A stretch of 64,000 nucleotides of DNA from an uncultured Planctomycetaceae bacterium (GTDB lineage Bacteria > Planctomycetota > Planctomycetia > Planctomycetales > Planctomycetaceae). Under the pieces are notes generated by a model. That model made no database searches and was not told where the DNA came from. It was given only the letters and a program-made list of their open reading frames with translations. Position 1 is the stretch's first letter. Every line of letters begins with the position of its first letter. Shown here piece after piece: positions 1 through 64,000 of the stretch. The translations under genes and the position numbers were made by a program. The stretch covers positions 288,001-352,000 of the forward strand of contig CAWFGE010000012.1 of the NCBI GenBank assembly GCA_963815195.1, read 5' to 3'.

Positions 1-339
1 TCCCTTGAACCGAAACGCCGGCCCCGCGCCGGCCATGAGGATTGTCGCCGAGCCGTCGCCGCTGATGGAGGTGTAACCGATCTTGTCCAAGTCGATCACG
101 ATCGGTTGGGTGATGCGGTAGATTCCTTTGACGAAGCGAACCCCGCGGCCGGAATCCACGGCTTTCTGAATGGCGGCCGTGTCGTCGGTTCGGCCGTCTC
201 CCGCCGCGCCGAAGTCGAGCACCGTGCGAACCGCGGCGTCGGCCGTTGGGCGGTCTTGGTCGGCCGCCGTCCCGCTGAAAGCCAAACCCGCGAGCGCAAC
301 GGCACACGCGGCGAAAAAACCAAGCAGTCCCTGTTTCAT
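1..339 (-). CDS. Secreted pectate-lyase-superfamily / right-handed beta-helix protein, N-terminal part (runs off left edge)
   Basis: Manual translation from ATG 339 gives MKQGLLGFFAACAVALAGLAFSG (signal-like) then VLDFGAAGDGRTDDTAAIQKAVD, the typical Pectate_lyase_3 N-terminal motif; frame stays open to position 1. Confidence 0.8.
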   Translation of the reverse strand, partial: MKQGLLGFFAACAVALAGLAFSGTAADQDRPTADAAVRTVLDFGAAGDGRTDDTAAIQKAVDSGRGVRFVKGIYRITQPIVIDLDKIGYTSISGDGSATILMAGAGPAFRFKG

Positions 340-431
340 GTCGGCGATTCCCGGATACGAGGTAAGGGCTCACGGAATAGCGCGTTCTACCACAGATCAA
401 GCCCCGCCTCAATTTCGCCGCGGGATTCCGT

Positions 432-3124
432 TCACGCTTCGTCCTCGGCTTCGTGGGAATGTTCGCGGCCCAGGAGCCATTTGCTTTTGTTGAGCATGCG
501 ATACACCGCCACTTTCAAAAAATCGTTGAACAGAAACCACGCCAGCGCATAAGCCCAGATCCAGCCGGCATACTTCCAGCCGATCGGCTCCATGAGCACG
601 CCGTAAACGGCGATCAAGGTTCCCAAAAGCATCGTGCCCACGGTCGCGCCCATCAGGATCGGAGCCGGCCACGGCTTTTGCCAGAAGAAGTTCTCCCCCG
701 CCCGCGCTACATAGAGCGTCGAATGCCCCGCCACGTCGAGCTTGAGGAAAATCAACGTCATGATGATGTCCCGATCCACACCCCGGCGCTCGAAAATGAA
801 AAACAGCAGAAACGACGCCAGGACGCCCGCGATCCCCAGCACCGTGGCCATCGTGAGCACCTCCCGCAGGTTCCAGCGGACCGGGTGCGGTTCGACGCGG
901 GCGCGGTCATACGCAATCGCCATGATCGGCACGTCATTTAACAGCGCCAACATGATAATCATGATCGGCGTGACGGGTCTGAACTGGAACACGACGATGG
1001 CCAGCGTCATGAACAGAATCACGCGGATCGTCTCGGCGATGCGGAAGATGGAATAGGCTTTCATCCGCCCGAAAATCATCCGGGCCTGCTCGAAGGCGTG
1101 AATGATCACCGACAGCCCGGGTTCCAATAAGACGAGATCGGCCGCGGCGCGGGCGGCGTCGGTCGCCCCGGAGACGGCGATCCCGGCGTCGGCTTTTTTG
1201 AGGGCCGGGGCGTCGTTCACGCCGTCGCCCGTCATCGCCACGATGTGGTCGGCCTTCTGCAGGCGGTCCACGATGTCGTACTTGTCTTCGGGAAAGACCT
1301 GGGCAAAGCCTCCGGTCTCCTCGATCAACTCGATGATCTGCGATTCGTGCCGGCGAACGAACACATGGTTCGGATGCAGTTTCTTCAGCCGCTCTTCGAG
1401 CTTCCCGACCACGTCTTCGCCGATGGCACGAATGTCGTCGGGAGTCGCGTCGGGCTTGAGCCGGGCATACAGCGATTCGGCGACGACGTCGGCGATGGCC
1501 AACAGTTCGGTGGGTTTCTCTTCCTTCAAATCCGCATGGTCGCGGATCTCGCCTTCGATTCCCAGAATCTCCGCAATCTGCCGGGCGATGGCGAGGTTGT
1601 CCCCGGTGATCATCTTGATCTCGACGCCCAACTTTTTGCGCGGGAAATCGTCTCGGCGGAATCGTCGCGGGGCGGATCGAAGAACGGCAGGATGCCGACG
1701 AATCGGAACACCGGCTCCTCGGGCTTTTTGAACGCCACGCCCAAGGTGCGGTAGCCTTTTTTGGCGAAGGCTTCAACCTGCTGTTGGGCGGGTTGGCTGG
1801 CGGGGCTGCCGTCGCACATCGCGAGAATTGCCTGCGGAGCCCCTTTGGTGACGATCAAACGCTCTTGATCGCTTTCCACGGTCGCTTCGGTCCGCTTGCG
1901 GACGGGATCGAAGGGCACAAAAGCTTTCCGCCGGTAAGCGTCAAGCCGGCCCTCGCCGCCGCCCGAATGCAGCGACGCGAAAATCGGCGTTTCGAGCGGA
2001 TCGTTGTTTTCCTCCCGGCTGGCGAGCGCGGCATAAAACAGAATGTCCTCCTTCGCGTAGCCGTCGTAAGTCACGGGATCGCCCAGTTGCATCACGTTCT
2101 TGGTCAACGTCCCCGTCTTGTCGCTGCAGAGAATGTCCACGCCCGCGAGTTCCTCGATCGCCACCAACCGGCTGACGATCGCCTGCCGGCGGGCCAATTG
2201 GATCGCGCCCACCGCCATCGTCACCGACAGCACGGCCGGCAAGGCCACGGGGATCGACGCCACCGTGAGCACCAGCGAGAAGCGGAGGATCTCCGTCAGA
2301 TCCTCCTTGCGAAGGATGCCGGTGATCACGATCACCACGACCATCGCCACCGAGATCAGGATCAGATAGTTCCCGACATTCACGATGGCTTTTTGGAAGT
2401 GGCTCCGCTGCTGTTTCCCGGCGCGGGCGACCAAGGCGACCGTGTTCCCGAAAAACGAGTGCAGCCCGGTCGCGGTCACGACCGCGAGCATCTCGCCCAT
2501 CTTGACGACCGAGTTTCCGTAAGCGATGTCTCCCATGGATTTATCGACGGGCATCGATTCTCCGGTCAGCGCGGACTGGTCGGCTTGGAGATACGCCCCC
2601 TCGATCAGCTTCACATCCGCCGGCACCACGTTCCCGATGCGAAGCTTGACGATGTCGCCCGGCACGAGTTCGCGGGCATCGATCTCTTGCCAACGTCCGT
2701 TCCGCATCGCCAGCGCCGTCTGCGCGAGTTTTTCCTTGAGCAGTTTGAGGGCTTTGAGGGCCGAGGACTCCTGGCGGAAATCGACGATCACATTCACCAA
2801 AAGCAAAACCACAATGATCGAAAAGTCTTCCCACTTCTGCACCGCGGCCGAGAGAATCGCCGCGGCTTCGATCATCCAGGGGATCGGCCCCCAGAACCGC
2901 TTGCCGATGCGCTTTAGCAGCGATTCCTCTTTTTCGGGAAGTTCATTCCGGCCGTATGCCTCTTGCCGGCGTGCGACTTCTTCGTCGGAAAGCCCGCCCG
3001 TCGGGTCGGTTTTTAGTTGGTTTAGCGTGTCTTCAACCGAAACCGATTCGAACGTTTCGGTTTTTTGGGGCGGTTTCGCTTGGCGGGGGGAACGCGGAGC
3101 GTCCACTGCAGATCGTTGGGACAT
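432..3124 (-). CDS. Plasma-membrane proton-efflux P-type ATPase (P3A), split by one frameshift near 1635
   Basis: TGES, IPVALP, DKTGTLT and DPPR in ORF 1610-3172; MITGD and TGDGVNDAPALKKA in ORF 432-1631; AAGGAG RBS before ATG 3124; one extra base in the T5 run at 1633-1637 joins the two frames. Confidence 0.92.
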
Positions 3125-3220
3125 CGATTCTCCTTGGTCTCTGTCTCGGTTCCCGCTTTGATCCGACAACAAGACGGCGCACGCTCAGCCGCGCGAGCGC
3201 AACGCCGCACCCGTGGCTTA

Positions 3221-3236
3221 TGCAAAGCCTGTGCCA
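3221..3236 (-). promoter_or_regulatory. Sigma-54 (-24/-12) promoter of the P-type ATPase
   Basis: Minus strand reads TGGCAC-AGGCT-TTGCA, matching TGGCAC-N5-TTGC; intergenic, about 100 bp upstream of the start codon. Confidence 0.75.
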
Positions 3237-3261
3237 TCGATCTTTCCGCCCGAGAATGACG

Positions 3262-3720
3262 TCAGTCGCCGGTGCCCACGTCGGTTTCGAATGCCGATTG
3301 GACGATTTCGTTCTCGGCCCGTTCATGCTGGCGCAGGTCGGCGATAATGCCTTCAAACTCGTCCCGCGCTTGCTGCCAGGAGTCGAACGGCGGCTCGCTC
3401 ATTTCCAGCCGGCGGCTGAAATCGTTGATCGCGTCCAAAACCTCGCCGTGCTGCTTTTGCAGTTCCCCGGCCTCCTTGGTGAATTGGGGCGCGATCGCCA
3501 AAGCCTGCGCGAGATAGCCGCCGTTTTCCTCCTCCGCGAAATGTTCGGCCAGGAGGCCGTGCAGTTCTTCCACTCGCGTCCCCATCTCGCCGAACTTGGG
3601 CAGGCCGAACTGGTCCAGCTCGGACCACCATTTGCGAAGATCTGTAATCCGGCCCATCAACTCGCGGTGCTCTTCCAACAGCCAGGTCAGCTGATGCGGA
3701 GAGTTGGATTGGTGAGACAT
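3262..3720 (-). CDS. Hemerythrin-like (HHE cation-binding) protein
   Basis: LEEH...EHFAEEE...QH...HERAEN pattern; AAGGAG RBS before ATG 3720. Confidence 0.85.
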   Translation of the reverse strand: MSHQSNSPHQLTWLLEEHRELMGRITDLRKWWSELDQFGLPKFGEMGTRVEELHGLLAEHFAEEENGGYLAQALAIAPQFTKEAGELQKQHGEVLDAINDFSRRLEMSEPPFDSWQQARDEFEGIIADLRQHERAENEIVQSAFETDVGTGD

Positions 3721-3885
3721 GGCCTGACTCCTTGATCGCGGTGTGAAAACGAAAATCCCCTGCGGGAAAACCCTCGCGATTTCCAAACGCGGGGCACAAA
3801 AAAAGCCCAGCGGCCAGACAATTCCGGCGGCCGAGCGATCATCGCTTGAAAAAAACGCGCCCATCTCGAGCTCTCGTTATCGGGG

Positions 3886-3894
3886 ATTATATCA
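3886..3894 (-). promoter_or_regulatory. Possible extended -10 promoter for the hemerythrin gene
   Basis: Minus strand TGATATAAT (TGnTATAAT) in the divergent intergenic region. Confidence 0.4.
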
Positions 3895-4166
3895 ATTCGT
3901 CAAACCCCAAGCCAGAGAACCGCCTCACATCTCACATTGAAATCCAAGGAGGATCGGAACGCGCCTCCACCGATTTTGGCGACACAAATGCCCGAACCAT
4001 AATCGAGAAACCCGCCCTAACGTCTTCATTCCGCTTGCATTATAATGAATCGCGCCGTTTCCTTGACTGTTTTTTTCGAACGCATTTTGAACGGACGGCC
4101 GAGCAAAGTCCCGGTCGCCGTCACGCATTCTCAAAACGCGCTCTTCATTTTAGACGGAACGAAGTT

Positions 4167-5726
4167 ATGGATCCCCTCGATCTTCAAGAATACGAATGGA
4201 AAATCCGCGTCCGCCAGTTGACGTTGGACGATTACGACGCCCTCATCACCATGCAGCAACGATGCTTCCCCGGCATGGCGACTTGGAAGCGCGAACACCT
4301 CGAAAGCCAGCTGCACATGTTCCCCGAGGGGCAGCTTTGCATCGAAATCGACGGGCAGCTCGCGGCGTCCTCGAGCAGCCTGATGCTCAAATACTCCCCC
4401 AGCCTCGAATGGCACAACTGGCGGGCTGTCTCGGACAACGGCTTCATCCGCAACCACAACCCCAAAGGCGATACGCTCTACGGCATCGAGATCATGGTCG
4501 ATCCCGAGTTCCGCGGGATGAAGCTCAGCCGCCGGCTCTACGATGCCCGCAAGGAAGTCTGCCGGCATCGGAACCTCGCGCGGATCATCATCGCCGGCCG
4601 GATCCCGGGCTATCACAAGTACGCCGACAAAATGTCCGCCGCCGAGTACGCCGAGCGCGTTTCCACATCGGGACTTTACGACCCTGTCCTCACCGCCCAA
4701 ATCGCGAACGGGTTCGCGCTCCAGGGTTTGATCCCGAACTACCTGCCCTCGGACACCGACTCCTGCGGCTATGCGACGTTTCTCGAATGGAAAAACCTGG
4801 ACTACAAGCCCGGGGCGAAACGGCATTTCCATCCCGGGGTGGAACCCGTGCGGCTGTGCATCGTGCAGTACCAGATGCGGGCCATCCGCGGGTTCGACGA
4901 CTTCGCCCAGCAGTGCGATTTGTTCCTCGACGTCGCTTCCGACTATAAGAGCGATTTCATCCTCTTCCCCGAACTGCACACGACGCAGCTTTTGTCCTGC
5001 GTCAAACCCAGCCGGCCCGGACAGGCGGCCCGGCAACTCGCCCAGTTTACGCCTCAGTACCTGGAGTTCTTCGCCGAGAACGCGGTCAAGTACGATCTGA
5101 ACGTCATCGCCGGCTCGCAGTTCGTCGTGGAGGATGAGCAGCTTTATAATTGCGCGTTCTTCTTCCGCCGGGACGGTTCGATCGAGAAGCAGTACAAAGT
5201 CCACATCACGCCCAGCGAACGCCGCTGGTGGGGCGTGGCACCGGGCGACAAGGTGAATGTGTTCGACACGGACTGCGGCAAGATCGCGGTCCTGGTGTGC
5301 TACGACATCGAGTTCCCCGAACTGGTCCGCATCGCCGCCCAGAAGGGGGCCGACATCATCTTCGTGCCCTTCAATACCGACACCCGCCACGGTTATTTGC
5401 GGATCAGGCATTGTGCGATGGCCCGTTGCGTGGAGAACCACGTGTATGTCGCGATCGCCGGCTGCACGGGAAACCTGCCCTTTGTGGAGAACGCGGACAT
5501 TCACTATGCCCAATCCGGCATCTTCACGCCTTCGGACGTGGAATTCTCAAGAGACGCCGTCGCCGCCGAGTGCACGCCGAACATCGAGACGGTCATCATC
5601 CACGATGTGGACACGGAATTGCTCAAGCACCACCGCGAATCCGGTGCCGTCCAAAACTGGAACGACCGCCGCACGGATTTGTATAAAGTGGTCTACAAAG
5701 AAGACGGGGAGACTTTTGAGGTGTGA
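4167..5726 (+). CDS. Bifunctional GNAT acetyltransferase / carbon-nitrogen hydrolase (nitrilase family)
   Basis: GNAT segment [15 protein letters not shown], then nitrilase triad motifs FPE, YKVHI and CYDIEFPE. Confidence 0.9.
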
Positions 5727-5804
5727 GCGGCTTCGCTGATGGAAGTGCACGGCTACATAATCAAAGGCTCAGGCTTTTTTATAAGGAAGTGCCCCAAGAA
5801 TACT

Positions 5805-6101
5805 TTATTTCGTGTGGATGATTTCCACTCCCGACCAATCTTCGCCCGGCGGATTTTGCCTTAATTCCTCCGCCCTCTCCAACATCTGGGCGGCGGGGTC
5901 GTCGGCGGGAGCCTGCGAGAGGATCTCCCGGTAAATGCGGCATGCGTCGTCAAAGTTTGCCTTCAAATAGGCCGTCAGGGCCTGCTCGGAGAGTTTCGCA
6001 AATTGAAGAATCTCTGAATCGGCCTCCTCCCGAGTGCTTAATGGCTCATAAACTTTCACCGCGTGACGCTTGCCTTTCACGGCCACAATTTCCAATGGGC
6101 C
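5805..6101 (-). pseudogene. C-terminal remnant of a class III adenylate/guanylate cyclase-type protein
   Basis: VAVKGKRHAVKVYE followed by a TPR-like helix pair and the ending PPGEDWSGVEIIHTK, typical cyclase tail; no catalytic core upstream. Confidence 0.6.
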
Positions 6102-6337
6102 AGAGAATGTAGGGCCGGCTGTGCCGGCCATCGACGAGGTGGAGCGGTCTGTTCTCCAATCCAAAAGCCAGCAGAGCCGGCCCTACACTTAATCATCGAA
6201 ACTCTGCTTCTCTATTGCCAATCCATCGGAAAATGGATTAACCACCGATCGCCTACTTTTCGGAATCGAATCGTGCGAACGATTGGTTTTTGTCTTCGGG
6301 TTGAGGCGGTGGTCGATTTCAAGCCGGAATTCAAAGG

Positions 6338-7153
6338 TTATTTGGAAAGCAGCTTGAATTCCGGGTCATTGGTTCCTTCCTTGACTGTGAATTTGAGCTC
6401 CGATTTCACGTTGTATTGAGTGGGAATGTTCGTTTCCGAAGACATAATTCGGACAAAGTAATTTCCGAGGGCGGCACCTTTGAGATCTTTTGCATATTCA
6501 AGTTCGAACTTTCCTTCCTTGTCCGTGACGCCGATAGACTCGGCTGGTAATTCGTCCGGTTTCCATTCGTCTTGTGGAACAAATGTGACCACGGCATGGG
6601 GAAGCGGTTGACCGTCAAGAGTGACCGTTCCTGTCACGACTTCCAGTGGTGGATGTTCCACGGTTGTCATCATAGACGACATTAACCAGTATAAGCCGAT
6701 ACAGGCCACAAGGACTGCCGCCGCACTAGGAAGAATGATCTTCGCATTGTATTTGAAGTATTCGACAGCATTCTTGTTGTCGTCCAACAATTTCTTGACG
6801 CCCGTCCTTTCATCCGCCAGTTGATCCTCCGGTTTCTTTTTCGATTTGAGTAACTGGTAGGCGATGTTGCTGGTATCAGATGCCGCAGAACTGGGAGTCG
6901 AGGGTTTTTCGCGGCGGACTTCCTCTTGGGAGCGCAATTCCGAGAGCGGGGGAAGTGAAACTTCGCGGTTTATTGCAGCACGCTTACTTGTTTCCCCAGC
7001 GGCGACGGCCTCGCTTTTTTCGGGGACCGTCGCCTCGCTTTTCTGGGGGACCGTCATGGTGTTTTTGCATTTGGAGCAAACTACTTTTTTTCCGATGTAG
7101 TCGTCCGGCGCTTTGAGTCTCTTGCCGCATTGACACAAAAATCGAATAGTCAT
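6338..7153 (-). CDS. Zn-ribbon + TM + carboxypeptidase-regulatory-like domain protein (DUF1559 partner)
   Basis: N-terminal CQCGK...CSKC; one hydrophobic TM; VTGTVTLDGQPL...GVTDKEGKFEL...IPTQYN..SEL motif typical of DUF1559-adjacent proteins. Confidence 0.75.
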   Translation of the reverse strand: MTIRFLCQCGKRLKAPDDYIGKKVVCSKCKNTMTVPQKSEATVPEKSEAVAAGETSKRAAINREVSLPPLSELRSQEEVRREKPSTPSSAASDTSNIAYQLLKSKKKPEDQLADERTGVKKLLDDNKNAVEYFKYNAKIILPSAAAVLVACIGLYWLMSSMMTTVEHPPLEVVTGTVTLDGQPLPHAVVTFVPQDEWKPDELPAESIGVTDKEGKFELEYAKDLKGAALGNYFVRIMSSETNIPTQYNVKSELKFTVKEGTNDPEFKLLSK

Positions 7154-7352
7154 TCGTCGGCCCACTTTGTTTGAGAAAAAAAGAATCTCGCCCGCACGAG
7201 CTTAGACAAGCTGGCAGGTTTAGGCGTTAGTGGAGAAACAACTGTCCGATGATCAGCCGGAACGCCCTCTGCGCCCGGTTATCCACGCGAACCTGGGCAG
7301 TTATTCATCGAATGATCCTTGAAAACTATTAATCACGGCCAAGGCAAATTCC

Positions 7353-8393
7353 TTACTTATTGACCGGGATACCGTTCGCCATATTCCCCAAATTGGCGAA
7401 TAGGAAGCCGTTGATGTTTTGTGACAGCGGGCGAACTGAACCATCTGCAAATCCATAGTTGGCGATACCAGCATGTGCGCTGCCGGAACCTGCGATGCCG
7501 AGTCCTTTGTTCGGTCCCCAGCGGGTGCTGAACATTGTGGCGGCCCCTCCCCAGGCCCAGCCGTCGCGGCTGACCATGCCATCAATAACGCCGGGGCGAG
7601 TTAATCTCTGAGCCTCTCCGACGATGATCACATTCATTTGGCCATCTGAAATATTACTCATATTCGTGCTGCTGTTCACAGAAAAAATGCCAATATCGAA
7701 CGGATAAGGCGTGTACATAATTCCGGGAGGGCCGTATTGTGTTGGCTGAACGGGCATGTTCCGATTTTGTGCCGGCGACACAGCCCAAGTTGCTCCGGGG
7801 AGACCTGCGGACGCCGGGTTGAACGCGATGCCTGAACCAATACAGCCCGCGTAGTCGTTCCCCCCTTTGGTAAAGTTAGGATTCACTCTTTGAAGATTAG
7901 CGAATTGGGTAAGCTGCATAGTGCTACGCCGAGACGGACAATAGAATACTGGTATATTTGACTGAGCAGGTGTAAATACGTCAGTGGCCAGTAATCGAAC
8001 ACCGTTCCCATAAACATTGCGACTAAAATTCCAAACGTTGTATATTTGTGCCTGCTCAAGCATGGGTAAAATGTGGAGCATCCAACTCGTTCCATGCCGC
8101 CCCGTACTCGTGATCTGAGTGCCTTCGGTCGCATAAGCGTACGTAAACGCTGCAGTCGAAACATAAGTAGTTGTTAGTTCACCAGGAGGAAACATCAAGT
8201 GAAGGTCGTGATAGTTGTGCAGCGCCAAGACAATTTGTTTTAAGTTGTTCTGGCATGCTGACCGGCGAGCTGCTTCTCGTGCCTGTTGAACCGCCGGCAA
8301 AAGCAACGAAACCAAAATGGCAATGATTGCGATTACTACCAACAATTCAATCAACGTGAAGCCTTGAGGGCGGGACGTTCGATTCCTACGCAT
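7353..8393 (-). CDS. DUF1559 prepilin-type N-terminal cleavage/methylation domain protein
   Basis: [40 protein letters not shown] and C-terminal [12 protein letters not shown] (H-X9-DG). Confidence 0.95.
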
Positions 8394-9234
8394 GGTGGGT
8401 CTCCGGGAAATGAAAGAGATTCAATTGCGCTTTGGCGTCGAACGTTGACGAAAGCGCTCATGTACCACGCACTTTAACGAGTGCCGAGCCGCGCATGTTT
8501 CGCCGTCGCTTCGGCCATTGATTTGGCAAGGCGACGGCGGATGGGGCGACTCCTCCCGTGGGTTGGGCTGTGGGGAGGTTGTAGCCAAGAATGAACACGA
8601 CCTGATCGTATAAAGTCCTCTTATGAACCTTGTTGGCAAAAGTTCATTCGTATCATTACGTCAGCATCGAACTCTCGGTGCCCAAGACCTGGTGATTGAC
8701 TGAATAAGTCACGTCTTGGATTTTTGGCTCCTTGTCATCACCCGCCCTAAAGGCAAGGTTCTCATTCCCGTTCCATGATACGAGCGTTTCGGCGCAGAGT
8801 AGAGGTTGCGTGGTGGCTCTCTGTTTTGGAAAGTGGGGAGAAATGATACCCCCCAATTCTTCGGAGCAACCACGATTATAACTGCGTCTTTTGGGAATTT
8901 CAAATTTAGATTTGAGATTTTTTATCGGTATTTACCTAGCTTATTACCTGTTCCTATGTCGTTCGATGTTTGCTCGGCGTGGTTGCGTTTTGGAATGGGG
9001 GAAAGCCCGCTCAGCGAACGGCGGTCGTTCTGGATACGAACACCATAGAGTCGTGTTCCGTTCTCGGGTTTAGGTTGATCCCTTGGGGCCGGGTTCAACC
9101 TGTTAATGTTGGATCAAGATTCCCGAGACGAGTGGCCTGTAGGACCGGCTTTACGTGGCTGCCGTTGCTGGCTTCGCAATGGATGCCGCGGCCGATTCGG
9201 CTTCAAAGACCAACGCATCCCGTCCTGGCTGGGC

Positions 9235-9264
9235 TTGACACGTAAGGAGTTCCTTACCTATACT
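9235..9264 (+). promoter_or_regulatory. Sigma-70 promoter with an embedded palindromic operator
   Basis: TTGACA (9235-9240), 18 bp spacer, TATACT (9259-9264); the spacer contains the inverted repeat GTAAGGA-gt-TCCTTAC (9242-9257); ATG at 9271. Confidence 0.8.
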
Positions 9265-9270
9265 GGCCGC

Positions 9271-9603
9271 ATGGTGGTGACTCCCAATCGCGAACCCGAC
9301 GTCTTCGGAGCGATCAGCCATCCCGCGCGGCGGCGGATGCTCGATCTGCTTGCGGAGACGGACCGGTCCGTCTCCGCGATTGCGGGACATTTCCAGATGA
9401 GCCGCCCGGCGGTCTCGCAGCACCTCCGTGTGTTGCTCGATGCCGGTCTCGTGACCGAAGAGCGGCACGGCCGCGAACGCCGCTACCATTTCGTCCCCGA
9501 ACAGCTCGGCCCGGTGCGGGACTGGATCGCGCAATACGAGCGGTTCTGGGACGAGCACCTGCAGCGTCTTCAAAAGCACTTGTCCCAGAGGAACGGCGAA
9601 TGA
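9271..9603 (+). CDS. ArsR/SmtB family transcriptional regulator
   Basis: DVFGAISHPARRRML...MSRPAVSQHLRVL..AGLV HTH; ATGA overlap with the next gene. Confidence 0.93.
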   Translation: MVVTPNREPDVFGAISHPARRRMLDLLAETDRSVSAIAGHFQMSRPAVSQHLRVLLDAGLVTEERHGRERRYHFVPEQLGPVRDWIAQYERFWDEHLQRLQKHLSQRNGE

Positions 9604-10040
9604 CTCAAACGATTCGAAGAGAGATTCTGATTCCTCAGCCGCGGGAACAGGTCTGGCGAGCGCTCACGAACAGGAGTGCGCTGGCGGAGTGGATGTATCC
9701 CAACGATTTCGAGCCGCGCGTCGGCCACCATTTCACCTTCCAGGTGCCGCCGAACCCCAAGGCGGGTTTCGCTGGGCTGGTCGTGGATTGCGAGGTGCTG
9801 GAATGCGAACCGCCCGGCCGGCTCGCGTTCTCGTGGTCGGCTGGCGGGCTCGTCGATACGCGGGTGAGCTTCCGCCTCGAACCCGACGGCGATGGTACAC
9901 GTCTTTTCTTCGAGCATTCCGGCTTTGATGTCTCCCAGCCGTTTGGCGAGCAGGCGTTCCGCGGGGCCGAGTTTGGCTGGGCGAAGATGCTCAAACAGCT
10001 TGCAGCCGTGGTCGCGGGCTTCGCGGCCGAACCCCAATAG
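9600..10040 (+). CDS. SRPBCC/AHSA1-like domain protein
   Basis: PREQVWRALT...LAEW...CEVLECEPP.RLAFSW...GW motif; translationally coupled to ArsR. Confidence 0.9.
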   Translation: MTQTIRREILIPQPREQVWRALTNRSALAEWMYPNDFEPRVGHHFTFQVPPNPKAGFAGLVVDCEVLECEPPGRLAFSWSAGGLVDTRVSFRLEPDGDGTRLFFEHSGFDVSQPFGEQAFRGAEFGWAKMLKQLAAVVAGFAAEPQ

Positions 10041-10050
10041 GAGAGCCAGC

Positions 10051-10284
10051 ATGAACCAGGGCACCAAACGTTCGATATTTCGTTGGATTCACATCATCTT
10101 CAGCATTCCGATCCTCGGCTATATTTATAGTCCATTTGAAGAGATTCCCAACTACGCCCCGGCGACTCGGTTTGTGTTCGTTCCTGTGCTTGTTCTTTCC
10201 GGATTGTGGATGTGGAAGGGCCATGTCCTCGGGCGACTTTTTGCGAAAAGATCGGGGCCGCAAGGCGCTGCAGATCACCCCTAG
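10051..10284 (+). CDS. Small two-TM membrane protein
   Basis: RWIHIIFSIPILGYIYSP...SGLWMWKG; GGAGAG RBS; lies inside the operon. Confidence 0.7.
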   Translation: MNQGTKRSIFRWIHIIFSIPILGYIYSPFEEIPNYAPATRFVFVPVLVLSGLWMWKGHVLGRLFAKRSGPQGAADHP

Positions 10285-10333
10285 CCGGTTTCACATGAAC
10301 GTCAACTGTCATCACACACCATATGAGTTCCCC

Positions 10334-10996
10334 ATGAATCAAGGCATCGATGCGAAAAGGAATCCTGAGGTTGATGACTATTTAAGGAAAGCCAAAAAGT
10401 GGCAGGAGGAATTGCGGACATTGAGAACGATCGTTCTCGACGGTCAGCTGACCGAAGAATTCAAGTGGCGGGCGCCTTGTTACACGTTTCAGGGCCGGAA
10501 TGTCGTCATACTCGGCGGATTCAAAGATTTCTGTGCGATGACGTTTTTCAAAGGCGCCTTGTTAACAGACCCCGATGGCGTACTCGCCAAACCGGGGGAG
10601 CATACGCAGGCGGCACGCTTGATCCGGTTCACCAGCGTTCCGGAAATCGTGGAGAGGGAAGCCATCTTGAAAGCGTATCTCAATGAAGCCATTGAAGTGG
10701 AAAAAGCCGGCTTGAAAGTGGATTTCAAAGAGAAAACAGAGCTGGTTTATCCTGAAGAGCTTCAACACAAACTGGATGAAATCCCCGCCTTGAGAACCGC
10801 GTTTGAAGCATTGACGCCGGGACGGCAAAGGGCGTACCTACTTCATTTTTCCGCACCCAAACAATCGAAGACCCGCGAGTCGAGGATTGAGAAATGCATG
10901 GAGCGAATTTTCGCTGGCAAGGGATTGAACGATTGCATTTGTGGTCACTCTCAAAAGCTGCCCCACTGCGACGGCTCGCATAAGCTCATTCGATGA
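10334..10996 (+). CDS. YdeI/DUF1801 family protein with C-terminal CDGSH [2Fe-2S] motif
   Basis: EEFKWRAPCY, FFKGALL.DP and FEALTPGRQRAY...KQSKTR..RI; ends CICGHSQKLPHCDGSH. Confidence 0.88.
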   Translation: MNQGIDAKRNPEVDDYLRKAKKWQEELRTLRTIVLDGQLTEEFKWRAPCYTFQGRNVVILGGFKDFCAMTFFKGALLTDPDGVLAKPGEHTQAARLIRFTSVPEIVEREAILKAYLNEAIEVEKAGLKVDFKEKTELVYPEELQHKLDEIPALRTAFEALTPGRQRAYLLHFSAPKQSKTRESRIEKCMERIFAGKGLNDCICGHSQKLPHCDGSHKLIR

Positions 10997-12298
10997 ACGT
11001 CAACGGTCCCCACGGCGGACTCGACCTGTACGCCACCCAGGCTGCGATGCCGCCGCCGAGGGCGGCCAGAATCACCAGCGAAACGACGACGCCCACGCTG
11101 CGGTGCCAGCCGGCGAAGACCACGGAGTAAACGGCTTTTAAGAGGTTGTTCGAGGAGGCGGCGATCAGGATGGCGATGGCCGTCGCGGTCTGGTCCAGCC
11201 CGGCGACGCCGCCTTGGGCCACGCTCAATACGAACGGGTCGATGTCCGTGACGCCAACGATCGCGGCCAGCGCAAACACCCCGGCGTGGCCGAAGCGGGA
11301 TTTCACCCAGGAAGAGCCGAGGGAGATTAAAACGAACAGAACCGCGAAGAGCAAAGCCGCCGGGATTTCGAGCGGGTTTTTCGCTTCGGGCGCGGGAACC
11401 TCCTGAACCGTGTCCGTTCGCCCGCCGCGCCACAGGCAAATTGCCGCGAGGATTCCCCCCGCGGCCGCCAACGCCGCCAAAGGCCCCGCCAGGTCCATCG
11501 CCAGCGGAAGATTGAAAATCGCGACGACCACGCCCAGCCGCAGGTACATCATCGCCGTGGACAGGACGATGCCGGACTGGAACTCGTGCCGGTTCCGCGG
11601 ATCCTGCTTGAGCCGTGCGCCAAAACAACGGTGGTCGCGGTCGAGGAATAGAGTCCGCCCAGGACGGACGTGAAGAACAAACTGCCTTGGGGCGATAACA
11701 GTTTCTGGAGCAGATAGCTTCCATAAGACAAGGACGACACCACGATCACGGCCAGCCACACCTGGAACGGCGTGATCGGCGTGAGCGCCAAAACGGGTTT
11801 GTCCGGCAGCAAGGGCAGCACGACGCCGATCAACACGAGAAACTGCGCCAGGGTCAGAATCTCTTTGCCGGGAATGCGCTCCGCCAGGGCATGCAGGCGG
11901 TCGCGGGCGCGGAGCAAAAGCACGGCGGTGACGCTCAGGCCGAACGCCAGCCAAGGCGGTTGCGTCAATGCGACCGGCCCCAACAGAAACGCGACCAGAT
12001 TGCACAGCGGGACCATAATCCCGTCGGCGTATTCGCTGGTTTCCTCGCGGCGAGAGACTTCGGACTGATAATACGGATAAAGCCAGACGCCCAGCACGAT
12101 CAAACCCACGCAGAACGCGGCCGCGAACTTCGGTTCCAGGGCGTAAAGGATCGCCCCGCTCAGCGAAAGCAGCGGGAACGTGCGAATGCCTCCCGGCCGG
12201 CTGCGGGCTGACTTCCAGTAGAAGCCTTCAAACGACAGCCCGAAGAAGAACGACAGCCCCAGCAGAACCCCCAGCTTTTCCGCGGTCAAGAGTTCCAT
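10986..12298 (-). CDS. MgtC/SapB N-terminal + DUF4010 membrane protein (frameshift near 11617)
   Basis: GGIRTFPLL, VLPLLP and LGGLYSSTATT in ORF 11549-12298; NPLEI..ALLF, GVTDIDPF and AASSNNLLK in ORF 10986-12005. Confidence 0.85.
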
Positions 12299-12335
12299 GG
12301 GCCGGGTCTTTCATGAGGCTGCTGAAAGCGAAACC

Positions 12336-13065
12336 TTAAGGCTCCTTCAGCCAGCTCGCGACGAAGGGCTGCTTCAAACTGTATGGATCGAAGAGGATGC
12401 GGCTACGATCGGCGTTTCGTACGAGCTTTCCCATCACCTGGAGCGCTTTCCCGCGCGTCGTCGGGGGCAGGTAGTAAATCATCTTGCGGCAGATGATGAA
12501 GTCGAACGTCTGAGCCGTATCGAACGCGTCCACACTCGATGGCTCGAAGCGGATGCGGTCGCGAAGCTCCGGCAGGGGCCGCCGGGGATCCGTCATCCCG
12601 CGAGTTTGGGCATCGGGTTCCATTTTTGGAAAAAACCGCTCGCAGCGCCTCCATCCACTCCAGGGTTTTCGCGGCGACGCCGGGCGTGTCGTCGTTGCTT
12701 CGAGCCCGCCGCGTTTCCAAGTCCCAGTCGTAAATGCCGCGGCGTGCGATTTCGACCGCGGCCGAGTTGATGTCGATGCCTTCGATTTGAAACTCGATGC
12801 CCGCATCGAGGCACACGGCACCGACGGAATAAGCTTCCTGCCCCGTGGCACAGCCCACGTTTAAGATTTGGAGCGGAACACACGTTTTTCGCCATTCCTC
12901 GACGAGAGCGTCCCGGTATTCTTCGACATCGCGAAACAGGTACGTGTAAGGCACGGAGGTCGCGTTTTGAAGGAAGGCGCGAAATGGCAGAAGCCTTCCG
13001 AGACCTTGGACCAACCAGCCCACAAGCGGTCTGAAGGACGGGGAGAAACTTGCGGTTTTTTCCAT
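12336..13065 (-). CDS. CheR-like SAM-dependent methyltransferase (frameshift near 12600-12650)
   Basis: TYLFRD, NVGCATGQEAYS and GIDIN..A...ARRGIY in one frame; FDFIICRKMIYY in the other. Confidence 0.75.
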
Positions 13066-13199
13066 TGACGTTCCTTGAGTTCAGGAGGTCTCAGAAATTG
13101 AATTCCCGCCTGAGTTCCTGATCGCAATTTCAAACGGACTGGTTGTCGAGAGCCACATTTGAACCGCGCCTTGCTGGTCCGCGTCGCGGGCGTGCTTTT

Positions 13200-13691
13200 T
13201 CAGCTTGAGCCGACTTTCGCCAGCCGGCTTTCCGCGGCGGCTTGGACGGCTTTGACGATTTTATCGTACCCCGTGCAGCGGCAGAGGTTGTTGGCGAGGT
13301 AGAAGCGGATTTCGTCTTCGGTCGGCCGAGGGTTGGAAGAGAGCAAGGCTTCGGTCTGCACGATGAAGCCCGGCGTGCAGATGCCGCATTGCAGAGCCGC
13401 CCCTTCGAGGAACGCTTGCTGGACTTCATCCAGATGGCTGCCGCAGGCGATGCCTTCGATCGTGCGGAGTTCCGCGCCCTCGGCTTCCACGCCGAGCACG
13501 AGGCAACTGACGACGGGGCGGCCGTTCATGAGCACGGTGCAGGCGCCGCAGTTGCCGTTGGAGCAGCCTTCCTTGGTGCCGGTGAGGTCCAGGACATCCC
13601 GCAGGACTTCGAGCAGGGTTTGCCGGGGTTCGCAGAGGAACTCGACGGCATCGCCGTTGATCGTCATTGAGACAACGCGTTTTTTTGACAT
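13200..13691 (-). CDS. Xanthine dehydrogenase / CO dehydrogenase family [2Fe-2S] small subunit (CoxS-like)
   Basis: GTKEGCSNGNCGACTV, QCGICTPG and NLCRCTGY. Confidence 0.93.
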   Translation of the reverse strand: MSKKRVVSMTINGDAVEFLCEPRQTLLEVLRDVLDLTGTKEGCSNGNCGACTVLMNGRPVVSCLVLGVEAEGAELRTIEGIACGSHLDEVQQAFLEGAALQCGICTPGFIVQTEALLSSNPRPTEDEIRFYLANNLCRCTGYDKIVKAVQAAAESRLAKVGSS

Positions 13692-13794
13692 GATTTGTTC
13701 CGAAGTAGTATTCGTGAAATCGTGGTATTTTCTGGAAAGGGAATCATCATTGGGCTGACGCGGGCACCGACCGTAGGTTGGTCTGCTCGCCGGC

Positions 13795-14691
13795 TCATGT
13801 GCCGGGGTGATAGTCGATTTGTTCGCCCTTTGCGCGGGCGATGGCGGCTTTGAGGACGCGCTCGGTGAGGACGCCGGTGATGTGCTTGCGGTATTCCACC
13901 GTGCCCCGCATGTCGGTGATGGGGTGGATGATCTCGCGGGCGGCCTGGGCGGCTTTGGCGAGGAGTTCCTCGGTGATCGGCTGCCCAGCCAACAGGCTCC
14001 CGGCTTTTTCCGCCAACAGCGGCGTGGGGGCGACGGCTCCCAAAGCGATGCGGGCGGAGATAATCTTTTCGCCGGCTTCGTCCAGTTCCACGGCCGCCGC
14101 GACGCCGACGACTGCGATGTCCATTTCGTTCCGGGGAATAAACCGCCGGTAGTGCGAACCGCTCTCGGGCTTCGGCGCGGGAAGGCGGATTTCGAGCAGG
14201 ATCTCGCCGGGCTTTAACACGTTGGTGCCCGGCCCGGTGCAGAAGGCTTCGGCGGGGACTTCGCGGGTGCCGGTTTGGTTGGCGATCACACATGTCGCCC
14301 CGAGCGCGATCAGGCTGGGCGTGCTGTCGGCGGCAGGGCCGGAGTTGCACAAGTTCCCGCCCACGCTGGCCCGGCTCTGGATTTGGATCCCGCCGATGAT
14401 CCGGCAACTGTCCGCGAGGGCCGCGTAGTTCTTGGCGATCTCGGGATTCTCATAAACCCGATAGCAAGGCACCGCAGCGCCGAGCCGAAGCCCGTCCGCT
14501 CCTACGACCAGCCCGTTGAGTTCGGGGATTTTTTTGAGATCGACCAACAGCTTCGGCCGCAGCCGGCCCATGCGGACGTGGTCGATCAAATCGGTGCCGC
14601 CGGCGAGCGGGCGGGCCTGGCCGTTTTGCTCGGCGAACAGGGCGAGGGCTTCCTCGAGCGTGGCTGGTGCTTGAAAATCAAATTCGTGCAT
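13795..14691 (-). CDS. Xanthine dehydrogenase / CO dehydrogenase family FAD-binding medium subunit (CoxM-like)
   Basis: LAGGTDL, QIQSRASVGGNLCN..PAAD and PITDMRGTVEYR. Confidence 0.92.
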   Translation of the reverse strand: MHEFDFQAPATLEEALALFAEQNGQARPLAGGTDLIDHVRMGRLRPKLLVDLKKIPELNGLVVGADGLRLGAAVPCYRVYENPEIAKNYAALADSCRIIGGIQIQSRASVGGNLCNSGPAADSTPSLIALGATCVIANQTGTREVPAEAFCTGPGTNVLKPGEILLEIRLPAPKPESGSHYRRFIPRNEMDIAVVGVAAAVELDEAGEKIISARIALGAVAPTPLLAEKAGSLLAGQPITEELLAKAAQAAREIIHPITDMRGTVEYRKHITGVLTERVLKAAIARAKGEQIDYHPGT

Positions 14692-14807
14692 AGGTGTGGG
14701 CTTTTGGTGTTCGTCTTGAGGGTCAATCGATACCGACACGTCCCTTAGTTTTACCCGCACACGCCCGGCACGAAAAGTCAGCGGCCGGAAGTTCTGTTCG
14801 CGAGCGC

Positions 14808-17800
14808 TCAAGGCTCGACCACGGGCTGAAGTCCGCCGTAGAGCGGCAGGTGGCGGTATTCGATTTCCAGCATGAGGAGTTTGAGGGCGGTCGTATAAAT
14901 CCGGCCGCCGCGTTTTTCCCAGTCGTCCTTGGGAGCCCAAGTGCCGCCGGCCGGGCCGGATTGGTCTTGAGATTCCACGAGCAGTTTGTTGAGGTCTTTG
15001 TTCCAGGCCGCCCAGCGCTCGCCCTGCAGATGATAGAGCACCTGCGTCGCGTAATACCAATAGTACGAGGTGTGCCTTTGGTCTTTTTGCGGGAGGTATT
15101 TCATGAGGTATTCGCTCCCTGCGTCCAAGCGCGGGCTGGACGGCGGCTCGGCGAGGAACTCGAGGCACAACAGGCCCTCGGCGGTCATGGCGGGCGTGGG
15201 GCTGCGGCCGGTGTAGCCGAACACGCCGCCCTGGGGCTTGTTGCCTTCGACCGACGCCAGCCAGCGGCGGACGTTTTGATAGGTCGCCGCCGGCACGTCG
15301 ATGCCCGCCATCTCCGCGCTTTTGAGGGCCATCACCTGCCAGCCGACGACGGAAGTGTCCGCCGCTTCGTTGGGGTTATACCGCCAGCCGCCGGTCGGCC
15401 CGTGCTGGGCTTTCACGATAAAACCGACGGCCTTTTTCGCCGCGTCGCCCAAGCGGGGTTCCCGCGTCATCGCGAAGGCTTCGCAGACGGCGATGGTGGC
15501 GATGCCGTGGCTGTACATGACCTGGTTGTCGCCCTCCCCTTGGATCTTGCCGGCGTCATCCTGGTTTTTCAAAAGCCAATCCAACCCCTTCGTCACGACC
15601 GGGCCGTATTCTTTGGAATCCGGCGTGTGACCGGAGGCCAAGAACGGCAAGAGCGCGAGCCCCGTCGCCGCGGTGTTGGAATGTTCGCTGCCGGCCCCGG
15701 AACAGCGGCCGCCGTGCTTTTCGCAGTTCTTGTGGAACTCGTGCAGGCTCCAACGGCCGTCTTCGTCTTGATGCCTGGCCAACCAGAGCAAGCCGCGCTT
15801 CACGGCGGCTTCTTCCGCGGGATGATTCCCCAGCACCGACGCCAATTCCCGCCGCGTATCGGGATTGCGGAGAGCCAGCATCGAAGACAGCTCCACCGCC
15901 TCCTGGACTTCCACCGGCTGAGACAACTCCGCGAGCGCCGCGGGCGGCTTGAGTGCCCGCCTTTGCAGCTTCGGCTCGAATCGCTTGGGCAAGTCCTGAA
16001 GCGCCTGCGCTTTCGCCAATGCGCGGGGAGAGTTTTCAGGCGAAGCGAGTTTCGGCGGGGCGGCGATGGACTCGGCGAGGGTTCGCTTTTCCGGTGCGCC
16101 CGGGTTTTTGGACGGGGCCGTGTTGCGCGTTTCTTCCGAAGTCTTCGGTTCAATCGGCGAGAGTTCGGGCGACTGATCCAACTCCGCGACCTGGGCGAGT
16201 TGATCGGGCACGGCCGGCTTTTTGAGCGATTCGGGATTTCGTTGGAGAAGCGCACGCGAGAGTTCGGGCATGGGATGATTCAACTCGGCCACCGTCGCGG
16301 GCTTCGAGAGCAACGGCTGGTTCGGTAAAGCCGGATCGGAGTTCTGAATCTCAACCTGCGCGGACACCATCGCCGGCCGGCGGTCGCGGTCTGGGGACTC
16401 GGCGGGAACCAACTGTTCCTCGGCGGGTTTTTGCACCGGCTTCAGATCGGTTTGATCGAGATTCGCGATTTGCTGAAGCTCCGGAGTGCGCGGCTGCCGG
16501 GCGAACTTCGGCAGGACAATCGGGCGATGCGGACGCGACGGGCTGCGGGGAATCCGGCAGCGGCTCGAGCCGCACCGATTGCGGTTTCGCTTCCATCTCT
16601 TGAGGATTCGCCTTCACCGCGGGAACGACCGGTTCCACCGAAGCGGTCTGCGTTTTCTCCAAGGCGGGATTGGTTTGCACCGGGGTCGGCTCGACGGGTT
16701 GGGCTTTCACGGCGGGAAGTTCCGGGAGCGACTCGGCAACGGGCGCCGCCATCGCGACTTGCGGCCGGCTACGGGAGAGCGGCTTGGAAACCTGCGTCGG
16801 CGAGGTCGCGCGAGGCACCACCGCGACCACCGTCTGCGGCACATGGGCCGGCACGTTTTCCAAGAGCGGCAGCGTGTTGTCTTCCGGCAGGAAGGACGGC
16901 GGCTGTTGGCTGCGAGCCGCCTGGGTCGTGTGCGGTTCGCTCGGCCAATCGGGCTGTTCGACGGGCTCCACCGGCGGCAAGTCCGCGACTTTGCTGTAGA
17001 GGTTCTCCCGCGTCCGCTGGGATTGCAACTCCTCTTCATCGACCACCCGGCTCGCGGGCAACGGCTCTTGGAACTCCTTCACAATCGCATCCACCAGTCC
17101 CGGCAGCTTCCACAAAAAGAGGAGCATCACAAAGACCGCATTGATAATCAGACTCGCCGCGAGGAACCGGGCGGGCCAGACCTTCTGCGCCAGCCGCTGC
17201 CGATTCCGCAGCATCAGCCACACCGCGACGATCAACAACATCCCGCAAACGATCGCCGCCCACAACCAAGGATTGGCAAGCGCCTTGAGCCTTGACGTAT
17301 CCCGCGAGGAGTGCTCGTAAACCTCGGCGGCCGTGCTGACATAGAGCCGATCGTTCCCGTCGCGGTCGCTGGCGAACACGAGGCGAAACCCTTCGGGCGA
17401 CAGCGACGGTTCGGTCTCGTGGGCCGGGGTGTTGATGCTCGGTCCCAGGTTTTCCGCCTCGCCGATGATGTCCCCATCCAAAAGCCGCACGCGGTACAGG
17501 TCGAGGTTCGCGTCTTCGCCGGAGCGAGCCGGGCGGTCGGAGGCAAAATACAAAAACGCCCCGTCCGGGGAAACGTGCGGAGCCCCTTCGTTGCTGCCGG
17601 GCAAGTTCAACTCGGCGACCGATTTCACGTCGGCCCATCCCGCTTGATGGTTGTCTCGCTCCGCGCGGTAGAGATCATAAGTCCGCTCGCCCGTTTCCGC
17701 CCGCAGGGTGCCGGCCCATTCGCGGTTTTCCGCAGGCGCGTTCTGCGATGCTTTGCGGGCCATGCGGTCGGTGCGGTTGGAGGCGAAGTATAAAACCTTT

Positions 17801-18576
17801 CCCGATGGACCCGGACAGGGATCGTATTCGTTGGCGGGCGTGTTGATTTGGGGGCCGAGGTTTTTGGGCTTCGACCATTTGCCTTTTTGCCGGGTGGCGA
17901 CGTAGAGATCATAACCGCCTCGCCCGCCTGCGCGGTTTGAGAAAAAGTACAACTCCCGCCCGTCCCGCGAGAGGATCGGCCCCATGTCGTCCGCGTCACT
18001 GTTCAGTTCCGCCACCGGCCGCGGCGTTTCCCATCGGCCCTCGCGAAAATAAGAGCGCACGATCTCCGCCGGCTTGCCGCTTTGCCGGCGGGAGAAATAC
18101 AGCGTCGCCCCGCCGTCGGTGAGCGAAGGGGAAATCGATTCGGGCGAGGATTGATCTTCGGGTTCGGGAACGGGCAGAGATTCCGCCGATTCCCAGACAA
18201 TGAGCCGCCGGGGTGGAGCGGTTTCGCGATCCCATTCGCCGCCGCCGTCGTAGCGGACGACTTCCTCCACGCGCGTCGGCCAGAACCAGGCGATCAACCA
18301 AGCCACTGCGAGGGCGGTCAACAGTCCCGCGGCCTTCTTCACAATCGGCAAGTCCCGCCAGCCTTGACGGAGCCGGCTGATGCTGTTTCCCATCGATTCC
18401 TCCGTTGATCCCGGCGATCGCTCAGCGGTCCATTTTACAAGAGGTTTTAATCGACCCAAGCCGCCGGCTTGCCGGCGGTCCGACGCCAGAGGCGTCGGCT
18501 TGGGTTTGAGGTCCGACGCCAGGGGCGTCGGCTTGGGTTTAAGAACCGTTTCTGATTCGTGATATGGACTCGTCAC
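14808..18576 (-). CDS. Multidomain membrane protein: PD40/TolB-like beta-propeller, TonB/TolA-like TM and Pro-rich linker, C-terminal prenyltransferase/squalene-cyclase-like alpha/alpha barrel (frameshift near 16523)
   Basis: PD40 repeats (P.LS.DG..LYF.S.R, KNLGPQINT..NE..P); three TM segments; P/E/A-rich region; QW-like repeats (QDEDGRW, QHGPTGGWRY, YYWYYATQ, GGRIYTTA); GTGA overlap with the exbD stop. Confidence 0.8.
18461..18542. repeat. REP-like palindromes, including a 33-bp tandem duplication
   Basis: CCGCCGGC-tt-GCCGGCGG then two copies of GGTCCGACGCCAGrGGCGTCGGCTTGGGTTTrA (18477-18509, 18510-18542), each a CCGACGCC/GGCGTCGG hairpin. Confidence 0.8.
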
Positions 18577-18995
18577 GAAGCCCCGCGCCGCTGCAGGACG
18601 GCGATTTCCGATTCCATGCCGACTTTGTTACAGAGGCCCGTGGCTTTGACGGCGTGCTTCAAAGCGCTTTCCTCGTCGCCGTAAATCAGCGCAGCCTGGC
18701 TGGGGTTGTTGCGGTTGGCGGCGGCGAGGACGGCTGCGAGTTCCGCTTCCGTGTATTCCTGGTCCTCGATCACAAACCGCCCGTCCGAGGTGATGTTGAT
18801 CACGAGCTTCGGCGTCATCGAAGCCGGCTGCGCGAGGGCCGCCGTCGGCAGCTTGATCTCGTTCAGCCGCCGTTCTTCGGTGTCTTCCTGATAGCGCGTC
18901 GCGACGAGGAAGAAGATCAACAGCAAAAACACGACATCGATTACGGGCGTCAAATTCGGCCCCTCATAATCATGCGCTTCCGGCGGCAATCGCAT
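18573..18995 (-). CDS. exbD: ExbD/TolR family biopolymer transport protein
   Basis: NLTPVIDVVFLLLIFFLV with the conserved TM Asp; GGTGGAG RBS. Confidence 0.92.
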   Translation of the reverse strand: MRLPPEAHDYEGPNLTPVIDVVFLLLIFFLVATRYQEDTEERRLNEIKLPTAALAQPASMTPKLVINITSDGRFVIEDQEYTEAELAAVLAAANRNNPSQAALIYGDEESALKHAVKATGLCNKVGMESEIAVLQRRGAS

Positions 18996-19085
18996 CGAAC
19001 TCCACCTTATTGATTTAAGAATCGAAACCGTGGATTGTTTGAATGATTGGAACACTCATCGGGACTCATCTTCGCGAATCATACC

Positions 19086-19117
19086 CCTCGTTCCCAAGCC
19101 CCAGCTTGGGAACGAGG
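19086..19117. repeat. REP-like perfect hairpin
   Basis: CCTCGTTCCCAAGC-ccca-GCTTGGGAACGAGG, 14-bp perfect stem between exbB and exbD. Confidence 0.85.
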
Positions 19118-19205
19118 TGGAGAGATGGAAATTCCGCTGGCTCCATTCGTGTAATTCGTGGTTGGCCTCTTCTCGTTTTCGTGTCTTTCGTGGTGCCTCC
19201 CGAAA

Positions 19206-20063
19206 TCATTTCGCCGTCGCCAAAAGGCGTTCCTGGTTCGCGGCGTCTTTTTCGCTGGCGTGGAACTCGCGGCCGGTTTGTTCGAGCGCCCCGAAGCTGG
19301 GCAGGACCTCGGCCAGATGCAGGTCGATCTCGCGGAAGGCCCGGTCGATCTTGGCGTTGAAGTAGGCCGCGCACAACAGGGAAGGAATCGCAATCGCCAA
19401 CCCCGCCGCCGTCGTGAGGAGCGCGAGATAAATCCCCTGAGCGAGGGTTTCGCCTTTGCCGCCCAAGCCGCCGGAACTCGCGGTGTAAAACGCTCCGATC
19501 ATCCCCACGACCGTTCCCAACAGGCCGATCAAGGGGGCGATGCTGCCGATGACGCTCAGCGGGCGAACCCGGCTGCGCAGCTCGGCGATCTCGCGGGCGG
19601 CGGCGTCTTCCAGCGACTTTTCCACCTCCGGCAAAGGCCGGCCCGCCCGCAACAGCCCCGCGCTCAGAATGTTCGTGGGCGGACCATCGAACTTGCGCAC
19701 AGGCTCCGCAGGGCGTTCTCGTCGGCTTCGCGGCCCACGGCGAGTTTTTGCAGTTCCTCAACGAACCCGGGCGGAATCAGCAAATGCCGGCGCGTCGCCG
19801 CGGCGCGTTCGACCGCGATCATCGTGGCATACACGGAAAACGCGCCGAGCACCAACATAAAGCCCCAGCCCGTCGGGCCGCTGTCGGCGATCATCGTCAT
19901 GATCGATGGCGTGCCTTCTTCGCTCGGCCGGCGCGTTTTGACTGTCTGCCGCCGGGTCCGCTGAAAACGCAGGACGGGACAACACCGAAAACGCGATGAA
20001 CATCCCCAACACAACGGCCAAGGAAATCGATGGGGAAAGAATCAATCGGGCGGAGTGCTTCAC
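19206..20063 (-). CDS. exbB: MotA/TolQ/ExbB proton channel family protein (two frameshifts, near 19922 and 19703)
   Basis: APLIGLLGTVVGMI and GIYLALLTTAAGLAIAIP; signal-like N-terminus and first TM lie in the two other frames. Confidence 0.88.
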
Positions 20064-20094
20064 GGAATTTGCCTCCCTCGAGAATTGCGAATGT

Positions 20095-23000
20095 TTATGG
20101 GACGGTCTTGAGCAGTTTCTGGGCATCTTTGACCAAGGCGTGCTGCGGGAATTTTTCGATCACGAACTCCAGTTCTTCGCGGGCTTTCGCCGGTTTTTTG
20201 AGCTGGACAAAGCAGCGGGCCGCCTGGTAATGCCCTTGGACTTTCCATTCTTCGTAAGGGTAACCCAGGGCCGCTTCGAGGTAGTGCTCCCAGGCGGAGT
20301 CGAACTTCTGCTGGGCGAAATCGCATTCGCCGAGCATAAACCGCGCGCGGGCCGCGGTCTCGGTCTCTGTGTCTTTGAGGACCTGCTGGTAATGGCTCCG
20401 CGCGGGATCGAACTTCTTCTGATTCTGTAGCGCAAACGCCAAGCCGTAGCGGGCTTCCACGTGCTGCGGGAACTTCGAGAAGCGATCGACCACCGCCCCA
20501 AAATATTTCTCGGCATCGGCCCACTGTTTCAGGCGCGTCGCGCACTGCCCCGCGCGGTAATGGGCGCGGGGTTGATATTCCTCGGACGGACTCTTCGCCA
20601 GCTCGGCATACAGCGGAAACGCTTGCTCGATCTTGTCCTGGATGTACAGCGACTCGGCCTGAAGCGACACCGCATCGTCGCGATAAGTGCTCTTGGGAAA
20701 GTCGGCCAGCAGCTTTTTCAGCTCGGCGACCGCCTCCGCGTAGGCTTTGCGGTCGTACTGCACCCGGGCGATTTTGTAAAGCAAAAGCTCTTTGAGTTCC
20801 GGCTCGCCGGCTTTGGCAAGACCCCCTTGAAAACTTTTGAGCGCTTCATCGAGTTTGGAGTTGGCCGTGTGATATTCCCCCACGCGGAACAACGCTTCCG
20901 CCGCGAGCGGGCTTTCGGGAAACGTCGCGGCCAGGTGCTCGAAGGTCTCCGCGGCTTTGTCGGCTTGCTTGAGGTTCTGATAGGCAAACGCCAGTTCGTA
21001 ATGGGCCTGGTCCGCTTTCGGCGACTGCGGGGATTCCTTGAGCAGAGTTTCCAAAGCCGTCGCGGCCTTATGGTAATCTTTCTGGGCCGACTGCGAGAGA
21101 GCCAGCGTGAGCCGGGCCTCGGCTTTGCATTCGGCATCGTCCGGATTGGCGGCAAGGTAGGCACCGAGGTCGGCGATCGCTTGCGGATACTGCTTGAGCT
21201 GATAATAACTCGCCCCGCGGAGATACCGCCCGTTGGCCGCCACCTCGGACTTCGGCCACTTGGAGAGAAGCTGCGAAAGCTCCTTGACGGCTGCGTTCTG
21301 GTCGGGCTTTTGAAAAGCACAGGCCCCCAAGCGGTATTGGGCGAGCGGGGCCAACTCATGCTCGGGAAACTTGGCAACGACTTGCCGATAATAGTTCGCG
21401 GCCTCGTCCCATTTTTTTTCCTCCATCTTCAGCCGGCCCAACCGCGAATACGCGTGCGGCAAGAGTTCGCTTTTCGGATAGCGGGAAATCAACTGATTGA
21501 GATCGCCCATCGCCGCCTGCGGGTTTTTGTCGGCTTCCCGTTCCGCCGCGAGCGCGAGCAGCACCTCGTCGCCCCGCGGCCAGTCGGGGTCGGCTTGCCG
21601 GGACCGCTCGAACGCTTGGATCGCCTGTTTGTGCTGCTCTTTCGCCGCGTACGATCGGCCGATGAGAAAATGGGCCTCCGCCAGAAGCGGTTTGTCGGAG
21701 ATTTGTTTCACGCATTCATTCAGCCAAACGGTGGCCGGATCGTGTTGCCCCGAGGCGAACAGGCAATGCCCGACCCGCACCCGCGCGATCGGCGTTTGTG
21801 GATGATCGGACTTTTTCGCGATCAGTTCGCGGTAGAGCTTTTCCGCTTTGGCATAATCCGGTTTCTCTTGCAGGAGTTCGCATTCCCCCGCAATAAAGAC
21901 GACCTCGCCCCACAGCGGATGTTTTTCGGCATCGGTTTTCGCCAGGAAAGCCGCGGCGTGTTGTCGGCCCGCGGGATAATCCGCAACTTCCAGTGCCGCC
22001 CGCGCCGCCCGGTAAAGCGCCTCCGCCGCCAGGGGATGTTGTTGATGGCCGGCCGCGAAATCGGCGAAGCGTTTGAGCGATGCCTGCGCTTCGTTCGGCT
22101 GATCGGCCAAAGCTTCGAGACGGGCGAACTCCAGCTGCGGTTTCATCTCGCCCGCGGCTGGGGACGCGATGGCAGCGTCCAGAACTTGCACCGCTTCGGG
22201 AGACCGCTTCTGCGACCGCAAGGTCTGCCCTAACCAATACGCCGCCTCCGCGGCGTGCGGGGATTCCTTTCGCTTCGCCAAAAGCTCTTTCAGCGAGCGC
22301 TCGGCTTCGGGAAACTTGCCCGCGCGGTAGCGGCTTTTGCCGGCGGCGATCAGGCTGTCCGCGAGATACGTGCTCTCGGGGAATTTGCTGGGCAGCGATT
22401 CAAGCACCTGGGCGGCTTCGGGGAATTTCTCCTGCTGAAACAGCGCCTGCCCGCGCTGAAGTTCCGCAAAGTCCGCGAGCGGAAATTCCTTCACCGCAGC
22501 CGCCTCGCGGAAATAGCGCTCCGCATCGGCGAATTGCGCCCGGCTCATTTTGACCATCCCCAATCGCAACTTCGCCTCCGGGACCTGCGGGTGTTTTCCG
22601 AATCGATTGAGGAACGTCTGAAACGATTTCTCGGCCTCGGCGTGCTGTTCGAGTTCATGCTGCGTCGTGCCGGCGGCCAGATAAATCTCGGGCAACAGCG
22701 GCGAATCTTTGTGGGCATTGATGACCTGGAGATAGGTCTTCACCGCGGCGGGTTTGTCGCCGGCTTGATACTGGCACTCGGCCTGATACCAGCCCGCCTG
22801 CGCCGCCTGGGTGCTTTTGGGATGCCGGCTTTGCATATCGGCGAAGCTCTTGGCGGCTTTCTGATAATCGGCCGGTTTCGCCGAAGCCGCGGCCTGTTGG
22901 TAATAGACCAACCCGAGATTGAACTCCGCCGCGTCCCGGTGGGCGAAGTCTTTGTGCCGGGCGAGCAACTGCTCGAACGCCTCGGCCGCGTGGGAAAAAT

Positions 23001-23265
23001 CCTTGTGCTGATAATAACACAGGCCCAAGTGATATTGGGCCAAGGGAAACCGCTCATCTTTTGGATGGTTTTTGAGGAACTCTTTCCAGCGCTCGATCGC
23101 CTGCGGGTAATGGCCTTTTTTCTCGAAACCCAGGGCCACCGCATAATCCCGCGTGGCGGCGTTTTCGGTTTGGGCGTTCAAAACAGCGGGGAAGAAAGTC
23201 AGCGACGCACCGGCGAGGAACACCGCCAGCACCAACACAATTCGGCCGCGAGTGGGCATGGACAT
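20095..23265 (-). CDS. Large secreted TPR-repeat protein (CpoB/YbgF-, BamD-like repeats)
   Basis: Signal peptide (…FFPAVLNA-Q) followed by many A.Y.LG...F....P.S TPR units over about 1050 aa. Confidence 0.9.
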   Translation of the reverse strand: MSMPTRGRIVLVLAVFLAGASLTFFPAVLNAQTENAATRDYAVALGFEKKGHYPQAIERWKEFLKNHPKDERFPLAQYHLGLCYYQHKDFSHAAEAFEQLLARHKDFAHRDAAEFNLGLVYYQQAAASAKPADYQKAAKSFADMQSRHPKSTQAAQAGWYQAECQYQAGDKPAAVKTYLQVINAHKDSPLLPEIYLAAGTTQHELEQHAEAEKSFQTFLNRFGKHPQVPEAKLRLGMVKMSRAQFADAERYFREAAAVKEFPLADFAELQRGQALFQQEKFPEAAQVLESLPSKFPESTYLADSLIAAGKSRYRAGKFPEAERSLKELLAKRKESPHAAEAAYWLGQTLRSQKRSPEAVQVLDAAIASPAAGEMKPQLEFARLEALADQPNEAQASLKRFADFAAGHQQHPLAAEALYRAARAALEVADYPAGRQHAAAFLAKTDAEKHPLWGEVVFIAGECELLQEKPDYAKAEKLYRELIAKKSDHPQTPIARVRVGHCLFASGQHDPATVWLNECVKQISDKPLLAEAHFLIGRSYAAKEQHKQAIQAFERSRQADPDWPRGDEVLLALAAEREADKNPQAAMGDLNQLISRYPKSELLPHAYSRLGRLKMEEKKWDEAANYYRQVVAKFPEHELAPLAQYRLGACAFQKPDQNAAVKELSQLLSKWPKSEVAANGRYLRGASYYQLKQYPQAIADLGAYLAANPDDAECKAEARLTLALSQSAQKDYHKAATALETLLKESPQSPKADQAHYELAFAYQNLKQADKAAETFEHLAATFPESPLAAEALFRVGEYHTANSKLDEALKSFQGGLAKAGEPELKELLLYKIARVQYDRKAYAEAVAELKKLLADFPKSTYRDDAVSLQAESLYIQDKIEQAFPLYAELAKSPSEEYQPRAHYRAGQCATRLKQWADAEKYFGAVVDRFSKFPQHVEARYGLAFALQNQKKFDPARSHYQQVLKDTETETAARARFMLGECDFAQQKFDSAWEHYLEAALGYPYEEWKVQGHYQAARCFVQLKKPAKAREELEFVIEKFPQHALVKDAQKLLKTVP

Positions 23266-23794
23266 CGAGACTCCTTCCCAATTCGGTTGATTGCACCAAA
23301 GGTTCGTCACGCTTGCATTACGGTTCAGTTTGCATCAATGATTTCTGATATGCAAGAGGTCGGGCCGAGCGAATGGTTCGTAAAGCTGTGCGTCATATTC
23401 CCAAAAATCCGAACGGCCGGTGCTCTGCTTATAAATCGTCTCGGCCAGACGAGCGAAGCCGCCGAGGGAAATCTCCGCGCCCGGCGAATAAATCTCGGGC
23501 AGCGATCGGCAATGGGGGCTTGTTATTTTTTACGCTATCGCTGCGAGAGGGATTGTGTCAAGGATTGTTGCGAATCGAGCTTCGGGAATTCCGTCCGCCT
23601 ACAATACCTGACTTCTTTGCGCCACAAGCCCGTTTACAATCCTAAGCCGATCGAACAAAAGGAGTTGGGGTTCTCAATTGAGTAATTCCCCGTTCAGCGC
23701 ATTTTTGAACATTTTTTGCTTTCGCAGCGAAGTGGCTTGGAGTAGGGTAGTGGGAATTGGTAACCATTTGGTCCCTCTGCCGAAAGGAACTCAG

Positions 23795-24298
23795 ATGATG
23801 ATGAATCCGCTGGCGAAACGATGGCCGTGTCTCGTCCTTGTCTGCCTCACCAGTCTGCCGATTGTCGCGGATGAGCCGAAGGCCAAGCCCGGCACTGCCG
23901 AGGCCACTCCCGAAGGGGCCTGGCGGCTGGTGGGTTACAAATCCGGAAATGCGCAAGAGTTTTCCGCTCTTCCCGAGGGCTACGAACAAACCAAGTTGGT
24001 GACGGGCGGCCGCTTCGTGTGGACCTTGGTCAAAGAGGGCGTGATCGTCCGCTCGGGCGGAGGCCGATGCAACATTCAAGGAAACAATTACACGGAACGC
24101 GTGGACTTCGTTTTCAGCGACCGAGACAAGTGGCTCGTCGGTCGCGAACATAAATTCCAATGGAAGATTGTGGGAAATTCGTGGCGGCACGAAGGCACGC
24201 TCAAAGGCGAGAAGGGTGAGACGAAGATTCTGGAGGTTTGGGATCGGATTGATCCCGTCACCGAGGCTCAACCCAAATCGGATCAATCCGCCAAGTAG
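23795..24298 (+). CDS. Secreted hypothetical protein, lipocalin-like beta-barrel
   Basis: Signal peptide; EGAWRLV N-terminal and EVWDRI C-terminal motifs; AAGGA RBS. Confidence 0.6.
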   Translation: MMMNPLAKRWPCLVLVCLTSLPIVADEPKAKPGTAEATPEGAWRLVGYKSGNAQEFSALPEGYEQTKLVTGGRFVWTLVKEGVIVRSGGGRCNIQGNNYTERVDFVFSDRDKWLVGREHKFQWKIVGNSWRHEGTLKGEKGETKILEVWDRIDPVTEAQPKSDQSAK

Positions 24299-24339
24299 GC
24301 GTGTCGCTTGTGGGACAGCGGAGCCTGTCGCTTTGGGCT

Positions 24340-25137
24340 TCAGCGCTTCTTGAGGCAACAGTGCTTGTATTTCTTGCCGCTGCCGCACGGGCACAGATCG
24401 TTCCGTCCCACTTTCACTTGCCTGGAAGGTCCCATTCGCGGGCCGGGATGCGGCATACTTTGACCGGCGTCTTCATAACGGATATGGCGCGAGGCACCTG
24501 CGCTCAAGCAGGTTTTGATCAGATTTGCCGGGTCATATTTTCCGGACTCTTGGGATGTCATGGCCTTCCCCAATTGATTCACCAGATCGTTCGGCTCGCC
24601 TTTCGGCATGAGTCCAATCGGGATGGCCGCTCCGCATGTCATCGAGAAGTCATCAAAACTCATGATCCGCGAGGCAAGAACGACGCCCGGTTTCCCCGAA
24701 TTGCCGAATCCCACATCGACAATCAAAACGTGCCGGTCCGAAACCACGTCGCGCGCGGTGATGCCGACGTTGGGAATCACGCTTTCCGCGACAAAGACGG
24801 AATAGAACGCCTCGCGCATGGCGTTCAAGCACTGCATTTCTTCCGAGTCCGGCGGAGGCGGGGAATCTTGGAGAAACCGCTCGACCGCATTCCGGCCGTT
24901 CCGGTACACGTCGTAAATGCAATAATCCATCAACACGGACGTCTCGTCGTCCGTCTTGAACACGAGTATGCCGCCTTGAAGTAAGCCCAGCTTCCTGCCG
25001 CCTTCGTCCATTTGGTCTTTGGAAAGCGTCTTGACCAATTGATGGTTCAGTTTGACGGATGCGGCGCGCAGACGCTTGTACCGTTTGACAATGTCGTCGT
25101 AGTTGACTTGTCGATCTCGTGTTTCGTCACTCATCAT
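24340..25137 (-). CDS. SEC-C metal-binding motif protein
   Basis: C-terminal [20 protein letters not shown]-terminal domain not recognised. Confidence 0.85.
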
Positions 25138-25160
25138 CTGAAAATCCTAAAAACGTGACT

Positions 25161-25916
25161 CTACGCGGTTTCGCCCGCGGTCCACTCCAACAGTTGCTGG
25201 AGGAACTGCGCGTAATCGCCGCCGACTTCGACAGGCTGGCTATTTGGGGCCTCTGCAGAAATGCGGGGCGTGCCCCAATCGATCAAGGGGCCGACCCAAT
25301 GCGGGGCGACGTCGGTCAAGAACGCAGCGGTGCGGCCTTGCTGAAATTGGCCGACGACCAACAACGGCAACCGCTCGATGATTTGGAACGTGAACAGGTT
25401 TTCGTCCTGCAACTTGGCGTCGAAGAGGCACGCTTCCAGGATCACCTCGGCATCGGGCTTGGCTTGGACCTGGTTCAAGCCGCCGATGACCGGGGGCCGG
25501 TCTTCCCAAGGCAGGCCGTCGAGGATGGAATGCTCCTTCAGCCGGCGCACGAGCACGGGGACATCGCAGTTCCGGCGGTCGTCGCGGTTGGCGATTTCGA
25601 CAGGCAGGACGTTGCCGATCGGGGTGCCGTCCCAAGCGCCGCCCAAGCCGTGAAACGACTCCCAACCGCCGATCATCAATAATCCCGCCCCGCCCGCCAC
25701 CTGGTCGAGCAGGGCGTGTTGCGCCTCTTCGCCAAGGTTCGCGGCCGGAAAATCGCTGAGGATGATTAAACCATAGTCGCCGGCCAACTCTTCGGGCAAC
25801 GGCTGGGCGTCGCTGGGGAAATAGTCGAACGTCCAGCTCCAATGGTGCATCAGTCCCGCAAGATACGCGGCGGCGGCCTGCAAATGCGTATCACCCAAAT
25901 ACAAGAGATTCTTCAT
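25161..25916 (-). CDS. Class I glutamine amidotransferase-like protein (DUF1355 type)
   Basis: IILSD, GAGLLMIGGWESF, VLPV, PLLVVGQFQQGRT and DVAPHW motifs. Confidence 0.8.
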   Translation of the reverse strand: MKNLLYLGDTHLQAAAAYLAGLMHHWSWTFDYFPSDAQPLPEELAGDYGLIILSDFPAANLGEEAQHALLDQVAGGAGLLMIGGWESFHGLGGAWDGTPIGNVLPVEIANRDDRRNCDVPVLVRRLKEHSILDGLPWEDRPPVIGGLNQVQAKPDAEVILEACLFDAKLQDENLFTFQIIERLPLLVVGQFQQGRTAAFLTDVAPHWVGPLIDWGTPRISAEAPNSQPVEVGGDYAQFLQQLLEWTAGETA

Positions 25917-26022
25917 CGCAAAAACCCCTCCGGGTGGATTGCAAGTTAACGACCTGTGGCATAGGGTGACGCGAAATTCGGAAGGGGCAATCAACTCGCA
26001 CCATTTCACGAAGAGTAGCAGC

Positions 26023-27234
26023 ATGAGCTTGGGCAATGCAATTGTCGGGCAATCCGGCGGACCGACTTCGGTCATCAATGCGTCCCTGGCGGGCGTTGTC
26101 GAGACGGCCCTCAAAAGCAAAAAAATCGGCCGGGTCCTGGGGATGCGGTTCGGCATCGAAGGCGTCTTGGGCAATTATCTCTTGGACTTTGGGAATGAAT
26201 CGCCGCAAACGATCAAAGCCTTAAAGACGACGCCGAGCAGTGCGCTGGGTTCGAGCCGGCTGAAACTCAAGGAAGAGCATTTCGAGCCGATCGTGAAGCA
26301 ACTGAAGAAATACGACATCCGCCATTTCTTCATGATCGGCGGCAACGACACGATGGACACCATTCATCGCATCGTCGAGCATGCGGGCGCGGCCGGCTAT
26401 GAATTAATCGGCGTGGGGATTTGCAAAACGGTGGACAACGACCTCGCCGGCACCGACCACACGCCGGGTTATCCGTCCGCCGCCCGCTATGTTGCCTTGA
26501 GCGTGCAGCAGGCGGGACTCTTGGCCCGCGACATGCAGCGGGTCGATCAGTTTGTGATCTTTCAAACCGTCGGCCGAAGCGCCGGTTGGCTGCCCGCGGC
26601 GGCGGCTTGCGCAAAGCGTTCGTCCGCGGACGCTCCGCATCTCATTTTGCTGCCGGAACGGCCTTTCCAGCGGGACAAGTTTCTGGAAGCGGTCGCGACG
26701 GCGCATAAAAAGTACGGGTTTGTATCAATTGTCACCGGCGAGGGGGTGACGAATCCCGACGGCTCCCCCGTGAGTGCTTCCCAAACCCGCGACAAGTTCG
26801 ATAACATCGAGTTCGGCGCGATGGGCGGAACGAGTGCCGCGATGGTGTTGCATCAGATCATCAGCCGGGAGTTCGGCTGGCGGGGCGAGTTTCAGGTGAC
26901 GGAGTCCCTCGGAATGTGTGCCGCCGACCGCGCGGTGAAGTTGGACATCGACGAAGCCTTCGGCTGCGGCAAAGAGGCGGTGAAGCTCGCCGAGAAAGGC
27001 GAAAACGGCGTGATGGTCACGATCCAGCGAACCTCCAAACCGACTGAACCCTACCGGGCCGAGTTCGGCACGATCCCACTCGCCGCGGTCGCGGGCACCG
27101 AACGCCCGATGCCGGACAATTACATCAGCAAAGACGGAATGTTCGTGACCAAAGCCTTTTTGAATTACGCCCAACCGCTCGTGGGCGAGTTGCCGGAGTA
27201 TGCGAACCTCACCATCAAACGGGCGAAACCGTAA
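26023..27234 (+). CDS. pfp: Phosphofructokinase, probably PPi-dependent
   Basis: GQSGGPTSVIN, GGNDT (Asp rather than Gly) and KTVDND (Lys), residues diagnostic of PPi use. Confidence 0.85.
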   Translation: MSLGNAIVGQSGGPTSVINASLAGVVETALKSKKIGRVLGMRFGIEGVLGNYLLDFGNESPQTIKALKTTPSSALGSSRLKLKEEHFEPIVKQLKKYDIRHFFMIGGNDTMDTIHRIVEHAGAAGYELIGVGICKTVDNDLAGTDHTPGYPSAARYVALSVQQAGLLARDMQRVDQFVIFQTVGRSAGWLPAAAACAKRSSADAPHLILLPERPFQRDKFLEAVATAHKKYGFVSIVTGEGVTNPDGSPVSASQTRDKFDNIEFGAMGGTSAAMVLHQIISREFGWRGEFQVTESLGMCAADRAVKLDIDEAFGCGKEAVKLAEKGENGVMVTIQRTSKPTEPYRAEFGTIPLAAVAGTERPMPDNYISKDGMFVTKAFLNYAQPLVGELPEYANLTIKRAKP

Positions 27235-27264
27235 ACCTTCGTGTGACTTTGAGGGAGGTGCGAA

Positions 27265-27612
27265 ATGCCTGCATTTGTCGAACGGCGCAAACCGATTTCT
27301 AAAACGGCGATAATGCTTTCTGTTATGTTTTGGATCGGTTTTGTTGTTGCCATCGTTTCCAGAGGAGCCCCCACTTGGCAGAATCATGGGCCTGATGCGG
27401 GGCCAGGTTTCGTTCGCAGAGCATCGGAACCACAACTGTACTATTGGATGACGGGGTTCTATTTGTTTGTGGCGTTGCTTTCTTCGGTTTTTGCGTTCTT
27501 TAGGTTTCCTGGGGTTACGATTCTGCACATTCGCTTGTTGTTTTTGTTGGCATTCTTACTCTTGCTCGCTCCCATGCTTTACTTCATGATTATTGGGGCA
27601 TCAGGTCCATAG
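27265..27612 (+). CDS. Hypothetical membrane protein (3 TM)
   Basis: GGAGG RBS, hydrophobic segments, AT-richer codons. Confidence 0.55.
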   Translation: MPAFVERRKPISKTAIMLSVMFWIGFVVAIVSRGAPTWQNHGPDAGPGFVRRASEPQLYYWMTGFYLFVALLSSVFAFFRFPGVTILHIRLLFLLAFLLLLAPMLYFMIIGASGP

Positions 27613-27641
27613 GGCTTGATGCTTTGAACGACTCGGATGGA

Positions 27642-27650
27642 TGGTATAAT
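27642..27650 (+). promoter_or_regulatory. Extended -10 promoter, probably giving a leaderless mRNA
   Basis: TGGTATAAT followed 6 nt later by ATG 27657; no SD sequence. Confidence 0.7.
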
Positions 27651-27656
27651 ACCGTT

Positions 27657-28016
27657 ATGATTCCCAAGCTCTCTGCCGAACAACGTCAGGCCCTGGATGA
27701 AGGCGAGGGTCGGCCGATCATTGTGATCGATGCCGACCGCGGGCAGCGGTTTTTGCTGATACCGGAAACCCACGATCAGGCCCGCGGGCTCGTGGAGAAT
27801 TCCACTGGGGACGAAACTTGGACCGAAGAAAAGGAAACGCGACGCCGCGAGCTGATTGATAAAGACATCGCGGGCACGCTGAAGGCCGACGAACGAACGG
27901 AACTCGCCGTCCTGGATTGGCAAGGGAACACCCATTACGACAAGATCGCCCCCCGCCCGTTGGAGGGGATTCGCCAACTCCACCAGCAGCTTTTGGACAA
28001 ACGTGATCAGCCGTGA
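27657..28016 (+). CDS. Small hypothetical protein, antitoxin-like partner of the HNH gene
   Basis: 119 aa; overlaps the downstream HNH gene; LSAEQRQAL...P..VID N-terminus. Confidence 0.65.
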   Translation: MIPKLSAEQRQALDEGEGRPIIVIDADRGQRFLLIPETHDQARGLVENSTGDETWTEEKETRRRELIDKDIAGTLKADERTELAVLDWQGNTHYDKIAPRPLEGIRQLHQQLLDKRDQP

Positions 28017-28614
28017 ATCCGCTCCGTTCACTTATCCTCGTCAAACCATCGCCAGGCGGCATGGTCCCGAAGGTTACGTCGATTACAAGTCGTATCGCCC
28101 TTGGCTCCGCGATGAGTTTAGTTTTCGCTGCGCCTATTGTTTGATGCGCGAACGGTGGGGCCGCGTGACGGGGCAATTTGATTTGGATCATTTTGTGCCA
28201 CAAGTTCAATCGCCGGATGAGCCGCCGGTTTATGAGAATCTCGTTTATGCTTGCCACTCCTGCAATTTGCGAAAGCGAGATTTGAATCTGCCTGAAGTTT
28301 TCATCACCGCCGAAGATGTCCGGGTCTATGAGAATGGTCAGATGGTTGGATTGACTCCCGAAGCGGATCGGATCATTCGATTGCTTTACTTGAATACTCC
28401 GCAAACGATCGAATGGCGACGGCTTTGGATTCGGTCGGTTCAATTGGCGGCGGAGTTCGATCAGGATCTGTATGACCAATTGATGGGGTATCCGGACGAT
28501 CTTCCAAACCTCGCGCGGCTTAATCCTCCTGGAAATCATAAGCCCGCAGGGATCGCGGTGAGCCACTTTGCTCGTCAAAAGCGAGGGGAATTGCCTGCAA
28601 CCTACCTCACTTGA
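28003..28614 (+). CDS. HNH endonuclease
   Basis: CAYC...DLDHFVP...NLVYACHSCNLRK. Confidence 0.88.
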   Translation: MISRESAPFTYPRQTIARRHGPEGYVDYKSYRPWLRDEFSFRCAYCLMRERWGRVTGQFDLDHFVPQVQSPDEPPVYENLVYACHSCNLRKRDLNLPEVFITAEDVRVYENGQMVGLTPEADRIIRLLYLNTPQTIEWRRLWIRSVQLAAEFDQDLYDQLMGYPDDLPNLARLNPPGNHKPAGIAVSHFARQKRGELPATYLT

Positions 28615-28692
28615 TGGCTCGCGATGTAACTTAGTCTCCCAGCTCATGGAGCTTCCTCGAAGTCAGTCAAAGCGATAATGGGAAACACGACG

Positions 28693-29721
28693 ATGCATTT
28701 GATGCGAGAAAAGTACAGCAAGTTCGGTTTAGTGCGAGATATGCTCTCGACGCCGGAGATCATTGCGGGATTTGACGCCGATCAAGCCAAGGACACCGCC
28801 GCCGAGATTGCAGCGGTCGGGCGGTTGTTGTTGACGGGCGAAGGATCGAGCCGGATTTTCCCAGCGAAGTGCGCAATCGCCCACGCTCAGAAAATGAGCT
28901 GGCCGTTGGCCCTGTTCACCGAAGCGGGCCAGCAGGCTTGGGAATATAATCTGTCGCAAACCGCTGTGTTCGCGGCGTCCAATTCGGGCAAGACGGCCGA
29001 GGTCATCGGGCTGTTTGAACGCCTGAAAGAAAAAAACCATCCGCACACTTACAGCCTGACCGCCTTTGAGGACACCCGGCTCGAAGCCCTCGCGAAAACA
29101 GGCTACGTCCTCACCTGCGGCGAGGAAGGCGCGGTGGCGGCGACGAAAAGCGTAATCGAGCAGGCCTTGTTTTATCGCAGTCTGTTGGAACACGCCGCGA
29201 AAGCCCCAGCCCTCAAGGCGAACCTGTCGGACTTGTCCGAGGCGTTCGATCAGGCTTTGCAGCTTTCGGTCGATGACGAGTTGGTCGAAGCCGCGGCCAA
29301 GGCTCGCACGATTTATTGGGCGGGGCGGAACAACGGCGTCGCGGAGGAACTCACGCTCAAGACCAACGAGATCACAAGAAAACCGGCCGACTTTTTGGAG
29401 GGCACTTATGCGGTGCATGGGATTGAGGAAGTCATGTCCGCGGAAGACGTGTTGATTTGGATCGACCCCTATCCGTCAGCAGAGAACAAATTCCACGAGG
29501 TTCTGGAAAAAGGCGTGGGCCTCAAAATCTTCGCCATCGCCGACCGCGAAACCCGCTTCCCGACGCTGGCGATTCCTGAAATGGACAGCCTCTCGCCCTT
29601 CGTACAAATGGCCGCGGGCTGGAATGTGCTGGTGGAAGTCGGATTGAGGCTGGGCATCGACATCGACAAGCCGGAGCGAGCCCGCAAAGTCGGCAATGAA
29701 TACGCTCCTGCCGGCCAATGA
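28693..29721 (+). CDS. SIS-domain sugar-phosphate isomerase/deaminase (GlmS C-terminal-like)
   Basis: LTGEGSS, SNSGKT, E.AVAATKS, ELTLKTNEI and HG; terminal P..ARKV. Confidence 0.8.
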   Translation: MHLMREKYSKFGLVRDMLSTPEIIAGFDADQAKDTAAEIAAVGRLLLTGEGSSRIFPAKCAIAHAQKMSWPLALFTEAGQQAWEYNLSQTAVFAASNSGKTAEVIGLFERLKEKNHPHTYSLTAFEDTRLEALAKTGYVLTCGEEGAVAATKSVIEQALFYRSLLEHAAKAPALKANLSDLSEAFDQALQLSVDDELVEAAAKARTIYWAGRNNGVAEELTLKTNEITRKPADFLEGTYAVHGIEEVMSAEDVLIWIDPYPSAENKFHEVLEKGVGLKIFAIADRETRFPTLAIPEMDSLSPFVQMAAGWNVLVEVGLRLGIDIDKPERARKVGNEYAPAGQ

Positions 29722-29745
29722 ACAACCAACGACTGAGAGCAAATT

Positions 29746-29803
29746 GGGTGGCGTGGCGAACGCGAAGACCACGCCCTTCGCTGCGCTCAGGGGCGTGCCA
29801 CCC
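29746..29803. repeat. REP-like element (GGGTGGC...GCCACCC family), related to 45877-45955
   Basis: Reverse complement GGGTGGCACGCCCCTGAGCGCAGCGAAGGGCGTGGTCTTCGCGTTCGCCACGCC closely matches the sequence starting at 45877. Confidence 0.75.
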
Positions 29804-29818
29804 GTGCCGGGGCGATGA

Positions 29819-30232
29819 TTACTCGGAATAGTCGTTCCGCAATTTCGGATCCGCCGAGAAATACTCGACGAACTCCCATTCGTTATCGTCGTCATCGTGG
29901 AAGTAAATCCGTTTGCGGTGGGGGTGGGGGTCGACTTGCATCCCTTCTTTGTATCCGGCGTTCTTAAGAGCCTGCGCCACGGCGTCCGCATCCTCCACGA
30001 CAAAACCGATGTGATTGACTCCCAACTCCTCGTAAGCGCGATGGGGAGCCGCTTCGTCCGGGATGACTGAGACGGCAATATAGGTCTCCGCGTTTCCCAC
30101 ATGCGCCCATTCGCGACCGTTCGAAAATCCCCGGTGTCTGACAGAAAACTCCGGGATGGCCGTGGTCAGAAAGCGAATGGCCTCATCCAAATCGCGCACG
30201 GTTAAGTTGGCATGTTCCAGATAGACGGACAC
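29819..30232 (-). CDS. VOC/glyoxalase family protein
   Basis: LEHANLTV.D, NHIGFVV and YFHDDDDNEWEFV. Confidence 0.88.
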   Translation of the reverse strand: MSVYLEHANLTVRDLDEAIRFLTTAIPEFSVRHRGFSNGREWAHVGNAETYIAVSVIPDEAAPHRAYEELGVNHIGFVVEDADAVAQALKNAGYKEGMQVDPHPHRKRIYFHDDDDNEWEFVEYFSADPKLRNDYSE

Positions 30233-30256
30233 GACGCAAATCCCCTTGTCGAAGAC

Positions 30257-31060
30257 TCACAAACCCAAAACGTCAGCCATGGTATACAGCCCGGGCCCTT
30301 GGGTGAAGAGGTATTTCGCGGCGGCGAGGGCACCGTAGGCGTAGCTGTCGCGAGTGTGGCCGCGGACGTCGATGTCGATCGTCTCGCCGATCAATCCGAA
30401 CACGATCGTGTGCTCGCCGACGTTGTCGCCCGTGCGGAGGGCGTGGTAGCCGATCTCGGTCGGCTTGCGGGCACCGGGCCGACCGTGCCGGCCGTGCACG
30501 TGTTCGGTCTGGCCCATTTCCTCGGCGATGATCTCGCCGAATTTGAGGGCCGTCCCGCTGGGGGCGTCTTCCTTAAAGCGGTGATGGCGTTCGATGATCT
30601 CCACGTCCACGCCGCTTTCGACGTGTTTCAAAACCCGCGCGGCTTCGCGGACGAGTTTCATCGTCAGATTGACCGCCAGGCTCATGTTCGGGGCCACGAT
30701 CACCGGGGCGGTTTGAGAGGCGGTCATCACCGTTTCGCGTTGCTCGTGGGTCAATCCCGTGGTGGCGGCGACCAGGGCGATTTCCCGCTGGCCGCAGACC
30801 TCGGCGATTTTGGCGAGTCCCGCCGGCGTGGAAAAATCGATGATCACATCCACGTGGTCGCCCAACTCCTCCGCGATGGCGAGGCCGATGTTCCCGATGC
30901 CCGCAACTTCGCCGGCGTCCCGCCCCAAAGCCGGGCTGTTTGCCGATTCAAGAGCGGCCGCGAGGGACAATTGCGGATCCGCATGCACCAGGGCCGCGAT
31001 GCGCTGCCCCATCCGCCCCGCCGCCCCGTTGACGCCCACCCGTATCGCTACCGATGACAT
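30257..31060 (-). CDS. dapB: 4-hydroxy-tetrahydrodipicolinate reductase
   Basis: GAAGRMG, IDFS and ERHHRFKEDAPSGTA. Confidence 0.96.
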   Translation of the reverse strand: MSSVAIRVGVNGAAGRMGQRIAALVHADPQLSLAAALESANSPALGRDAGEVAGIGNIGLAIAEELGDHVDVIIDFSTPAGLAKIAEVCGQREIALVAATTGLTHEQRETVMTASQTAPVIVAPNMSLAVNLTMKLVREAARVLKHVESGVDVEIIERHHRFKEDAPSGTALKFGEIIAEEMGQTEHVHGRHGRPGARKPTEIGYHALRTGDNVGEHTIVFGLIGETIDIDVRGHTRDSYAYGALAAAKYLFTQGPGLYTMADVLGL

Positions 31061-31122
31061 GAAAGTTTATCCTTGGTCCATTGTGTTTTTCATTCGCGCG
31101 TGTTGACAATGCGTTCAAGAAA

Positions 31123-31518
31123 TCATGGGGCTGACGCCCCACGCTCGCCCTTTTCCTCTGCATCACGATGCACGGTGTCCGGAGAGAACGCGGGGAGACA
31201 GACGGCGATATACTCCGCTCCCTCCGGTTCGGGCGAACTGTACCGAACCCATTCCCCCGCGTGGGCGATCACCGCCTGGCCTGCTTTCACATCCATCGTA
31301 CCGGCGGCGTGCTCGACTCTCAACAGCCCCTGGAGGACCACGGTGTATTCATCGAACGCCGGCCGCTGCCCCGGCTCCGACCAACCGGCCGGGCTTTGCA
31401 TGTGGGCGATGCTCAGCGCGGCTGTTCCGGAATTCACCCGGCCGATATATTCCCGAATGATCTTGGGCGGCTGCCCCGCGGCTTCGACCTGCTTCGGCTC
31501 GACAATGTGCGTGGGCAT
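31123..31518 (-). CDS. Cupin domain protein
   Basis: GWSEPGQRPAFDEYTVVL.G, GEWVRYS and AVCLPAFSPDTVHRD. Confidence 0.85.
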   Translation of the reverse strand: MPTHIVEPKQVEAAGQPPKIIREYIGRVNSGTAALSIAHMQSPAGWSEPGQRPAFDEYTVVLQGLLRVEHAAGTMDVKAGQAVIAHAGEWVRYSSPEPEGAEYIAVCLPAFSPDTVHRDAEEKGERGASAP

Positions 31519-31565
31519 GATGTTCCTTCCGGGACAAATGAGGGTGTGCAATTCAATTTGTTTGG

Positions 31566-31625
31566 GACATTCGGATTTTGGGTTTTTGGATTTGTTTCGT
31601 ATTTCGACATTCGGATTTCGGATTT
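31566..31625. repeat. Heptamer-periodic (TTCGGAT-like) intergenic repeat, homologous to 50406-50446
   Basis: Reverse complement AAATCCGAAATCCGAATGTCGAAATACGAAACAAATCC matches AATCCGAAGTCCGAATCTCGAAATCCGAAACAAATTCC at 50406. Confidence 0.7.
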
Positions 31626-31637
31626 GCCCGCGCCGGC

Positions 31638-32477
31638 CTATCGCGGGATTTGCTTGAGCAGCCGCGTGGCCCGGCCTTTCCAGCGGGAGTGTTTGCGGGC
31701 GATGGCTTGCGGGCTGCCGTTGAGGTCGAACAGCAAACCCTGCAGATGGGTCCGGGCGGCGTCGGGGTTGCCTCGATCCAGTTCGAGCGTGGCGAGAAGA
31801 TAGAGCGCTTCCGGATGCCGCCAGCGGCTGACGTGCTGGTCGAGATGGTCCGCGGCGAGATCGATTTCCCCCAGTTCCGAGAGCACCCGCCCGTAAGCGA
31901 GCGACATGTCGCCGAACTTGTACTTGGGGTCGATCGCCAGCCCTTTTTCCAGATGCGCGGGCGGGGGCGAACTCTTGGGCATCGATCCGCGCGATCCCCG
32001 CGCCCAGAGCGCTTGAATGTTGTCGGCTTCCTTCGCGAGGGCTTTGTCGTAGGCTTCGGCGGCTTCGGCGAAGCGGCCCACGTCCCGCAGCGCATCGCCC
32101 AGTTGAATCCATTGATGCGGATTCCCGATCTGTTGGGCGGCGACTTCCAACTGTTGAATCTCCCGCCCCCGCGACCACCGCTTGAGTCCTTTCGGGATCG
32201 CGGCTCCCCCGCCGCCTCGGCTCGGCAGCCAGCGGACGAAGAAATACACCATCGCCGCCGGCGGGATCAAAATCATCACCCAAAACCAGAACTCCCGGTC
32301 CGGTTCGTGCTGGTAGCAATGGACGAGCATCCAAATCCAGCCCAGCGTCGTCGCCAGCCAAATCACCGAGGAAAACAACCACAGCCAGGGCAGCCAACCG
32401 AGATCGGGTGGCGTCTCCGGCGGTAGCGGCGTCTCCGCGAACAGGACCAACGCGGCCCACTCAATACCAGGAATCAT
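31638..32477 (-). CDS. Membrane-anchored TPR protein
   Basis: Two TMs (WIWMLVHC...FWFWVMIL) followed by TPRs; a short segment at about 31950-32010 appears frame-swapped. Confidence 0.75.
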   Translation of the reverse strand: MIPGIEWAALVLFAETPLPPETPPDLGWLPWLWLFSSVIWLATTLGWIWMLVHCYQHEPDREFWFWVMILIPPAAMVYFFVRWLPSRGGGGAAIPKGLKRWSRGREIQQLEVAAQQIGNPHQWIQLGDALRDVGRFAEAAEAYDKALAKEADNIQALWARGSRGSMPKSSPPPAHLEKGLAIDPKYKFGDMSLAYGRVLSELGEIDLAADHLDQHVSRWRHPEALYLLATLELDRGNPDAARTHLQGLLFDLNGSPQAIARKHSRWKGRATRLLKQIPR

Positions 32478-32721
32478 GAAAGGGTCTCCTTCAGCCAACG
32501 TCTGCCCGGCCAACGCCCGGCCGCGGACCAGCATGCTCGATTGGCTATTTTCCCAAACGAGGGATTCTTTTCCAGTCGGTTTGTTCTCGAACGGCGGAAC
32601 TTTACGATAGGATGGGGTGGAAAATCCAATCCATGAGCCCGGTCACCGATCAGAATATTTCAAGATTCCCCGTGAGCCGTTCAATCCGTGGTTCTTCTTT
32701 TCTGAACGAATGGATGACGAC

Positions 32722-34419
32722 ATGAAACAATCGCAGCGACAGCCCGCTTCCATCTGCATGCTTTTGTGGCTTATGTTGCTGGTGGTTTTGGCGGGACCGC
32801 AGTTGGGCATGGCTCAGAGGAACGCCGCGGCCGAAGCGTGGATCGACCCCCAAGGAATTTCCGGATCGTTGGTGATCGTCGGTGGCGGGGCGCTGCCGGA
32901 GTCGGTCGAGAAACACTTCGTGCAATTGGCGGGCGGCGAAAAGGCGAAGCTCATCATCGTGCCCACGGCCCAATCCCGACCGGAAGACCTGAAAGCCGAC
33001 GATCTCGCCAAACGCTGGGCCGATTTGGGAATTCCCTCGGCCACGGTGCTGCATGCCCGGAGCCGCCAGGAGGCCAACGACCCGACGTTTCTCGCCCCGC
33101 TCAAAGACGCGACGGCGGTGTGGTTCCTGGGAGGACAGCAATCGCGGCTCGCGGCGGCTTACCAGGGGACCGCGTTTGAAGCCGAGCTGAAAAACCTGCT
33201 CAAGCGCGGCGGCGTGATCGGCGGCACATCGGCGGGGGCCGCGATCCAGTCCCGCGTGATGATCGCCAGCGGCCAAAGCGAACCGAACATCCAAACCGGC
33301 TTGGGTCTCCTGCCGGCGCAGATTATCGATCAGCACTTCACCCAACGAAAGCGTCAGCCCCGCTTGCGGTCGGCCGTCAAACAGCATCCCGAATGCGTGG
33401 GCCTGGGCATTGATGAAGGCACCGCGCTCATCGTGGGCACGAAAGCCGGCCGAATGAGCCCCGCCGACCGCGGCCGCACGATAGGGGTCCTGGGGAGCGG
33501 CGAAGTCACCGTGATCCTCGCGGCCTCGGCCAATAAACCCATGAAAGAATACCGCGTCAAGGAGGGACAACTTCTCGATCTCGTGCAGCTCCGCCGGGCC
33601 GCGCGGGACCGCCTCGCGAATTTCCCGGCGGAACCGGCGGGCGTTCCCAACGTGCCCAAAGGCTCGCTGGTGATCATCGGCGGCGGGGCGATGCCCGCCG
33701 ATGTCGTCGCGAAGATTCTCGAACTCGCCGGCGGTCCCGAGGCGAAGATCGTGGCCTTGCCCGCCGCGCACACGCCCGAACGCGCCGACCGCGAAGGCAA
33801 GCCGAGCTACTTCCTCAAAGCGGGGGCGAAGAACATCACGGTCTTAAAAGCCCGCGGACCGGAGGAATTGTCCCAACCCGAAGCGGTCCAGGCTCTGAAG
33901 GAAGCCGACTGCGTGTGGTTCGGCGGCGGCCGGCAGTGGCGGTTCGTCGATGCCTACGCCGGCACACCCGCGTTGGAACTCTTTCACGATGTGCTTCGCC
34001 GGGGCGGGGTGATCTGCGGCAGTTCGGCGGGGGCTTCGATCCAAGGCGAATACCTGGCCCGCGCGGATGCGATCACCAATCGGCTCATCATGGCGGAAGG
34101 CTACGAACAGGGATTCCGCTTCCTGCCCGGCACCGCCATCGACCAGCACTTCGCCCAGCGCAAACGTTTCGACGATCTGAGCCGCCTCGTTACCGCCTAT
34201 CCCCAATACCTCGGCATCGGCATCGATGAAGCGACCGCGATCGTCGTCCGCGGCCAAACCGCGGAAGTCCTCGGCCGAAACCAGGTCCACTTCTTCAATG
34301 CCAAAGAGACCGGCGACGATACCCAAGCCCCCTACGAAAGCCTCTCCGCCGGTGCCCTGTATGATCTCGCCAACCGCCAGCGGCTCCGCCCCGCTGTCGC
34401 GGCGAAACCCGCCCGGTAG
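32722..34419 (+). CDS. Secreted tandem-domain cyanophycinase-like peptidase (S51 family)
   Basis: Signal peptide; two domains, each with GGG, G(T/S)SAG, IDQHF..R.R and GIDE. Confidence 0.88.
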   Translation: MKQSQRQPASICMLLWLMLLVVLAGPQLGMAQRNAAAEAWIDPQGISGSLVIVGGGALPESVEKHFVQLAGGEKAKLIIVPTAQSRPEDLKADDLAKRWADLGIPSATVLHARSRQEANDPTFLAPLKDATAVWFLGGQQSRLAAAYQGTAFEAELKNLLKRGGVIGGTSAGAAIQSRVMIASGQSEPNIQTGLGLLPAQIIDQHFTQRKRQPRLRSAVKQHPECVGLGIDEGTALIVGTKAGRMSPADRGRTIGVLGSGEVTVILAASANKPMKEYRVKEGQLLDLVQLRRAARDRLANFPAEPAGVPNVPKGSLVIIGGGAMPADVVAKILELAGGPEAKIVALPAAHTPERADREGKPSYFLKAGAKNITVLKARGPEELSQPEAVQALKEADCVWFGGGRQWRFVDAYAGTPALELFHDVLRRGGVICGSSAGASIQGEYLARADAITNRLIMAEGYEQGFRFLPGTAIDQHFAQRKRFDDLSRLVTAYPQYLGIGIDEATAIVVRGQTAEVLGRNQVHFFNAKETGDDTQAPYESLSAGALYDLANRQRLRPAVAAKPAR

Positions 34420-34489
34420 GGAAGACCACGAAAGATACGACTGAACCCAACGCAATTCAGGATGTTTGCGATCCCATCTCGGATCGACC

Positions 34490-36199
34490 TCACGGACTCT
34501 CCCCGCTGGGCGGCTGCGACAGAAATTCCAATCGCCCGGCCAGATGGCGGACGAGGATTTGCGACAAAAGGCGATGTCCGGAGGCGGTCATGTGGCTGTC
34601 GATTGGATAGAACAACTCCTCGCCGGCGGCGCACGCCTCGCGAAACCGCACGAGCGGATCGACGCAGTCGATGCCGTTTCGCCGGCAGAAATCCAGAGCG
34701 AGGTCGTTCTGCCGCCGGCTGGTGAGCATCTCCGGACTCGTGGCGATGGTCCATTCCCGAAGCATGGCGACCGCCGCCGGATCGACCTGGTACGGGTGCG
34801 GGATGACGAGCAGGCAGAAACGACTCGGCCGGTCCTTCGCGAGTCGGGCGATCTCCTTCAGAACGTCCTCGCATAGCCGCCATTCCGCGAGCATCGCAGG
34901 TTCTGTGCCTTCGTCGAGAAACATGGATTTCAACAGGCCTCGCGGGCGCTGGATGGCGGAGACCATCAACGCCGGGTTGATGTCCCGCCGGAGGGCCCGA
35001 TCGATCCAACCGCGTTGTTGAAGCCAATCCCGCCGCTCTCGTTCCACTTCGGACAGAGGCTTGGAAAGCGCCAGTCCCAGTTCGTTGGGCGTCTGGAAAA
35101 TTCGATCCGGCTCGCCTGGCGTACGCCCGGCTTGGAGTCTTTCCCGCCAATCGGCGAGCGGCCGCAACGCCCCGCGATACAGCAACCGGCAACAAACGGA
35201 GTGCATCAAGAAATTCTCCCGGCTTTCCCGCAAAATGTCCGATTTGAGCTTTGCCAGTTGCTCCGAAGTCCGCGGCACATACGGCTGCCGGACCGGGCAA
35301 TCGTTTAAGGGATAATAGCCCAGGATCAGCAAATCCGGATCGAGGTTTTCGATCGCCAGGCGGACGTACTGCAAATATTCGCCCGGCCCCGCGCCCCGGC
35401 GGGAGACGTTGACGACTTCCGCGAGCTTCCATCCGTATTCGTTTCGCAGGAGGTTTTGCAGCCGCCGGGGATAGGTCTCGTCATCGTTCACGCCTTGGCC
35501 GAAGGTGATGGAATCTCCAATGACGACAATGCGAAACCGGCCGAGGTGCTCGCGTTCGACAAACGCGGGTTCGCGAAGGCCCTGCGAATTGGTGGTCACG
35601 ACGGTGTCGAACTCGTCCGACTTCCAGCGCACGCGGATGTTGGGCGGATTCAAATTCCAGCCGTAAAGCGGTTCGATGTCCGCGATTCGCCCGGCGATTT
35701 CCACAAACAGGATGGCCGCGGCGACGCTGACCATCACCGCGGATATCCGCAGCAGGATTTCACGCCTCCCGACTTTGCCTCGATCCACAAACAACACCCA
35801 GCCAAGCCAAAGCGCGACCGCGACAGCAAGGTCGGCCATCGCGAACAGCAACCGGCGACCGAGTTCCGCCGCCGGCCCCACCATCACCAATCCGCACAAC
35901 GCCGCCCACCACAACAGCACCGGCCCCGCCAAGGCCGTCACCACCCGCAACCGGCTCCGGCGAATCCAACCCAAAACCGGCGATCCGCCGGCTTTCGTTT
36001 TGCGTTGAGAAATCGCGCACAGGCACCAAGCCGCGGTGGCCGCGAGCAACAGGCACGCGTAGGCGACGATCAAGAAAAACAGCCGCCGGGACCAGCGGTC
36101 GAGCACCGCGGCGTCGTGGCTGGTATAAAACACCAGTGCCCAAAACGGCGGCCAGAGCAAACCGTAAATTCCCCAGAGCAGGGTTCTTGACGAAAACAT
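34490..36199 (-). CDS. Membrane-bound SGNH/GDSL hydrolase family protein
   Basis: Several N-terminal TMs; NSQGLR, GDSITFG, ND and D.H (IDSHMTASGH). Confidence 0.82.
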   Translation of the reverse strand: MFSSRTLLWGIYGLLWPPFWALVFYTSHDAAVLDRWSRRLFFLIVAYACLLLAATAAWCLCAISQRKTKAGGSPVLGWIRRSRLRVVTALAGPVLLWWAALCGLVMVGPAAELGRRLLFAMADLAVAVALWLGWVLFVDRGKVGRREILLRISAVMVSVAAAILFVEIAGRIADIEPLYGWNLNPPNIRVRWKSDEFDTVVTTNSQGLREPAFVEREHLGRFRIVVIGDSITFGQGVNDDETYPRRLQNLLRNEYGWKLAEVVNVSRRGAGPGEYLQYVRLAIENLDPDLLILGYYPLNDCPVRQPYVPRTSEQLAKLKSDILRESRENFLMHSVCCRLLYRGALRPLADWRERLQAGRTPGEPDRIFQTPNELGLALSKPLSEVERERRDWLQQRGWIDRALRRDINPALMVSAIQRPRGLLKSMFLDEGTEPAMLAEWRLCEDVLKEIARLAKDRPSRFCLLVIPHPYQVDPAAVAMLREWTIATSPEMLTSRRQNDLALDFCRRNGIDCVDPLVRFREACAAGEELFYPIDSHMTASGHRLLSQILVRHLAGRLEFLSQPPSGESP

Positions 36200-36242
36200 G
36201 TCGGGGTTCCCGTGGTGAGGATGGAACCAGTCGTCTCTATAT

Positions 36243-36422
36243 TACTCAAACCGTAAGTCAAAAATGCAGGGGCGCAAAGGAATGTTCCAAGGGAAAAGCA
36301 GATTTGAGGCCTGGGGCCGTGTGAGATTTTTCTCGCCCGGCCATAGCCCCAGCATTCGTAGTTCAAGCCTTATTCCAAAGGGGATTCGCGCCCCAGCCAC
36401 CCAAACGCTTACAGTTTGAGTA
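36243..36422 (-). mobile_element. MITE-like element, copy 1
   Basis: 15-bp terminal inverted repeats TACTCAAACCGTAAG / CTTACAGTTTGAGTA (14/15 match); reverse-complement homolog of 39901-40075. Confidence 0.75.
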
Positions 36423-36547
36423 TATTAGCCATTGGTTTGATTGAGACAAAGTCGGCCGCGGGAGTACCCTATGAAAAGACGTTTCGATGCGGACGCACGC
36501 GACACCCGCCCCGTTTCCGGAAGGGAGGCCCAGTGGCCATTGAGGCA

Positions 36548-37261
36548 ATGACCGAACAGAAAACGCTGCTCTCCCTGCGAAACGTGGAGAAAGTTTACCG
36601 CATGGGCGACGTGAAAGTGCCCGTGCTGCACGGCATCGATTTGGATCTGGACGCGGGCGAGCTCGTCGTGCTCGTCGGGCCGTCGGGGTCGGGGAAAAGC
36701 ACGCTCCTCAATATCATCGGCGGCATCGACACGCCCACCGCGGGCGACGTGTTCTTCGAAGGACGAAACCTCACTCACGCCGGCGAAGCCGAGTTGACGC
36801 TCTACCGCCGGCGGAACGTGGGCTTTGTGTTCCAGTTCTATAACCTCGTGCCCACGCTGACCGCGGTGGAAAATGTGATGGTCTCGACCGAGATCAGCAG
36901 CCAGCCCATGCCGCCCTTGGAGGCCCTCAAACTCGTCGGCTTGGAGCACCGGCTCGATCACTTTCCCGCGCAGCTGTCCGGCGGCGAGCAGCAGCGGGTC
37001 GCCATCGCCCGCGCCGTCGCCAAGAACCCCAAGCTGCTTCTCTGCGATGAACCCACCGGGGCGCTCGATTTGGAGACGGGCCGAAAGATTCTCGGCGTCA
37101 TTCGCCGCCTGAACGTCGAGCTGGGCATGACCGTGATGATCATCACCCACAACTCCGCCATCAGCGGGATGAGCGACCGCACGCTCCGCATCGGGTCCGG
37201 CACGATCGCCGCGTCCGAAATCAATACGCAGCCCATCTTGCCGGAGGAGATCGCCTGGTGA
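36548..37261 (+). CDS. ABC transporter ATP-binding protein (MacB/LolD type)
   Basis: GPSGSGKST, LSGGEQQRV, CDEPTGALD and ITH. Confidence 0.95.
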   Translation: MTEQKTLLSLRNVEKVYRMGDVKVPVLHGIDLDLDAGELVVLVGPSGSGKSTLLNIIGGIDTPTAGDVFFEGRNLTHAGEAELTLYRRRNVGFVFQFYNLVPTLTAVENVMVSTEISSQPMPPLEALKLVGLEHRLDHFPAQLSGGEQQRVAIARAVAKNPKLLLCDEPTGALDLETGRKILGVIRRLNVELGMTVMIITHNSAISGMSDRTLRIGSGTIAASEINTQPILPEEIAW

Positions 37262-39636
37262 GCGTGCTCGACCGCAAGCTTCGGCGGGAACTCTTCGCCT
37301 CCAAGGGCGTCCTGGCGGCGATCGTCGCCATCATCGCCGTGGGCATTTGCTGCTTCGTGGGCATGACGTCGCTGTACTTCAACTTGAACGATTCGAGGCG
37401 AAGCTATTACGCCCAGTGCCGGATGGCGGATTTCTCGGTGGAGCTGAAAAAACTCCCCTTAAACGAATTGAACCGCATCGAATCGCTCCAGGGAATCACG
37501 GAGCTGCATCCGCGAATTACGTTTCCCGTCACCGCCGATCTCGACGATGTGATCAAACCCGTCAGCGGGCGGATCATTTCGCTCCCGGACGAGCCGGCTC
37601 CGGTCATCGATAACATTCTGCTCCGGCGGGGCGGCTACTTCACCCAAGGACGCCGGGAGGAAGTCATCGTCAACGATGCCTTCGCCCGGGAACATCACCT
37701 CAAGCCCGGCGATTCGCTGCATTTGCTGCTTAACAATCGCCGGCAAAAACTGACGATCGTGGGCACGGCGATCAGTGCCGAGTTCGTGTATATCGTCAGC
37801 CCCGGCTCCTTCGTGCCTGATCCCGAGACCTTCGGGATCTTCTATCTGAAGCACAGCTTCGCGGAGGAGGTTTACGATTTCCAAGGCGCCTGCAACCAGA
37901 TTGTCGGCCTGTTGAGCCCCGATGTCCGCGAGCGGCCCGATCGTTTGCTCGACGAGATCGAACGCCGGCTGGATGCCTACGGCGTATTCTCCACCACGCC
38001 CCGCCGCGACCAGCCGTCGCATCTGTTTTTGATGAGCGAGATCGAAGGGCTGCGGATCAATGCGACCGTGGTGCCGGGCATCTTTTTGGGCGTTGCGGCT
38101 TTGATTTTGAACGTGCTGATGATGCGGATCGCCGAGCAGCAGCGGACGATCGTGGGCACGCTCAAAGCCTTGGGCTATTCCAATCGGCAGTTGTTCGGGC
38201 ATTACGTCCGGTTCGGCCTGGTGATCGGGGTCTTGGGCGGAGCGTTGGGACTCGCCGGCGGTTATGCCCTCGCGGGCGGGATGACGCAGGTCTATTTGCA
38301 GTTCTATGAATTTCCCCGGCTCGTGAATCGGCCGTATTGGACGATCCTTGCGGCGGGAATGTTGATCAGCATGGCCTTCGCGGTGCTGGGGACGCTGCGG
38401 GGCATCCACACGATTTTGAAGCTCGCCCCCGCGGAAGCCATGCGGCCCAAACCGCCCGCCAAAGGGCACCGCACGCTGCTGGAGCGGATTCGCGTGTTGT
38501 GGAACCGGCTCGATTTTCGCTGGCAGTTGGTTTTGCGCGGCGTCTTTCGGCAGCGGATGCGGACGTTCGCGGGCGTGATGGCCGCGGCTTCGGGGGCGAG
38601 TTTGTTGCTGTTGACGTTTCATCTCCGCGATGCCACGCATGAAATGATCGAGTTCCAATTCGACAAGGTCATGCGCAGCGATTACGATTTGACCTTCAAA
38701 GACGAGCGGGACATCGCCGCCTATGATGAGGCCCGCCGGCTGCCGGGCGTCGATTTCGTGGAGCCACAGTTTCACGTCGGCTGCAAATTCCGGCACGGGC
38801 CGCGCGAAAAGCAGGGCGGCATCACGGGGTTGTTGCCCGACTCCCGGTTGACGATCCCCCGCGAAGCCGGCGGGGAACGGATCAAAATTCCCAAAGCCGG
38901 GCTGGTGCTCACCCGGCGGCTGGCGGATTCGCTCGGCGTCCGCGTGGGGCAAGCCGTCACCATCGAACCGGTGGACGGCCGCAAACAGCCGTTTCAGATG
39001 CCCGTGATGCAAATCGTCGACAGCTACATGGGCACGGCCGCGTATGCAGACATTTACACCCTGAACCGCCTCGTGGGAGAAAGCGACACGATCACGACCC
39101 TGCAGCTCAAAGTCCAACCCGGCCGGGAAGCGGAGCGGCGGTTCTATCGGGAACTCAAACGCCTGCCCGTCGTCCAAGCCGTCACGCCCGTCCGCGACAA
39201 CAAAGAAACCCTCGTCCGCCTGGTCGTCGATAAGATGTGGATCTCGATCTCGGTGATTATGGCGTTCGCCGGGCTGATCTTTTTCGGTAGCGTGCTGAAC
39301 GCGTCGCTGATTTCCCTCGCCGAGCGCGGGCAGGAAATCGCCACGCTCCGCGTGCTGGGTTACACGCCGCGGGAGGTGGGGTCGATCTTCCTCCGCGAAA
39401 GCCTGTGCATCAACCTTGCCGGCAGCCTGCTGGGCCTCTGCATCGGGTATTGGCTGAGCTGGCAGATCGGGCGGATGTGGAACACGGACCTGTTCCGCAT
39501 GCCGTTCGTGATCCACTGGGACAGTTGGCTCTGGCCCATCGTCGCCGGGGTCTCGTTCACGCTCCTCGCCCACATCCCGGTCCACAAAAGCATCCGCAGC
39601 ATGAACGTTGCGGAATCGCTGAACGTGAAGGAGTGA
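37258..39636 (+). CDS. ABC transporter permease (duplicated FtsX/MacB-type)
   Basis: Two FtsX halves (EQQRTIVGTLKALGYS; ERGQEIATLRVLGYT); GTGA overlap with the ATPase gene. Confidence 0.92.
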   Translation: MSVLDRKLRRELFASKGVLAAIVAIIAVGICCFVGMTSLYFNLNDSRRSYYAQCRMADFSVELKKLPLNELNRIESLQGITELHPRITFPVTADLDDVIKPVSGRIISLPDEPAPVIDNILLRRGGYFTQGRREEVIVNDAFAREHHLKPGDSLHLLLNNRRQKLTIVGTAISAEFVYIVSPGSFVPDPETFGIFYLKHSFAEEVYDFQGACNQIVGLLSPDVRERPDRLLDEIERRLDAYGVFSTTPRRDQPSHLFLMSEIEGLRINATVVPGIFLGVAALILNVLMMRIAEQQRTIVGTLKALGYSNRQLFGHYVRFGLVIGVLGGALGLAGGYALAGGMTQVYLQFYEFPRLVNRPYWTILAAGMLISMAFAVLGTLRGIHTILKLAPAEAMRPKPPAKGHRTLLERIRVLWNRLDFRWQLVLRGVFRQRMRTFAGVMAAASGASLLLLTFHLRDATHEMIEFQFDKVMRSDYDLTFKDERDIAAYDEARRLPGVDFVEPQFHVGCKFRHGPREKQGGITGLLPDSRLTIPREAGGERIKIPKAGLVLTRRLADSLGVRVGQAVTIEPVDGRKQPFQMPVMQIVDSYMGTAAYADIYTLNRLVGESDTITTLQLKVQPGREAERRFYRELKRLPVVQAVTPVRDNKETLVRLVVDKMWISISVIMAFAGLIFFGSVLNASLISLAERGQEIATLRVLGYTPREVGSIFLRESLCINLAGSLLGLCIGYWLSWQIGRMWNTDLFRMPFVIHWDSWLWPIVAGVSFTLLAHIPVHKSIRSMNVAESLNVKE

Positions 39637-40075
39637 TTAACACAAACGGTAAGCGTTTGGGTGGCTGGGGCGCAAGTCCCTCTTGGAACAAGGCTAGAAC
39701 TGCGAAAGCTGGGGCTGTGGCCGGGCGAGAAAATCTCACACGGCCCCAGGCCTCAAATCTGCTTTTTCCTTGGAACATCCCATTTCGCCCCAGCCACCCT
39801 GCCGTCGCCAGGGTCTCGTTCACGCTCCTCGCCCACGTCCCGGTCCACAAAAGCATCCGCAGCATGAACGTCGCGGAATCGCTGAACGTGAAGGAGTGAT
39901 TAACACAAACTGTAAGCGTTTGGGTGGCTGGGGCGCAAGTCCCCTTGGAACAAGGCTAGAACTGCGAATGCTGGGGCTGTGGCCGGGCGAGAAAAATCCC
40001 ACACGGCCCCAGGCCTCAAATCTGCTTTTTCCTTGGAACATTCCATTGCGCCCCTGCCGACTTACAGTTTGCGTA
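39541..40075 (+). repeat. 263-bp-period tandem duplication: permease 3' end plus MITE copies 2 and 3
   Basis: 39541-39636 recurs at 39804-39899 with a few substitutions; MITE copy 2 at 39638-39799 lacks its right TIR; copy 3 at 39901-40075 has both TIRs. Confidence 0.85.
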
Positions 40076-40089
40076 ATTAAGCCGGACCG

Positions 40090-41359
40090 TCAGGGTTTGA
40101 GTTTCGTCATGTGGCCGGGGCAGGTCCACAGGAGGGGCGGCGTGTCCGCGGGCTGAAACGGCACGCGCTCGAGCCGGCCCCGGACCGACCAGCGTTCCCC
40201 GACGCGGGCCGGGTTTTCCGTCGTCTTGATGTCCCGATACAGAAAGCCCTGGATGATCGTCCCGGACCCGTCGTCCAAGGCGAACATCGCGTTCGTGCGA
40301 TCCACCACGGTGCCCGTGAGCTTGACCAGAATCCCCCTTGCCGGGCTTCAAAGCCGCCGCGGCCTTGGCGGTGAGTTCGGTGATCTTGGGCGGCGAGGCG
40401 TCCGCAGCGGGCTCGAAGTTGTAGGTGATGTGTTTGCCGTCGATGCCCAGCGTGAACCAGTCCACATAGCCTTGGAAACCCCGATAGTCGTTGGCCCAGC
40501 GGACGGTGTCGGAACCGTAGACGGCGGCGAATTCCTTCCGCGCTCCGATCACAAAGTTCAAGCAGGTGCCCGTGGCGGTGGAGGCCGGGGCTCCGGGCGG
40601 ATCGGTCTTCTCGTCCCAGCCGGGGCTTTTCCAGCCGCCGTCGGCAGAGGCCTTGTTGGAAGTCGGGACGAGCGTCCAATCGCCGTAGTCCCGGATGACC
40701 TCGGCCCAGGACGCGAACTCCTCTTTTGGCGGACCGAAAGTAAACCACCGCCCGCACATCACGGGGCCGGGCGCGTCCCAGTGGATGGGATCGTAACGGA
40801 GCCATTTCTTGCAGTGCCGGCCGGAGTTTTCGCCGCGGATCTTATGCTTCTGCCAGGGCATGAACCAGAACTGTTTGCGCCTGTGTGCCGTCGGGGCTCT
40901 GGGCCGTGAGTTGGAGTTGAATCAACTGCCTGGGATACGTCCACCACAGTTTCCAACTGCTCCAGTTTTTGGTGTTGGCGGTGCCGACGGGGATGTGGGC
41001 ATTGTAGGCGTAATAATCCAAACGCGTGATCGACTTGAGCGCGACGCCGGCGAGCGGTCGGCCGTCAAAGGTGTCGAGTCCAAGCCAGGCCGTCGGCGGC
41101 GTCGTTCCGCCCTCGAACCCGAGCGCGGCGAAATAGGCTCCTTGCCCCAAGTCCCGGCCGTCCTCGGCCACGAACGGCTGCTCCCGTTCAAATACCGCGG
41201 GGCCGCGATTCGTGAGTTCCCCCGTGCCGCCCTTGTTTGTCGCAATCACCCAACCGTGGCTATTTCCGGGCGAGACCTTGACGACCACATCGTCGCGCGC
41301 AACGCGCCGGAGAAGAGAACGCTCGCCACCCAAACGGCCCACAGGCTGCGCTGGTTCAT
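40090..41359 (-). CDS. Secreted hypothetical protein with probable C-terminal OB-fold (about three frameshifts)
   Basis: Signal-like MNQRSLWAVWVASVLFSGA; consecutive coding-like pieces in ORFs 40842-41495, 40016-40861 and 40090-40308 (FALDDGSG..I...VGERWSVRGRL). Confidence 0.6.
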
Positions 41360-41525
41360 CGGAACGGGTCCTCCAGATTGGGCAAGTTGCAGGAAATCGC
41401 CGCGGCGTAGTTGGATTGTGATTCCACCGGGAGATTTTCGCAACGCGCCGAGCCGCCGGTTTTTCACGGTTGCACCAACCGGTGGCTAGCGCCATACCGC
41501 TCAGTTATTCCTTGAACCATCCTCG

Positions 41526-42323
41526 CTAATTCCGGCGTTGGATCGCCCGTTGCAGCGTTTTGCGTTTGGCCTGGCGGAAGACGCGGAGCAGGCTCGACGC
41601 GTCGCGGTATCGCTTTCGCGGGGAGACTTCCAGGGCCTTTTTGAGCACGGCCACCATGTCGGGATGCACCCGCTGCCGAAGCCTGCGGTAGCCTTCGGGC
41701 GGCCAGTCGAACGGCCATTCCGGGAGATGCCCGGTGAGCATGCGGTAAATCACCAGCCCCAGCGAAAACACGTCCGACCGCATCGAGGGCTTGCCCATCG
41801 CCTGTTCGGGGGCCATGTAGCCCACCGTGCCGGAACCGGAGCCTTTCACCGTGTTCAGGGCGACGCGGGCGATGCCGAAGTCCGACAGCCGCACGCGGTT
41901 GTCGGGGAACAGGATAAAATTTTCGGGCTTGATGTCGCAGTGGATGATCCGCTGCCGATGGGCGTAGGCGACCGCGTCGATCATCTGCTCGGCGAGGTCC
42001 AGAATCGTGTGCAGCGACATTCGGCTCCGCATGCGGTCGGCCAGGGATTTTTCGCCCAAGGGGAACACGATCACGAAGTGATTCTCGATGAAACTCGCGT
42101 TTTTCAGGGGCAGAATGTTCTGGTGCTCGAGCTTGGCGGTCATGCGGACCTCCTTGCGGAAGTCGTCGATCAGCTCCTTGGAGACCACGCTGGCGTGCGG
42201 GATTTTCAGAGCCACGCGGATGCCTTCGATCGTGTCCATCGCGCGGAAAACCGCCCCGAACCCGCCTGTGGCGAGTCGGCGTTCGATGCGGTATTTCCCC
42301 AGCTTTTGACGCGATTTTAGCAC
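41526..42323 (-). CDS. Stand-alone Ser/Thr protein kinase
   Basis: GGFGAV, ALK, HCDIKPEN, DFG, GTVGYMAPE and DVFSLG. Confidence 0.93.
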   Translation of the reverse strand: MLKSRQKLGKYRIERRLATGGFGAVFRAMDTIEGIRVALKIPHASVVSKELIDDFRKEVRMTAKLEHQNILPLKNASFIENHFVIVFPLGEKSLADRMRSRMSLHTILDLAEQMIDAVAYAHRQRIIHCDIKPENFILFPDNRVRLSDFGIARVALNTVKGSGSGTVGYMAPEQAMGKPSMRSDVFSLGLVIYRMLTGHLPEWPFDWPPEGYRRLRQRVHPDMVAVLKKALEVSPRKRYRDASSLLRVFRQAKRKTLQRAIQRRN

Positions 42324-42765
42324 CCGGATGCATCCTCAGAACGTGTGAGCTATCAAATTATAAGGGCAGGGAGCAACCGGAAAGAAGCAGCAATCCGCCG
42401 CGAACAGAGAGATTCTCAAGGAAAGTCGCGGATTGTTCGTCGTCCGTAGTCTGCGGTGCGCTGCCCGTTGTCATTTGCGTGTGGAAAAGTCGAAATGCAT
42501 GGTTCCCCGTTGCCCGTTTGTGGCCTGTGCGGCCTTTGCTCCTGTCACACTGTCACACCACAATTACATTTATCGGCTGAATCGGTTAATCTGACTCGTA
42601 CGGACTTCCTTTTTTACGGGCGCGGGCAAAGAATTCGGGGGGGCAATCTGCGATGAGTTTGTCGCGTGCGCCAACCGGTCCGGCGGCGTGGTCGAGCGAC
42701 ATTTCCCGGGCGGCGCAGAACCGCTTCGCTATGAACCTCCAAAAAATCTGACCGAAATCGACAAC

Positions 42766-43677
42766 ATGTCTCCCGAAACCGACCAACCCGACAAAGCACA
42801 ACCGCCCGACCGCCTGGTGCGGCTCCAGAAGTTCCTGGCCGCGGCCGGCTTGGGATCGCGCCGGCATTGCGAGGATTACATCCGCGACGGCCGGGTGACC
42901 ATCGACGGCGAGACGGCGACCGATCTGGGCGTCCGCGTGGACCCGCGCGAGCAGGTGGTCCAAGTGGACGGCGAACGCATCAAGCCCCAGAAAAAACGGT
43001 ATTACCTCTTAAACAAGCCGCCGGGCTACGTGTGCACCAACAGCGATCCCCAGGGCCGGCCGCGGGCGATCGATCTGGTCCCGCAGGATGACACCCGCCT
43101 GTTCACGGTGGGCCGATTGGACGAGAGCAGCCGGGGTTTGATCCTGATCACCAACGACGGCGAGCTCGCCCACCGCATGGCCCATCCGCGGTTTTCGATC
43201 CCCCGCCGGTATCAAGTCCAGGTCGCGGGCAAACCGACGGCCGAAGTCCTTAAGCAGCTCCGCGAGGGCATCTACTTCACCGATGGGAAATTTTACGTGA
43301 CCCAGGTGCACATCGTCCGCACGCAGGGCAAAAGCACGGTGCTGGAGATCGAACTCCATCAAGGCCGAAATCGCGAACTCCGCCGGCTGCTCGCCCGCGT
43401 GGGCCACAAAGTGATGAGCCTGGAACGCGTCACCTTCGGCCCCTTGAAACTCGGCCGCTTGAGCCTGGGCAAATACCGCCAGTTACGCGACACCGAACTG
43501 ACGGAACTCCGCGAACTCGACCAAAAATCCGCCACCGCCAAAAAATCCCCCGGCCGCCGACCCGCCAAAGGCAAACCCCGCTCCAACAAAAAACCGGCAA
43601 GCCGGCCCGGCAAGCCCAAGAAACCCGCTTCCCGAAATCCGAAGCAAACCCGCTCCCCCAAACCCCGCCGGAAGTAA
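42766..43677 (+). CDS. S4-domain RNA pseudouridine synthase (RsuA/RluB family)
   Basis: [24 protein letters not shown] and GRNRELRR; Lys/Arg-rich tail. Confidence 0.92.
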
Positions 43678-43701
43678 TCGATAGTATACGAGGACCTGGT
43701 C

Positions 43702-44298
43702 ATGCAACGCCCATTGCTGATTGCGATTCTCTGCGGAGCGATCCCCCTTGCCCTGGGTCTTGCAATTTTTCTCGTCTGGGTGTTCGCGCGGCAGGAATGG
43801 TTGATGGTCGCCGGACTTTGCAACATTGGCTGCGGTTTGGTGATGTTCTTCGTCGGCGTCTTTTGCCTCGCGTATTACTGGAACAGGGCATCGCTGATCC
43901 CCGATTATTCGCGGCAACGCCGACATTGGAGCACACTGGCCTGCGCTGGGCTTTTACTACTGAATTTCCCAGTGGCCGGCGGATTGATCGCAGCCGCAGT
44001 CAGAATTGAAACGCGGTACACCGTCGTCATTGAGAATGAAACGCAGCACACCCTTACCAATGTTCGCATATTTGGCGGCGGAGTGGATGAAACGATTGAT
44101 CCCGTTCCACCTCAAGGGCGCATTAAGCGACACCTCTGGTTTCAAACGGACGGCGAACTCAAGTTTCAAGCCACAGTGGATACGACGATTCTTCGTGAAA
44201 AGGTGGATGGATATGTGACAGGCAGCCAAGGAGGGACCGCTCGCGTGACGATTCATCCCGACAAGACCATCACTGTGAGCAGGGATCTCTACGACTGA
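43702..44298 (+). CDS. Hypothetical membrane protein (3 TM plus soluble beta domain)
   Basis: GAGG RBS, hydrophobic segments. Confidence 0.6.
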   Translation: MQRPLLIAILCGAIPLALGLAIFLVWVFARQEWLMVAGLCNIGCGLVMFFVGVFCLAYYWNRASLIPDYSRQRRHWSTLACAGLLLLNFPVAGGLIAAAVRIETRYTVVIENETQHTLTNVRIFGGGVDETIDPVPPQGRIKRHLWFQTDGELKFQATVDTTILREKVDGYVTGSQGGTARVTIHPDKTITVSRDLYD

Positions 44299-44384
44299 CC
44301 CGATCGGAACCTTTCGTTCTCACAAACCCTTTCTTTGCGGCCCTTTGCGTTTTTTCTTTGCACCTTTGCGTTAAATGCCTTTCC

Positions 44385-45767
44385 TCAAAACTGCAAATCC
44401 AGCACCATCTGCTTGACCGCGGTCATCGGGATTTCGTCGCGTTCAATCTTTCGCGATGAGGAAATGAACACCGGGGCTTCGCTCGCTTCTTTCCCCGGCG
44501 TCGGCAGGCGGCCGTGGGTGCCTTGGACGAGCCTGGCATCCAGCGAGATCACGTCCATGTAATATCTGAAACCCATCAGCTTCTGGGCGAGTCGGCGGGC
44601 GATGCGGAGCTTGGGGAATTTGAGCTGGGGATCGATGAATAGCTCCACCGGGTCGTAGCCGGGCTTGCGGTGGATGTCCACGGTGCGGGCGTAATCCGGG
44701 GCCAGGTCGTCCTCCAGCCAGAAGTAATAGGTGAACCACGCCCCCGGCGCCGCGACCGCGACCAGCTCGCCGGAGCGCTGGTGATCCAACCCAACCTCGC
44801 GTTTGCCGGCTTCATCCAGCACCCGCTCGATGCCGGGCGTTTTTTCCAATCGCTGTTTCACGGCGGGAACGTCTTTCGCCTCCCGGACGTAAACGTGGGC
44901 GACTTGATGATCCGCCACCGCGAACGCCCGCGAGGCTCCTGCGTCCAAAGTCTCCCAGCCCAACGGCTCCAACCGCACCGTGAGAAACCCCGCTTCCCGC
45001 AGCACGCGGTTGATGTGCACCGGCAATGTGGCTTGGGTAATGCCGTACTCGGAAACCACCACGACCTCGGCACCGCCCGCGCGGGCCGCTTCGATCAGTT
45101 TCCCCGCCTCGGCATCGACCTGGCGAATGTCCTCGGCAATCCGCGGATCGCCCGGCCCCAAACGCTGGAGGTTGTAATCCAAGTGCGGCAGATAGACCAA
45201 AAGCAAACTCGGCTGATATTCCTGGAACACATCGACGCTGGCCTCGGCGATCCAGCGGGAACTCGAAATGTCCGCCCCCGGCCCCCAGAATTTGAGGAGC
45301 GGAAAAACGCCGTATTTCTCCTGCAGCCGATGCCGAAGTTCCGGCGGGTTACTGTAGGAATCGAAAACCTTCCGCCCGTCCGCCGGGTAGCTCGGCCGGG
45401 GCGTGACGGACCATTCCACGTCGGCATACATGTTGTACCACCAAAACATCTGCGCGGTGGTGTAGCCGGGATCCCGCGACCGACCGGCTTGCCACAGCCG
45501 CTCGCCGCGCACCAGATGATTCGATTGCCGCCAAAACAGAACCTCGGCCAGATCGCGAAAATACCAGCCGTTGGCGACGATCCCATGCTCCCGCGGTAAA
45601 GCCCCGGTGAGCATCGTCGTCTGGGCCGAGCAGGTCACCGCCGGCAGCACCGTGCCCATCGGCCGCGCGAAGCCCTCATCGGCCAACCGCTGGAGATGCG
45701 GCGTATCAGGCCCGAGCATATCCTGGGTCAAGCCCACGACGTTAATCAGCACCACGGGTTTCGGCAT
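44385..45767 (-). CDS. Alkaline-phosphatase-superfamily nucleotide pyrophosphatase/phosphodiesterase (EboF-like)
   Basis: INVVGLT, PAVTCSAQ, YLPHLDYNLQR, SEYGI, VDIHRKPGYDP and GTHG. Confidence 0.88.
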   Translation of the reverse strand: MPKPVVLINVVGLTQDMLGPDTPHLQRLADEGFARPMGTVLPAVTCSAQTTMLTGALPREHGIVANGWYFRDLAEVLFWRQSNHLVRGERLWQAGRSRDPGYTTAQMFWWYNMYADVEWSVTPRPSYPADGRKVFDSYSNPPELRHRLQEKYGVFPLLKFWGPGADISSSRWIAEASVDVFQEYQPSLLLVYLPHLDYNLQRLGPGDPRIAEDIRQVDAEAGKLIEAARAGGAEVVVVSEYGITQATLPVHINRVLREAGFLTVRLEPLGWETLDAGASRAFAVADHQVAHVYVREAKDVPAVKQRLEKTPGIERVLDEAGKREVGLDHQRSGELVAVAAPGAWFTYYFWLEDDLAPDYARTVDIHRKPGYDPVELFIDPQLKFPKLRIARRLAQKLMGFRYYMDVISLDARLVQGTHGRLPTPGKEASEAPVFISSSRKIERDEIPMTAVKQMVLDLQF

Positions 45768-45876
45768 CTGTTTCCAACTCAATCCAAACACGCTCTCGGC
45801 AACAAAGCCGCAGTCTATCGGTCCCGCGGAAGGCGATCAATAAACGTGTGCGTTTCAGAAAAATAGGCAGGCACTG

Positions 45877-45955
45877 GGGTGGCACGCCCTGAGGAGCGAA
45901 GGGCGTGGTCTTTGCGATCGCCACGCCCTTCGCCACGCTCAGAGATGTGCCACTC
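45877..45955. repeat. REP-like element (GGGTGGCACGCCC family)
   Basis: Nested palindromes GAAGGGCGTGG...CCACGCCCTTC and GTGGCAC...GTGCCAC. Confidence 0.75.
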
Positions 45956-46068
45956 AATCCGATCAACAAACCCCGCCCGATGGGTTGCACTCGTTCCGCC
46001 GTCTCGCCAAGATGAATCGAAACCATCCGCCTTCTTCCAATTCAACCATCCTCCGAGGGGATTTGAAG

Positions 46069-47667
46069 ATGATGAAAACACGCGCATCGAGTCTCACGAC
46101 GATGTTTCCGCGTCTCGTGGTTCTATTGACCATCAGCGCGGCAACATTTTTTTGTTGCACAGAGAGTAGCATGGCGGCGGATGCCAGTCGGCCTAATATT
46201 TTGTTCATTTTTACCGATGACCACGCCGCGCATGCGATGAGCTGTTATGGCTCGAAGATCAACAAAACCCCCAACCTGGACCGCATCGCCAACGAGGGCA
46301 TGTTGTTTAAGAACTGCTTCGCCACCAATTCGCTCTGCGGACCGAGCCGGGCGGTGATTCAGACCGGCAAATACAGCCACTTGAACGGCTTTCTCCAAAA
46401 CGGAAACAAGTTCGACAACACGCAGCAGACCTTCCCCAAGCTGCTCCAGAAAACCGGCTACCAGACCGCCATTGTCGGCAAATGGCACCTCGCCACCACG
46501 CCCACGGGGTTCGATTATTCCGAAGTCCTCATCGGCCAGGGGCCTTACTACAATCCGCCGATGCTCAAAAACGGCGAGCGGACGAAGCACACGGGCTACA
46601 CCACGAACATCCTCACCGACCTGGCTTTGGATTGGCTCAAAAACCAGCGCGACCAGTCGAAGCCGTTTATGTTGATGTACCAACACAAAGCCCCGCACCG
46701 CAACTGGCAGCCCGGACCGGGGTATCTCAGTCTGTACGATGATGTAGAGATTCCCGAGCCGGACAATTTGTTCGACGACTATAAAACCCGAGGCACCGCG
46801 GCCCATACGCAGCAGATGGAGGTCGCGAGGCATCTGAACGACAACGATCTGAAGCTCAAGCCGCCGGGAAACTTGACGAAAGAACAACTCGCCGCCTGGA
46901 ACGCGGCCTATGAGCCAAAAAACGAAGCTTTCCGCAAGGCGAACCTCAAGGGCAAAGACCTGGTGCATTGGAAATACCAGCGGTATATGAAAGACTATCT
47001 CCGCTGCGTGGCCGCGGTGGATGACAACGTGGGCCGCGTGCTGGACTATTTGGATGAGACGGGTCTCGCCAAGAACACGTTGGTGATGTACTCCTCCGAT
47101 CAAGGTTTCTTTCTGGGCGATCATGGCTGGTTCGACAAGCGGTTCATGTATGAAGAATCGGCCCGCATGCCGCTGTTGGCCCGCTGGCCCGGCGTCATCA
47201 AGCCCGGTTCGGTCAATGACGACCTCGTCTCCAACCTCGATTATGCGGAAACGTTTTTGGACGCTGCGGGCGTCGAGGTTCCCGGCGATATGCAAGGCCG
47301 GAGCCTCGTGCCGCTGTTCAAAGGCCACACGCCGGACGATTGGCGGAAAAGCTTTTACTATCACTACTATGAATACCCGGGAGCACATAGCGTCCGCAGA
47401 CACTTTGGCGTCCGCACGGACCGCTATAAGCTGATCAACTTTTATAACTTGGGCGAATGGGAACTCTATGATCTCAAGTCCGATCCGCGGGAAATGAATA
47501 ACATCGTCGATGCGGAGAGTTCGCAGAAAATCGTCGCGGAGCTGAAGAAGGAACTCGAAGTGCTCAGAAAGCAATATCAAGTTCCCGAAGAAGATCCGGA
47601 CAAGGGCCGGCGAAACCGTCAAGGAAGAAACCGCGGCGCGGGCGCCCAGAAAGGCAACGCGAAATAG
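46069..47667 (+). CDS. Secreted formylglycine-dependent sulfatase (N-acetylglucosamine-6-sulfatase-like)
   Basis: [17 protein letters not shown] (CxPxR), GKWHL, HKAPH and SDQG..LGDHG..DKR. Confidence 0.93.
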
Positions 47668-47694
47668 ATGTGGAGCGAACGCGTTTCATTCACT

Positions 47695-47727
47695 TCCCGG
47701 TTTCCAGCGAAGCCGGGATTTCTTTTT
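47695..47727 (+). terminator. Rho-independent terminator after the sulfatase
   Basis: TCCCGGTTT-ccagcg-AAGCCGGGA stem followed by TTTCTTTTT. Confidence 0.65.
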
Positions 47728-47827
47728 GTGTTCGTAAAGAAAACCACGAAGACAACTCGGACGAGAGATGTCAATTTCGTGTCGTGAATCCATTTCTTAA
47801 TCTTAATCTTAATCTTAATCTCTAAAC

Positions 47828-48955
47828 ATGTGGTTCTTCGTCCTGGCTTGTGTTGTCCCTGCGTGCGTGGTCTCGGCCATTAGTACCGCGATCATGCGGC
47901 GATTGGCGCCGCGGTGGGGGTTGATCGACCAGCCCGCGGCCAGAAAGGTGCACCGCGAACCGACGCCGTTGGGCGGGGGCGTGGGAATCTGGGCGGGGGT
48001 CGTGCTGCCGATCGCCGGGGCTCAAGTGTTTGCCTATTATGCGATACACGATGAGTCTTTACTCAAACTGGTCTCGCTGCCCGAATCGATCACGGTGCAT
48101 TTGGAGGGTGTCTTATACCGGTCGGGGCAGTTGTGGGCGATCCTCGGCTGCGGGACGTTGCTCGCGATCATGGGTTTATTGGATGATCGAAAAAACTTGC
48201 CTTGGTGGCCGCGGTTATTGGTTCAATTCCTCGTCGCGGTGTTTCTCGTAGTCGGGATGAACGTGCATGCCACGGTGTTTACACCCATCCCGGCCGTGGG
48301 ATATGCGATGAGTATTTTGTGGTATCTGGTACTCATCAATTCCTTTAACTTTCTAGACAACATGGACGGCTTGAGTTCGGGGATCGCCTTGATCTCGGCA
48401 GTGTTGTTCGCGGTGGTGATGCTGACCGGAACGAGCGAACCGCGCTGGCTTGTCGGTGGGGCGTTACTAGTGTTGGCAGGTTCGCTGTCGGGGTTTTTGT
48501 TTTTTCACAACTGGCCGCCGGCGCGGATTTTTATGGGAGACTCGGGAAGCTATTTCATCGGCTTGTTGCTCGCCTCGTTCACAATGCTGGGAACCTATTA
48601 TGAACACTCCGATGCCGAGGCGAGCCGGCATGTGATCTTGGCGCCGCTGTGTATTCTCGCGGTTCCGCTTTATGATATTAGTTCCGTGATTCTCATTCGC
48701 CTCCTGCAAGGGCGAAGCCCGTTTCATCCCGATAAAAGCCATTTTTCGCACCGCCTGGTGGAACTCGGCCTCAAACCTTCAAGAGCGGTGCTGACCATTT
48801 ACCTGGCCACGTTAACCACGGGGTTGGGAGGCTTGTTGCTTTATCGCGTTTCGAATTGGACGGGGGCGCTGCTTGTGGTCTTGCTCGTGGGTTGCGTCCT
48901 GGCGATCATCGGGATTCTGGAAACCGCCGGCCGGCGCGTTGTGGAACGGCCTTAA
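47828..48955 (+). CDS. MraY/WecA family glycosyltransferase (GT4 polyprenyl-phosphate GlcNAc-1-P transferase-like)
   Basis: PTPLGGG, GLLDD, NSFNFLDNMDGL, FMGDSG and D..HFSHRL. Confidence 0.92.
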   Translation: MWFFVLACVVPACVVSAISTAIMRRLAPRWGLIDQPAARKVHREPTPLGGGVGIWAGVVLPIAGAQVFAYYAIHDESLLKLVSLPESITVHLEGVLYRSGQLWAILGCGTLLAIMGLLDDRKNLPWWPRLLVQFLVAVFLVVGMNVHATVFTPIPAVGYAMSILWYLVLINSFNFLDNMDGLSSGIALISAVLFAVVMLTGTSEPRWLVGGALLVLAGSLSGFLFFHNWPPARIFMGDSGSYFIGLLLASFTMLGTYYEHSDAEASRHVILAPLCILAVPLYDISSVILIRLLQGRSPFHPDKSHFSHRLVELGLKPSRAVLTIYLATLTTGLGGLLLYRVSNWTGALLVVLLVGCVLAIIGILETAGRRVVERP

Positions 48956-49029
48956 CCGGCGTGGCGGCGGCATCTTGTCGCCGTCGATTAAGCTCGGCCG
49001 CTGAAGCTGGCGCTACGAAATCCAATCCG

Positions 49030-50400
49030 CTACGGCTTGGGCAGGCGGATGTCCACGCTTGCGCTATGGGCGGTGAGGCCTTCTTTGCCGGCCATCAGGC
49101 GGATGTCGTCGGCGTGGAAGCGGAGGGCGGCTTCGTTGTAGCTGATGACCGAAGACCGCTTCAGAAAGTCGTTCGCGCACAGGCCGTTGGCGAACCGCGC
49201 GGTGCCGCCGGTGGGCAGGACGTGCGAAGGGCCGGCGATGTAATCCCCGCAGGCGACCGGGGTGTGATGCCCCAAAAAGATCGCCCCGGCGTTCTGGATT
49301 TTCTCGAGCATCGCTTCGGGGTCGGCGGTCGAGATGTGCAGGTGCTCGGGGGCCAGGAGGTCTGTGAGGCGGGCGGCTTCCTCGGCATCGGGGGCGAGGA
49401 TCAATGCTCCGTATTGTTCCAGCGAGACGCGGGCCAGGTCGCCGCGAGGAAGCTCGGCCAACTGGCGGTCGAGTTCTTTTTGCACGGCTTCGATCAAAGG
49501 AGCATGCCAGGTGATCAACACGCCGCTGCCGGGACTGTGCTCGGCCTGGGAGATCAAATCCGCGGCCACATAGTCCGGGCGGGCGGTTTCATCGGCAAGC
49601 ACGACGACTTCGCTGGGTCCGGCGATGCTGTCGATGTCCACTTCGCCGTAAACCATCCGCTTGGCGAGAGCCACAAATAGATTCCCGGGCCCGACGATCT
49701 TGTCAACGCGCTCGATGCCTTCGACTCCATAAGCCAAGGCCGCGACGGCTTGCGCCCCGCCGATGCGGTACACTTCGCGGATGCCCAGTTCGTGGCAGAC
49801 GGCGAGGAGGTCGGCGTTGTAGCTGCCGAACTTCGTGGGTGGAGCGACGACGACAATCTGTGAAACTCCGGCCGCCTGCGCGGGGACGGCGGTCATCAAC
49901 AGGGTGGACGGATACGCCGCGGCCCCGCCGGGCACGCAAATCCCGACGCGTTTGAGCGGGACATACCGCTGCCGAAGCTCGACCCGCCCGCCTTTGTGTT
50001 CGCGGGTCAGACGAAACTCGGTGTTTAGAAGCCCCTTTTGAAAATCCCAAATGTTCTGGCGGATTCGGCGAATGGTTTCTAAAAACTTCGGGTCGGCGAG
50101 GCGGTGGGCCTCTTCCATCTCGGCGGGGGAGACGCAAATCGTTTCGGGTGTGAGCAGGACATCGTCCAGCTTCTGCGTATAGCCCACGACCGCGCCCAAG
50201 CCGTTTTCCGCGACGGCCCGGCAGATTTGGCCGACGACCTGCTGCGGGGTGAGGGCTTCGCCGAAGAGTTCCAGCGTCCGCTTTCGCCCCGCTTCGGACA
50301 CCACATCCCCGCGCGGGCTGAGCTTTTCGCGAAGCTCCGCGAGCAACTCCTCGGCATCGTCGCGGCCGCAATCAATCACCGAAATCGAACAGGCATCCAT
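49030..50400 (-). CDS. hisD: Histidinol dehydrogenase
   Basis: VPGG.AAYPST, GGAQAVAALAYG, GPGN, IDSIAGPSE, SQAEH, APEHL and GPSHVLPT. Confidence 0.97.
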   Translation of the reverse strand: MDACSISVIDCGRDDAEELLAELREKLSPRGDVVSEAGRKRTLELFGEALTPQQVVGQICRAVAENGLGAVVGYTQKLDDVLLTPETICVSPAEMEEAHRLADPKFLETIRRIRQNIWDFQKGLLNTEFRLTREHKGGRVELRQRYVPLKRVGICVPGGAAAYPSTLLMTAVPAQAAGVSQIVVVAPPTKFGSYNADLLAVCHELGIREVYRIGGAQAVAALAYGVEGIERVDKIVGPGNLFVALAKRMVYGEVDIDSIAGPSEVVVLADETARPDYVAADLISQAEHSPGSGVLITWHAPLIEAVQKELDRQLAELPRGDLARVSLEQYGALILAPDAEEAARLTDLLAPEHLHISTADPEAMLEKIQNAGAIFLGHHTPVACGDYIAGPSHVLPTGGTARFANGLCANDFLKRSSVISYNEAALRFHADDIRLMAGKEGLTAHSASVDIRLPKP

Positions 50401-50649
50401 TGGTCAATCCGAAGTCCGAATCTCGAAATCCGAAACAAATTCCAAACCGAAACGGCCGAAACCCGGTGAATCGTAGCCGTTGGTTTGGCGAACGGGTTTG
50501 TTTTCGTCCATGTTAAGTTCCCGAACCGTCCCGGTAAAGCACGGCCGAAGGATGGGAACTTCGGGGGAATTATGCTGCGGAGCCCTGGGGGTTTGATTAC
50601 AATCAGTGAGTCTGCAAAATCGCTGCAATTTGCACGGAACCGAGCCGAC

Positions 50650-53600
50650 ATGCACGAGTATGACCCATACGCGGCCACGCGAAAACTTCCGCCGGGCGCC
50701 GACCTGTCCTTCCTGGAATCGGCCGACGATGGATTTGCGCTCAACGAATACCCGGAGCGAATCAGCCGTTACCGCGTCGAGCGCGTGTTGGGCCGGGGAG
50801 GGTTTGGCCTCGTCTATTTGGCTTATGACGATCAACTTCAGCGGCGGGTGGCGATCAAAGTGCCCCATGCGTGCCTCGTGACGGAAGGCCGCCAGGTTGA
50901 ACTGTATCTGGCCGAAGGCCGAATGGTGGCTGCGCTCGACCACCCGCATATTATTCCGGTCTACGACGTGGGGCAGATGCCCGAGTTTCCGATCTTTATT
51001 GTTTCGAAGTTTATCGAAGGGACGGATTTGGCCAAGCGGCTGAAGCGGAGCGGCATCAGTGCGTTCGCGGCGGCGGAATTGACCGCGACCGTGGCCGAGG
51101 CGCTGCACTCGGCCCACAAGCGGGGCATCATCCACCGCGACGTCAAACCCGCCAATATTTTGATCGACCGGGAGGGACAGCCGCATCTCGGGGATTTCGG
51201 GCTGGCACTCCGCGAGCAGGAAATCGGCCAAGGACCGAGAACGGCGGGGACGCCGGCTTACATGTCGCCCGAGCAGGCCCGCGGAGAAGGCCACCGCGTG
51301 GACGGCCGCAGCGATGTGTTTTCGCTGGCGGTTGTGTTTTATGAAATGCTGGTCGGCCGCCGCCCGTTTTCAGGCGATACTCAGCAAGAATTGCTGGAGC
51401 ATATCGCCGCACAGGACGCCCGCCCGCCGCGCCAGGTCCTGGATGCCATCCCCAAGGAAATGGAACGGATCTGTTTGAAGGCGCTCTCCAAGCGCGCCAG
51501 CGACCGTTACACCACCGCCAAAGATTTCGCCGAGGACTTGCGGCATTTTCTGCATGATCGGCCTCGTAATTTGGTGCCCAAAGCCGGGGAACCGCTTGCG
51601 TCGTCGGAGCCTGAAACGGTGAAGGCATCGGACGTCTGGCCGTCGGCGACTCCCAGTGCCACCAGCCGGCCTTTGAAAATCGTTCCCAAGGGGCTGCGGT
51701 CGTTCGACGAGCACGACGCCGACTTCTTTCTGGAGCTGCTTCCCGGCCCGCGCGATCGGGACAATCTGCCGGACTCGATCCGTTTCTGGAAAGCCCGCCT
51801 CGAGGAAGCCGACCCCGACAACACGTTCCCCGTGGGATTGATCTATGGTCCGTCGGGTTGCGGGAAAACGTCGTTCATCAAAGCGGGCGTGCTTCCCTGC
51901 CTTTCCGAAAGCGTGAATGCGGTTTATGTCGAAGCGACGCCGGACGACACCGAGGATCGGCTGCTCAGGCGGCTGCGAAAGCGATGTCCCGGCCTGCCCG
52001 AACATCTGAGCTTGAAAGACACCGTGACCGCCTTGCGCCGCGGGCAGGGAACGGTTTCCGGGCGGAAGGTGGTGATCGTTCTCGACCAATTCGAGCAGTG
52101 GCTGCACGGAAAACAGAACCAGGAGGACGGCGAACTGATTCAAGCGTTAAGGCAATGCGACGGGGGCAGCGTGCAATGCCTGGTGATGGTTCGCGACGAT
52201 TTCTGGCTCGCCGTCAGCCGGTTTATGAAGAGCTTGGAGATCCGGATCGTCGAAGGCCAGAACAGCGCGCTCGTCGATCTGTTCGATACGGATCACGCCT
52301 GCCGAGTGCTCGCCGCGTTCGGGCGGGCCTTCAATCGTCTCCCGGAAGATTCCAGCAAGACGACCCCCGAGCAGACGCAATTCCTAAACCAAGCCGCGGA
52401 GGGCCTCGCGGAAAACGGGAAAGTGATTTGCGTCCGGCTGGCGATTTTTGCCGAGATGATGAAGAGCAAACCCTGGACTCCCAAAGCCCTCAAGGAAATC
52501 GGCGGAACGGTGGGCGTGGGGGTGACCTTTCTGGAAGAGGCGTTCATGGCGTCGACCGCTCCCCCGTCGCATCGGATGCACCAGCAGGCGGTGCGGGCGG
52601 TGCTAAAGGCGCTTTTGCCCGAACGGGGCAGCCGGATCAAAGGGCGGATGATGTCCTATGACGAGCTGCTCGCGGCGTCGGGCTATCAAAATCGCACGGC
52701 GGATTTCGACGCGGTGCTCCGCATCCTCGACAGCGAGGTGCGGTTGATTACTCCCAGCGATTCGGAGGAAGAGGCCGAGGGAAAAGGCGCGCCGGCGGAA
52801 TCGCCCGCGAAGAAATCCTATCAACTGACGCACGACTTTCTCGTGCCCTCGCTGCGGGAATGGCTGACGCAAAAGCAGAACGAAACCAGCCGGGGCCGGG
52901 CGGAATTGCTCCTGGCGGAACGGGCGCAACTCTGGCAGGCGAAGCCGGAGTCCCGGCAACTGCCCGGCTGGTACGAGTGGATTTCCGTCCTGATTCTGAC
53001 CAACTCCAAGTTTCGGACGCCGGCGGAACGGGCGCTGCTTCGCGCTTCGCGGTCTTATTACACGCGGAAGCTGGCGTTGTTTCTGTTGATTTTTGTGGGT
53101 CTCGCCTGGTCGTTTTTCGCGGTGCGCGCGACTCTTGACGAGCGCGCGGAGCAGCAATACGCCCAGGTGCTGGTGGACCGGTTGCGCACGGGAAAGATCG
53201 AGCACCTCAAAAACGTTTTGGCCGAGATGACTGCCGATCACCGTTACGTGCTGCCTGAGTTGACCGAGATGCGGGCGTTGCCGGAACGCGATCGCCGTTG
53301 GCGGGCGGCGCTGGCGCTTCTTCCGATGGACCCATCTCAGGCGGCATATTTGAAAAACATTCTCTTAGAGCCTCAAACCAAGCCGGACGAGTTCCTGCTT
53401 ACCAGGGACATGTTGAACCGCTATTCGAGGGGCTCGGCGTCCTGGGCCGCAGAGACCTTCCGCGACAAGCCGGCGGCGAGGTTTCGCATGGCGTGTGCGT
53501 TGGCGGGCTGGGAACCGACGCATCCCCTGCTCCGCGAAGAGGCCGGGCTCATCGGGGAACAGTTGTTGGATCAACCCACGGTTCTCTGCCCGCAATGGTG

Positions 53601-55014
53601 CGAGGCGCTGTATCCCGCGCGGGCCAATCTTCTGGATTGGCTGACCGGCGCCTTTCCGAAGCTCACACAGCCCAGCCAGATCTTCAATTGTGCCCATGCC
53701 ATCTATAGGTTTAGCGAGGAAGATTCCGAGAGAATCGTCGGCCTGCTTCCCGAGGCGGACGAGACCCAGTCGCGGGCGCTCACGGAAATCCTCCAGGTCG
53801 AGAATAATCCCGGAACCGCCGAGCAGATTCGACGGCTGTTGGAACAATGGAAACGGCGGAATCCCGGCACACAGCCCGCAAAGGATCGCGTCGCCAAAGC
53901 CATCGTGAACCTGGCCTTGACGTTGTGGCTGATGGGGCACGATGCGGAACTGGCGGATTGCTTAGAGGAACGCGGCGATCCGAGACGCTGCACCTACGCC
54001 CAAGTCGCCATGAGCCAGCCGCGCGTGCCGGCGGAGCGACTCCTTGTGATCTTAACGTCCCCGGACGGAGAGGCGATGCGGCAAAGCGTGTTGACGGCCC
54101 TGGCCGATCGGGTGGAGACATTGCAGCCGGCCCAAAAAGAGACGCTGCTCGAAAGGGCCAAAGAATTGTACGTCTCCGATCCCGCGTCCGGCGTGCATGC
54201 GTTGTGCTGGCTGATTTTGAATCGCTTGGGTCAAAAGGCCTGGCTTGCCGACACGAACCGCGGCTTCGAGGGCGAGGCGTCGCCGGGGCGAAACTGGTCG
54301 CACACCCACGGCGGGCAAATGTTGATTCACTTCGATGCCGGCGGGAGACGGGTCGGCCTGTCGAGCACCGAGGTGACGTTCAAACAGTTTCAGCGGTGGC
54401 TCACAACCTATGCCCACGACAAGGACGTGGATGGAGGCGAAGACGATTCGCCAGCCGGCGGACTCTATGTCCATCAAAGCATTCAATACTGCCAGTGGCT
54501 CAGCGAACAGACCCTTCCCAAGGAGGAATGGTGCTACCCGCCGCTTTCCGAATTGAGCCGCAAGAACCTGCAGCCCGTGGAAGGCTATCTGGACCGCTTG
54601 GGCTACCGGCTGCCCACGGCGGAAGAATGGCGAGCCGCCTGTGCCGCGGGCACGACGACTCCGCGGTTTTACGGTTACGATCCCGATCTCACGCCGCGGT
54701 ACGCGTGGGACATCTCCAGTTCCCGCGCGAGATTGATGCCGGCCGGTTCGCTGCTTCCGAATCGGGCCGGCTTATTCGACATGTACGGCAACGTGCGCAA
54801 AATCTGCGCGACGCCCGTGGATGGGAAAATCCGATATACCGCCGCCAGCTCGTCGGCTCGTTCGAAACCTGCGTCGTCCGTCACGAGATTCCGCGCCGCC
54901 TTGCCGCTGACCATCAACAACAGCGATCCCTATTTGGGATTTCGAATCGCGCGCACGCTGCCGCCCCCCAAAGATCAGGAAAAATCTGAAAAATTCTTGC
55001 TGGATTCGAGGTGA
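50650..55014 (+). CDS. Ser/Thr kinase - nSTAND1-like NTPase - TM - helical repeats - FGE/sulfatase-modifying-factor domain fusion
   Basis: HRDVKPAN and DFG; Walker A GPSGCGKTS; Walker B VIVLDQFEQ; LTHDFLV; one TM; GYRLPTAEEW, GLFDMYGNV and GFRIART. Confidence 0.9.
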   Translation: MHEYDPYAATRKLPPGADLSFLESADDGFALNEYPERISRYRVERVLGRGGFGLVYLAYDDQLQRRVAIKVPHACLVTEGRQVELYLAEGRMVAALDHPHIIPVYDVGQMPEFPIFIVSKFIEGTDLAKRLKRSGISAFAAAELTATVAEALHSAHKRGIIHRDVKPANILIDREGQPHLGDFGLALREQEIGQGPRTAGTPAYMSPEQARGEGHRVDGRSDVFSLAVVFYEMLVGRRPFSGDTQQELLEHIAAQDARPPRQVLDAIPKEMERICLKALSKRASDRYTTAKDFAEDLRHFLHDRPRNLVPKAGEPLASSEPETVKASDVWPSATPSATSRPLKIVPKGLRSFDEHDADFFLELLPGPRDRDNLPDSIRFWKARLEEADPDNTFPVGLIYGPSGCGKTSFIKAGVLPCLSESVNAVYVEATPDDTEDRLLRRLRKRCPGLPEHLSLKDTVTALRRGQGTVSGRKVVIVLDQFEQWLHGKQNQEDGELIQALRQCDGGSVQCLVMVRDDFWLAVSRFMKSLEIRIVEGQNSALVDLFDTDHACRVLAAFGRAFNRLPEDSSKTTPEQTQFLNQAAEGLAENGKVICVRLAIFAEMMKSKPWTPKALKEIGGTVGVGVTFLEEAFMASTAPPSHRMHQQAVRAVLKALLPERGSRIKGRMMSYDELLAASGYQNRTADFDAVLRILDSEVRLITPSDSEEEAEGKGAPAESPAKKSYQLTHDFLVPSLREWLTQKQNETSRGRAELLLAERAQLWQAKPESRQLPGWYEWISVLILTNSKFRTPAERALLRASRSYYTRKLALFLLIFVGLAWSFFAVRATLDERAEQQYAQVLVDRLRTGKIEHLKNVLAEMTADHRYVLPELTEMRALPERDRRWRAALALLPMDPSQAAYLKNILLEPQTKPDEFLLTRDMLNRYSRGSASWAAETFRDKPAARFRMACALAGWEPTHPLLREEAGLIGEQLLDQPTVLCPQWCEALYPARANLLDWLTGAFPKLTQPSQIFNCAHAIYRFSEEDSERIVGLLPEADETQSRALTEILQVENNPGTAEQIRRLLEQWKRRNPGTQPAKDRVAKAIVNLALTLWLMGHDAELADCLEERGDPRRCTYAQVAMSQPRVPAERLLVILTSPDGEAMRQSVLTALADRVETLQPAQKETLLERAKELYVSDPASGVHALCWLILNRLGQKAWLADTNRGFEGEASPGRNWSHTHGGQMLIHFDAGGRRVGLSSTEVTFKQFQRWLTTYAHDKDVDGGEDDSPAGGLYVHQSIQYCQWLSEQTLPKEEWCYPPLSELSRKNLQPVEGYLDRLGYRLPTAEEWRAACAAGTTTPRFYGYDPDLTPRYAWDISSSRARLMPAGSLLPNRAGLFDMYGNVRKICATPVDGKIRYTAASSSARSKPASSVTRFRAALPLTINNSDPYLGFRIARTLPPPKDQEKSEKFLLDSR

Positions 55015-55072
55015 TCTATCGTGTATGTAGGGTGTTATTGTGTCTTTGAACATCCACTTGCGAGGAACACCC

Positions 55073-55690
55073 ATGACATCAGAACCGAGTGGCTCCGGCA
55101 GCGGGTCGCGTCCCTGCGGGACGGGCTGTGCGTGGCGGTATGACAACGATTTGGGCTGTTGGGTCGCGCTCCACGGTTGTGCCGACGAGGACAAGTGGTG
55201 CGATCCTCCCGCTTACAGCTCTTACATCAAGAGTGCGGCCGCATATAAACGGGAACCCGCTTGCACAAGCTGTTACACGCCGGAGGAAATGCAGATGCTC
55301 GCCCGCGCCGCCGCGGAAAGCAAGCTGGCGGTGAAGCGGTTCGGCGTGATTATTCCCAAGATCAGCGAGCCGGCTCGCATTGGCCGCTTCTCCGACGTCG
55401 TGGCCCTCGGCGGCACGAACCAGATTTATTCGCCGACCTATGGCTGGCTGGTCAAGGTGCGGAGCAAATTCCAGACGCCCGGGTCCACACCCCAACCCTT
55501 GACCGTGGAGCCGACCAACCAGCCCGTGGTTTGCCCGAAATTCAGCGAAACGGCTTTTTCCGTGGGCATCATGCTGGAAGAAGGGCCGGGAGTGCTTGAA
55601 CAATACTGGCTCAACGTCACGGCCTCCCAGGGGTGGAGCGTGTTGACCACCGCGGAATGGGACGTGCTCGTCGTACGGATGGCGGTTTGA
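55073..55690 (+). CDS. Hypothetical protein with Cys/Trp-rich N-terminus
   Basis: GAGGA RBS; SGSGSGS then CGTGCAWRY..GCW..GC..WCDPP..CTSC. Confidence 0.7.
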   Translation: MTSEPSGSGSGSRPCGTGCAWRYDNDLGCWVALHGCADEDKWCDPPAYSSYIKSAAAYKREPACTSCYTPEEMQMLARAAAESKLAVKRFGVIIPKISEPARIGRFSDVVALGGTNQIYSPTYGWLVKVRSKFQTPGSTPQPLTVEPTNQPVVCPKFSETAFSVGIMLEEGPGVLEQYWLNVTASQGWSVLTTAEWDVLVVRMAV

Positions 55691-55727
55691 CCTGGTGGGA
55701 TCGCTCGGCTTCGGGATCAGATTTTTC

Positions 55728-57081
55728 ATGGACACCTTCGACGTGTTTGACCGGGTTTGCTGTATCAACCTCGACCGCCGGCCCGACCGCTGGGAGCGGT
55801 TTGTGGAAGGACTCCCGGCCGATTGGCCCTTTCGTCCGGTCGAGCGCGTGTCCGCCGTCGATGGAGAGCGGGTCCCGCCTCCCGGCTGGTGGCGTCCGGG
55901 CTCCGGCGCGTGGGGCTGTTACCGGACGCATCTGCGGTTGATCGAAGACGCCCTCAATCAGGGCGTGAACTCCCTCCTCGTGTTCGAGGACGATGCTCTC
56001 TTTGGAAAAGACTTCGCGAGCAAAGTTCGGCGGTTTCTCGCACGGGTGCCGGCCGATTGGGGCATGCTGTATCTGGGGGGACAGCATCTGAAATCCAAAG
56101 AGGTTCCTCCGCGGGCCGTCAATGAAGAAGTCTGCGAGCCTTACAACGTGAACCGCACGCACGCGTTCGCCCTCCGCGGCCCGGCGATGAAAGCGGTCTA
56201 TCGCCACCTGTGCTCCAATGCCTGGCGTGCGGGACATCACATCGACCATCACCTGGGGCAGTTTCTCGAACGGCACGATCCGCGTTACCCGGTGTATTGT
56301 CCGCGGAACTGGCTCGTGGGGCAGGCGGGGGGAGACTCGAACATCACGCCGCAAACCTTTCCCGATCGGTTCTGGGACGGCCTCGGCAAAATCGATGTGA
56401 ACCGGCTTCCCTTTACGGCGATTGTCGGGCTGCACTCGTCCGGCTCGTCGGCCTTGGCCGGCCTCGCGTGGGGGCTCGGCCTTTATCTTGGCGAGAGATC
56501 TCGGCGGATATTACGGCAGCCAGCCCGGCGGGAAATGCGGTTACGAGGATGCGGAGCTTACCGAGATCTGCGAGTCCCTGATTTCCTTTCCCTCGTGCCG
56601 GCGAATCAATGATTCCGAGCAAGCGGGGCGTCTGCGGGACTGGATTCAATCCCGGCGGGTGCAGGCTCATCAATTCAAGGCGGTGGCCGGCGGCAAATAT
56701 CCGCAGCTCTGCCGATTGGGGCCCGACCTCCTGGATGTCTGCGGAAGCCAACTCCGGCTGATTATCTCGGAACGCCCGCTGGAGGATTCCATTCGCTCGC
56801 TCCAAAAACGCTGCCCGCACATGGATCCGGCCCGGATCGAAGCGCACCAGCGCTGGCTCAAAGCGGGCCTGGACGATTTGCGGACAAAAGTGCCCCCGCC
56901 GCGCCAGCTTGTGGTGCGCTACGAGGACTTGCTCGAACAGCCGGAGCGGGAAGCGCGCCGCGTGGCCGGTTTTCTGAATCTCAAGGACCGGGACATGCCT
57001 TGCCGGATCGCCAAGGCGGTCGCGCCGATTCACCTCTACGCGCACCAGCGAAAGAAAGCGGAATCGCAGACGCCGTCCTGA
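55728..57081 (+). CDS. GT25-like glycosyltransferase fused to a sulfotransferase-like domain (frameshift near 56495)
   Basis: INLDRRPDRW, AVDG, GCYRTH, FEDD and IDH; then IVGLHSSGSS (PAPS-loop-like), GKYP, RPLEDSIRSL and VRYEDLL. Confidence 0.8.
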
Positions 57082-57125
57082 ACCCTCCTCCCATTGTCAT
57101 TCGTCGAGCATTTCGCTTCGAAGCG

Positions 57126-57797
57126 TCACAGGGGCGGAGTTTCGAGTTCCGGAAGCACCGGTTCCAAGGCTTCGTCGGGGTCGGGCGGCTGGGGCGAGCG
57201 GTTTTCCGGCAGGCGGCGGTTTTCTTCGGGCATGGGGGGCCGTTCGGAGTTCGGCGGCCTCGATTCCGGCAATTCCGGCGGCGCGGATTTCTTGTTTTTG
57301 CCGGGTCCCGGTTCGCGGTCGAGGGGGAACACTTCGATGTCGAGCTCCGGGAACGCCGAGCCTTGATCCGGATCGCCCTCGCGGACGTGATGGATCCCCG
57401 GCCGCATTTCCACGGGCCCCTCGCCTTCGCGAGCCAGCGGGTTTGAGGAATGAGTTCGTGCATGCTCTGGTTTCCGCTGTTCTCCCGAGGAACGGGAATC
57501 GGCGTTCTCGCGGGGAGCGGCGGGCCGATCCCACGCCAACACGGCCGCCATCACGAGCAGCAGGGCGGAAAACCCGACCGTCATCGTGCCCGCGGAAGAT
57601 CGGCTCCGCTCGGCCGAGGCATTTCGAGGACGGGAAGGCGTCGCCGTCAGCCGGGACGAACCGCTTTGGTGCCGCGGCGGCAAATGGGGAGACTCGGAGC
57701 GCAAGTCCGGGGGCATCTCCTGATGGAAGAATTCCTCCAACAAGGTTTCCACCCGCGATTCGTTCCAGAGAGGTTTACCGTTCTCCGGATGGGTCAT
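57126..57797 (-). CDS. Putative anti-sigma factor (single TM, Pro/Glu-rich C-terminus)
   Basis: Overlaps the end of the ECF sigma gene; LLEEFFHQEMP N-terminal motif; one TM. Confidence 0.55.
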   Translation of the reverse strand: MTHPENGKPLWNESRVETLLEEFFHQEMPPDLRSESPHLPPRHQSGSSRLTATPSRPRNASAERSRSSAGTMTVGFSALLLVMAAVLAWDRPAAPRENADSRSSGEQRKPEHARTHSSNPLAREGEGPVEMRPGIHHVREGDPDQGSAFPELDIEVFPLDREPGPGKNKKSAPPELPESRPPNSERPPMPEENRRLPENRSPQPPDPDEALEPVLPELETPPL

Positions 57798-58314
57798 ACT
57801 CGACTCCTGCCTCGTTCAAAATGTCGGCCAACCGCTGCCTGGCCCGCGAGAGCCGCATATCGACGGCGGAGGTGGTGAGCTCCAGCGTCTCGGCAATGCG
57901 TTGGGAAGGCCAACCTAATGCATATCGTAATACCAAAATCTCCCGGTCACTGGGGCGGAGGCATTCCAAAGCCGCCCGCACCTGGTCGTGAAGTTCTTGA
58001 TGGGCCAGGATCGCGGCCGGGTCGCTGGACCCGCCTTCGGTTTCATCGAGGTAATCGACCGAACGGGCCGCCACGCGTTGATGGCGGGCCATGTCCCGGA
58101 GCCAGTTTCGCCCCACCTTGACGAGCCACGCCCGCATGTCGCGGAGCGGCGGGCCGGAATAGGCTTGCAGCCGGGCAAAGGCTTCTTGCAGCGCGTCGTG
58201 CGCCTTTTCCGCATCGCGGCACTGCGCATAAAACACCGCCCATAACTCGCGGCTGTGGGTTCGATAGACTGCCTCCACCGTGGCGGACCACGTCGTGGCC
58301 TGCTCATCTGACAT
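57775..58314 (-). CDS. ECF-type RNA polymerase sigma-70 factor
   Basis: AHDALQEAF, AWLVKVGRN and L...DREILVLRY...IAE.L...AV..RLSRAR. Confidence 0.93.
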   Translation of the reverse strand: MSDEQATTWSATVEAVYRTHSRELWAVFYAQCRDAEKAHDALQEAFARLQAYSGPPLRDMRAWLVKVGRNWLRDMARHQRVAARSVDYLDETEGGSSDPAAILAHQELHDQVRAALECLRPSDREILVLRYALGWPSQRIAETLELTTSAVDMRLSRARQRLADILNEAGVEYDPSGER

Positions 58315-58794
58315 CAAGCGCCCGGTGTCTTAGGACTTGTTGACCGAAATCTCGCCTCTCCACAAAACACATCAAAAAACTTCCCGCCACACCAGGGAGA
58401 CGAATATCAGGGATCGACCTAACAGGAGACGACAGAATTTGTGCGAAAATAGGGGAAATAATCGAGACAACATGTCTTTCACTGGGGTGCGAAGTCGCGC
58501 CCCGTTGCGTCGGTGCTCCGCCATTAAGCTTGGCAAATGTGGGCCGAAAGAGCAAATGCTTTTTGGGGAGAAGCCGGATTCTTCCCCAGCAGTGGCAAGG
58601 GGAAAGGCCCTCCCAATCTGCTTATTTTGCATATTTGTAAAAAAGCGCTTGACTTATCGATCTTTCCTCGTTTCACTCATGTGATGAATGGGAGGTGTCG
58701 TGAACATCTGCAAATCCTCCATGCTCGAATCTCCAAAAAGTTCCCGGAGTGCCGAGTTCCTTGTCCTATACACCCTGTCGCGGAGATGTGAATC

Positions 58795-61700
58795 ATGTTG
58801 CGCAACTGGCTGGCGGAATGGAAACGAATCGGACGAGTTCTCAGCACACAAAGTCAACGGGACCGCCGGCCGCGGTTCCGCTCCGCGAGAGTCCCCCACC
58901 ACGCGGAGGTGTTGGAGGATCGGACCTTGCTGTCGACGTTTTATGTGGACAACATCGGCGATTTTGTCGTCACGACGAATAATGCCGGCGGTGCGGGCGC
59001 GGACCCGGGGGACATCGTGACGTGGGACTCGACCGGCACCCACGCGGCGGGGGCGGTCGCGGGGTTAACGTTCGGGACGGATGCTTTCTCGACCATTCAA
59101 GACGCCGTCAATGCGGCGGCCGCCAGCGCGGATGCGACGGACACCATCGACGTCGCCGCCGGGACGTTTACGGAGAACGTCAGCATCAATACGAATGTGG
59201 ACATCGTGGGGGCGGCGGTGGCGGGACCGACGATTGTGGATGGAGCAGCTGCCGGTTCGGTGATCGTCATCATGGCGGGCGACACCGTCACCTTGGACTC
59301 GCTCACGATTCAAAACGGGTCCGCGACCAACGGCGGCGGGATCAACAACGCCGGCACGCTGACGCTCACCAACAGCATTGTTCAAAACAACTCCGCGACG
59401 ACCAACGGCGGGGGGATCTTCAATGCGTCCACGGGCATCGCCACCGTGACGGACTCCTCGCAGATCTCCGGCAACATGGCCAGCGGCAGCGGGGTGCCGG
59501 AGGGCGGCGGCGGAATCTTTAACCAGGGCGGCGGGATGATCACGGTCGATGGCTCCTCCATCATCCAAAACAACACCGCCACCGACAGCCGGGGCGGCGG
59601 GATATTCAACGGCCCAACCGGCACGCTGCTTGTTCAAGGCGGATCGCAGATCACAGGCAACCATGCAGGCACCGTCGCCTCTACCCAAAGGTTCGGCGGC
59701 GGGATCTTTAACGCCGGCACAGCGACAATTCAAGGCGGAGCCCAGATCGCCGGCAATACCGCCATCGATCAGGGCGGCGGCATCTATAACGAATCCAGCG
59801 GCACGATGACGGTTCAAGGTGGATCCCAAATCACCGGCAATATCGTCAACAATGAAGGTGGCGGGCTCTTCAACCAGACCTTCGGGACACTGACAATCCA
59901 GGGCGGAACCCAGATCAGCGGCAATTCCGCCGGCGATGACGGGGGCGGGATTTACAATCTCGCCACTCTCACCATCGATAATGCCACCATCGGTGGAACG
60001 GGCGCCGGGAATACCGCCGGCAGCGGCGGCGGCGGGATCTTCTTTGATGATGGGACCATCACCATCACCAACACCACGATTGACGGGAATACCGCAAACA
60101 GTGGCGGTACCGGCTTGGGAACCCACGGCGGGGGCGGGATTTATGTTGATCTTGGGGAGACCTTGTCGCTCGATAGCACCGTGAGCGTCACGGGCAACAT
60201 CGCGCTGCTCAATATTGGCAGGGGAGGCGGGATTTTTGTCGGCACAGGAGCCACCCTGACGGCCACCGGCACCACCATCAGCGGCAACTCCGGATTCGAA
60301 GGCGGCGGGATTCTCAATCTCGGATCGGCGACGATCCAAAACGGCTCGATGATTACCGGAAACTCCGCCTCCGGCGTCGGTGGCGGAATTGAGATTAACG
60401 GCGGCGGGACAATGACCGTGGATGCCTCGACGGTCAGCAATAACAACGCAGTCATCGGCGGCGGGATCGATGTTGTGGTCGGCACGGCGACCATTCAGGG
60501 CGGCTCGATGATCACCGGCAACGCCTCCACCCTTGACGGAGCCGGCATTCGGCTCGAATTCCAGGGCACGGTTATCATTCAGGGCGGATCGATGGTCACC
60601 GGAAACTCGGCCGGAAACGAGGGCGGCGGAATTTCCAGCAATGCCGGCATTGTCACGGTGGATGGATCGAGTGTCAGCAACAACATGGCCGTCAGCCGGG
60701 GGGCCGGCATTCTCAATAACCAGGGCCTGACGACGATTCAAAACGCCTCCACGATTGCCGGCAACACGGCAATGGCTGAAGGCGGCGGGATCTACTCCAA
60801 CGCGGGCACGGTCATGATCCTTTCGGGTAGCCAAGTGACCGGGAACTCTTCGACGAGCGGGGGCGGTATCTTCGGTGCGGCTGCCGGCCTGACAGTGGAC
60901 GATTCCACCATCGGCACCAACACCGCCGCCATGGACGGGGGCGGGATTTGGAGCAGCGGGACGCTAACGGTCTTGGGCGTCACCAATATCAGTGGGAACA
61001 GCAGCGCGAATGGCACCGGCATTGATGTGGCCAGCGGCACGGCGTTCGTCAACGGCACGATTGACGGTAACGGCATAATGGACGGCAGCGCCGACATGGT
61101 GCTCGTTGAAAACGGCGGTCTCCTGGGAGGGACGGGCACGATTGACGGAGCCGTGGAAGTGGAATCGGGCGGCACTGTCGCCCCCGGAACCAGTCCCGGC
61201 ATTTTGAGCGTCGCGAACACCACGTTGATGGCCGGTGCGAATTTCAACGTGGAAGTCAACGGCGTCGCCACCGCCGGGACGGATTACGATCAACTCGACG
61301 TCACGGGCACCGTGGACATCAACGGGGCGTTTCTCGTTACGTCCGGCACCGTCACCGGCACGATGGCGGGCGATGCGGTCGTCATCATCAATAACGACGG
61401 CAACGAAGCCGTCGGCGGCGAGTTTGACGGCCTGGCGGACGGCGACACGGTGATCATCAACGCCGAGACGTTTCGCATTTTCTACAAAGGCGGCGACGGC
61501 AACGACGTGGTGCTCGCCGCTTCGCCCGCGATGATCGATACCATCTATGTCAATGACGACTTCACCGGGACCGACGGCACGATCATCACCGATGCCGACC
61601 CCAACACGCCGGGCGACCAAGCCGCCGTCATTGGCGTCAACGCGTTCGACACCATTCAGGAAGGCGTGGACGCCGTGGCTTCGGGCGGCTCGGTGTTCGT

Positions 61701-64000
61701 TACCGACGACCTTTCGACGGACGGTCCGGGAACCTACACCGAAAACGTCACAATCAACAAGGACGTGACGATTCAGGCGACCGAACTCGACCCAACCGCC
61801 GTCATCGTGGACGGCAGCGCCGCCGGTTCCGTGATCACCATTACCGCGGGCAACACGGTCACGCTCGATTCGCTGACCATCCAAAACGGGTCCGCGACGA
61901 ATGGCGGCGGCATCAACAACGCCGGCACGCTGACGCTCACCAACAGCATCGTTCAAAACAACACCGCGACGACCAACGGCGGGGGGATCTTCAATGCCTC
62001 CACGGGCATCGCCACGGTGACCGGCGCGTCGGTGATCTCCGGCAACACGGCCAGCGGCAGCTTGGTGCCGGAGGGCGGCGGCGGAATCTTTAACGAGGGC
62101 GGCGGGATGATCACGGTCGATGGCTCCTCCATCGTCCAAAACAACACCGCCACCGCCAGCCGAGGCGGTGGGATCTTCAACAGCCTGGACGGCACGTTGA
62201 TTGTTCAAGGCGGAGCGCAGATCAGCGGCAATGCCGCGGGCACGGTCCCCGGGACCCAACGGTTCGGCGGGGGAATCTACAACCGCGGGACAGCGACGAT
62301 TCAAGGCGGAACCCAGATCACGGGCAATACCGCCACCGATCAGGGCGGCGGCATCTACAGCGCCTCGATGGGCACGACGACGGTTCAAGGCGGAGCGCAG
62401 ATCACGGGCAATAGCGCCAACAATGATGGCGGCGGGATCTTCAACAACGCCGGCGGGACACTGACAATCCAGGACGGAACCCAGATCAGCGGCAATACCG
62501 CCAACGATGACGGGGGCGGGGTTTACAATCTCGGCGATCTCACCATCGATAGCGCCACCATCGGTGGAACGGGCGTGGGCAACACCGCCGGCAGCGACGG
62601 TGGCGGGATTTACTTCGATGATGGGACGGTGACCATCACCAACGCGACCATCGACGGCAACACCGCGAGCGGTAGCGCCTCAAACAACGGCGGCGGCGGG
62701 ATTTTTGTCGATGATGGGGAGACCTTATCCCTGAATAGCACCGTGAGCATTACGAACAACGTCGCCAACGGCGCGCTCGGCTCGGGCGGCGGGATCTTCG
62801 TCGATACGGGAGCCGCGCTGAGCTTGACCGGCACGACGGTCACCGGCAACACCGCCAAACGCGCCGGCGGCGGCATCGAAGACAACTCCGGCAACACCAC
62901 GTTTGTCACATTGACCGACGCGACGTTGAACAACAACGTCGCCCTGGGCACGGGATCGGCCCCCGGCAACGGCGGCGGCCTGCACATCACGGGCGCCGGC
63001 CAGGTGACGATCAGCGGGGGGACCATCAATAATAACACCGCCGCCGAGGAAGGCGGCGGCCTGTGGAACTCCGGCACGGGCGATGGTGGCCATTCAGAAA
63101 GCGGCGTAGGTGGCACGCTCATCCAAGGCAACGTGGCCAACGGCGACCTCACCGAGCAGGGCGGCGGCGGGGTGTTCAACGACGGCGGCACGATCGATCT
63201 CGTGGGGGCGGCGATCAATGCCAATATCTCCACAGCCACGGCCACCGGCAACGGCGGCGGCGGGATCTTTAACCGCGGTACCGTGAACCTCATTGGAACG
63301 AACGTCGCCGGTAATCAGGCCGCGAACGGCTCTGCGAGCGGCGGCGGGATCCTGAATTCCATCGGGGCGACGCTGACGGTGAGCGGCGGCAGCATCACCG
63401 GCAACACCGCCAACCGCGCGGGTGGCGGCATCGAAGACAATTCCGGCCCCGGCCTCGGTGTGACGCTCATCGATGTCTCCTTGGACAACAACGTCGCCCA
63501 AGGCGCCCCGGCAACGGCGGCGGCCTGCATGTCACCGGGGCAGGCGATGTCTCCATCACGGGAGGCACGGTCAGCGGCAACAGCGCGGCCCTCGAAGGCG
63601 GCGGCCTGTGGAACGGCACCGGCACCATGACCATCACCGGCACGACCTTCATCGGAAACACCGCCAGCGGCAATGCGGCCGACGACGGCGGCGGCGCGAT
63701 CTTCAACAACGGCGGCACCCTGAACATTACCGACGCCATCTTCTCCACCAACGTGGCGGATGGCGCGCTGGGCAGCGGCGGCGGGATCTTTAATAACGGC
63801 GGAATTCTGTTGCTCGTCAACTCGCAAGTGGGATCCGGAAGCAGCGGGAATACGGCCACTTTCAATGGCGGCGGGATCTTCAGCACCGGCGGAGACGTGA
63901 CCATTCTCTCGAGCAGCATCAGCTCAAACGTCTCGGGTGCGGCGCTCATCGGCACCGGCGGCGGCGGGATCTTTAACGACAGCGAGATGACGATTGTCGG
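58795..64000 (+). CDS. Giant planctomycete extracellular beta-helix protein (adhesin-like), frameshift near 63507, runs off right edge
   Basis: EVLEDRTLLS motif after a basic N-terminus; dozens of GGGI.N / I.GN.A Pmp-like repeats; GG.VAPG.SPG...YDQL.V.G autotransporter-like segment; one extra C in the C4 run at 63506-63509 restores APGNGGGLHV. Confidence 0.9.

What the first reader, a model, noticed from the sequence alone, without database searches (positions are those of the whole stretch)
14808..23265. Rearranged Ton/Tol-like motor operon whose putative transducer fuses a TolB-like propeller, a TonB-like stalk and a squalene-cyclase-like alpha/alpha barrel
Seen in sequence: four co-oriented genes, TPR (about 1050 aa, signal peptide), exbB, exbD and a roughly 1250-aa protein coupled to exbD by a GTGA overlap. 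ExbD keeps the TM Asp and ExbB keeps the GLLGTV and LLTTA.GL threonines, so the proton motor looks intact. The last protein reads TM, PD40 propeller, TM, TM containing S-L-I-I-N (17154-17140), long Pro/Glu/Ala-rich stalk, QW-repeat barrel with no recognisable DXDD cyclase motif. Established: TonB/TolA couple to ExbBD/TolQR through a TM S-x3-H motif and a periplasm-spanning stalk; Asn is reported to substitute functionally for His20 in E. coli TonB; TolB carries PD40 repeats; CpoB is a TPR protein. Inference: this is a PMF-driven envelope machine where the TonB C-terminal domain is replaced by an alpha/alpha toroid and a TolB-like module is fused in cis. No TonB-dependent receptor or Pal lies nearby, so its target is unknown.
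Basis: partly seen in the sequence, partly recalled or inferred. Interest (0 to 1): 0.85.

Follow-up and report, generated by a model that had tools for sequence, protein, structure and literature searches.

The report
Proton motor with barrel-tipped arm
A planctomycete operon pairs a proton-driven membrane motor with a long arm that docks like the known force carriers TonB and TolA but ends in a squalene-cyclase-like ring of helices, a widespread and untested way of bringing energy to the cell envelope.

Summary
Real and conserved. The operon is TPR-exbB-exbD-fusion. The fusion is one 1194-aa gene split by an assembly indel; a same-genus copy is intact. It reads TM, PD40 propeller, TM, TM with S-x3-N, a 400-aa Pro-rich stalk and an (alpha/alpha)6 barrel (Z 26.5 to squalene-hopene cyclase, no DxD(D)). 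The docking position is His or Asn in 117 of 120 homologues. His/Asn changed at least four times, and Asn is reported to replace TonB His20 fully. Of 72 complete barrel relatives, 64 carry the motif (background 18 of 814). All 12 informative propeller-type loci follow exbB-exbD. The barrel occurs in 178 of 201 phylum genomes; the propeller is optional. Corrections: exbB has two unreported indels, the GTGA coupling is unsupported (start is ATG 18393), and the propeller is closer to PorE than TolB. Best reading (0.78): a proton-driven force transducer with a new head domain, probably for envelope upkeep; its target is not shown. Closest known: vWA-headed PVC transducers (2025). This scan found the same design before in at least eight other genomes. 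New variant of a known kind.

The parts
20095..23265 (-). Exported TPR protein, 1056 aa, tandem CpoB/YbgF-like repeats
   Evidence: TPR_6 E 1e-60; TIGR02795 395 bits over cut-off 90, 15 stretches; N-terminal hydrophobic stretch; upstream in 10 of 10 propeller-type loci with room
19206..20063 (-). exbB/tolQ-like motor gene with N-terminal signal-like extension, split here by two single-base indels (about 19923 and 19695)
   Evidence: PF01618 E 8.5e-28; indels against the intact same-genus copy; one contig lacks base 19924; pore Thr residues invariant in 39 of 39
18573..18995 (-). exbD/tolR-like gene, 140 aa, TM Asp20 at 18938
   Evidence: PF02472 E 2.9e-19; Asp invariant in 38 of 38; coordinates
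18394..18572 (.).
   Evidence: 151-base gap against L021; hairpins 18480-18498 and 18513-18531; one contig lacks base 18489
14808..18393 (-). Putative force transducer, 1194 aa, split by one extra base at 16522
   Evidence: Intact 1195-aa P0001, 81% identical over the query; indel; length
18280..18336 (-). TM1, N-in signal anchor (residues 20-38)
   Evidence: N-terminus K/R 4.3 vs D/E 1.0 in homologues
17320..18141 (-). PD40 beta-propeller (about residues 85-358), periplasmic, anchored at both ends
   Evidence: PF07676; AF2 model; Foldseek TolB E 3e-13; PorE/CHU_0125 models E 2.5e-32 and 7e-37 vs TolB 5e-8, all under cut-off
17209..17265 (-). TM2, followed by a short basic cytoplasmic loop
   Evidence: loop K/R 3.4 vs D/E 0.6
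17110..17166 (-). TM3, TonB/TolA-type docking helix with S-x3-N at 17154-17140
   Evidence: H or N in 117 of 120 homologues; at least 4 His/Asn changes on the tree
15891..17109 (-). About 400-aa Pro/Ala/Glu-rich stalk with a conserved juxtamembrane motif near 17001-16975
   Evidence: Pro 17%; 364-781 aa in 120 homologues, motif columns
14808..15890 (-). (alpha/alpha)6 barrel with QW-type repeats, conserved polar/aromatic face, no cyclase acid motif
   Evidence: AF2 pLDDT 92.9, pTM 0.92; Z 26.5, rmsd 2.9, 283 aligned to 3SQC; Tyr 59 of 59 at the inferred catalytic position

Best explanation
A Ton/Tol-type proton motor with a non-canonical transducer. [quoted passage not shown] TM3 of the fusion docks on the outside of ExbB through its S-x3-H/N face, as TonB and TolA do (inferred from conservation and synteny). 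The motor pulls on the periplasmic stalk, which carries the (alpha/alpha)6 barrel toward the outer envelope. The barrel takes the place of the TonB/TolA C-terminal domain and grips a target in its conserved pocket without cyclase chemistry (inferred). The exported CpoB-like TPR protein is a periplasmic partner, and the membrane-anchored PD40 propeller is an optional accessory. For the job itself I favour Tol-like upkeep or building of the envelope (about 0.5) over Ton-like nutrient uptake (about 0.2) or other surface work such as adhesion or pili (about 0.1). The target is not identified.
For: Motif column pair in 120 homologues: S..H 80, S..N 22, A..H 10, G..N 5, other 3. His/Asn needs at least 4 changes on a 114-row FastTree, and Asn is reported to replace TonB His20 fully (bioRxiv 2022.09.26.509584, passage). 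The motif lies in a TM of 64 of 72 5'-complete barrel proteins found by the barrel alone, against 18 of 814 background proteins with 1-3 TMs. exbB-exbD lies directly upstream in 10 of 10 informative relatives and 12 of 12 propeller-type loci; exbD is adjacent in 13 of 15 long-stalk loci without a propeller and in 15 of 20 loci of a 743-836-aa class. Topology fits. ExbD Asp 38 of 38; ExbB pore Thr 39 of 39, TM3 Pro at least 90%, TM1 Ser 38 of 39. The genome has 11 ExbD and 9 ExbB/MotA matches but no TonB_C, and 0 of 13 family genomes have TonB_C while 121 of 121 have the barrel. The same layout with a vWA head is published (PMC12204202, section 8). Tol-like lean: ExbB and ExbD score better against TolQ and TolR models, the TPR passes the YbgF/CpoB cut-off, and some homologues add M23 or carboxypeptidase-regulatory domains.
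Against: The ExbB TM1 Trp that contacts TonB Ser16/His20 (PMC12215075, passage) is replaced by V, L, A, M or T in the 39 aligned ExbBs (register inferred). No clear D-box: columns 447-452 fit only partly and the model shows low-confidence coil there. The distal Leu/Ser of the SHLS motif is not kept. Short-stalk barrel proteins carry the motif but have no adjacent exbD (0 of 29; exbBD within 6 kb in 5 of 29; 0 of 21), so the motif does not always come with a motor. Stalks of 364-781 aa are far longer than the roughly 100 aa given for vWA transducers. No Pal over cut-off and no TolB_N in the genome. No experiment on this family was found.
Confidence: 0.78

Rival explanations
1. The barrel is an active enzyme (terpene cyclase-like, or acting on glycans or lipids) held in the periplasm on a stalk; the motor only positions or regulates it.
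For: The closest folds are all enzymes: squalene-hopene cyclase Z 26.5, monodomain cyclases Z 26, epimerases and GH76 Z 21-23. The barrel is far more conserved than a passive domain needs, with Asp, Trp, Tyr, Arg at 113-120 of 120.
Against: No DxDD or DxD at the in-register position: Tyr in 59 of 59, DxD nearby in 1 of 59. Even MstE needs a DxD (PMC12324236, passage). All cyclase models stay far under cut-off. A periplasmic position on a 400-aa stalk does not suit a membrane-lipid cyclase (inference).
Confidence: 0.12
2. The fusion is a static envelope scaffold or adhesin. It sits beside the motor genes and may bind ExbB but carries no force; the motor serves another partner.
For: ExbB lacks the contact Trp; no clear D-box; short-stalk paralogues lack motor genes nearby; the genome also has a vWA-headed transducer.
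Against: His-or-Asn selection with repeated exchange; strict adjacency to exbD; no other transducer candidate in this operon.
Confidence: 0.07
3. The operon is decaying (three frameshifts in 3.5 kb), or the fusion is an assembly artefact.
For: Indels at 19923, 19695 and 16522; no contig covers 16522 or 19695 well enough to correct them.
Against: Intact same-genus copies of both genes; that genome has its own indels in the TPR gene, and a third is riddled with them. Unrelated genes in the window are split the same way. One contig corrects 19924. About 117 of 120 homologues are single chains.
Confidence: 0.03

Closest known systems
vWA-headed motor-driven force transducers of PVC and other bacteria (PMC12204202, Mol Biol Evol 2025; section 8 read)
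   Same: TM helix with the SHLS-type His, Pro-rich linker, globular head unrelated to TonB_C; found in PVC after a TPR gene and tolQ/tolR-like genes; function unknown. This genome holds one (C10:352928-354043, VWA_3).
   Different: The head is an (alpha/alpha)6 barrel, not vWA; one exbD, not a pair; stalk about 400 aa against about 100; two extra TM helices and a PD40 propeller in cis. The main text has 0 hits for squalene, prenyl, toroid or cyclase; its supplements were not read.
TonB-ExbB-ExbD
   Same: ExbB/ExbD families, TM Asp and Thr ring, S-x3-H/N helix, Pro-rich stalk.
   Different: No TonB_C domain in the protein or genome; one weak TonB-dependent receptor match on another contig; ExbB Trp38 equivalent missing; D-box unclear.
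Tol-Pal (TolQ-TolR-TolA-TolB-Pal-CpoB)
   Same: Motor subunits score best to TolQ and TolR models, TPR passes the YbgF/CpoB cut-off, PD40 propeller matches TolB by fold.
   Different: No TolA head, TolB_N or Pal; the propeller is membrane-anchored at both ends within the transducer; the TPR is 1056 aa.
PorE / CHU_0125 family (TPR-PD40-carboxypeptidase-regulatory-OmpA lipoproteins of Bacteroidota)
   Same: Best sequence match for the propeller; TPR in the operon; carboxypeptidase-regulatory domain after the barrel in 2 of the homologues scanned (L061, L066).
   Different: Far under the cut-offs; inner-membrane anchored; no OmpA domain.
Class II terpene cyclases (squalene-hopene cyclase beta domain, MstE, 8PAJ/8PAK)
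   Same: Fold, QW-type repeats, in-register alignment over 283 residues at 18% identity.
   Different: No DxDD/DxD, no gamma domain, mounted on a periplasmic stalk.

Membership tests
Ton/Tol-type 5:2 motor (ExbB/TolQ + ExbD/TolR) | MotA_ExbB and ExbD domains with TM Asp and pore Thr residues | tested here: met
   exbB needs two indels corrected
Ton/Tol-type 5:2 motor (ExbB/TolQ + ExbD/TolR) | ExbB TM1 Ser34 and Trp38, TM3 Pro190 contact network | tested here: inconclusive
   Ser 38 of 39, Pro at least 90%, Trp absent; the TM1 register is inferred because phmmer did not cover TM1
TonB/TolA-type force transducer (works like) | N-in TM helix with S-x3-H | tested here: met
   S-x3-N here; H/N in 117 of 120; topology
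TonB/TolA-type force transducer (works like) | Periplasmic Pro-rich linker | tested here: met
TonB/TolA-type force transducer (works like) | D-box / motor-box beta-strand after the TM | tested here: inconclusive
   Partial pattern at columns 447-452; low-confidence coil in the model
TonB/TolA-type force transducer (works like) | Coupling to the motor that depends on the proton-motive force | not testable with these tools
   Needs experiment
TonB / TolA proper | TonB_C-type C-terminal domain | tested here: not met
   No hit in the protein or genome; the head is an alpha/alpha barrel
Tol-Pal system | tolB (with N-terminal domain) and pal in the locus or genome | tested here: not met
   No TolB_N; Pal model 41 bits against cut-off 125; genome 94.6% complete
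vWA-headed transducers (PMC12204202) | vWA C-terminal domain | tested here: not met
vWA-headed transducers (PMC12204202) | Synteny with TPR and tolQ/tolR-like genes | tested here: met
   (one exbD rather than two)
Class II terpene cyclase (SHC/OSC/MstE) | (alpha/alpha)6 beta-domain fold with QW repeats | tested here: met
Class II terpene cyclase (SHC/OSC/MstE) | DxDD or DxD catalytic acid | tested here: not met
   position inferred from the in-register range plus recalled cyclase numbering
Alpha-2-macroglobulin / complement thioester domain | CxEQ thioester motif | tested here: not met
   0 of 59

The most novel reading that the evidence does not exclude
Barrel-headed transducers are the planctomycete replacement for TolA and Tol-Pal. 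A cyclase-derived pocket, pulled by the proton motor across the enlarged periplasm, grips and moves an envelope lipid or lipidated partner, and at least one member is essential: the 827-aa 'squalene cyclase' gene Plim_0306 on the Planctopirus limnophila essential list would be such a transducer rather than an enzyme.
Probability: 0.2. Interest if true: 0.88.

Novelty: new variant of a known kind. Interest (0 to 1): 0.62.

Why it matters
Planctomycetaceae carry many ExbB/ExbD motors but, in the 13 genomes searched, no TonB C-terminal domain, and this genome lacks Tol-Pal. What those motors drive is open. This family supplies a candidate: present in 178 of 201 phylum genomes, often in many copies, and automatically named as prenyltransferase/squalene oxidase repeat proteins. 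An ExbB, an ExbD and a 'squalene cyclase'-class gene are on the essential list of the tractable P. limnophila, so the idea can be tested directly. It would add a second non-TonB head to the force-transducer catalogue and a non-enzymatic use of the terpene-cyclase fold.

Tried and rejected
Complex prediction (3 ExbB + 2 ExbD + TM2-TM3-stalk piece of the same-genus proteins): no answer, score 0.00, controls not folded; a full ExbB pentamer was not modelled. The wide VIA search was not run. Linking Plim_0306 to this family: the DUF1559-next-to-barrel arrangement of G000 contig C8 is not conserved (2 of 21 and 2 of 21 loci); no named P. limnophila protein among the best 120 hits; no paper names these locus tags. 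Left as a lead. GTG-18576 start and translational coupling: rejected. Single-sequence search of solved structures with the barrel: 0 hits; profile hits were off-register repeats and could not fix the catalytic position. Invariance of the D-T-S-V-x-G-W block in alignment A3 is circular because it was a search pattern; one search is the independent count. No RNA holder listed; contigs gave no usable cover at 16522. No sigma-70-like promoter found. The IQ-TREE run did not finish, so only FastTree was used. A vWA gene inside short-stalk motor loci was not found: five intervening genes had no Pfam hit. P. limnophila and V. spinosum essentiality papers do not mention Ton/Tol terms in the main text. 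That Plim_1904 is the true hopene cyclase is recalled; a search did not confirm it.
Full report
1. What is in the sequence. The window lies in an 8.87-Mb, 25-contig genome, 94.6% complete. Named relatives of the barrel are almost all Planctomycetota. Four minus-strand genes follow each other: a 1056-aa TPR protein (23265-20095), exbB (20063-19206), exbD (18995-18573) and a long fusion gene ending at 14808. Pfam gives TPR, MotA_ExbB, ExbD, PD40 and a weak SQHop_cyclase_C hit.

2. Frameshifts are assembly errors. Against the same-genus locus L021 (84.6% identical), the window has one extra base at 16522, one missing at about 19695 and one extra at about 19923. L021 has intact exbB (289 aa) and fusion (1195 aa) but its own break in the TPR gene; a third genome of the genus is broken throughout. 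One short-read contig of depth 2.2 lacks the base at 19924; the other two places are not usefully covered. Two unrelated genes in the window are split in the same way.

3. Start of the fusion. Homologues begin at the Met of ATG 18393, which has a GGAGG upstream. The 180 bases back to exbD hold a duplicated hairpin that L021 lacks, and one contig lacks a base at 18489. The GTGA coupling is therefore unsupported, and the protein is 1194 aa.

4. Anatomy. TM1 (residues 20-38), propeller (about 85-358), TM2 (377-395), a basic loop, TM3 (410-428) with S414-x3-N418, a stalk of about 400 aa with 17% Pro, then the barrel. Mean charge in 120 homologues: N-terminus K/R 4.3 vs D/E 1.0; TM2-TM3 loop 3.4 vs 0.6; after TM3 1.8 vs 3.7. 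This puts propeller, stalk and barrel in the periplasm (inference from the positive-inside rule). The barrel model has pLDDT 92.9 and pTM 0.92. It aligns in register with squalene-hopene cyclase (Z 26.5, rmsd 2.9, 283 residues, 18% identity; Foldseek best 8PAJ, E 1.5e-6). At the position inferred for the catalytic acid there is Tyr in 59 of 59 rows, with DxD nearby in 1 of 59; no thioester motif occurs. The N-terminal model matches TolB by fold (E 3e-13), but by sequence the propeller is closer to CHU_0125/PorE models (E 7e-37, 2.5e-32) than to TolB (5e-8), all under cut-off.

5. The docking helix. A search with the N-terminal half returned 208 proteins; the best 120 (1089-1748 aa) were aligned. 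Barrel columns are filled in about 117-120 of them, so the fusion is a family. The motif columns read S..H 80, S..N 22, A..H 10, G..N 5, W..Y 2, gap 1. On a FastTree of 114 rows (6 dropped: 3 without H/N, 3 too short) His/Asn needs at least 4 changes, all forced by well-supported branches (no bootstrap). Asn is reported to replace TonB His20 fully (bioRxiv 2022.09.26.509584, passage seen). Of 72 with a complete 5' end, 64 have a small-x3-H/N motif in a TM, against 18 of 814 proteins with 1-3 TMs in this genome under the same rule.

6. Synteny. Of 11 relatives' loci, 10 are informative and all have exbB-exbD directly upstream; the 9 with room also have the TPR gene. Among the 72 complete GTDB loci, using my own HMMs: 17 have the propeller (12 of 12 with room follow exbB-exbD; 10 of 10 have the TPR); 16 have a long stalk without propeller (13 of 15 follow exbD); 31 have a short stalk (0 of 29 adjacent to exbD, 5 of 29 with exbBD within 6 kb); 8 show no motif. 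In 20 further family loci of a 743-836-aa class, exbD lies directly upstream in 15. Kin are not independent, but the loci span Planctomycetaceae, Phycisphaerae and one Sumerlaeia record.

7. The motor. ExbD Asp20 is invariant in 38 of 38. ExbB keeps both pore Thr in 39 of 39 and the TM3 Pro in at least 90%, and the TM1 Ser in 38 of 39. Against my reading: the residue four after that Ser is V, L, A, M or T, not the Trp that contacts TonB (PMC12215075, passages seen; register inferred). A D-box as defined in PMC10907165 (passages seen) is only partly matched, and the model shows low-confidence coil there; a different conserved motif follows at about 456-472.

8. Distribution. The barrel occurs at E <= 1e-30 in 178 of 201 phylum genomes, often in many copies, and in 121 of 121 family genomes. 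The propeller orthologue is patchy: strong hits in 12 of 61 relatives, all in the own family. TonB_C was found in 147 of 201 phylum genomes but in 0 of 13 of the own family. This genome has 11 ExbD and 9 ExbB/MotA matches, no TonB_C, one weak receptor match, no TolB_N and no Pal over cut-off. It has three more barrel proteins with S-x3-H helices, one directly after an exbD, and one vWA-headed transducer.

9. Mechanism. Shown: genes, domains, motif conservation, linkage, fold, loss of the cyclase acid. Inferred: docking on ExbB, pulling on the stalk, binding by the barrel pocket. I put 0.78 on a proton-driven transducer. Envelope upkeep is favoured over uptake because the motor scores nearer TolQ/TolR, the TPR passes the YbgF/CpoB cut-off, receptors are nearly absent, and some homologues add M23 peptidase or carboxypeptidase-regulatory domains after the barrel. 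Rivals: tethered enzyme 0.12, static scaffold 0.07, decay or artefact 0.03.

10. A genetic lead. In the P. limnophila TraDIS paper (PMC10632474; passages and searched supplements seen; its main data file was too large to read) the Fig. S3 list of essential genes holds Plim_3131 (COG0811), Plim_3133 (COG0848) and Plim_0306 (COG1657, squalene cyclase), with insertion indices near 0.005-0.006; Plim_1904 has 0.109. The index fractions imply 827 aa for Plim_0306 and 705 aa for Plim_1904. That size fits the exbD-linked barrel class, but I could not establish orthology. It is a lead only.

11. Literature and novelty. The closest description is the vWA-headed transducer class (PMC12204202; section 8 and passages read, supplements not read). 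Eight full-text searches listed no paper on barrel-headed transducers; the library lacks most subscription papers. PMC12324236, PMC12505986 and PMC12283558 were searched by term only. Eight earlier notes of this scan report the same design in other genomes; my reading was formed before that look-up, and they are not counted as support. Verdict: new variant of a known kind, interest 0.62.

Noticed in passing
window 13200-14691 (-): FAD-binding and 2Fe-2S subunits of a molybdo-flavoenzyme directly downstream on the same strand, with no large subunit beside them; not seen in the relatives' loci.
   Followed up: partly
window 10986-12298 (-) and 432-3172 (-): An MgtC/DUF4010 gene and a P-type ATPase gene are each split by a frameshift, which points to assembly indels.
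   Followed up: yes
window 18480-18531: Two copies of a 33-bp hairpin unit in the exbD-fusion spacer; 3 copies genome-wide at up to 2 mismatches.
   Followed up: partly
window 50485-55014 (+) and 58795-63630 (+): Two long ORFs of 1509 and 1611 aa, not examined.
   Followed up: no
window 27624-28614 (+): A small ORF followed by a 203-aa ORF that looks HNH-like by eye; not scanned.
   Followed up: no
L116:2995-7044 (G000:C10:349994-354043): vWA-headed S-x3-H transducer, TPR, exbB, exbD, exbD: the published class in the same genome.
   Followed up: partly
L113:2717-5591 (G000:C2:8713-11590): A lone exbD directly before a two-TM, S-x3-H barrel protein, without exbB; this exbD-barrel pair recurs in 15 of 20 family loci.
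   Followed up: partly
L117:8650-9537 (G000:C15): An ExbD fused behind a zinc-ribbon domain, in a cluster with PQQ-propeller and SBP_bac_5 genes.
   Followed up: no
L056:7285-9207, L060:7560-9041, L079:7569-9074, L097:8272-9279, L081:8094-9311: In exbB-exbD(-exbD)-X-barrel loci, X is a conserved membrane protein with no Pfam hit; L097 also had no NCBIfam hit.
   Followed up: partly
L102, L061, L066, L082: Barrel proteins with extra C-terminal domains: M23 peptidase, carboxypeptidase-regulatory, WD40.
   Followed up: partly
family f34 of the phylum sample: Barrel not found in 0 of 11 matches, while TonB_C is found in 9 of 11.
   Followed up: no
L039: A complete operon on a contig labelled Alcaligenaceae, probably misbinned.
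   Followed up: no
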